From Clostridia bacterium (lineage in GTDB: Bacteria > Bacillota > Clostridia > UMGS1883 > UMGS1540), in contig JAZSIR010000019.1 of NCBI GenBank assembly GCA_045533905.1, positions 1-23,245 of the forward strand: a stretch of 23,245 nt of DNA, written 5' to 3'. Below are positions 1 through 23,245 of this stretch, one piece after another. Within the stretch, counting starts at the first letter, position 1. The number at the start of each line of letters is the position of its first letter. Under the pieces are notes generated by a model. It saw only the letters and a list, made by a program, of their open reading frames with translations, had not been told where the DNA came from and searched no databases. A program made the position numbers and the translations under genes.

Positions 1-132
1 TATTGCCAGCTCGTCATTTACAGAATATTTTTCTCTTATTCGATTTACTATTCTTTCCTTGTAAGGAACGGCAGGAGCTTTTATTTGCATATCTTCACTC
101 TCGATATATTGCCAGTTTTTATAAACTTTCAT
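1..132 (-). CDS. Small phage protein of the kind following tail-fibre genes (partial, runs off window edge)
   Basis: ATG at 132 overlaps upstream TAA (TAATG); reads MKVYKNWQYIESEDMQIKAPAVPYKERIVNRIREKYSVNDELAI. Not in supplied ORF track. Confidence 0.6.
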   Translation of the reverse strand, partial: MKVYKNWQYIESEDMQIKAPAVPYKERIVNRIREKYSVNDELAI

Positions 133-209
133 TATCCTTCCGCCTTCCCGTAAATTTGAAGTCTTGTTCCAATAGGATAGCTATTTGCACTTTCATTCAA
201 TTTGTAAAA
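132..209 (-). pseudogene. Orphan C-terminal remnant of a probable tail-fibre gene
   Basis: Frame reads FYKLNESANSYPIGTRLQIYGKAEG* with no start; resembles fibre C-termini; its stop is coupled to the next ATG. Confidence 0.45.
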
Positions 210-403
210 AATTTATTGTAATCGTTTATTTTTAAAACCTGTTTATCGTCCACAACAAAATCTGCGCTTTGTCCCACGTTTTCGGAATTCCAATATTCAA
301 AATGCGCCATTGCATCTGCGCCTTTTCTTGGGTTTCCAGTAGTGTGAACCACTATATATTTTGGTTTTTCTGTTCGCGTTGTTTTATTGTATTTTATTTG
401 CAA
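197..403 (-). pseudogene. Truncated N-acetylmuramoyl-L-alanine amidase (Amidase_2-type endolysin), N-terminal 68 aa only
   Basis: TTG start after GGGGGA; KYIVVHTTGN...AMAHFEYW...SADFVVDD is a typical Amidase_2 N-terminus; stops at FFTN* before the remaining catalytic residues. Confidence 0.75.
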
Positions 404-419
404 AACAATTCCCCCACAT

Positions 420-590
420 CTATTCTTCATATTGCGCGGCAATCTGTGCATCAATCTTTGCCAAATCTTCTTCGCCGAGCACTCCCTTTTCAAGCCACCC
501 AGCGGCATTAAGAATAACTTGATAATCTGCCATTTTGCCGATTGCATTAAGAAGACCGCGCTTGATAAATTCTTTTAAGCTAAACATCAT
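420..590 (-). CDS. Small phage protein (56 aa) downstream of fibre gene
   Basis: MMFSLKEFIKRGLLNAIGKMADYQVILNAAGWLEKGVLGEEDLAKIDAQIAAQYEE; start overlaps stop of 587..2902 (ATGA). Not in supplied track. Confidence 0.75.
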   Translation of the reverse strand: MMFSLKEFIKRGLLNAIGKMADYQVILNAAGWLEKGVLGEEDLAKIDAQIAAQYEE

Positions 591-2902
591 ACGTTACCCC
601 CTAATGAAATTATTGCATTATAAATCTCTTCAAAAGCTTTGTTCAAATCCCTGTTGTATTCTACGCTTATTGTCACGTCCTCGGTGTCGCTGTAAAGCGT
701 CATAAAAGAATGCCCCTCAGAATATATGCCGTCCACAGTTCCGTCTGCCGAAATATCATATTCGATGGGTTCGCGGTGAGGCTCAAATTCTGTTGTGGCG
801 GCTCCCTGCTCTATCTGGAAGTCCTCGTACACATCTCCCCAACCTACTGCGATGTATCGGCAGTTTTCCGGCGTTGTTATGCTGAGCCTACTGCTTGAAT
901 CATTATACACGCCATCAAAGCTGTTTGTTTCGCCAATAATAGGCTCTGTGTCGTAATAAAAGCATCGTAAGCGACCACTTGCGTTTGTCTGCTTTGATAT
1001 TCTGTAACTTGTGTTTGGTTTTACGGGTATTACAGAAACGAAGTATCCCGCCTTTTGTGCTATTTTCGTTGAACTCTTTCCAGAGCCGCTTGTATCGTAA
1101 TCTTCGAGAACGACAGCCAAGTTCTTGCCTTGTACAAGAATTTTTGCCGCACTTATATCCGATAGGCTTTCGCTCTCCGCTTTTACTTTTAACATATGAT
1201 TAATTGGAGAAACACCACTAATCGCCACCGACTTGCCGCTTGTTTTGCCCTTCAAGGCGTTAGCAACCCTGTCGCCCGGATTTTCCAGCAAGTCTTTTTT
1301 TGTTGTTTCTAACGCCTCACGCACGGCCTTCCCGCTTACGGCGTGGGGATAATAGTTGGCTACCTGAACTTCTGTTTCGCCCATTTCTACCCCAATGTCA
1401 ATCAAGGCGACATCTTTCCCGTTGTGCTTTGCTTTTGCAAGTCCGCCCCATAAATGGCTATCAAACTTTAAACGAAGTGGAGTGTCTGCGCCAATGCTTG
1501 CTTCTTCTACATATTCTGTAATGTCGGAAGCATCATAGCCAAAATAAACAGGAATTTCAAAACCTCCGCGCAATTCTTCTTTGGCTTCTTCAAGCGCGGC
1601 ATATACACCACCAGAAGTTACGGGATACGGGTGGTTTTCCGTGACACTTTCTACTGCGTCCGCTTCATACGTAACGCCAACGCCAAGTTCCGTCTTTTCT
1701 ATCGCGACCCTTGCCCCGAGACCAGCGTCGAACATAATCCTTTCGGATGTGCCAAGACCAAAAGCGCTGCCGTTTGCTTCTACGGCAATTTCGTAATTCA
1801 CCTCTGCCGCCTCTGCTCTATCTGCAGCCGCCCGAGCCTCTTCTGCTGCAGTTATCGCAGCAGTTTCACTTAACTTTGCAATTTCAGCAGCATCCATCGC
1901 TGTTTCGCTTGCGGTGCCTGCGGTTATGGCATCTTGGGCAGCCTTTTCTGCCGCTTCTGTTGCCTTTTGCTCAGAATCCCAAGCATACTCTGCCCTTGCA
2001 TCCGCAGCAAGCTCGCTCTGTTTCGCCGCTATGCGAGAAGATTCGGCATTTAACTCGCTTTGCTTTGCAACTTGTGCCGATTCCTCTGCGGCTTCTTTTG
2101 CCAGAACTGCTTCACCCTGTGCGTTCTCCGCTCTTCCTGCCGCAGTTTCAGCTCTGTTTGCTGCGTCTTCAGCTCTATACGCTTCACTATTTGCAAAGTC
2201 GACGGAGTTTTTTGCCGCTTTAACGGCGTCTTGCGCACGTGATTCTGCATCCAGCGCCGCCAAAGAATGTCTGGACGCGGCTTCTTCAGAGGCTTTTGCA
2301 TTCCCCTCGCTTTGTTTCGCGTCTTCATAAGAAGCTTTGGCATCTCTTGCCCTCGCTTCTGCGTCCGTCGCGCTTTTTAGGGCATTGTTTGCATACTGAA
2401 AGGCGAGTTCGCGTGCCTTCTCGGCGTTCTCCGCTTCATGCTTTGCGTCATTGGCGCTTCCCTCCGCCTCGCTTGCCGAAAGCTCTGCCGCTTCCTTGGC
2501 AAACGTCGCGCGCCTTTCAATTTCCTCAAACTCTGTCAGCGGGGCCTTTGCAAAGCCTTCCGTATCATATATGCTCCTTCGCACCGTGAAATCGGTAACC
2601 TCGCTGTGCCACACCTCTCCGCTCTCCGAAAAGGCGCGGAGCTGCACATGGAGCACGCCTGCCTTTTGCAGCGTTTCCCAAAGCACTTCCCAGAGAAGTA
2701 CAATCCCGCCATCCGCCTGTTTTTTCGCCAGGTCTATAATATCCCTGCCGTCGGCGCTTTCCACATCGAGCTTAAAGCTGAATTCGAAAAGCTGCGCCTC
2801 CGTCACGTAAAATTCTCTCGTCTCTATTTTGTTGTCATCCACATAGCCGATAACGCGCTCCTCATCCGGAATGATAAGCGCGCGCCCTTCCACCCGTATC
2901 AT
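587..2902 (-). CDS. Tail fibre / receptor-binding-like protein (BppU-like N-terminus, Ala/Glu-rich coiled coil, beta-rich C-terminal domain)
   Basis: 771 aa, AAGGAGG RBS, long A/E/K helical repeats, VTSGGVY motif, late-operon position before the lysin. Confidence 0.7.
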   Translation of the reverse strand: MIRVEGRALIIPDEERVIGYVDDNKIETREFYVTEAQLFEFSFKLDVESADGRDIIDLAKKQADGGIVLLWEVLWETLQKAGVLHVQLRAFSESGEVWHSEVTDFTVRRSIYDTEGFAKAPLTEFEEIERRATFAKEAAELSASEAEGSANDAKHEAENAEKARELAFQYANNALKSATDAEARARDAKASYEDAKQSEGNAKASEEAASRHSLAALDAESRAQDAVKAAKNSVDFANSEAYRAEDAANRAETAAGRAENAQGEAVLAKEAAEESAQVAKQSELNAESSRIAAKQSELAADARAEYAWDSEQKATEAAEKAAQDAITAGTASETAMDAAEIAKLSETAAITAAEEARAAADRAEAAEVNYEIAVEANGSAFGLGTSERIMFDAGLGARVAIEKTELGVGVTYEADAVESVTENHPYPVTSGGVYAALEEAKEELRGGFEIPVYFGYDASDITEYVEEASIGADTPLRLKFDSHLWGGLAKAKHNGKDVALIDIGVEMGETEVQVANYYPHAVSGKAVREALETTKKDLLENPGDRVANALKGKTSGKSVAISGVSPINHMLKVKAESESLSDISAAKILVQGKNLAVVLEDYDTSGSGKSSTKIAQKAGYFVSVIPVKPNTSYRISKQTNASGRLRCFYYDTEPIIGETNSFDGVYNDSSSRLSITTPENCRYIAVGWGDVYEDFQIEQGAATTEFEPHREPIEYDISADGTVDGIYSEGHSFMTLYSDTEDVTISVEYNRDLNKAFEEIYNAIISLGGNV

Positions 2903-2946
2903 ACGCCGTCCTCCTTATTTCTTGTCTCCCGAAACTGCCAAACCAT

Positions 2947-3702
2947 TTAATAGTTTACCATTCCGATGGCATACCAGCGATATGTCACCCCGTCTTCGTT
3001 CAATTGGTACGCCGCTCTGTTTGCATCGGTCGAGGGTGCCGTAGTGTACCACTTTGCCGTGCATGACCCGTCCCAATCCAACTCCAAAATTCTTGCATGT
3101 GTGCTGCCCAAAGCCGGTCCTCCGTGCACCACCACGCAGCTTGGAGACCCGTACAGCATTATCCCGGGGCTTATTTCGCCTTCTTCTGCCTGCACAATCA
3201 GCAAAAATACAGAGTCCACGCCTTCTACCGTAATCTCGTTTTTGTACGCCTCTCCCGCATGCCCGCCCCCCGTGTACGTGCCGGTCACTACCTTGAGACC
3301 GCCCCTTTTTATATTTTCTATCTCACGGTATACCGCGCCGCTCGTCGCGGCCAATGTACTGTTTTCCGCAATGTTTTCCGTGGTGCTGTCCTCTATTTTT
3401 TTATGCAGCGCTTGAATCCCTTTGTATACCGCGCCGCTTGTGATGAGGTTTTGGCTTCCCTCGGTCTCCTCCTCGTCCACACTGTGTATATCTTCCACCG
3501 CGTGCACGTGCGGCAAAACCGCCATCTCCCCGATTTCCCGAAGAAACTCTGTCTTGTCCTCTTCCGTATAGTAGTCCACGCCGCGCTTTGGCGTGTATCC
3601 GATAAGGCTTTCGAGCCATTCCTCCTCCGTGCCTTTGAAGCCGTGTTTTACGGCGATTCCGTACGCCGTTATGTAATATCCCCGCCATCCGTTTCTTTCC
3701 AT
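2947..3702 (-). CDS. Fibre-like phage structural protein
   Basis: Start reassigned to MERNGW (RBS GAGGAG); TAYGIAVKHGFKGTEEEWLESL and GYTPKRGVDYYT motifs typical of Firmicutes phage fibre proteins; two TSGAVY repeats. Confidence 0.7.
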   Translation of the reverse strand: MERNGWRGYYITAYGIAVKHGFKGTEEEWLESLIGYTPKRGVDYYTEEDKTEFLREIGEMAVLPHVHAVEDIHSVDEEETEGSQNLITSGAVYKGIQALHKKIEDSTTENIAENSTLAATSGAVYREIENIKRGGLKVVTGTYTGGGHAGEAYKNEITVEGVDSVFLLIVQAEEGEISPGIMLYGSPSCVVVHGGPALGSTHARILELDWDGSCTAKWYTTAPSTDANRAAYQLNEDGVTYRWYAIGMVNY

Positions 3703-3716
3703 TTCGCCTCTCCTCT

Positions 3717-4064
3717 TTATTCGTGCGTGTCCGCAGGTCTGTAGCGCGTCGCAAACCACCGCATAAATTCTCCAAAATGCGCATTGAACATCTGCATCGT
3801 GTTCTGGTATTTGGAATACTCCCCGTTTGCAAAATCTATCATCGCGCATACATACGGCACGTACAGTTTGTCATGCGGCAGCTGCACCAAAAGTTCCTTC
3901 TCGTCATCCTCCGGCTCGTAGGTTATCATTTCCTCCGGCGCCATCAAAAGCACCTCCGTCTGCACCATACCCTCGCACTCGTTGAGCCATGCCACTTTCA
4001 TCTTGTCCGAAAACGCATTTGGCTTCAGCTCATCCACCCTGTCTAAAACTTCCCGTACTGTCAT
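3717..4064 (-). CDS. Putative head-tail adaptor/connector
   Basis: 115-aa helical protein immediately after the capsid gene, RBS AAGGAG; MTVREVLDRVDELKPN start resembles adaptor proteins. Confidence 0.55.
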   Translation of the reverse strand: MTVREVLDRVDELKPNAFSDKMKVAWLNECEGMVQTEVLLMAPEEMITYEPEDDEKELLVQLPHDKLYVPYVCAMIDFANGEYSKYQNTMQMFNAHFGEFMRWFATRYRPADTHE

Positions 4065-4082
4065 TTTCTTCTCCTTTATCAG

Positions 4083-4113
4083 AAAGCCGGGCAGCGGTAC
4101 CCCGCCGCCCGGT
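4083..4113 (-). terminator. Intrinsic terminator/attenuator after capsid gene
   Basis: Minus strand ACCGGGCGGCGG-GGTA-CCGCTGCCCGGC followed by TTT. Confidence 0.6.
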
Positions 4114-4133
4114 CATTCGCCTTCCCGAGTCCG

Positions 4134-5144
4134 TTATGCTGAAACGAGCGTGTCGCCGCCCGCAATACCGCCGACAGCTGCAAAGCGCCAGTCGTTAAAG
4201 CCTGCAATAAATCTTGCATAGCCGCTCCAGACATTTGCATCGTTGCCATCGTCAATGCGGCTCTTTACCTCGAGCTTCGTTCTGTCAAGCCATACAGCGC
4301 CGCCATACTCCTTGTTGTAGTCTGTGTCAATGAGCATCCACGGCTTTGCGCCTTCGGTGATGAACTGATTGAGGTACGGCCAGATGATAACGTTCCATCT
4401 GCCAAAGAGGTAGTTGAAGCCGTTGTTTGCCGTATTCGGGTCCTTGTCCGCGCCGATAGCCGCGAATACCGCCTTCTTTAAGGTGTATTCGTTCGGAATC
4501 ACGATGGTGGTCGGTGCCACGTCCAGGATTTCGGCATTGTCGCCGCGAAAGTCCTGCATCTTCGATTCCATAGCCGCCAGCGCGTCATCGGAAAAAGCAT
4601 CTGCAAAGAGGTTCGACTGTGTGCCCTTGCCGAGCTTCGAGGGATGGTCCTTCGAGAAAAGTGCCTTCCCGTCTGCGCACTTTGCGTCAAACTTTCTGCC
4701 GCCAAAGTCCACAGAGCCCTTGCCGCTCATCGCGCCGCCTAAAAGTGCAGCCGCAAACTTCTCGCGCGTTCTGTGGTAACCTGCAATAAAGCCGGCAGGC
4801 TGCTTTTTAAGATCCATAAGCTTTGCATCGTCCACCATTTCACGGGAAATGGAGAACTGATCCTTCCAGGTCATATGCTCAAGGAACTTATCATAGCCTT
4901 CCTGCATACCGTCGTTCGGGTATTCGCCGTTTTCGCCTACGGGCTTAAAGCCGTCCATGGCCGTCATCGTTGTAAACTTTTCACCCCAGTGCGTGCTCGT
5001 GCCCATATTAAAAAGCTCGGGAATCATAGACTGCTGCTCAAATGCTTCCCCGCGTTTTTCCAGGAACATACGAATCGGTGCCTGGCTCTTGCCGAAAATA
5101 GAATCCTGAAGGCCGCTGCCTTCGGTAAATGTCATATTTGCCAT
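4134..5144 (-). CDS. Major capsid protein (Mu gpT-like, HK97 fold)
   Basis: 336 aa; FSISREMVDD, DGKALFSKDHP, PTTIVIP, GFNDWR motifs characteristic of Mu-like capsids; follows scaffold and cement-like genes. Confidence 0.85.
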   Translation of the reverse strand: MANMTFTEGSGLQDSIFGKSQAPIRMFLEKRGEAFEQQSMIPELFNMGTSTHWGEKFTTMTAMDGFKPVGENGEYPNDGMQEGYDKFLEHMTWKDQFSISREMVDDAKLMDLKKQPAGFIAGYHRTREKFAAALLGGAMSGKGSVDFGGRKFDAKCADGKALFSKDHPSKLGKGTQSNLFADAFSDDALAAMESKMQDFRGDNAEILDVAPTTIVIPNEYTLKKAVFAAIGADKDPNTANNGFNYLFGRWNVIIWPYLNQFITEGAKPWMLIDTDYNKEYGGAVWLDRTKLEVKSRIDDGNDANVWSGYARFIAGFNDWRFAAVGGIAGGDTLVSA

Positions 5145-5162
5145 ATCGTTTCACCTCTCTCC

Positions 5163-5522
5163 TTATACAAGACGGACTAAAATGCCGTCCTCCAAAATGC
5201 CGACAACCTTGTATGCCCCGCCATCGGTTTCGCTGAACCCGTTATCTGTTATCATGCCTTGTGCGCCAAAGTCCGGCGTCTCGCCTTCCGTGTTCTTGTA
5301 CTTATATACAGTCTCGCGGTTCATGTGTACAACGGGCAAAACGCCGTCCACAGCCTTTCCCGCCATCGCAATGTATTCATGCGCATCAGCGGGCGCAGAT
5401 GCTTGCAGATCGCCGCCGCTTACATGAAGCACCGTCCCCACCTCGCTTGCATTACCAGCATACGGCAAATATTCAATGCCCGGCACGTGGCCGTCATCGG
5501 TTTTGTAAATTTCAAGTACCAT
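5163..5522 (-). CDS. Putative capsid decoration/cement protein
   Basis: 119-aa beta-rich ORF between scaffold and capsid; RBS AAAGGGAGG. Confidence 0.5.
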   Translation of the reverse strand: MVLEIYKTDDGHVPGIEYLPYAGNASEVGTVLHVSGGDLQASAPADAHEYIAMAGKAVDGVLPVVHMNRETVYKYKNTEGETPDFGAQGMITDNGFSETDGGAYKVVGILEDGILVRLV

Positions 5523-5548
5523 ACTTCTTTATTCCTCCCTTTCGGTTT

Positions 5549-6439
5549 CTATTTTTTTCTGTACGCTGCATAGTGCTTTCGGATTTCCGCATCCGTCGCG
5601 CCGGGGTTAAAGGTGCGGTACTCTGCCGCAATGTCTGCCGGCACCTCTTCGGCGCCGACTCTTCCCGTCCCCGTTTTTTCAAGATGATGCTTCGAACGCT
5701 CCGCATTTAGCGCCTGCTGCCGCGCGCGCGCCTCCGCGCCTCTTGAAAGCGTGTCAAAATGCGCAATCTTATATGCATCTGTCAGCGTGTACCCGCGCTT
5801 TACGAGCGCGTAAATCTCAGGATATTTTTCATTTTCCGTGATATCGGAGAGACTTCGAACGGAAGGGTCCAGCTCGCCAATCTCGCGCACCTGCGCCGAG
5901 ATTTTGGCTTCTGCCTCCCTCTCTCTCGCCTCACGGCTGATTTTCTCCGCTTCCTCTGCCTTTCGCCGTGCCTCACGCACCTCGGGAAGGTCCTCGATAA
6001 ATTCGCGGTATTCCTCGTCAGAAACGCCGCTCATCTTCTTGAAGCTTTCCTTCTTCTCTTTCGAAAGGTTCTCGCGGTATGCCTCAAACTCTTCCTTCGA
6101 GGTAATCGGTTTTTGGGTGTACGGGTCGAGTATCCCCGTCACCTTAAAGACTTCGGAAACATAGTCCTCCGCCTCTTTTTTCGCGCGGTTTATTTTTTCT
6201 TCGGCCTCTTTCTCCGCACGCCTTCTGGCCGCGGCAAAGCCGGCGTTTTCTTCCGCGCTCTGGCGAGGCGCTTCCGCCGGCTTCTCTTCCGAAGCTTCGG
6301 CTTCTGTCCCGCCATCGGCCGCATTGTCCGGTTCGGCGATTTCCGTCTCTTTTTCGCCTTGCATATCAGCTTCCGCCATTTCAGCCTCCGCCGTATCTAT
6401 GCCAAATACTGCACCGTAATCAATCTCACTCATAGTCAT
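5549..6439 (-). CDS. Putative capsid scaffolding protein
   Basis: 296 aa, acidic N-terminus, coiled coil (AAARRRAEKEAE), basic C-terminal tip; position upstream of capsid. Confidence 0.7.
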   Translation of the reverse strand: MTMSEIDYGAVFGIDTAEAEMAEADMQGEKETEIAEPDNAADGGTEAEASEEKPAEAPRQSAEENAGFAAARRRAEKEAEEKINRAKKEAEDYVSEVFKVTGILDPYTQKPITSKEEFEAYRENLSKEKKESFKKMSGVSDEEYREFIEDLPEVREARRKAEEAEKISREAREREAEAKISAQVREIGELDPSVRSLSDITENEKYPEIYALVKRGYTLTDAYKIAHFDTLSRGAEARARQQALNAERSKHHLEKTGTGRVGAEEVPADIAAEYRTFNPGATDAEIRKHYAAYRKK

Positions 6440-6486
6440 TCTCCTTGTATTTTTACGCTTTTACTGCGAATCGTTTAGGGATTCCC

Positions 6487-6624
6487 CTATTTCTTTGTGC
6501 GAAGGTCTTCGCCCGTCTTCACGGTGCTGTTACCGCGCTTTGTCGGCACGGCACACGGTGCCTGTACCTTCTGCGCACCCGTGTTTGCAATTTTGCCGCT
6601 GTAGCCCTTGCATTTTTCGGCCAT
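6487..6624 (-). CDS. Small basic phage protein (45 aa), first gene of late operon
   Basis: GGAAGGAGG RBS; MAEKCKGYSGKIANTGAQKVQAPCAVPTKRGNSTVKTGEDLRTKK. Not in supplied track. Confidence 0.75.
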   Translation of the reverse strand: MAEKCKGYSGKIANTGAQKVQAPCAVPTKRGNSTVKTGEDLRTKK

Positions 6625-6656
6625 ACAAATCCCTCCTTCCTTCGCTTTCTGTGCCC

Positions 6657-6690
6657 ATTATACTGCATTTCTCGCGTCGCGACGCGTCAC
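6657..6690 (-). promoter_or_regulatory. Putative activator-dependent late promoter
   Basis: TATAAT at 6662-6657; perfect 14-bp palindrome CGCGTCGCGACGCG (6673-6686) overlaps the -35 region, which is non-consensus. Confidence 0.5.
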
Positions 6691-6801
6691 TTTGCATCAA
6701 AACAAGCCCCGAAAGCTGTCCTCCGGAGCAAAAATCGCCGTATTTTTTCTAAACGCGCGTTATAGGCGTATATATCCGCGCGCCTCTCGTGGGGAAAAAC
6801 G

Positions 6802-7083
6802 CTATTCTTCCAAAAGCGGCACGGGAAAGCCCTCGTAGTATCGCCGCACCGCACGGTCAAGTGTCTTTTGCGAGATGTAATGCTTTCTGCAAATCGCCAC
6901 GCCCGTGGTATCGGTCGTCACATACTCGAAAAGCGCTCCATAGTGCGGTCCTCCGTGCTCGATGCAGAGATTCAGTATCTTTCTCTGCAGCGCAGGCGGA
7001 AGGTCTCTGTATATGCGCGACACAAAATAGATATACCCCTGCCGGTTATAGCTTACGTGCGCCCCCTTCCTAAATCGAAACAT
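6802..7083 (-). CDS. Putative late transcriptional regulator (C-terminal HTH-like)
   Basis: 93 aa, RBS GGAGG; C-terminal AICRKHYISQKTLDRAVRRYY is HTH-like; last gene before the late promoter. Confidence 0.55.
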   Translation of the reverse strand: MFRFRKGAHVSYNRQGYIYFVSRIYRDLPPALQRKILNLCIEHGGPHYGALFEYVTTDTTGVAICRKHYISQKTLDRAVRRYYEGFPVPLLEE

Positions 7084-7859
7084 GGTCCCTCCTCTCTCCG
7101 CCTTCGGCTCTCTGGTTCCTTCACCCTTCGCATCTCCAGTGTTATGTAAAGTCCGCGGTTTACAAGATTTTCCGAAAAATCCGCATCTGTGAAAACAAAG
7201 TCCGGATAGCGCTCTTCAAAATAGACGGCCGCACGCTTTTCGTCAATGGCACGTACCATCTCCTCCGTTTCCTTCCGCCCTATCGCACCATCCCTTGTTA
7301 TCGGCTCGGGCTTTGTAAGATTTCGGCTCGCGTTCCACCGTTTGTAAAATTCGTGGCTTTTGGCCATGTAATGCGTAAGTGCCGCCACTCCCTCTTCTCC
7401 AAACTGCAGCCGCTTTGAATTTGCATACCCAAGCCCCCAAAGCTCCTCCAGCTCGTCTCTTGATAGTCCCCCGTTTACGATGAGGTGGTGATGCACCCTT
7501 CCGCCTTCTCCCCCAAACTCCGTGCAGCTTATGTATTTGAGCGCCGGGAGTCCCCGTTTCTTCCTCGCACGTTTCACACGCCGTAAATAGTTTTGCAGCG
7601 CCCTTCTCGCCTCCTCTGCCGTCACATGCTCCCGGTGCGTCAGATGAAGCGCTATATCCTTCTCCGTGAAATTCGTGTGCACGAGCCGTACCAGCTTCTT
7701 CTCTGCATTTCTCTGATTGATTTTCTCCTGTATCTCACTCGTCGGCTTGCACCTTGCCCTTCTCTTTCCCGAAAGTCCAAACACCGGATAGATTTCCGTG
7801 TCCACATACGCTCCGCATATGTACACGTTCTCCCGTATAAAATATTTTCCCTTTGGCAT
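7053..7859 (-). CDS. HUH-family rolling-circle replication initiator-like protein
   Basis: Motif I-like LHLT, motif II RVHHHLIV (HUH), motif III HYMAK (YxxK); start taken at MPKGKY. Confidence 0.75.
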   Translation of the reverse strand: MPKGKYFIRENVYICGAYVDTEIYPVFGLSGKRRARCKPTSEIQEKINQRNAEKKLVRLVHTNFTEKDIALHLTHREHVTAEEARRALQNYLRRVKRARKKRGLPALKYISCTEFGGEGGRVHHHLIVNGGLSRDELEELWGLGYANSKRLQFGEEGVAALTHYMAKSHEFYKRWNASRNLTKPEPITRDGAIGRKETEEMVRAIDEKRAAVYFEERYPDFVFTDADFSENLVNRGLYITLEMRRVKEPESRRRREEGPCFDLGRGRT

Positions 7860-8036
7860 GCCCTTTCTCTCTCCTTTGGTTGTTAACTTAAGATTCACTT
7901 ACAAGCCCGAAATGCAGATAGCGCGTTTTCGCCCGGGCCTTCAGCCTGCATCTGCCGAAGACCTTGCGCGTCCTTTATATGAAAGCTCTTTGTGATTGCC
8001 ACAGCTGCGTGTGGAAATCACGAAAAGCTCCCACCT

Positions 8037-8411
8037 TTACGGAAGCTCGTCCATAGTAAAGAAGTCTTCCTCTTTCGTCTCTTCCTTTGTAGCTTTGCCG
8101 CCTGCAAAATGTACCGCGTCCGTTAAAACCTCGTAGGATGTCCTTCTCTCGCCTTCACTTGTTTCGTACCCCTGCACCCGAAGGCTTCCCTCGAGAATAA
8201 GCATCTTTCCCTTCGGGAAATACCGGGCAACGTGCTCCGCAAGTCCCCGAAAGGCCACGCACGGGATAAAGTCCGCCTCGCGCACACCATCCTTTCCCGG
8301 ATGTGTTCTCTCAGAGGCAACCACAAACCGCGCCACGCTCACGCCCTCCACCGTACTGCGAAGCTCCGCATCGCGCACCATACGCCCCTGTAAAATAATT
8401 TTGTTTATCAT
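8037..8411 (-). CDS. ssb: Single-stranded DNA-binding protein
   Basis: MINKIILQGRMVRDAELR...ADFIPCVAFR...KGKMLILEGSL OB-fold signature and acidic tail ending DELP; start reassigned to 8411. Confidence 0.93.
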   Translation of the reverse strand: MINKIILQGRMVRDAELRSTVEGVSVARFVVASERTHPGKDGVREADFIPCVAFRGLAEHVARYFPKGKMLILEGSLRVQGYETSEGERRTSYEVLTDAVHFAGGKATKEETKEEDFFTMDELP

Positions 8412-8487
8412 ACCTTCTCTCCTTTGTTCGCCGCAGCACTTCAGGCGCGGCTTTTTATATGTTCTGTTAAAAAATTTTGAAAACCCC

Positions 8488-8516
8488 TTGACTAATGCGC
8501 ATAAAAGGCGTATACT
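8488..8516 (+). promoter_or_regulatory. sigma70 promoter of hicAB with palindromic operator-like site
   Basis: TTGACT-17 nt-TATACT; imperfect inverted repeat ATGCGCAT-AAA-AGGCGTAT overlapping spacer and -10. Confidence 0.75.
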
Positions 8517-8531
8517 ATAAGCAGAAGGGAA

Positions 8532-8714
8532 GTGAATTCTTTGAAGCGTCGGGAACTCATCTGTATATTGGAACGAAACGGCTGGTACTATAAGCGTAGC
8601 GGCGGCAGCCATGATATCTATACAAACGGAAAGGATATAGAGCCCATTTCCCGACAGCGCGAAATCAAAGAAAGCGTAGCGCAAGCAATCATTCGAAGGC
8701 GGGATCTGAAATAA
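8532..8714 (+). CDS. hicA: HicA-family toxin (mRNA interferase)
   Basis: KRRELICILERNGWYYKRSGGSHDIY signature with GSH histidine; directly upstream of hicB. Alternative start TTG at 8541. Confidence 0.9.
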   Translation: MNSLKRRELICILERNGWYYKRSGGSHDIYTNGKDIEPISRQREIKESVAQAIIRRRDLK

Positions 8715-8757
8715 AGTCCCAAATCCTTCGCATACTATATAAAAACAGGAGGTTACT

Positions 8758-9153
8758 ATGAAAACTGTATATCCCGTTATTCTCTCTCCGGAAGCGCAAG
8801 GCTTTTCCGTCTACATTCCGGATTTCGATGCAAACACCCAGGGCGAAACCATCGGGGAAGCTATCGCCGAGGCAAGAGATGCTATCGGTATCATGGGTAT
8901 AGATATGGAAGATGACGGCAAAGTCCTTCCCACCCCCACAAACGCCAAAGCTATCTCGGCAACGCCAGATGATATCATTTCTCTTGTGGATATCGACTTT
9001 GCGGAATACCGCCGGAAGAATGCTCTCAAAGCCGTGAAAAAGAACTGCACCATTCCGGGATGGCTAAACTATGAGGCAGAAAAAGCAAATATAAACTTTT
9101 CCGCCACACTGCAAGCGGCTTTGAAAAGAGAACTGCATATCCGAGACATATAA
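8758..9153 (+). CDS. hicB: HicB-family antitoxin
   Basis: YPVIL...VYIPDF..NTQGETIGEAIAEARDAI and C-terminal VKKNCTIPGWLN...INFSATLQAALK; RBS AGGAGG. Confidence 0.92.
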   Translation: MKTVYPVILSPEAQGFSVYIPDFDANTQGETIGEAIAEARDAIGIMGIDMEDDGKVLPTPTNAKAISATPDDIISLVDIDFAEYRRKNALKAVKKNCTIPGWLNYEAEKANINFSATLQAALKRELHIRDI

Positions 9154-9170
9154 AGAAATAACCAATCGGT

Positions 9171-9198
9171 AAAAGAGCGGCAAGGCGTCCGCTCTTTT
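9171..9198. terminator. Bidirectional terminator between hicB and convergent early operon
   Basis: AAAAGAGCGG-CAAGGCGT-CCGCTCTTTT inverted repeat with A/T tails on both sides. Confidence 0.7.
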
Positions 9199-9343
9199 AC
9201 TTTTTCTCTTCTGTGTGCGCCCTGTCCGGCTTATAAAACTTGCACGGCTTCGTACCGATTTTGCAAAGAAGACGGTTTAGCCCTCGGCACCCGTACTCCA
9301 CCGATTCACTCACATACATCTTGCAGTCCTTCTTACTTTCCAC
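9197..9343 (-). CDS. Small Cys-rich phage protein (48 aa)
   Basis: GTG start after GAAGGAGG; four Cys ending CKFYK. Confidence 0.6.
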   Translation of the reverse strand: MESKKDCKMYVSESVEYGCRGLNRLLCKIGTKPCKFYKPDRAHTEEKK

Positions 9344-9608
9344 AGCTTTCCTCCTTCTCTTCGTCCACAGGATCAAAAAGACGTAAAATCCCTTTTTCAA
9401 ACGCCGCATCTTCCATCTCCGAAAACACAAGCGAAAGCGCACGGTAAAGGTCCTTTCTGTCTTCCGGAAACATTTGCGCTCTCTGCTCGGCTGCCTTTAC
9501 CGCCATCGATAGGGCAACCGCCATAATTACCTCGCTGCCCATGCCGTACTGCCGCGCGGCTGCATACCCGTTTTTGTACGCCTGTTCTGCAATGTCGTGT
9601 TCGTTCAT
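9333..9608 (-). CDS. Hypothetical phage protein
   Basis: 91 aa, RBS AAGGAGG; EQAYKNGY-type N-terminus common in phage early genes. Confidence 0.7.
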   Translation of the reverse strand: MNEHDIAEQAYKNGYAAARQYGMGSEVIMAVALSMAVKAAEQRAQMFPEDRKDLYRALSLVFSEMEDAAFEKGILRLFDPVDEEKEESCGK

Positions 9609-9687
9609 TTTGCACCCCTCCTTATTCGTTATAAAAATATTTAAAAAGAATGCCTTTTTACTTTAAGATGAATAACTCGCCTTCGCC

Positions 9688-9978
9688 CTATTCGATATCA
9701 ATATCGAGCGGTATACCTCGCCTACGACTTAATTCAATTTCGCCCGTCTGTAATTCCCTTAATCTCTCCGCGCATTGCTCGTCCGTTTCGTATCCGGAGC
9801 AGAAAACCATATTGTCCGGCGCTCTCCATCTGTCAACTAAATCAATAATAAAATACAGTACCGTGCGCTTCGCATTAAAAGGTTTCGTGCAAATGATGTA
9901 TCTTTCGTCTCTTGCCTTGACCGTGTAAGGCCTTTTGTCTGTCGGTATATACACTTTGTCGCCTATTTTTACTTTCAT
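9688..9978 (-). CDS. Hypothetical phage protein
   Basis: 96 aa, RBS GAGGGG, co-oriented with early operon. Confidence 0.7.
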   Translation of the reverse strand: MKVKIGDKVYIPTDKRPYTVKARDERYIICTKPFNAKRTVLYFIIDLVDRWRAPDNMVFCSGYETDEQCAERLRELQTGEIELSRRRGIPLDIDIE

Positions 9979-9997
9979 TTCCCCTCATCTTCTCTTC

Positions 9998-10264
9998 TCA
10001 AATCGTAATATGTATATCCGCCTCATCCCTAAGCGCCTGCTCCAAATCCGAAAGCTTTACATACCCACGGCTTACGGAATCGGCAAGGTACTCTATCGCT
10101 TCGTAAACACGTTTTAACCTTTTTACGCCGTACCCTTCCGTGTCTCGCATGGCAGAAAGGAAAAGCACAGTCGCATATCGGATGGCATCGTCCGCGGCTT
10201 CCTTCTTGATACGCCGTATGTCTGATTCCCGCATCTGCCGGCACGGGTTTTTCTTTTTCGTCAT
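9998..10264 (-). CDS. Hypothetical phage protein
   Basis: 88 aa; GYGVKRLKRVY motif; start overlaps upstream stop (ATGA). Confidence 0.75.
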   Translation of the reverse strand: MTKKKNPCRQMRESDIRRIKKEAADDAIRYATVLFLSAMRDTEGYGVKRLKRVYEAIEYLADSVSRGYVKLSDLEQALRDEADIHITI

Positions 10265-10754
10265 TCAGCCTCGCCCTTTCGCTTTGCCGTTAATTTTTTA
10301 AGTAGCTTTTCAAACTCCCTCTTGTATATGTCGCGCTCCGCCCGAACGAAAAGAAGTTCTTCCTTTGCCTCTTCAGGTATCCTCTCCACGCACGGCGCCT
10401 CCGGCTCTTCCGAAAGGCCGAGGCTCACCTTTATCGCCGCGTCCACTGCCCGCATCTCTTTTTCCGTACAGGAACCCATGAACCGCCCGAACTGCCCTTT
10501 GGAAATGCTGTGGATCTGCTCGCAAAGTGCCGTGCTCGGTCTTTCGCAGCTCATAATCTGCACGTGCGTCGGCAGCTCCTTTTTCTCTTTGGTTGTCATA
10601 TAGACTACTTCCACCACTTCGCTGTATCGGTTTCCGGTATCATTGGAAACGATAATGCCGGGTCTACCCCCCTCTGCACGCCAAAGGGTCCATCCGCCTC
10701 CGCTTCCACAAAATAAATGTCTCCGCGTAAAACTTCCCGCCATACTTCTGTCAT
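10261..10754 (-). pseudogene. PemK/MazF-family protein split by a 1-nt frameshift in a G6 run
   Basis: ATG 10754 gives ...LRGDIYFV...GVQRG; another frame gives GRPGIIVSND...LPTHV...ALCEQI...VDAAIKVSLGL; adding one G at 10667-10672 joins them. Confidence 0.8.
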
Positions 10755-10900
10755 CTTTCTTCTCCCTTCCTCTTTTGTAACTCCTCAAGCTTTGCCGCCG
10801 CATCGCGCATCACAATCCCTTCGCGTGTGTATGTACCGGCGGCATCCTCCATGCTTTTTGATTCTCTTCTGAGAAAATCGATAATTTCAAAAACGCCCAT
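10751..10900 (-). CDS. Small hypothetical phage protein (49 aa)
   Basis: MGVFEIIDFLRRESKSMEDAAGTYTREGIVMRDAAAKLEELQKRKGEER; stop overlaps the PemK start (ATGA). Not in supplied track. Confidence 0.65.
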   Translation of the reverse strand: MGVFEIIDFLRRESKSMEDAAGTYTREGIVMRDAAAKLEELQKRKGEER

Positions 10901-10902
10901 CT

Positions 10903-11547
10903 TCACACTCCGTATTCTGCCGCCTCGCGTAATATCCCGTCGGCACCCTGTATGATACTCTCTGCAAATACGCCCACAATCGCCTCGTAATTTGCAAGGC
11001 TCTCTTTAGAAAGAAGCGTAATGCATCTTGCATAATCACGCATAAGCGATACTCGTCGTCGCAAGCTCCTTTCTGTATCGCTTTCCTCATTGGAAAGCTC
11101 TCTTTTAATTCGCTGCTCCTCCTCTTCCCCTTCAAACGCAAGCGTTTGTGGGGTCCCCGTTTTTACTGCGGGCTCCTCCTTTTTTTCTGCGGGCTCCTTC
11201 TTTTTCGCCTCGCCGCGAAGCTTATATCTGGATATCCCGTACTGCACCTGCGCTGTGTCCCATCCGATTCTCTCCGCAATCGCCGCGCAGGTCATCCCCT
11301 CCATAAGAAGGCTTCGAACGGTTTGCTTTAGCTCTTCATCCCACACAAGTCTCGGGGCGCCGCTTTTTTGGTACGTCGCAGCTTTCTTCTTTTTCTTTTC
11401 TCCCGGAACGCCGGAAATAAGTCCCGCATTCTGCAGCACGAACAAAATGTCCTCCTTACTGCAGCATGCAAGGTCTGCCAGAATTTCTATCTGCGCATTT
11501 TTGTCCTTCGCCTCTTTGTACATCTGTATGATCTCGTATGTTGTCAT
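10903..11547 (-). CDS. Phage HTH DNA-binding protein containing the ~105-bp element in frame
   Basis: WDEELKQTVRSLLMEGMTCAAIAERIGWDTAQVQY is HTH-like; segment GTPQTLAFEGEEEEQR...RRR is encoded by the repeat. Confidence 0.7.
   Translation of the reverse strand: MTTYEIIQMYKEAKDKNAQIEILADLACCSKEDILFVLQNAGLISGVPGEKKKKKAATYQKSGAPRLVWDEELKQTVRSLLMEGMTCAAIAERIGWDTAQVQYGISRYKLRGEAKKKEPAEKKEEPAVKTGTPQTLAFEGEEEEQRIKRELSNEESDTERSLRRRVSLMRDYARCITLLSKESLANYEAIVGVFAESIIQGADGILREAAEYGV
11054..11158 (-). repeat. Structured ~105-bp element, copy 1
   Basis: About 90% identical to 12145-12248 by manual alignment; two internal hairpins. Confidence 0.9.
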
Positions 11548-11568
11548 CTCGTCGCCATATGCTCCTTT

Positions 11569-11847
11569 CTATACTGTTTCCTCTTTAGCTTCCATGTCAG
11601 AAAGCGCCACAATCATTTCGCATTCGTTCACATAGAACCATTCCTTTGCCGTCCGGATCACCTCATCCGCAACTTCTTTTATAATCTTGGAAAGCGTAGG
11701 ACTAAAGGAGTCGAATTCAGCCTCTTCATACATATTTTCGAGAAGCTGCGTCCGCACAAACTCCATGCCGTTTACAAAAGCACGATTCTGTTCACCTAAA
11801 TCCTCTTTTTTGTATGTACCGTCTTCCACAAGCTTTACCATATCCAT
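11569..11847 (-). CDS. Hypothetical acidic phage protein
   Basis: 92 aa, RBS GGGAG, in early operon. Confidence 0.7.
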   Translation of the reverse strand: MDMVKLVEDGTYKKEDLGEQNRAFVNGMEFVRTQLLENMYEEAEFDSFSPTLSKIIKEVADEVIRTAKEWFYVNECEMIVALSDMEAKEETV

Positions 11848-11851
11848 CGTT

Positions 11852-12121
11852 TCATTCTCCCTTCATTACCGGCACCCGGAGCCGCTCATGCGGCCAAAGG
11901 CTCGCCGTTTCTTTGTTATTGAGTTCTTTTACTTCGTGTATCCATTTGTCCGCTCTGCCGTAGCCGTATTCCTCCCATATGCTCCAGAGGGTGTCCCCCT
12001 CCCGAACTACTACTTCTCTGGTGGTATACTCCACGTCCGCCGTACGGACGAAGGAGGTAATCATACATACCACTATAAAAACCGCCAGTATCCATAAAAA
12101 CCGTTTTTCTGCTTTGTTCAT
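11852..12121 (-). CDS. Membrane-anchored LysM protein (YneA-like)
   Basis: N-terminal TM helix FLWILAVFIVVCMI followed by LysM motif VVREGDTLWSI...ELNN...L.P.ERLRVP. Confidence 0.8.
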   Translation of the reverse strand: MNKAEKRFLWILAVFIVVCMITSFVRTADVEYTTREVVVREGDTLWSIWEEYGYGRADKWIHEVKELNNKETASLWPHERLRVPVMKGE

Positions 12122-12127
12122 TTTCCC

Positions 12128-12412
12128 CTATGCCTCCGCCGCCACGTCGTCGCAAGCTCCTTTGTATATCGCTTTCCTTCTCGGAAAGCTCTCTGTTTTT
12201 CGCTGCTCCTCCTCTTCCCCTTCAAACGCAAGCGTTTGTGGGGGCCCCATCATAGTTTTTAAAATATCGGCACAGGCCATCGCCTCTGCAAATTCTCTTT
12301 CGAATCCCCGGGCCGCTCTTTCCAGCCCATAGTTCTCGCTCGCTTCAAACGCACGGTCGAGCACGAGCGAAAGCGCCATTCGAATTGCTTTTTCTTTGGT
12401 CATCTCCCTCAT
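12128..12412 (-). CDS. Hypothetical phage protein whose C-terminal third is encoded by the ~105-bp element
   Basis: 94 aa; GPPQTLAFEGEEEEQR...GACDD derives from repeat copy 2. Confidence 0.65.
   Translation of the reverse strand: MREMTKEKAIRMALSLVLDRAFEASENYGLERAARGFEREFAEAMACADILKTMMGPPQTLAFEGEEEEQRKTESFPRRKAIYKGACDDVAAEA
12145..12248 (-). repeat. Structured ~104-bp element, copy 2
   Basis: Direct repeat of 11054-11158 in the same orientation; flanks unrelated. Confidence 0.9.
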
Positions 12413-12561
12413 CCTTTCGTTTGTTTTTCTTCCTGTACGGCCTTCGCAAGCATTTCACACATGCTCTCCAGTGCCGCCACACGTCGCTGGAGCGGCAGCG
12501 TCAACACAAACGAAGTCGCGCCGGCAACCAATAGTATCAAAAGCCAAAACATCGCGCGCAC
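12409..12561 (-). CDS. Small membrane protein (50 aa)
   Basis: AAAGGAGG RBS, GTG start; MRAMFWLLILLVAGATSFVLTLPLQRRVAALESMCEMLAKAVQEEKQTKG; stop overlaps next ATG. Confidence 0.65.
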   Translation of the reverse strand: MRAMFWLLILLVAGATSFVLTLPLQRRVAALESMCEMLAKAVQEEKQTKG

Positions 12562-12580
12562 GTCGTCACAACCTCCTTTC

Positions 12581-12886
12581 TTATGCCGGCAGCGTTTTTT
12601 CAGAATCGCCGAACAGCTTTTTGTATTTCTTGTACCGCACTTCCATGTCCGCTACATCAAGCCCCCAAACCTCATACGCGATTTTGGTATTCACGGCATT
12701 GCGCGTACAGCAGAAGTATTTGCCCTCCCGCATCTTTTCAAATACAGGCCGCTTCAAGTTGGTAATCGTCCCGGCAGATACATTTCCAAACAGCTGTCGA
12801 ATATCCTCGCTCGTAAGCTCCGGCGTGCTGTAGTAAATCCGAAGCGCCGTTTCCAGGTTCTGCACCTTAAACATTCTTTGCTTCAT
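12581..12886 (-). CDS. Putative DNA-binding phage protein
   Basis: 101 aa; ELTSEDIRQLFGNVSAGTITNLK is HTH-like; coupled to the upstream Cro-like gene. Confidence 0.65.
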   Translation of the reverse strand: MKQRMFKVQNLETALRIYYSTPELTSEDIRQLFGNVSAGTITNLKRPVFEKMREGKYFCCTRNAVNTKIAYEVWGLDVADMEVRYKKYKKLFGDSEKTLPA

Positions 12887-13089
12887 GTCTTTTGTTCCCC
12901 CTCCCCTTCAAATAGTTCATCAATCGTACACCCTAACAGCTGCGCCAAAAATGGGAGCTTGTCCGCCCTCGGCATTGCCTTTCCGCTCTCCCATTTTCCT
13001 ACCGTGCTGTTGTCTACACATAGCCTCTCGGCAATTTCCTTCTGCGTCCGCCCCGCCATCCGCCTGCGCTCTGCAATCATGTTCTTCAT
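12883..13089 (-). CDS. XRE/Cro-family HTH regulator
   Basis: RTQKEIAERLCVDNSTVGKWESGKAMP...LGCTIDELF. Confidence 0.9.
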   Translation of the reverse strand: MKNMIAERRRMAGRTQKEIAERLCVDNSTVGKWESGKAMPRADKLPFLAQLLGCTIDELFEGEGEQKT

Positions 13090-13093
13090 CTTT

Positions 13094-13306
13094 CTATCCT
13101 TTCAGCCTGTTCTCTTCCTCAATAATCCGCTCCACCGGTAAACCAAACACTTTGGAAAGCTTCTCGGCCACAGAAAGATTCATATCAATCTGCCTGCTCC
13201 CGGTTTCAATCATGCAGTAATAATTCGGTCGCATGCCCATCTGTTCTGCAACCTCCTGTTGCGTAAGTCCTTTTTCTTCCCGAAGTTTCTTTAAGTATTG
13301 TCTCAT
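13094..13306 (-). CDS. XRE/Cro-family HTH regulator
   Basis: MRQYLKKLREEKGLTQQEVAEQMGMRPNYYCMIETG; RBS GGAGGTG; start reassigned to 13306. Confidence 0.9.
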   Translation of the reverse strand: MRQYLKKLREEKGLTQQEVAEQMGMRPNYYCMIETGSRQIDMNLSVAEKLSKVFGLPVERIIEEENRLKG

Positions 13307-13392
13307 CCTTTCACCTCCTGCCATATTGCCACTAAAAGCGCCCCGTAAACGATGACCTCTGCGGCGTGTAATACAATTTCAATGATTTCCAT
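13303..13392 (-). CDS. 29-aa hydrophobic peptide
   Basis: GGAG RBS; MEIIEIVLHAAEVIVYGALLVAIWQEVKG; stop overlaps the Cro-like start (ATGA). Confidence 0.55.
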   Translation of the reverse strand: MEIIEIVLHAAEVIVYGALLVAIWQEVKG

Positions 13393-13436
13393 TTTGCTTC
13401 TCCTTTTCTCTTTATTGGCTCGTCCCGCACTCACTC

Positions 13437-13465
13437 TTGACATATACCACAAAATATGGTATAAT
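13437..13465 (+). promoter_or_regulatory. Consensus sigma70 promoter with extended -10
   Basis: TTGACA-17 nt-TATAAT, preceded by TG. Confidence 0.85.
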
Positions 13466-13513
13466 AAAAGTGTAATTGCAATTACAGGTAGTATATATCA
13501 AGGAGGTGATACA

Positions 13514-13645
13514 TTGCCCAACAAAAAACAAACCAGTGCAAAGGTTGCCAAAACTGCATCTAAAATCCTGACCGATAACAGATACAGCAAGGCAAGCAAG
13601 AGCGTCGCAGGGAGCGCGCTATCACAAACGAAAAAAACTAAATAG
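13514..13645 (+). CDS. 43-aa basic Ser/Lys/Ala-rich peptide (moron)
   Basis: AGGAGGTGA RBS and TTG start; MPNKKQTSAKVAKTASKILTDNRYSKASKSVAGSALSQTKKTK; own promoter and terminator. Confidence 0.75.
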   Translation: MPNKKQTSAKVAKTASKILTDNRYSKASKSVAGSALSQTKKTK

Positions 13646-13877
13646 TATTTCCAGCTGAGCGAAGCGAGACGTCGTTTCGCTCTTTCACTTTTCTGAAGTC
13701 TATTTCGCACTTCTCCAAAATGAGCAAAAACTCATCCGCCGAAAGTTTTCTTTCACCGCAAAGCGCGCGCCGCAACAATTCGTATTTAATGCCTGTAAGC
13801 TTTGCCGCCTTGTATACGGTGATTCCCTTCTCTTCCAGTTCACGCTTTAGCTTGTTTACCACCGAAATCGCGACCAC
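13638..13877 (-). CDS. XRE/Cro-like HTH protein
   Basis: LEEKGITVYKAAKLTGIKYELLRRALCGERKLSADEF; RBS AGGAG, GTG start. Confidence 0.8.
   Translation of the reverse strand: MVAISVVNKLKRELEEKGITVYKAAKLTGIKYELLRRALCGERKLSADEFLLILEKCEIDFRKVKERNDVSLRSAGNTI
13657..13692 (+). terminator. Terminator of the 43-aa peptide gene
   Basis: GAGCGAAGCGA-GACG-TCGTTTCGCTC followed by TTTCACTTTTT. Confidence 0.6.
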
Positions 13878-13891
13878 CTCCTAAATATATC

Positions 13892-13920
13892 TTGACAATG
13901 TAAAAGAAAAATGCTATCCT
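13892..13920 (+). promoter_or_regulatory. sigma70-like promoter pointing antisense into the 38-aa peptide gene
   Basis: TTGACA-17 nt-TATCCT with TG extension; no convincing plus-strand CDS downstream. Confidence 0.55.
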
Positions 13921-13948
13921 ATAAGCAAGGGGATTTCTCCCCCCTGCT

Positions 13949-14065
13949 TCACTCATTCAATCGGTTAATCAATTCGATTATCGCTTTAATGAGTTGGATA
14001 AGAGCCGTAACAAGTGCAACTTTTAGGGTGGTTGCTTGTTGCGGTTTTTTCTTTTTCCTTTTCAT
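13949..14065 (-). CDS. 38-aa peptide with polybasic N-terminus and hydrophobic helix
   Basis: GAAAGGAG RBS; MKRKKKKPQQATTLKVALVTALIQLIKAIIELINRLNE; hairpin 13923-13949 after stop. Not in supplied track. Confidence 0.7.
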   Translation of the reverse strand: MKRKKKKPQQATTLKVALVTALIQLIKAIIELINRLNE

Positions 14066-14080
14066 TGCGCCTCTCCTTTC

Positions 14081-14192
14081 TGTCATTCTGTGAGTATATA
14101 TTATCACAGTTAGAAAGATTTGTCAAGAAATATTTTTCTTTTTGTGAGATTTTTATTTTTCTATTGACCCGCCTCACGCTCTGTGATAATAT
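14081..14192. promoter_or_regulatory. Lysis/lysogeny switch: divergent promoters and operator-like repeats
   Basis: Leftward TTGACA(14126-14121)-17-TAATAT; rightward TTGACC(14164)-17-TAATAT; repeated TGTGA/TCAC half-sites, best TCACGCTCTGTGA at 14174-14186. Confidence 0.7.
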
Positions 14193-14217
14193 GTGAAATA
14201 TGAGAGGTGAAACTAAA

Positions 14218-14874
14218 ATGTTTGCTAAGCGCTTAAAAGAATTAAGAAAAAGCAAAGGCTTAACGCAAATAGCTTTTGCTAATATCTTCTGTATATCCAA
14301 CGGTGCAGTTGGTAACTGGGAAATCGGCACACGCCAACCCGACCACGAAATGTTGACTCGTATTGCCGACTATTTCCATGTTTCAACAGATTATCTCCTT
14401 GGTCGCACGAATGATGCATCACGTCCTTCCCCCGACTTCTCCCCCGGTATTACCGAAGACTACACCTCTTTCCCCGTCATCGGTGACGTGGCCGCAGGCT
14501 ATAACCACATCGCGACAGAGGATTGGGAGGGCGAAAAAATAGACGTCCCGAATTCATATCTGAAGGGACGCCCGAAGGAAGAGTTTTTTGTATTAAAGGT
14601 AAAGGGAGACAGCATGTACCCCGCATATCAAGACGGCGACCACGTTCTGGTCCTTCGCCAGGCCACGCTCGATTACAGTGGGCAGGTCGGCGTCATTGTA
14701 TATAATGATGATAACGCCACCCTTAAAAAAGTAGAATTCAAGCAAGGCGAGGATTGGCTCCGCCTTGTGCCTATCAACCCCACGCACCCGTCCATACGCG
14801 TAGAGAACGAAGACCTCGAGCATTGCCACGTTCTCGGCGTGCCGCGCCTTCTTCTCCGCGAAATACAGGACTAA
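14218..14874 (+). CDS. CI-like repressor (XRE HTH + S24 peptidase)
   Basis: MFAKRLKELRKSKGLTQ HTH; PVIGDVAAG cleavage site; VKGDSMYP catalytic Ser; ATLKK catalytic Lys; RBS GAGGTG. Confidence 0.95.
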   Translation: MFAKRLKELRKSKGLTQIAFANIFCISNGAVGNWEIGTRQPDHEMLTRIADYFHVSTDYLLGRTNDASRPSPDFSPGITEDYTSFPVIGDVAAGYNHIATEDWEGEKIDVPNSYLKGRPKEEFFVLKVKGDSMYPAYQDGDHVLVLRQATLDYSGQVGVIVYNDDNATLKKVEFKQGEDWLRLVPINPTHPSIRVENEDLEHCHVLGVPRLLLREIQD

Positions 14875-14960
14875 TGCCGCACGTGGGAAAGGTCCCGCCA
14901 TCCGTTTGTAAGAAACTTTCTAAGTCTGCATTCTTTTACTTATAAAATTGGAGGCTTTTT

Positions 14961-15908
14961 GTGATTTCCTATCTTTTCTTCGTTGTTGTTCTCCCCGCTT
15001 GCTTATTTTATATCGTTGACTCTTTTCGGGAGAAAGCAAAAAAACTTTCCGAATGTGTCTCTTATATCGATAAATTCTCCTTGGCACATTCTGTTTTAGA
15101 GGAAAAATATGCCCTTCTGAAAAAGATGAAGAGCATCGTAAAGGATGACGTGGTCGTAGGGCGAGACGGGCTCCCGCGCCTTCTTTCCCCGGAGCACGAC
15201 TGGGGCTTTCCTTTCACCGTATATAAAACGCCCACGGGTCGCAAGCTGCACATCCTGTACGGATGCAACGGCGCACACGAAGCGCGGCATCTGTATACCC
15301 TGAAGGCAGACGAACTTTCCGAAGAAAATTTCTGCGGCCGTTGCAGGCATCTCCTCCCGGAAAAAATTCTCTCCTTTCTTATGCTGTACCGGGAATGCGA
15401 ACTTCACTTAGGAAGGATGGATTTTGCCTGCCGCTTCCTTGAAAAAAATCTTTTGCAATGCGACAAAGGCATTATGCGTCTCTGGTGCTACTGTAAAATC
15501 AAAAAGTACAAAAAAGAGCTCCTCCGCATGCGCGATGAAAAAGACGCGATGCAAAGTAAGCTCTCTATCATGTTTCGCAAAGGGTATCTTGGGCTTGAAG
15601 GCGCCGAATTTTACAGAGTGTGCTTCTCCCACACCTCGCCTGCCGGTACCAATCCGGAGGCTCCGTTTATTGCCGCGCTCCGTCCGGTTCCAAAGGTAGG
15701 CGAACCCGTCGGCACTTCCTATCACATCCTCCGCCTCGGCTTTCCAAAAGGCGGCTTCGTGGTTTACGACAATAACACTCCCCTCATAAGAGGAAAAGAA
15801 CATAAACTTTTGGGATTTGAAAAAGAAGAGAAGTATACACACTATGTGTATCTGGCAGAAGACAGTTTTAATCTTCTCCCCCCTTCTTCTACATACCCGG
15901 AAAAATAA
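14961..15908 (+). CDS. Membrane-anchored hypothetical protein with His/Cys motif
   Basis: GGAGG RBS, GTG start; N-terminal TM helix; VYKTPTGRKLH...C...CGRC. Confidence 0.65.
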   Translation: MISYLFFVVVLPACLFYIVDSFREKAKKLSECVSYIDKFSLAHSVLEEKYALLKKMKSIVKDDVVVGRDGLPRLLSPEHDWGFPFTVYKTPTGRKLHILYGCNGAHEARHLYTLKADELSEENFCGRCRHLLPEKILSFLMLYRECELHLGRMDFACRFLEKNLLQCDKGIMRLWCYCKIKKYKKELLRMRDEKDAMQSKLSIMFRKGYLGLEGAEFYRVCFSHTSPAGTNPEAPFIAALRPVPKVGEPVGTSYHILRLGFPKGGFVVYDNNTPLIRGKEHKLLGFEKEEKYTHYVYLAEDSFNLLPPSSTYPEK

Positions 15909-15930
15909 AACTGCAAAAGGAGGCTGCGCC

Positions 15931-17061
15931 ATGCCCATCACTAAGATAGACGGCAAAAAGAAATACGGCAAACAAGGATACCGCGTCCGCGTAAACTTCA
16001 CCGATGCCTACGGCAAGGCGCGACAGATAGAGCGCACCGTATATGGCATTGAAGAAGCTAAAGAGGCCGAACGCCAGCTCTCCTTGTCCTGCAAAGAAAC
16101 CACGCCTTCCGCACTTACGCTGGAGGCGCTTTCTTGCCGCTATTTCTCCTCGCAAAAGCACGAAGTGCGCGAGAGCACCCTTGCAAAGAACCGCTGCATT
16201 TTTGAAACGCACATCCTCCCGGCCTTGGGCGATACCCGCATTGATAAACTCAGCGTGAAAATTCTGGAGGACTGGAAAACTGCCATAAACGAAAAGGGGC
16301 TTTCCTTCTCTATGCGCAAGAACATCTATTCTGTGCTCCGCGCGATGCTAAATTATGCCGTGCGCATAGACCTTCTGCCGAAGAACCCCCTGCATCGCGT
16401 CGGCAATTTCAAGGATGCATATGAGAAAAAAGAAACGATACAGTATTATACGAAAGAGCAGTTTGTAGCTTTTATATCTGCCGCCTACGCCGATGCGCAG
16501 GAGACAGGCGATATGCGATACTACACCTTCTTCTCTACACTTTTCTATACAGGTGCACGCAAAGGCGAAGCAAATGCCCTAGACTGGTCTGATTTAGACG
16601 GCGATATTTTGCACATCGGCAAAAACGTGGTGCAAAAGCTGCAGGGCGATGACAGAATCACCCCTCCTAAAAACAAGGCATCCGACCGCACGCTTCAGGT
16701 TCCTGCTCCTCTCCTTTATGTTTTTGAGGAACAGAAGGCCTGGCAAAAGAAAAACGGTATATACAGCCGTCATTCTAAAATTTGCGGTGGATTGTCCTTC
16801 CTTCGTGATACGAGTATTGAAAAGAAAAATAAACAATATGCCGAAGCTGCCGGCCTTCCTAAAATCCGCATACACGACTTCCGGCATTCTCACGCCTCTC
16901 TTCTGGCAAACGAAGGCATCAACATACAAGAAATCGCACGTCGCCTCGGCCACTCCAAAATCGAGATGACGTGGAATACATATTCCCATCTGTACCCAAG
17001 AGAAGAGGAAAGAGCCGTCAAGCTCTTAAACCAAATTCCTCTTCCTAAAAAAGGAGAATAG
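15931..17061 (+). CDS. int: Tyrosine recombinase / phage integrase
   Basis: YTGARKGE (Arg), HDFRHSHAS (HxxR), RLGH and TYSHLY (Tyr); AAGGAGG RBS before MPITK. Confidence 0.96.
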   Translation: MPITKIDGKKKYGKQGYRVRVNFTDAYGKARQIERTVYGIEEAKEAERQLSLSCKETTPSALTLEALSCRYFSSQKHEVRESTLAKNRCIFETHILPALGDTRIDKLSVKILEDWKTAINEKGLSFSMRKNIYSVLRAMLNYAVRIDLLPKNPLHRVGNFKDAYEKKETIQYYTKEQFVAFISAAYADAQETGDMRYYTFFSTLFYTGARKGEANALDWSDLDGDILHIGKNVVQKLQGDDRITPPKNKASDRTLQVPAPLLYVFEEQKAWQKKNGIYSRHSKICGGLSFLRDTSIEKKNKQYAEAAGLPKIRIHDFRHSHASLLANEGINIQEIARRLGHSKIEMTWNTYSHLYPREEERAVKLLNQIPLPKKGE

Positions 17062-17078
17062 ATATGGAAAACAATATG

Positions 17079-17100
17079 TTTTCGGGGATTTTTCGGGGAT
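17079..17100 (+). repeat. Tandem 11-bp repeat TTTTCGGGGAT x2, probable integrase arm-type sites
   Basis: Exact tandem duplication between integrase stop and ssrA 3' end; inverted partial copy CCCCGAAAA at 17114-17122. Confidence 0.6.
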
Positions 17101-17109
17101 TAAAAATAA

Positions 17110-17133
17110 AAAACCCCGAAAAATCGAGGTTTT
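17110..17133. terminator. Terminator between integrase and ssrA
   Basis: AAAACCCCGA-AAAA-TCGAGGTTTT imperfect hairpin with A/T tails. Confidence 0.6.
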
Positions 17134-17142
17134 CTACCAATT

Positions 17143-17489
17143 TGGTGGAAGCGGCGGGAGTTGAACCCGCGTCCGAAAACATATTCACAAGAGCCTCTCC
17201 GAGCGCAGTTTGTGATTAAAATTCCCGCCTTTGCAAGTTCACAAACAACCTTACAAATTTGGTAGCTTCATTATGCATGCTTGCGGCAAAGCTTACGCAA
17301 GTCACGTTCACTGCTAAGTCACGCCCTGTCCCGCGCCGCAGTCCTCGCGGGCAAGACGGCAGCTTTTAATTAAGCTGCAAAAGCTAACTTATTATTGTCG
17401 CTTAATATTTAAGTTTGGGCTTTTTAAGAGGCGCCCGCCTCTGCTCGCTGCTCCGGCTGCAACATCCCCGTCGAAACCGTTACGCCCCC
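17143..17489 (-). ncRNA. ssrA: tmRNA; tag peptide (A)DNNKLAFAA*
   Basis: 5' GGGGGCGTAACGGTTTCGAC; 3' GACGCGGGTTCAACTCCCGCCGCTTCCACCA; G3:U acceptor pair; tag reading frame 17399-17370. Confidence 0.96.
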
Positions 17490-17533
17490 ATACAGAAGCT
17501 GCTTTTAAAAAGCAGCTTGTAGAGAATTCAATT

Positions 17534-18424
17534 TTATTTTGTATCCGAAGATACGATTTCCCGAATACCGGCGGCAAGCCCTGCAATCCCCTGCATATCC
17601 GAAGGGATAATGAGCTTTGTGGCCTTGCCGTCTGCCACTTTCTCAAGTGCTTCGAGACTTTTAATCGTAAGGTACGCCTTGCCGGGATTCGCTTCGTTAA
17701 TCATACGAATACCTTCCGCACGTGCCTTTTGCACCGTGATAATCGCTTCCGCTTCACCTTCTGCCTGGCGGATTGCCGCTTCGCGTTCCGCTTCCGCACG
17801 AAGGATAGCCGATTCCTTCTCACCCTCTGCGACCAAAACGGCCGATTTCTTTTCACCTTCCGCACGAAGGATGGCTTCGCGGCGTTCGCGTTCTGCCTTC
17901 ATCTGCTTTTCCATCGCATCCTGAATTTCGCGCGGCGGAATGATGTTTTTGAGCTCTACGCGGTTGATTTTGATACCCCACGGGTCAGTCGCTTCGTCCA
18001 AAATGGCGCGCATTTTCGTGTTGACCGTATCGCGCGAGGTGAGCGTTTCGTCAAGCTCCAAATCGCCGATGATATTACGAAGCGTGGTGGCGGTCAAATT
18101 TTCAATCGCCATCATCGGGCGTTCTACGCCGTAGGTGTAAAGCTTCGGGTCGGTAATCTGAAAATACACAACCGTATCGATATGCATCGTTACGTTGTCC
18201 TTTGTAATTACAGCCTGCGGTTCAAAATCCACAACCTGTTCTTTTAAATTGACACGTCTTGCAATCTTATCAAAGAACGGGAGCTTAAAATGGAAGCCTA
18301 CATTCCATGTGGCCTTATAAGCACCCAGGCGTTCAATGACAAACGCGTATGCCTGCGGCACAATTTTGATGTTGCCGATTACGACTAAAAATGCGATGAT
18401 AATAATCCCTGCCAATACAGCCAT
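17534..18424 (-). CDS. SPFH/band 7 (stomatin-like, QmcA-type) protein
   Basis: IVPQAYAFVIERLG, VITKDNV, TTLRNIIG, MEKQMKAERERR; start reassigned to MAVLAG, coupled to nfeD stop. Confidence 0.95.
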   Translation of the reverse strand: MAVLAGIIIIAFLVVIGNIKIVPQAYAFVIERLGAYKATWNVGFHFKLPFFDKIARRVNLKEQVVDFEPQAVITKDNVTMHIDTVVYFQITDPKLYTYGVERPMMAIENLTATTLRNIIGDLELDETLTSRDTVNTKMRAILDEATDPWGIKINRVELKNIIPPREIQDAMEKQMKAERERREAILRAEGEKKSAVLVAEGEKESAILRAEAEREAAIRQAEGEAEAIITVQKARAEGIRMINEANPGKAYLTIKSLEALEKVADGKATKLIIPSDMQGIAGLAAGIREIVSSDTK

Positions 18425-18858
18425 TACACATTCTCCTTTCTTTCGACAACGGCACGGACACCTTTTATGTCCTTTACCAAAACGCTTACGCCTTCCGGCA
18501 GCACTTCGCCATTTACCGATGCGGCCGACCAAGTCATACCCATCACGCGAATCTGCCCTGTGCCCTCTATGGCATCTATGGTTTCTGTCACGATGCCTTC
18601 GGCGCCAATAATTCTGTCGGCGTTTGTGGGCGTTCTTTTAATTTCCATCTTCCGACGCAAATACGGCAAAAGAAAGGCGAGCAAAAGACCGGATACGAAA
18701 AAGAATACCGAAACCTGCACCGGAACCGATGCGCCGAGCGCCGCAAGCAAAAGTGCCGCAAGTGCACCGGCGGCAAACCAGATGCTTACAATGCTTTGTG
18801 TGGCCGCTTCCAAAAGAAGCATTAAAACCATCAAAATTGCCCAAATCCCCATTTGCAT
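18424..18858 (-). CDS. NfeD-family membrane protein (short form)
   Basis: TM helices then TNADRIIGAEGIV...GQIRVMGMTWSA OB domain; canonical partner upstream of SPFH gene. Confidence 0.92.
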   Translation of the reverse strand: MQMGIWAILMVLMLLLEAATQSIVSIWFAAGALAALLLAALGASVPVQVSVFFFVSGLLLAFLLPYLRRKMEIKRTPTNADRIIGAEGIVTETIDAIEGTGQIRVMGMTWSAASVNGEVLPEGVSVLVKDIKGVRAVVERKENV

Positions 18859-18878
18859 CGTTATCACCTCACGATACA

Positions 18879-18907
18879 AGTATAGCATATTTTATGCTTT
18901 CTGTCAA
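18879..18907 (-). promoter_or_regulatory. sigma70 promoter of nfeD-SPFH
   Basis: TTGACA-17 nt-TATACT with TG extension. Confidence 0.75.
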
Positions 18908-18911
18908 GAAC

Positions 18912-18940
18912 AAGACGCAGCCATAAAAAGGCTGCGTCTT
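18912..18940 (-). terminator. Terminator after the 682-aa gene
   Basis: AAGACGCAGCC-ATAAAAA-GGCTGCGTCTT, 11-bp perfect stem. Confidence 0.7.
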
Positions 18941-18954
18941 TAGTATCTCCTCGA

Positions 18955-21003
18955 TTATTCAGCGTATACGCGAATATTGTGTACACACGGAGTATTGCCG
19001 GTGAAGCGGTCAAAACGGATGCGAACGGTATCTTCCTTGGCAAGATACGGAATCTCAACCTCTACGGTGCCGCCGTTTGCTTCTTTCTGTACGGTGTGCT
19101 TTTCGTCGCCGATGGTGACGCGAATGTCTACCTTGTCGCAAAGATGCGCGCCGAAGACGAGCTTGATTTTGTTTTCTGCGCCGCGCTTTACCGCGATTTC
19201 ATAGCTGAACCAACCGTGGGTGTTAATGGTGCTCCAATCCGTGCCCCTGCCTGTGCCGGGGATTCTGTAGATGCTCTCATCGGAAACATAGGTATCGCTG
19301 AAGTTTACTTCCTTCTGGAGCTTATGGCCTTCCATAGCGCTGCCGCAGATTACGAAGTCTACAAGATTTTCTTCCTTCTCTATTTTTTCTGTAAGCATAC
19401 GCTCGGTGCGGAAGTTCTGGCGGATTTCGTCTACAAATGCGCCGATAAAGTCCACCTTGCGGCTTTCGCCAAACGTTACGGCGTTGAGGCAGTAGAATTC
19501 ATCACCGACAACTTCTGCCCCCTCTTTTGCCCAGGCAAGAAGCTCGGAAAGTGTAGCTTCGAGTTTTTCTTCATAGGCGGCATCGCGTGTTTCGAAGAAG
19601 CGTACATAGTTTAAGAACACATGCGTCATTGCGTTCCAGATCTTTGCTACATACTTAAGGTTAATAAACTTAATGTGCAGGCTTTCGTAAGCGGCGGCTT
19701 CCATCTTATCTTTAAGGCTTACAAGCTTTTCGTATGCCTTGGTGGCCACTTCTACCGCGTGCTTCTTTTCTTCAAGTACGCCTTCGATACTGCCACGTTC
19801 CCAGCCGATCGGAATGAACCATTCATTCGAAGCGATGGCATAGTCGCCGCGCATCATTTCAAAATAGAAGTGGTTTTTCGAGTGGTTTACGTTCGGGAAT
19901 GCGCTAAGCTGGCTGTAGTAATACCCTTTTAGCCAAATGATTTCGCGAAGAATCTGTTCTGTGGGTTCCATAACCTCGCGCACTTCGCGGCCAATGCCCG
20001 GATAGTTCTTTTCAAAGAAAGCGTCCACTGCGGCGTCTACATCCTCACCGCGCATGCAGGCATTGATAATATCGATGTTTACTTCGTTTACGCTACCAAA
20101 GGGATCAAGACCCCCGCGGTCAATACGCGAAACGTAGCCTACAGGTTTAAAGCCTTCGCAATAGGCAAACTTATCGATAATGTGCTGGCGAAGCATTAAG
20201 GGCAGTCTTCCCTTACCGAAGAATTCGCCGAAAATGTCGGTTTCTACAAAGAGGGGATTATTCTTGATTTTATGGTAGAACTGGTTGTGCGGGAGACAAA
20301 GGCTCCAGTCAAACTGCGTCCATTTATCCATAATAACAAGGTCTTTCGAAATGCTTTCGTACGCCTTTGTCATCATATCATAGTCTTCTGCAACGCTTGC
20401 GAAGGGGCGCACGATGAGTTCTTTCCCGAGGCGCTTGCAAGCGTTATAGAGAATTTCCGTTACATACTTTACGCGCTCCACCTTGCCGAGTTTCTGATTC
20501 TGCAGGCGCAGAAGTGGTACCTTTGTTTCGTGCAGCGTGAGAATAATGCCGTCCATATAGGGATAGGCAAAGAAAAAGTCTTCAATGCGGTTTTCAAGAA
20601 AATCGCGTACAATCGGGTGTGTAACCTCGATGTCATTATCGCTGTTTAAAATTTCGGGGTATGCTTCTTCAAAGCCGGTGGGAAGATCGAGCTCGTGATG
20701 CCAGAAATACATCTTAATGCCGGCCTCATTCGCCCGCTTGCAGCCGATATTGACGTGCTCGAGGCAAAGGTTCATATACGCTTCGTCTTTGGTGTTATTG
20801 AACTGGCTATATTTGCGGTACGGCGTCATACCGTCAATGTTGCCCTTCAAATAGTCATGAATGGGGCCGATAAGCTGAATATGCGTCATACCGTTTCGGA
20901 TAGCGTAATCTACCGTGTACAGAAAATATTCCGGATCTACATCCACGGGATTGCAAACGGAAATACCGCGCACCATGTCGCGCCCTTTTATCGTATCGTT
21001 CAT
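18955..21003 (-). CDS. Hypothetical protein, possibly glycoside-hydrolase-like (barrel + C-terminal beta-sandwich)
   Basis: 682-aa ORF with own promoter (TTGTCA-17-TATACT, 21064-21036); alternating alpha/beta N-terminus; family not recognised with certainty. Confidence 0.6.
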   Translation of the reverse strand: MNDTIKGRDMVRGISVCNPVDVDPEYFLYTVDYAIRNGMTHIQLIGPIHDYLKGNIDGMTPYRKYSQFNNTKDEAYMNLCLEHVNIGCKRANEAGIKMYFWHHELDLPTGFEEAYPEILNSDNDIEVTHPIVRDFLENRIEDFFFAYPYMDGIILTLHETKVPLLRLQNQKLGKVERVKYVTEILYNACKRLGKELIVRPFASVAEDYDMMTKAYESISKDLVIMDKWTQFDWSLCLPHNQFYHKIKNNPLFVETDIFGEFFGKGRLPLMLRQHIIDKFAYCEGFKPVGYVSRIDRGGLDPFGSVNEVNIDIINACMRGEDVDAAVDAFFEKNYPGIGREVREVMEPTEQILREIIWLKGYYYSQLSAFPNVNHSKNHFYFEMMRGDYAIASNEWFIPIGWERGSIEGVLEEKKHAVEVATKAYEKLVSLKDKMEAAAYESLHIKFINLKYVAKIWNAMTHVFLNYVRFFETRDAAYEEKLEATLSELLAWAKEGAEVVGDEFYCLNAVTFGESRKVDFIGAFVDEIRQNFRTERMLTEKIEKEENLVDFVICGSAMEGHKLQKEVNFSDTYVSDESIYRIPGTGRGTDWSTINTHGWFSYEIAVKRGAENKIKLVFGAHLCDKVDIRVTIGDEKHTVQKEANGGTVEVEIPYLAKEDTVRIRFDRFTGNTPCVHNIRVYAE

Positions 21004-21101
21004 ATATGTACACTCCCTACATCAAAGTTTTCTTTAGTATATCACGAATGCCAAGTTTTGACAAGTCTTTTTTCCGCGTGCATAGTTTTTTGAAAAAAGG
21101 C

Positions 21102-21130
21102 TTGCTTTTTAGAAGTGCGCGTGCTATACT
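21102..21130 (+). promoter_or_regulatory. sigma70 promoter of tRNA-Val
   Basis: TTGCTT-17 nt-TATACT with TG extension, 12 nt before the tRNA. Confidence 0.7.
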
Positions 21131-21142
21131 ATATATGCTTTT

Positions 21143-21219
21143 GGAGGCATAGCTCAGCTGGTTAGAGCGCTCGCTTCACATGCGAGAGGTCGTAGGTTCA
21201 AGTCCTACTGTCTCTACCA
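21143..21219 (+). tRNA. tRNA-Val (anticodon CAC)
   Basis: GGAGGCA/TGTCTCT acceptor, AGCTCAGCTGGTTAGAGC D-arm, CTCGC-TTCACAT-GCGAG anticodon arm, GTTCAAG T-loop, encoded CCA. Confidence 0.97.
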
Positions 21220-21223
21220 TAAT

Positions 21224-21266
21224 AGCGAGATGATATTACTGTCAGTAGTGTCATCTCGCTTTTTTA
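21224..21266 (+). terminator. Terminator after tRNA-Val
   Basis: AGCGAGATGA...TCATCTCGCT stem followed by a T run. Confidence 0.75.
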
Positions 21267-21436
21267 TGCGGTTTTTCGAGGTTTTAAGTTCAAAATTTTT
21301 CGAGAACAAATTTGTTACTGTCAATAGTATTTTTGAAAGATTTGAACCCTCACCCTAAATTCAATATCAATTTCAAAGCACAGAGTAAATTTTCTACTCT
21401 GTGTTTTTTTATTTGAATTTAAGGAGGAAAACTTTA

Positions 21437-22252
21437 ATGAAACTAAATGGAAACTTCACTATTATACCTAACGAATTTATTAACGACCCGAGACTCGATG
21501 TATATGAATTTCGTATCCTTTGTTACCTGATGAAATTATCAGGATGCAACTCTTCCTGCTACCCCTCTTACGAAACTATCGCAAGAGAAACCGGAATGAG
21601 TTTATCAAAGGCAAAGAATGGAATTAAAAATTTGATTGAATACGGAATAATTACCAAAGAGAACCGAGAGAAAAAGTTCGGAGGTGCTGCAGCAAATCTT
21701 TATGTGGTGTGTGTAAAAATCATCGATGAAGATGATGAGGTTACAGAAAACACTACCGACAGTATTCCTGATGACTCACCCTCTGGTGTGTCTGAAGAAC
21801 GAGGTGGTGTTCAAGATGACTGCAATAAATATATAAATAAAAATATTAATTATTTTATTAATAACCATCTATCATCAATAGAAGATTTGATGGATCGTGC
21901 AGAAACATATGAACTGAATGGACTGACAAAGAAGAATTATGAATCGGCTATTGAGATTATGTTTAATTCAGAATCAATTTCGGTTGGCGGTGAAATTATT
22001 CCCCGTGAAATTGTTCGCAGGCGATTAGAAAATATCAGCTACGAGCATATCGTCTATGTCGATAATAATATGCTGAGGAAAATTGTTAACGGCAAGGTTG
22101 AAATTCAAGTCAGAAGTCCTGTTCCATATATCATAACTGCTCTATATAATGCACTCCGATATACGGCAGATGAAATTGTAAAGATGGAATACGGAGATGA
22201 TGTATCTGCTGACCTCTTCCGGAAGGAGGATGACGATGAGATATTTATATAA
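21437..22252 (+). CDS. HTH_36-type replication initiator-like protein
   Basis: AAGGAGG RBS; FTIIPNEFI...CYPSYETIARETGMS...LIEYGII winged-HTH pattern, acidic linker, helical C-terminus. Confidence 0.7.
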   Translation: MKLNGNFTIIPNEFINDPRLDVYEFRILCYLMKLSGCNSSCYPSYETIARETGMSLSKAKNGIKNLIEYGIITKENREKKFGGAAANLYVVCVKIIDEDDEVTENTTDSIPDDSPSGVSEERGGVQDDCNKYINKNINYFINNHLSSIEDLMDRAETYELNGLTKKNYESAIEIMFNSESISVGGEIIPREIVRRRLENISYEHIVYVDNNMLRKIVNGKVEIQVRSPVPYIITALYNALRYTADEIVKMEYGDDVSADLFRKEDDDEIFI

Positions 22253-22667
22253 TCAGCAAAACAAATTCGGGAATTGTTTTATACTTCCCAATTCCATTAT
22301 GCAACTGGATTTAAGTCCACTCGCTCGGCTGATATATTTCTATCTCATCTATATTGAGGACAGAAAAACTTATCAGTGCTATCCGAGTTACAAAACTATT
22401 GGTAAAGCTCTTAAAATAAAAAGCATAACTACCGTTGCTAAATATGTAAGGGAGCTTGAAGATAAGTGTTTAATCTATACTGAACCAACAGAAATAATTC
22501 TGAAAAATGGTAAAAAACAAAATGGCAATTTGAAATATACAATCAGGCCTATCCAAGATGCCGTTGAGTATTTTCATCAGCAGCAGATGAAAAAGTTTCA
22601 GGAAGATTTAGCTCGGGAAAATGCTAAAAAAATGCTTGAAGAATATGAAAAAAAGCATCCAAAATGA
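22236..22667 (+). CDS. HTH_36-type DNA-binding protein
   Basis: GGAGG RBS; FILPNSI...QCYPSYKTIGKAL...TVAKYVRELEDKCLI; overlaps the end of the previous gene. Confidence 0.75.
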   Translation: MRYLYNQQNKFGNCFILPNSIMQLDLSPLARLIYFYLIYIEDRKTYQCYPSYKTIGKALKIKSITTVAKYVRELEDKCLIYTEPTEIILKNGKKQNGNLKYTIRPIQDAVEYFHQQQMKKFQEDLARENAKKMLEEYEKKHPK

Positions 22668-22805
22668 ACTGCATAAAAATTATTTTTCTGTCACATAAAG
22701 TAGCTGATACCCCCTATTAAAATCTGTTAAACATTAACCAAAGAAAAGTGGTTTTTGATTTTCGGCAAAATGAGAACGACTGTGACAGAGAATTATGAGA
22801 AGAAA

Positions 22806-23155
22806 ATTCTGGGGTAAGGTAGTTACCCTACTCAAGAAAGATAACCTCGTAATTCATCGTGTGACAAATAGGTTTGAAACCTAAAAATCGATTTTAAGTG
22901 AATATATCGAATAGATGTATCCGTGTTTGAAAACAAAACATATTCGGTAAAGGGTTTACCCCTCCTGAAAAGATACACCTCTCGAATACGGCATATATAT
23001 CGGCATTGAAACAACATATGCGTTTGACAAGGGGTTAAGCAGGGGTGTTAGGCATACAACTATTCGGGGTAAGGTAGTTACACCACTCTGAAAAGTTAGC
23101 CTCTCGTATCCGCCATATAAACCGCATAGTAAGCCCTTAAAATCGATTTGAAAGA
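22806..23155 (+). repeat. Three degenerate ~120-135-bp tandem units
   Basis: GGGGTAAGGTAGTTAC exact at 22811 and 23066; diverged TATTCGGTAAAGGGTTTACC at 22941; AAAATCGATTT in units 1 and 3. Confidence 0.6.
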
Positions 23156-23245
23156 ACAAACGAAGGTACAAGAAAACACCTGACGGGGCGCCCCGAGGAA
23201 CGAAAAGTACGAGAAAATGATAGAAACAGGATAAAGCTTGGTGCG

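Follow-up and report, generated by a model that had tools for sequence, protein, structure and literature searches.

A dispersed double-hairpin repeat of Clostridia inserted in frame in two genes of a prophage

The prophage and its two repeat copies

The DNA studied here (the window: 23,245 nt, contig C20 of the 1.57-Mb genome G000) carries a prophage beside the tmRNA gene, with genes for an integrase, a repressor, cro-like proteins, an SSB, a rolling-circle-type replication initiator (Rep), capsid and tail proteins and an amidase (Table 1). No terminase or portal gene occurs among the window ORFs tested, in a contig that is possibly incomplete. We infer that the rolling-circle-type Rep is a source of single-stranded DNA; its gene occurs with scaffold-like and capsid genes of the prophage in the section 4134-7898. 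Two loci with the same early genes as the window prophage, L037 and L040, have terminases and primase-type replication modules. The phage early region includes a PemK/MazF-like gene (10261-10803), the upstream part of which has a one-base difference at 10666 when compared with runs X1 and X2, and its listed start may therefore be a frameshift artefact. At 21143-22667, an inverted repeat and two genes resembling HTH_36 replication initiators lie behind a tRNA-Val gene, i.e., the start of a second integrated element; in genome G004, a copy of the repeat family described below follows the counterpart of this tRNA-Val.

Table 1. Features of the window that bear on the repeat and its surroundings.
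Feature	Position	Strand	Remarks
Replication initiator of the prophage, rolling-circle type	7053..7898	-	PF23343 E 3e-11; phrog_3584, phrog_3419
Empty third site, overlap of ORFs 9333-9608 and 9197-9342	9342..9354	.	
ORF1, 214 aa	10903..11547	-	three predicted helical domains, the middle one HTH-like; variable linkers
Element copy 1	11054..11158	-	covariance-model score 89.1 bits
Copy 1, long hairpin B	about 11123-11054	-	inner stem 11098-11080; GACG end
Copy 1, hairpin A	about 11153-11127	-	
Spacer between ribosome-binding site and start of ORF1	11548..11573	-	like the element 3′ tail (81% over 26 nt)
ORF2, small phage protein, 91-94 aa	12128..12412	-	
Element copy 2	12145..12252	-	104-nt core 12145-12248 + 4 extra bases; covariance-model score 80.2 bits
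Spacer between ribosome-binding site and start of ORF 12409-12561	12561..12581	-	like the element 3′ tail (19/21)
Tyrosine integrase of the prophage	15817..17061	+	
tmRNA gene	17143..17489	-	prophage at its 3′ end

ORF1 and ORF2 each harbour one copy of a repeat. As the preliminary description had it, the copies are co-oriented and highly similar (91.4% identity in an alignment of 105 columns; E 2e-36 in a search of the 1.57-Mb genome), the flanks of 11054-11158 and 12145-12248 do not match, and no stop codon is introduced, both copies being open on the coding (minus) strand of ORFs 10903-11547 and 12128-12412. On that strand, copy 1 encodes GTPQTLAFEGEEEEQRIKRELSNEESDTERSLRR and copy 2 encodes GPPQTLAFEGEEEEQRKTESFPRRKAIYKGACDD, and the 1-nt frame switch reported earlier could be retraced, the second halves of the two peptides being read in different frames. 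They are the closest pair of copies, 1.09 kb apart. A purine linker separates hairpins A and B in copy 1. The antisense strand of both copies scores terminator-like and the sense strand does not. The two spacers in Table 1 resemble the 3′ tail of the element: that of ORF1 is a possible relic of an older insertion, and the other possibly either such a relic or a look-alike target.

A family of structured repeats in Clostridia

In a profile search, 17 copies were found in G000, of which 15 are located outside the prophage; the 12 copies compared by eye with the ORF lists all lie between genes. The earlier view of a mobile element in phage genes thus stands for a mobile-looking repeat with a phage sub-lineage (see below), not for an element that mainly inhabits phage genes. 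A covariance model built from 35 copies matched 55 of 87 genomes of the order, no genome having more than 44 matches; in samples of 151 genomes each, it matched 44 from the class and four from the phylum, two of these four being outside the class. Amongst the titled loci, nearly all belong to Clostridia or Oscillospiraceae MAGs.

The family element measures about 100-120 nt and folds into two hairpins with 24 consensus pairs, 17 of which change on both sides amongst the 35 copies. Paired cells amount to 93.5%; shuffles reach 78.4% and slid registers 38-51%. The structure was taken from the same sequences, and relatedness inflates tests of this kind. At its base, hairpin B stacks G-C pairs and tandem G·A oppositions in a ladder: GA/GA makes up the outer duplex in 34 of the 35 copies, and the inner duplex is GA/GA in 22 copies and of Watson-Crick type in 10 (GA/TC or AA/TT). 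In single-stranded nucleic acid, DNA as well as RNA, tandem G·A pairs are stable, and only the purine-rich strand can adopt the G·A helix. The GACG end (CGTC on the other strand) is nearly invariant in the 35 aligned copies; the opposite end is CCCC followed by mixed bases, and CCA stands just outside the CGTC end. The ends GGGG and GACG are not complementary, i.e., there are no terminal inverted repeats. Some copies are arranged as head-to-head dimers or are embedded in hairpin repeats of other kinds. At L158 (G192:C27), a gene and two element copies occur in a perfect inverted duplication around a short palindrome, which may be an assembly artefact.

The covarying structure, the different reading frames and the occurrence of the peptide in no other protein family bear out the earlier proposal that the element is conserved as nucleic acid and not as protein. 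The whole number of codons that the same description gave for copy 1 does not extend to the family, element lengths being evenly spread modulo 3 (26/33/27). Stop-free frames exceed those in shuffles (103/258 against 80.6; 186/258 against 135.6); we did not count this excess as design for ORF tolerance because the copies are related.

Rfam gave no family at gathering score over the element, in searches of the window and 14 loci with family copies. No match to the element was obtained in GenBank phages or PLSDB plasmids, in IMG/VR with two DNA patterns and two protein queries, or in the JGI metagenomes with one strict pattern. We did not find the family described in the literature searched, including the available parts of PMC6006769, PMC12306157 and PMC9282650; subscription journals or supplements could list it.

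The host copies have a preferred neighbourhood. The complete 3′ end of a tRNA or tmRNA, of 11 kinds of RNA in all, lies within 6 nt of 29 of the 145 non-redundant copies, whose CGTC end is set against the CCA. In the five genomes for which every match was fetched, 10 of 30 copies are so placed; with 41 such genes in 1.57 Mb, a copy would land there by chance in about 1 of 10,000 cases. Behind the tRNAs, the structured strand is the untranscribed one, and a copy behind tRNA-Glu was not called as a terminator. In a comparison at the genus level, the tRNA flanks were too diverged to give junctions. A copy adjoins the tmRNA 3′ end in genome G008. In G000 itself, L074 (G000:C3:98140-98600) is a tmRNA 3′-end fragment with an attached family copy, with the same short repeat on both flanks that is also present beside the window integrase (17080-17120); it looks like a junction between tandem tmRNA-integrated elements. 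At L051, L056 and L061, tandem units of ~223-230 nt behind tRNA-Pro or tRNA-Val end in the element plus a copy of the tRNA T-arm and CCA, the element having the opposite orientation to the usual tRNA-adjacent copies.

YGS, which the other strand reads as CCA, GCA, CCG or GCG, follows 28 of 113 other copies; control offsets give 7.8 ± 2.7, the copies counted not being independent; the 5′ flank dinucleotides are mixed. A second kind of placement is the loop of the oriT inverted repeat, just upstream of a nick site like that of RSF1010 MobA (as given in the available part of PMC4814116), where eight of 98 copies are located. Four of 12 matches to the nic motif (L008, L045, L068 and L073) had been dropped by eye since they are devoid of the oriT inverted repeat. 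Four of the eight loci include a MobA/MobL gene. In the same part of PMC4814116, only the base of the oriT hairpin contacts MobA, so inserts in the loop may simply be tolerated. Seven further copies (L044, L047, L049, L050, L052, L057 and L059) have one common downstream flank, which may be a second oriT-associated site; the neighbour gene at L044 is NikA/MobC-like, and L047 is labelled as a Bacteroidota MAG.

Filled and empty sites in phage genes

Copy 1 encodes residues 130-165 of ORF1. In an alignment of the 15 proteins returned for ORF1, the peptide lies in the second linker of two, the window protein (P0001) and P0003, the only proteins in which the element peptide was found; P0007 has an in-frame insertion with a version of the peptide in the other, first linker. 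Two of the 15 end in YGVPENADAF, matching by eye the coding of the start of a family copy in L004, and 10 are without the element peptide. Amongst the homologues, the second linker varies between 24 and 59 residues, and in P0006, P0007, P0008, P0010, P0011 and P0015, it includes recurring peptides such as TPHQSATLTASPQG and NPSVGKADSS, seemingly translated from other hairpin repeats, possibly those of a second family; the second linker seems to gather several repeats. An AlphaFold model of ORF1 (15 sequences; mean pLDDT 71, pTM 0.27) has three helical parts, with low-confidence stretches at 47-64 and 114-138. The insert begins in the latter, and residues 139-165 are modelled as a helix, not as disorder. 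Foldseek returned no PDB match for ORF1 at E ≤ 0.001.

The empty alleles nearest to the window protein, P0002 and P0018 (191 aa), read AVKAAEESKEKTGALYEVSL where the window has AVK-element-VSL. At the DNA level, 119 window bases are missing from a 3678-nt contig of run X2, which has 50 other letters in their place, a net difference of 69 nt, or 23 codons. This empty site, beside 11049, matches the left junction in AAAAACGGG and the right one in ACGA. Copy 1 is therefore a replacement of a short target between microhomologies, with a net gain of 23 codons and, in the comparison of the X2 empty site with the window, no target duplication. Eight codons (AAEESKEK) are missing at the filled site, lost either in the same event as the insertion or in a separate one: the 9-nt match on the left requires a separate deletion of 24 nt, and otherwise the match is only 4 nt. 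DNA-level microhomology is documented at copy 1 only. Run X8 provides a second empty variant of the site, without GGG. It had been noted earlier that removal of the 105 bp of copy 1 leaves a seamless frame. The frame is indeed open after such a deletion, but the product is not the ancestral gene, as the empty alleles P0002 and P0018 read otherwise; since target codons were lost on arrival, deleting copy 1 does not restore ancestral ORF1.

One of the two filled ORF1 lineages, that of P0003 and run X1 (perhaps not independent of each other), has lost one base inside the element, which puts the last domain out of frame; the domain downstream of the insert may consequently not be under strong selection. 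Downstream of the insert, the window and P0003 visibly differ at six places, all of them third codon positions of the native frame; five of the changes are synonymous, and all may be older than the insertion. Between the empty X2 allele and the window, four positions in 10903-11049 differ, against at least six differences between filled P0003 and the window downstream of the insert; as the empty allele is nearer to the window than the filled one, the ORF1 alleles are mosaic.

Four homologues of ORF2 have 55 aa, i.e., they are 36 residues shorter and keep the native last residues; an 834-aa protein in the same cluster (P0019) was judged unrelated by inspection and left out. The insert consists of the 104-nt core plus four bases, 108 nt or 36 codons in frame, placed ahead of the native last codons and stop of ORF2. 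The site is empty in runs X1, X2 and X4 and at locus L021, the letters of X4 and L021 being identical at this site and the two perhaps not independent; run X3 consists of short pieces only, spanning neither copy site. A series of alleles emerges, in which X2 is without both copies, X1 has only copy 1 and the window has both. The preliminary description had proposed homologues as a guide to the ends of the element and to target duplications; they delimit a 108-nt insert at copy 2, and at copy 1 a replacement, with no constant duplication. Translation of the ~35-aa inserts is plausible and, so far, predicted from the reading frames.

Empty alleles of both genes had been proposed as a check, with the thought that a lack of other copies and universal occupancy amongst homologues would point to a local duplication that happened once, or to a protein domain common to the two genes. 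The short distance between the two closest copies could suggest such an origin. Empty alleles exist for both genes, however (P0002, P0018 and X2 for copy 1; the four 55-aa homologues for copy 2), and with hundreds of family copies elsewhere, different frames and no peptide family, local duplication and a shared domain are refuted, and we give them practically no weight.

Removal or skipping of the insert at the RNA level, by self-splicing or ribosomal bypass and with no peptide added, could be read from the conserved one-strand structure, which lies on the coding strand. It is nevertheless highly improbable: there is no Rfam match, both inserts keep the frame, which is needless for splicing, excision of copy 1 would not bring back the lost native codons, and behind tRNAs it is the untranscribed strand that is structured.

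A third site in the same early region is empty in the window (Table 1), and G004 (L002), run X1 and run X4 have a copy there with 91% identity. The junction was established from BLAST coordinates and direct reading, the MAFFT alignment of the pair being wrong. The copy brings the stop codon with which the upstream gene ends and a ribosome-binding site for the gene that follows; a 30-nt look-alike of its own 3′ part stands before it, and the 8-9-nt gene overlap is apparently present on both sides of the element. Related prophages in G005, G045 and G020 have one more distant copy each, at other early-region positions; the element occurs at five or more different positions in one prophage family. 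Five copies from this family form a group with 99/96 support, apart from the host copies, in a tree of 110 columns in which two of the five rows of the phage clade have long branches. The window copies are 91% identical to the copy in the G004 prophage and 61-66% identical to nine host copies; together with the separate tree group, this difference implies that a sub-lineage has spread within the phage family. Three relatives of the window prophage encode AAA_24 proteins, which we take to be Sak4-type recombinases.

Filled alleles in several divergent phage genomes from different runs speak against the view that the copies are neutral debris of a decaying prophage, whose genes are no longer expressed, so that nothing is translated and the frame was kept by chance. 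Both ORFs and their neighbours are intact, and the window/P0003 differences, all at third positions, point the same way insofar as they do not predate the insertion. The absence of terminase and portal genes from the ORFs tested and the frameshift inside the element in P0003/X1 would suit such decay, and the chance of two in-frame outcomes is 1 in 9; we regard it as rather unlikely.

Copies also occur in unrelated prophages: ahead of the terminase operon (L161), between the head-closure and neck genes (L231), antisense beside an HNH gene (L229) and before an exonuclease gene (L228), where the upstream stop comes from the element, as does a predicted N-terminal extension of 19 residues. By hand tally, the element lies on the sense strand in 11 of 12 phage placements. 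One could see here a domesticated regulatory module, a portable stop, ribosome-binding site and start codon with a terminator-like antisense strand, which is selected as such and mobile only secondarily. The element ends at or provides a start codon at the third site, L041, L039, L231 and L228, and at L228 it is the upstream stop as well; the window copies are terminator-like on the antisense strand only. Yet empty alleles are common, close relatives differ in occupancy, the tRNA-Glu copy was not called as a terminator, and the purging of harmful insertions explains the orientation bias equally well, which makes domestication improbable.

Movement of the repeat and its relation to known systems

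The reading we prefer, with a probability of about 0.65, is that the two window segments belong to a dispersed, non-coding double-hairpin repeat of Clostridia, likely selfish and REP-like, with its enzymes encoded elsewhere, and that the copies persist probably since they keep the frame in tolerant stretches of proteins. The junctions vary: target DNA was lost at copy 1, four extra bases were gained at copy 2 and the gene overlap is apparently on both sides at the third site. Such heterogeneity disfavours a classical transposase with a fixed duplication. The purine-rich strand would fold as single-stranded nucleic acid, in which tandem G·A pairs can swap with Watson-Crick pairs, and the folded strand would be pasted into single-stranded targets by enzymes acting in trans. 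Inside the phage, this would most likely proceed by microhomology-guided strand annealing or template switching during replication and recombination; the window prophage has an SSB and a rolling-circle Rep. Selection would then retain the sense-strand copies that keep the frame or provide a stop, a ribosome-binding site and a start codon. That copies adjoin tRNA CCA ends exactly is suggestive of targeting by an enzyme more than of random annealing.

The main rival is a derivative of IS200/IS605 or REP/RAYT elements moved by peel-and-paste, in which an HUH (Y1) enzyme in trans inserts the repeat 3′ of a CCA-like target and the phage junctions reflect later damage. It fits the tRNA and oriT copies better than annealing does. 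The subterminal hairpins, the fixed terminal tag and the lack of a constant duplication agree with the chemistry in the available part of PMC6006769. Copies at tRNA/tmRNA ends and the YGS excess amongst the others would follow from such targeting, and the eight copies beside MOBQ-type nic sites and the rolling-circle Rep of the prophage involve two enzyme types that are both HUH nucleases. On the other side, G000 has only a Y1 remnant, a full-length Y1 is present in two of 10 copy-rich genomes and none in three, and no copy lies within about 1.5 kb of any of 12 Y1 loci in eight genomes. Together with the mixed 5′ flank dinucleotides and the target bases lost at copy 1, this leaves peel-and-paste a possible but not a likely explanation.

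Other candidate mobilisers fared no better. G000 has no RT, no IS110 and no small GIY-YIG gene, its GIY-YIG domain being that of UvrC only. In copy-rich genomes, copies do not bracket any of two IS110, five RT and five UvrC loci, one weak match near an IS110 locus lying, by eye, outside IS110. Eight loci chosen for their nearby copy pairs enclose, as far as listed, ordinary genes or other repeats; the motif scans for HUH and GIY-YIG proteins missed the known positives MobA and UvrC and carry no weight. Speculatively, and with less confidence than we grant peel-and-paste, the repeat may be a mini-element without transposase. Its folded G·A strand would exploit a process at tRNA 3′ ends or the nicking enzymes of other mobile elements, namely conjugative relaxases and phage rolling-circle Reps, and would seek out hairpin loops and CCA ends; in phage operons it would serve as portable gene punctuation and linker peptide, altering protein ends and gene overlaps.

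Movement of in-frame palindromic repeats is rarely caught, and here a single phage family has alleles with neither copy, with one and with both. Their junctions, known at the DNA level, make transposase-less movement of CGTC-type repeats directly testable. The family is widespread in gut Clostridia, with targeting of tRNA ends and oriT loops, and in phage annotations the element yields spurious shared peptides and shifted gene starts.

Prokaryotic MITEs have terminal inverted repeats and a target-site duplication. The family is like them in being short, non-coding, multi-copy, structured and capable of in-frame fusion with genes, but it is without terminal inverted repeats and without a constant target-site duplication, the three junctions being different. 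More similarity exists with the CGTC-tagged REPs (Di Nocera, De Gregorio & Rocco 2013, PMC3733652, as far as the available part goes), which likewise have CGTC at one end, are multi-copy and mainly intergenic, form head-to-head dimers, have no dedicated transposase found and include occasional in-frame intragenic copies. Those REPs consist of a single 8-9-bp stem with a 4-5-nt loop, 20-40 bp in all, and a CCA tail, whereas the family has ~105 nt, two hairpins and tandem G·A pairs (PMC3733652, available part). The CGTC tag is unpaired there and part of the G·A helix here; CCA is a tail there and, in the family, stands outside the CGTC end as an apparent target. The words Firmicutes and Clostrid- are absent from the main text of PMC3733652.

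Like the family, Rickettsia palindromic elements, as described in the available part of PMC10969869, are palindromic repeats of 100-150 nt, in frame in unrelated genes, with empty orthologues. According to the same part of that source, they encode a conserved peptide and are often intragenic, whereas the family peptide switches frame between copies and the family is mostly intergenic, with its intragenic copies in phage; copy 1 moreover replaced target DNA, unlike these elements. With REP/REPIN-RAYT (TnpA-REP) systems and IS200/IS605 ends (PMC6006769, available part), the family has in common subterminal hairpins, a fixed tetranucleotide tag, no target duplication and a probable single-stranded phase. 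It differs from REPIN/RAYT in that no Y1 gene is flanked by elements (none of the 12 loci from eight genomes), and from IS200/IS605 derivatives in having no fixed target tetranucleotide, a loose YGS bias only and imprecise junctions, again by the available part of PMC6006769. By size and stem, peptide, terminal inverted repeats, duplication and the RAYT comparison, we place the family in none of the REP, RPE (Rickettsia palindromic element), RAYT or MITE groups. In-frame behaviour of this kind is already known, and the family, its targeting and the series of filled and empty alleles are new to the sources searched.

Follow-up and report, generated by a model that had tools for sequence, protein, structure and literature searches.

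A mobile repeat of about 105 nucleotides with a covarying rod of G·A tandems in gut Clostridia

The window analysed in this study, a stretch of 23,245 nucleotides that represents contig C20 of the host genome G000, harbours two copies of an element that belongs to a dispersed non-coding repeat family of gut Clostridia and is not phage-specific. Comparison of empty with filled sites has shown a mobile unit of about 105 nt that has a fixed 3' end and inserts without duplication and with loss of a few target bases, and the alignment of many copies indicates that the rod-like shape of the unit is selected. On balance, we favour the view that the element is a non-autonomous mobile repeat whose GA-rich strand, folded as single-stranded DNA (ssDNA), would be recognised and copied by an enzyme provided in trans, most likely one of the HUH type (TnpA or RAYT). 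The family is apparently undescribed.

The two copies and their prophage

Copy 1 is located on the minus strand at 11053..11158 (covariance-model match at 11053-11129, 64.4 bits) and consists of a hairpin and a rod of GA tandems. It starts with a GGGG-N-CCCC end (11150..11158) and continues with hairpin 1, which has a c-TT-g loop and is variable in the family (11127..11153), and with the covarying rod (11053..11124; the 5' arm starts at 11124), which encloses a central 7-bp stem with a 5-nt loop (11080..11098) and has the GACG 3' end at 11054. Copy 2, also on the minus strand, is found at 12145..12248 (match at 12144-12219, 55.8 bits) and is 91% identical to copy 1 over 105 nt. The sequence and the pairing of each GA with another GA, both described in the first-pass annotation, are present at both copies. 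A pattern of five symmetric GA/GA tandems around a central stem matches only these two copies in the window and none of 200 Markov-1 resamples, a result that, with a pattern derived from the element itself, excludes background only. The element had further been supposed to fold on one strand only; this holds for the GA-tandem part but not for hairpin 1 and the central stem, which fold on both strands (plus-strand folding z = -3.6 and -1.9 for RNA, -4.2 and -2.3 for DNA). Similarly, two 9-nt spacers are indeed present in the window copies but are not open loops in the family alignment, where they represent, in degenerate form, a 2-bp stem, an extra GA/GA tandem and a second 2-bp stem. Judged by this alignment, the window copies are degenerate in the middle of the rod.

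Positions 1-17162 of the window are the integrase end of a prophage that resides in the 3' end of the tmRNA (17143-17489) and whose integrase is encoded at 15817-17061. Its 20-bp attachment core, derived from the tmRNA 3' end, is located at 17143..17162 (minus strand); a second copy of the core at G000:C3:98418 is directly abutted by a host-side copy of the element. The end of contig C3 overlaps the start of the window by 94 nt, and window 1-17162 and G000:C3:98418-119622 together make up one tmRNA prophage of about 38 kb that is divided between two overlapping contigs. This is a tailed phage, and it encodes an inovirus-like HUH Rep, a HicB (8758-9153) and a MazF-like ORF (10261-10803).

Both copies lie in frame in a minus-strand early gene cluster, in ORFs without known function. 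Copy 1 interrupts an ORF of 214 aa (10903..11547, minus strand) in a variable linker, and copy 2 encodes the C-terminal part of an ORF of 94 aa (12128..12412, minus strand), near the 3' end of that ORF. The two copies are likely passengers of the prophage, which tolerates them because the reading frame is maintained. Two ribosome-binding regions resemble the 3' tail of the element, one at 12559..12584 on the minus strand (19/21 nt at 12559-12581, 77% over 26 nt), a possible remnant, and that of a neighbouring phage gene at 11548-11573 (81% over 26 nt), possibly a decayed remnant. Homologues of the 214-aa ORF mostly have no insert, and one (P0007) carries an independent in-frame copy at another site of the gene; relatives of the ORF were not found in viral contigs. 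Note that two groups of homologues (P0007, P0008, P0010 and P0011; P0006 and P0015) share short peptide inserts in the same linker. These inserts look like translations of other clostridial repeats, and the gene may be an insertion hot spot.

Structure and conservation of the rod

The predicted family fold comprises five 2x2 GA/GA tandems and a 3x3 GNA/GNA loop between stems of 1-5 bp. Covariation, by which the first-pass annotation had proposed to judge its claim of a strand-asymmetric structure under selection, is strong and supports this claim. In alignment A1, which holds 109 of 120 short distinct rods with longer rods excluded, 88% of the cells are paired and 340 both-side changes are present, values that are reached by none of 500 shuffles and compare with 30-51% paired cells in slid controls; compensatory changes affect 14 of the 20 pairs. 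The inner tandems, which were outside the pattern used for fishing, are GA/GA in 82/109 and 78/109 rods. Because this pattern had fixed the outer GA positions of A1, these positions were retested on 100 distinct copies found by the covariance model, in an alignment fitted to this model (R1). Here, 96% of the cells are paired, with 571 both-side changes, and 19 of the 20 pairs change on both sides, although the relatedness of the copies means that pair and loop counts overstate independence. An alternative hairpin in the 3' arm lacks covariation, as its score was equalled or exceeded by 478 of 500 shuffles.

The GA pairs had been expected to be invariant. This is true of tandem 2, which is GA/GA in 97 of the 100 model-found rods, with its outer G-C closer kept in 99; the other tandems vary or turn Watson-Crick. 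Tandem 3 is Watson-Crick in 59 rods and GA/GA in 32, and the GA/GA form is present in 43 rods for tandem 4 and in 28 for tandem 5. A bulged pyrimidine is present in all 100 (T in 97, C in 3). These results indicate that the shape of the rod is selected, and tandem 2 together with the bulged pyrimidine looks like a recognition core. The conserved core of the rod as a whole is the penultimate GA/GA tandem with its G-C closers, the bulged T and the 3' GACG. Upstream of the rod, a GGG-n-CCC word is present in 157 of 188 cases.

Mobility, tRNA ends and distribution

A related-phage contig of 3.7 kb (run X2) lacks both window copies, and copy 2 is absent from the related phages of runs X1, X4 and X9. 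At the site of copy 1 the event is less clean, as 119 bases are replaced by 50 different ones in the X2 allele. A third site (9340..9369, minus strand) is empty in the window and occupied by a sister element in related phages (L002, X1 and X4) and in genome G004. There, the 3' arm of the sister element contains the word AAAGGAG, and 11 nt further on the element ends directly at the ATG of the next gene. Outside the window, a phage site is represented by 32 empty and 8 filled loci (net gain of 103 nt, 8 target bases replaced), a topoisomerase III gene has gained 105 nt in frame, and an NlpC/P60 gene of an integrative and conjugative element (ICE) has lost 3-7 bases to an insertion located at the 3' foot of a hairpin. 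The empty alleles come from relatives that are 70-90% identical, so that the junctions are uncertain by a few bases. Neither a target duplication nor terminal inverted repeats of the basic unit were found in the three empty/filled pairs; a second empty-site scan yielded the filled contig only. Insertion in frame into the window ORF, the topoisomerase III gene and the NlpC/P60 gene is a trait known from Rickettsia palindromic elements (RPEs). At unrelated sites the unit has the fixed GACG 3' end and a near-constant length, the left flanks are variable and have no fixed target word, and the GGGG-N-CCCC 5' end is preceded by a variable dinucleotide (AT, AC or TC).

A sharper target preference is evident for a subtype in which tandem 3 is Watson-Crick (WC). 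Here, no spacer separates the GACG end from the complement of a tRNA's CCA end: under a strict rule, a base-exact junction with a CCA end on the opposite strand was seen for 29 of 58 distinct flanks, and about 10 further flanks resemble truncated tRNA or tmRNA ends. The WC-subtype flanks gave 26 aragorn calls in 12 amino-acid classes. Among all 315 rods, 20 are located at tRNA ends, and 19 of these belong to the WC subtype. In G000, 3 of the 41 tRNA and tmRNA ends carry a rod, including the tmRNA end that was displaced by the prophage; in a genome of the same genus (L190), tmRNA and rod are still joined. The rods at L585 and L544 immediately precede a 5S rRNA gene and a tRNA gene and share the strand of these genes, which reverses the usual arrangement at tRNAs.

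Related copies elsewhere in the host genome were detected by BLAST and HMM searches. An nhmmer search gave 17 matches at E<0.05 in this genome, with a seed in which copies from G000 itself and a few rows other than the element were present, and two of the 17 are probably one locus at a contig overlap. Covariance model R1, built from 109 rods and stricter than nhmmer, found 8 copies in G000, matches in 36 of 61 related genomes (from 0 to 59 or more copies in each, the lowest and the highest count coming from one genus) and 4 positive genomes among 151 of a phylum-wide sample. Pattern scans gave at least 122 genome loci, nearly all from gut Clostridia such as Oscillospiraceae and a few from contigs labelled Bacteroidales, as well as 83 viral loci and, for one subtype, 72 metagenome loci. 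The copies are mostly outside prophages; their neighbours are housekeeping operons (pgk-tpi, rpsJ-rplC, rplQ, groEL), genes of conjugative elements and phage genes. The family is thus multi-copy, mostly extragenic, clustered and patchy between species, as are REP and REPIN repeats. Other palindromic repeats frequently lie next to rods, and rods are also captured within composites of 270-500 nt. Such composites, genome-specific, with sharp ends that start with GGGG and with at least one rod, were seen in G029 (L271-L276) and in G043 and G051 (L262-L267, L183), and possibly are MITEs that captured a rod. Head-to-tail tandem or partial rod copies were noted at L008, L064, L051, L179 and L393, and a remnant similar to the 3' arm is present just upstream of 18 of 188 rods; these could reflect self-targeting or multimeric intermediates.

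A search of Rfam 15, proposed with the first-pass annotation, revealed no known family: no covariance model matched the window (E<=1), 8 homologous loci (E<=1) or 12 loci (gathering score). A blastn search of a phage collection gave a single match, by chance, and the exact inner-stem pattern did not match in viral contigs. No description of the element was found in the literature searched, although the supplements of PMC8040213 and PMC5737381 may contain the motif as a candidate without a name; the files covered from PMC8040213 gave no element match, and neither 3'-end word of the element occurred among the papers listed.

Possible mechanisms and relation to known systems

According to the mechanism that we propose, the GA-rich strand would fold during brief single-stranded states of the DNA. 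A nuclease acting in trans, by analogy with TnpA and RAYT (PMC6006769, PMC5581495) most plausibly one of the HUH type, would read the fixed tandem and the bulged T, cut at the GACG end and join the unit beside another hairpin. Copies would survive where they are neutral, that is between genes, after tRNAs and in frame in linkers. We infer that the fixed GA/GA tandem and the bulged T act as a signal for protein recognition and strand identity and that nearby ssDNA hairpins are chosen as targets; the assignment of the enzyme to the HUH type is a tentative one. A more far-reaching version, in which the repeats are a new class of ssDNA elements with strand identity provided by sheared G·A pairs, an unrecognised nuclease family and a subfamily that has come to target tRNA and tmRNA genes precisely at their CCA end, which is neither duplicated nor replaced, appears doubtful to us.

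The search for the enzyme was negative. Of 176 ORFs called in the flanks, 142 were scanned, and no transposase was among these; in the 61 relatives no rod is near any of 49 Y1 loci or 30 DUF559 loci. Neither Rep (7/36 rod-bearing vs 6/25 rod-free relatives) nor Y1 (21/36 vs 15/25), DUF559 (14/36 vs 12/25) or reverse transcriptase (RT; 13/36 vs 13/25) tracks the presence of rods in these relatives. In five high-copy genomes no IS1182 was found and no IS91 Y2 enzyme (no control matched either); GIY-YIG matches were confined to ORFs of >600 aa, probably UvrC, and in one case an IS110 is preceded, at a distance of about 420 nt, by a weak rod inside a composite repeat, an arrangement judged coincidental. 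Because a repeat-flanked gene may be unassembled in these genomes, which are mostly MAGs, and the sensitivity of the Pfam models may hide a RAYT, the absence of an enzyme is weak evidence.

It fits nevertheless with an explanation that we regard as unlikely, in which the repeat has no dedicated enzyme and spreads at ssDNA hairpins, either through template switching or through recombination driven by microhomology, its structure being kept as a protein-binding site, tRNA trailer or ribosome-binding site for host or phage. The short target loss and the likeness to the 3' arm at the junctions would be in agreement with this, as would a start codon within 0-3 nt of the right flank in 14 of 48 viral loci and the filling of identical tmRNA and tRNA sites in several genomes of the genus; the CGTC-type REPs, too, are without a known transposase in the part of PMC3733652 consulted. 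However, the fixed 3' end and near-constant length at unrelated sites, the base-exact joining to 12 tRNA-end classes and the expansions to at least 59 copies suggest enzymatic specificity.

Tandem GA pairs are stable in DNA when flanked as Py-GA-Pu, as are c-TT-g loops, and tandem GA is stable in RNA too. The types of loops lead us to believe with fair confidence that the rod forms in ssDNA rather than in RNA: c-GNA-g triloops on 3-bp stems occur 50 times on the GA strand of 188 rods and 3 times on the other strand, c-TT-g loops 57 and 13 times, GNRA loops 19 and 6 times and UUCG not at all, counts that are no more than indicative in view of the relatedness of the copies and of the purine-rich GA strand. 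According to PMC13037366, the stability of GNA and GNNA mini-hairpins in DNA is far above that of the RNA counterpart quoted (Tm of 76.5 vs 39 °C). We therefore consider it quite improbable that the element is a structured RNA of the GA-rich strand, be it a cis-regulator, a stability element or a small retro-mobile RNA. Covariation does not separate RNA from DNA (PMC5737381, as far as covered), and the excess of G-T over A-C on the GA strand (157:73) and its co-orientation with genes in viral loci (38:8) would be compatible with an RNA. In chromosomes, however, both orientations occur (35:22 and 6:5; like the viral ratio, these counts rest on heuristic gene calls and are again no more than indicative), and the GA strand is antisense to every abutting tRNA and there is the non-transcribed strand. 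The own genome has no RT match, and five RTs from high-copy genomes look like RTs of phage diversity-generating retroelements (DGR), with no rod nearby.

The prophage Rep (7053-7898) is a genuine HUH protein (PF23343, E 3e-11) with an adjacent SSB, and it had been suggested that the element might be its substrate. A nicking substrate or single-strand origin for this Rep is very improbable: although the two most similar copies are located in the window prophage and a sister prophage and a rod and a Rep gene are about 100 nt apart in 1 of 80 viral loci, no Rep match exists in 29 of 36 rod-bearing relatives, none of 17 Rep loci has a rod, a related phage contig lacks both copies and the positions differ among sister phages. 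An origin would be expected at a constant position in phages that carry a PF23343 Rep, and such constancy was not found. The better candidate for an origin is the spacer between SSB and Rep (7899-8036), which is nearly identical in the sister prophage of G004 while the neighbouring genes diverge; by sequence, it is likely the real replication origin region. Ends of tRNA genes are common targets of integrases, and a site of the attC type, recombined as ssDNA by a tyrosine recombinase, would share with the rod the strand-specific hairpin and its extrahelical pyrimidine, yet we give this hardly any weight, given flanks of unrelated housekeeping, ICE and phage genes, copies inside genes, a gained or lost unit that is the 105 nt itself and, on inspection, no duplicated tRNA end at the far side; gene-cassette arrays near an integron integrase were not found among flanking genes and multi-rod loci.

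The mobile repeat that we favour resembles several known systems, each of which is considered here from the parts of the cited sources that were covered. Like REP, BIME and REPIN repeats with RAYT (PMC5581495, PMC6006769), it is a short, dispersed, palindromic non-coding unit with a bulged hairpin, occurs in clusters, head-to-head pairs and genome-specific subfamilies and is likely mobilised in trans. It differs by the absence of a GTAG/GTGG guide 0-2 nt 5' of the stem, by its unit of 105 nt, which comprises two hairpins, as many as five GA/GA tandems and a 3x3 purine loop, by the absence of an element-flanked RAYT gene in 49 loci and by its tRNA-end subfamily. With CGTC REPs and Rickettsia palindromic elements (PMC3733652, PMC10969869) it shares the CGTC end on the pyrimidine strand, in-frame insertion into genes and the lack of a known dedicated transposase. 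CGTC REPs have perfect stems of 8-9 bp with loops of 4-5 nt and are mostly from Alphaproteobacteria, Clostridia being unmentioned in the covered part of PMC3733652, whereas the CGTC of our element lies within a mismatched rod of 77 nt next to a second hairpin. Strand-specific imperfect DNA hairpins, the lack of target duplication and a fixed 3' end with a free downstream flank are reminiscent of IS200/IS605 ends and their non-autonomous derivatives, but the element has no fixed upstream target tetranucleotide, loses a few target bases and has no tnpA or tnpB between or beside its units. IS200/IS605 elements favour the lagging-strand template (PMC6006769); 52 of 102 element loci have positive GC skew, and no strand bias was detected in this set, in which the skew is weak and the flanks are short.

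The element is small, non-coding and multi-copy like MITEs, and rods occur in the GGGG-ended composites of two genomes; unlike MITEs with terminal inverted repeats (TIRs), the basic unit has neither such repeats nor a target duplication. As for the candidate ssDNA motifs DUF1874, GEBRO, ARRPOF and STAXI and for integron attC (PMC5737381, PMC2864571), covariation is present and an action as ssDNA is conceivable, but our element is itself mobile and has no tie to replication origins or cassette arrays. In summary of these comparisons, it works like repeats of the REP/RPE type yet has no GTAG and no short CGTC stem, no RAYT was seen with it, and it lacks the defining features of TIR MITEs, IS605 derivatives and attC.

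For gut Clostridia, descriptions of REP-like and RPE-like repeats are poor, and the movement of CGTC/RPE-type repeats is an open question in the covered part of PMC3733652. The present family supplies a defined substrate (fixed GA/GA tandem, bulged T and GACG end), natural pairs of empty and filled sites and, with the tRNA CCA end, a sharp target rule, which makes it feasible to search for the mobilising enzyme and to assay it. In addition, the family would represent a natural, covariation-backed DNA structure built on sheared G·A tandems. For genome annotation, the family explains spurious peptide inserts and ORFs in Oscillospiraceae and likely two false tRNA calls: at L370:844-938 and L373:792-887, aragorn annotates the rod complement as a tRNA, which makes this complement a likely source of false tRNA annotations. 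Finally, the window contains a low-GC segment (21401-22667) after tRNA-Val (21143-21219) with two HTH_36 replication-initiator-like ORFs and, associated with it, a 38-nt direct repeat at 22811 and 23066; this segment is probably another integrated element.
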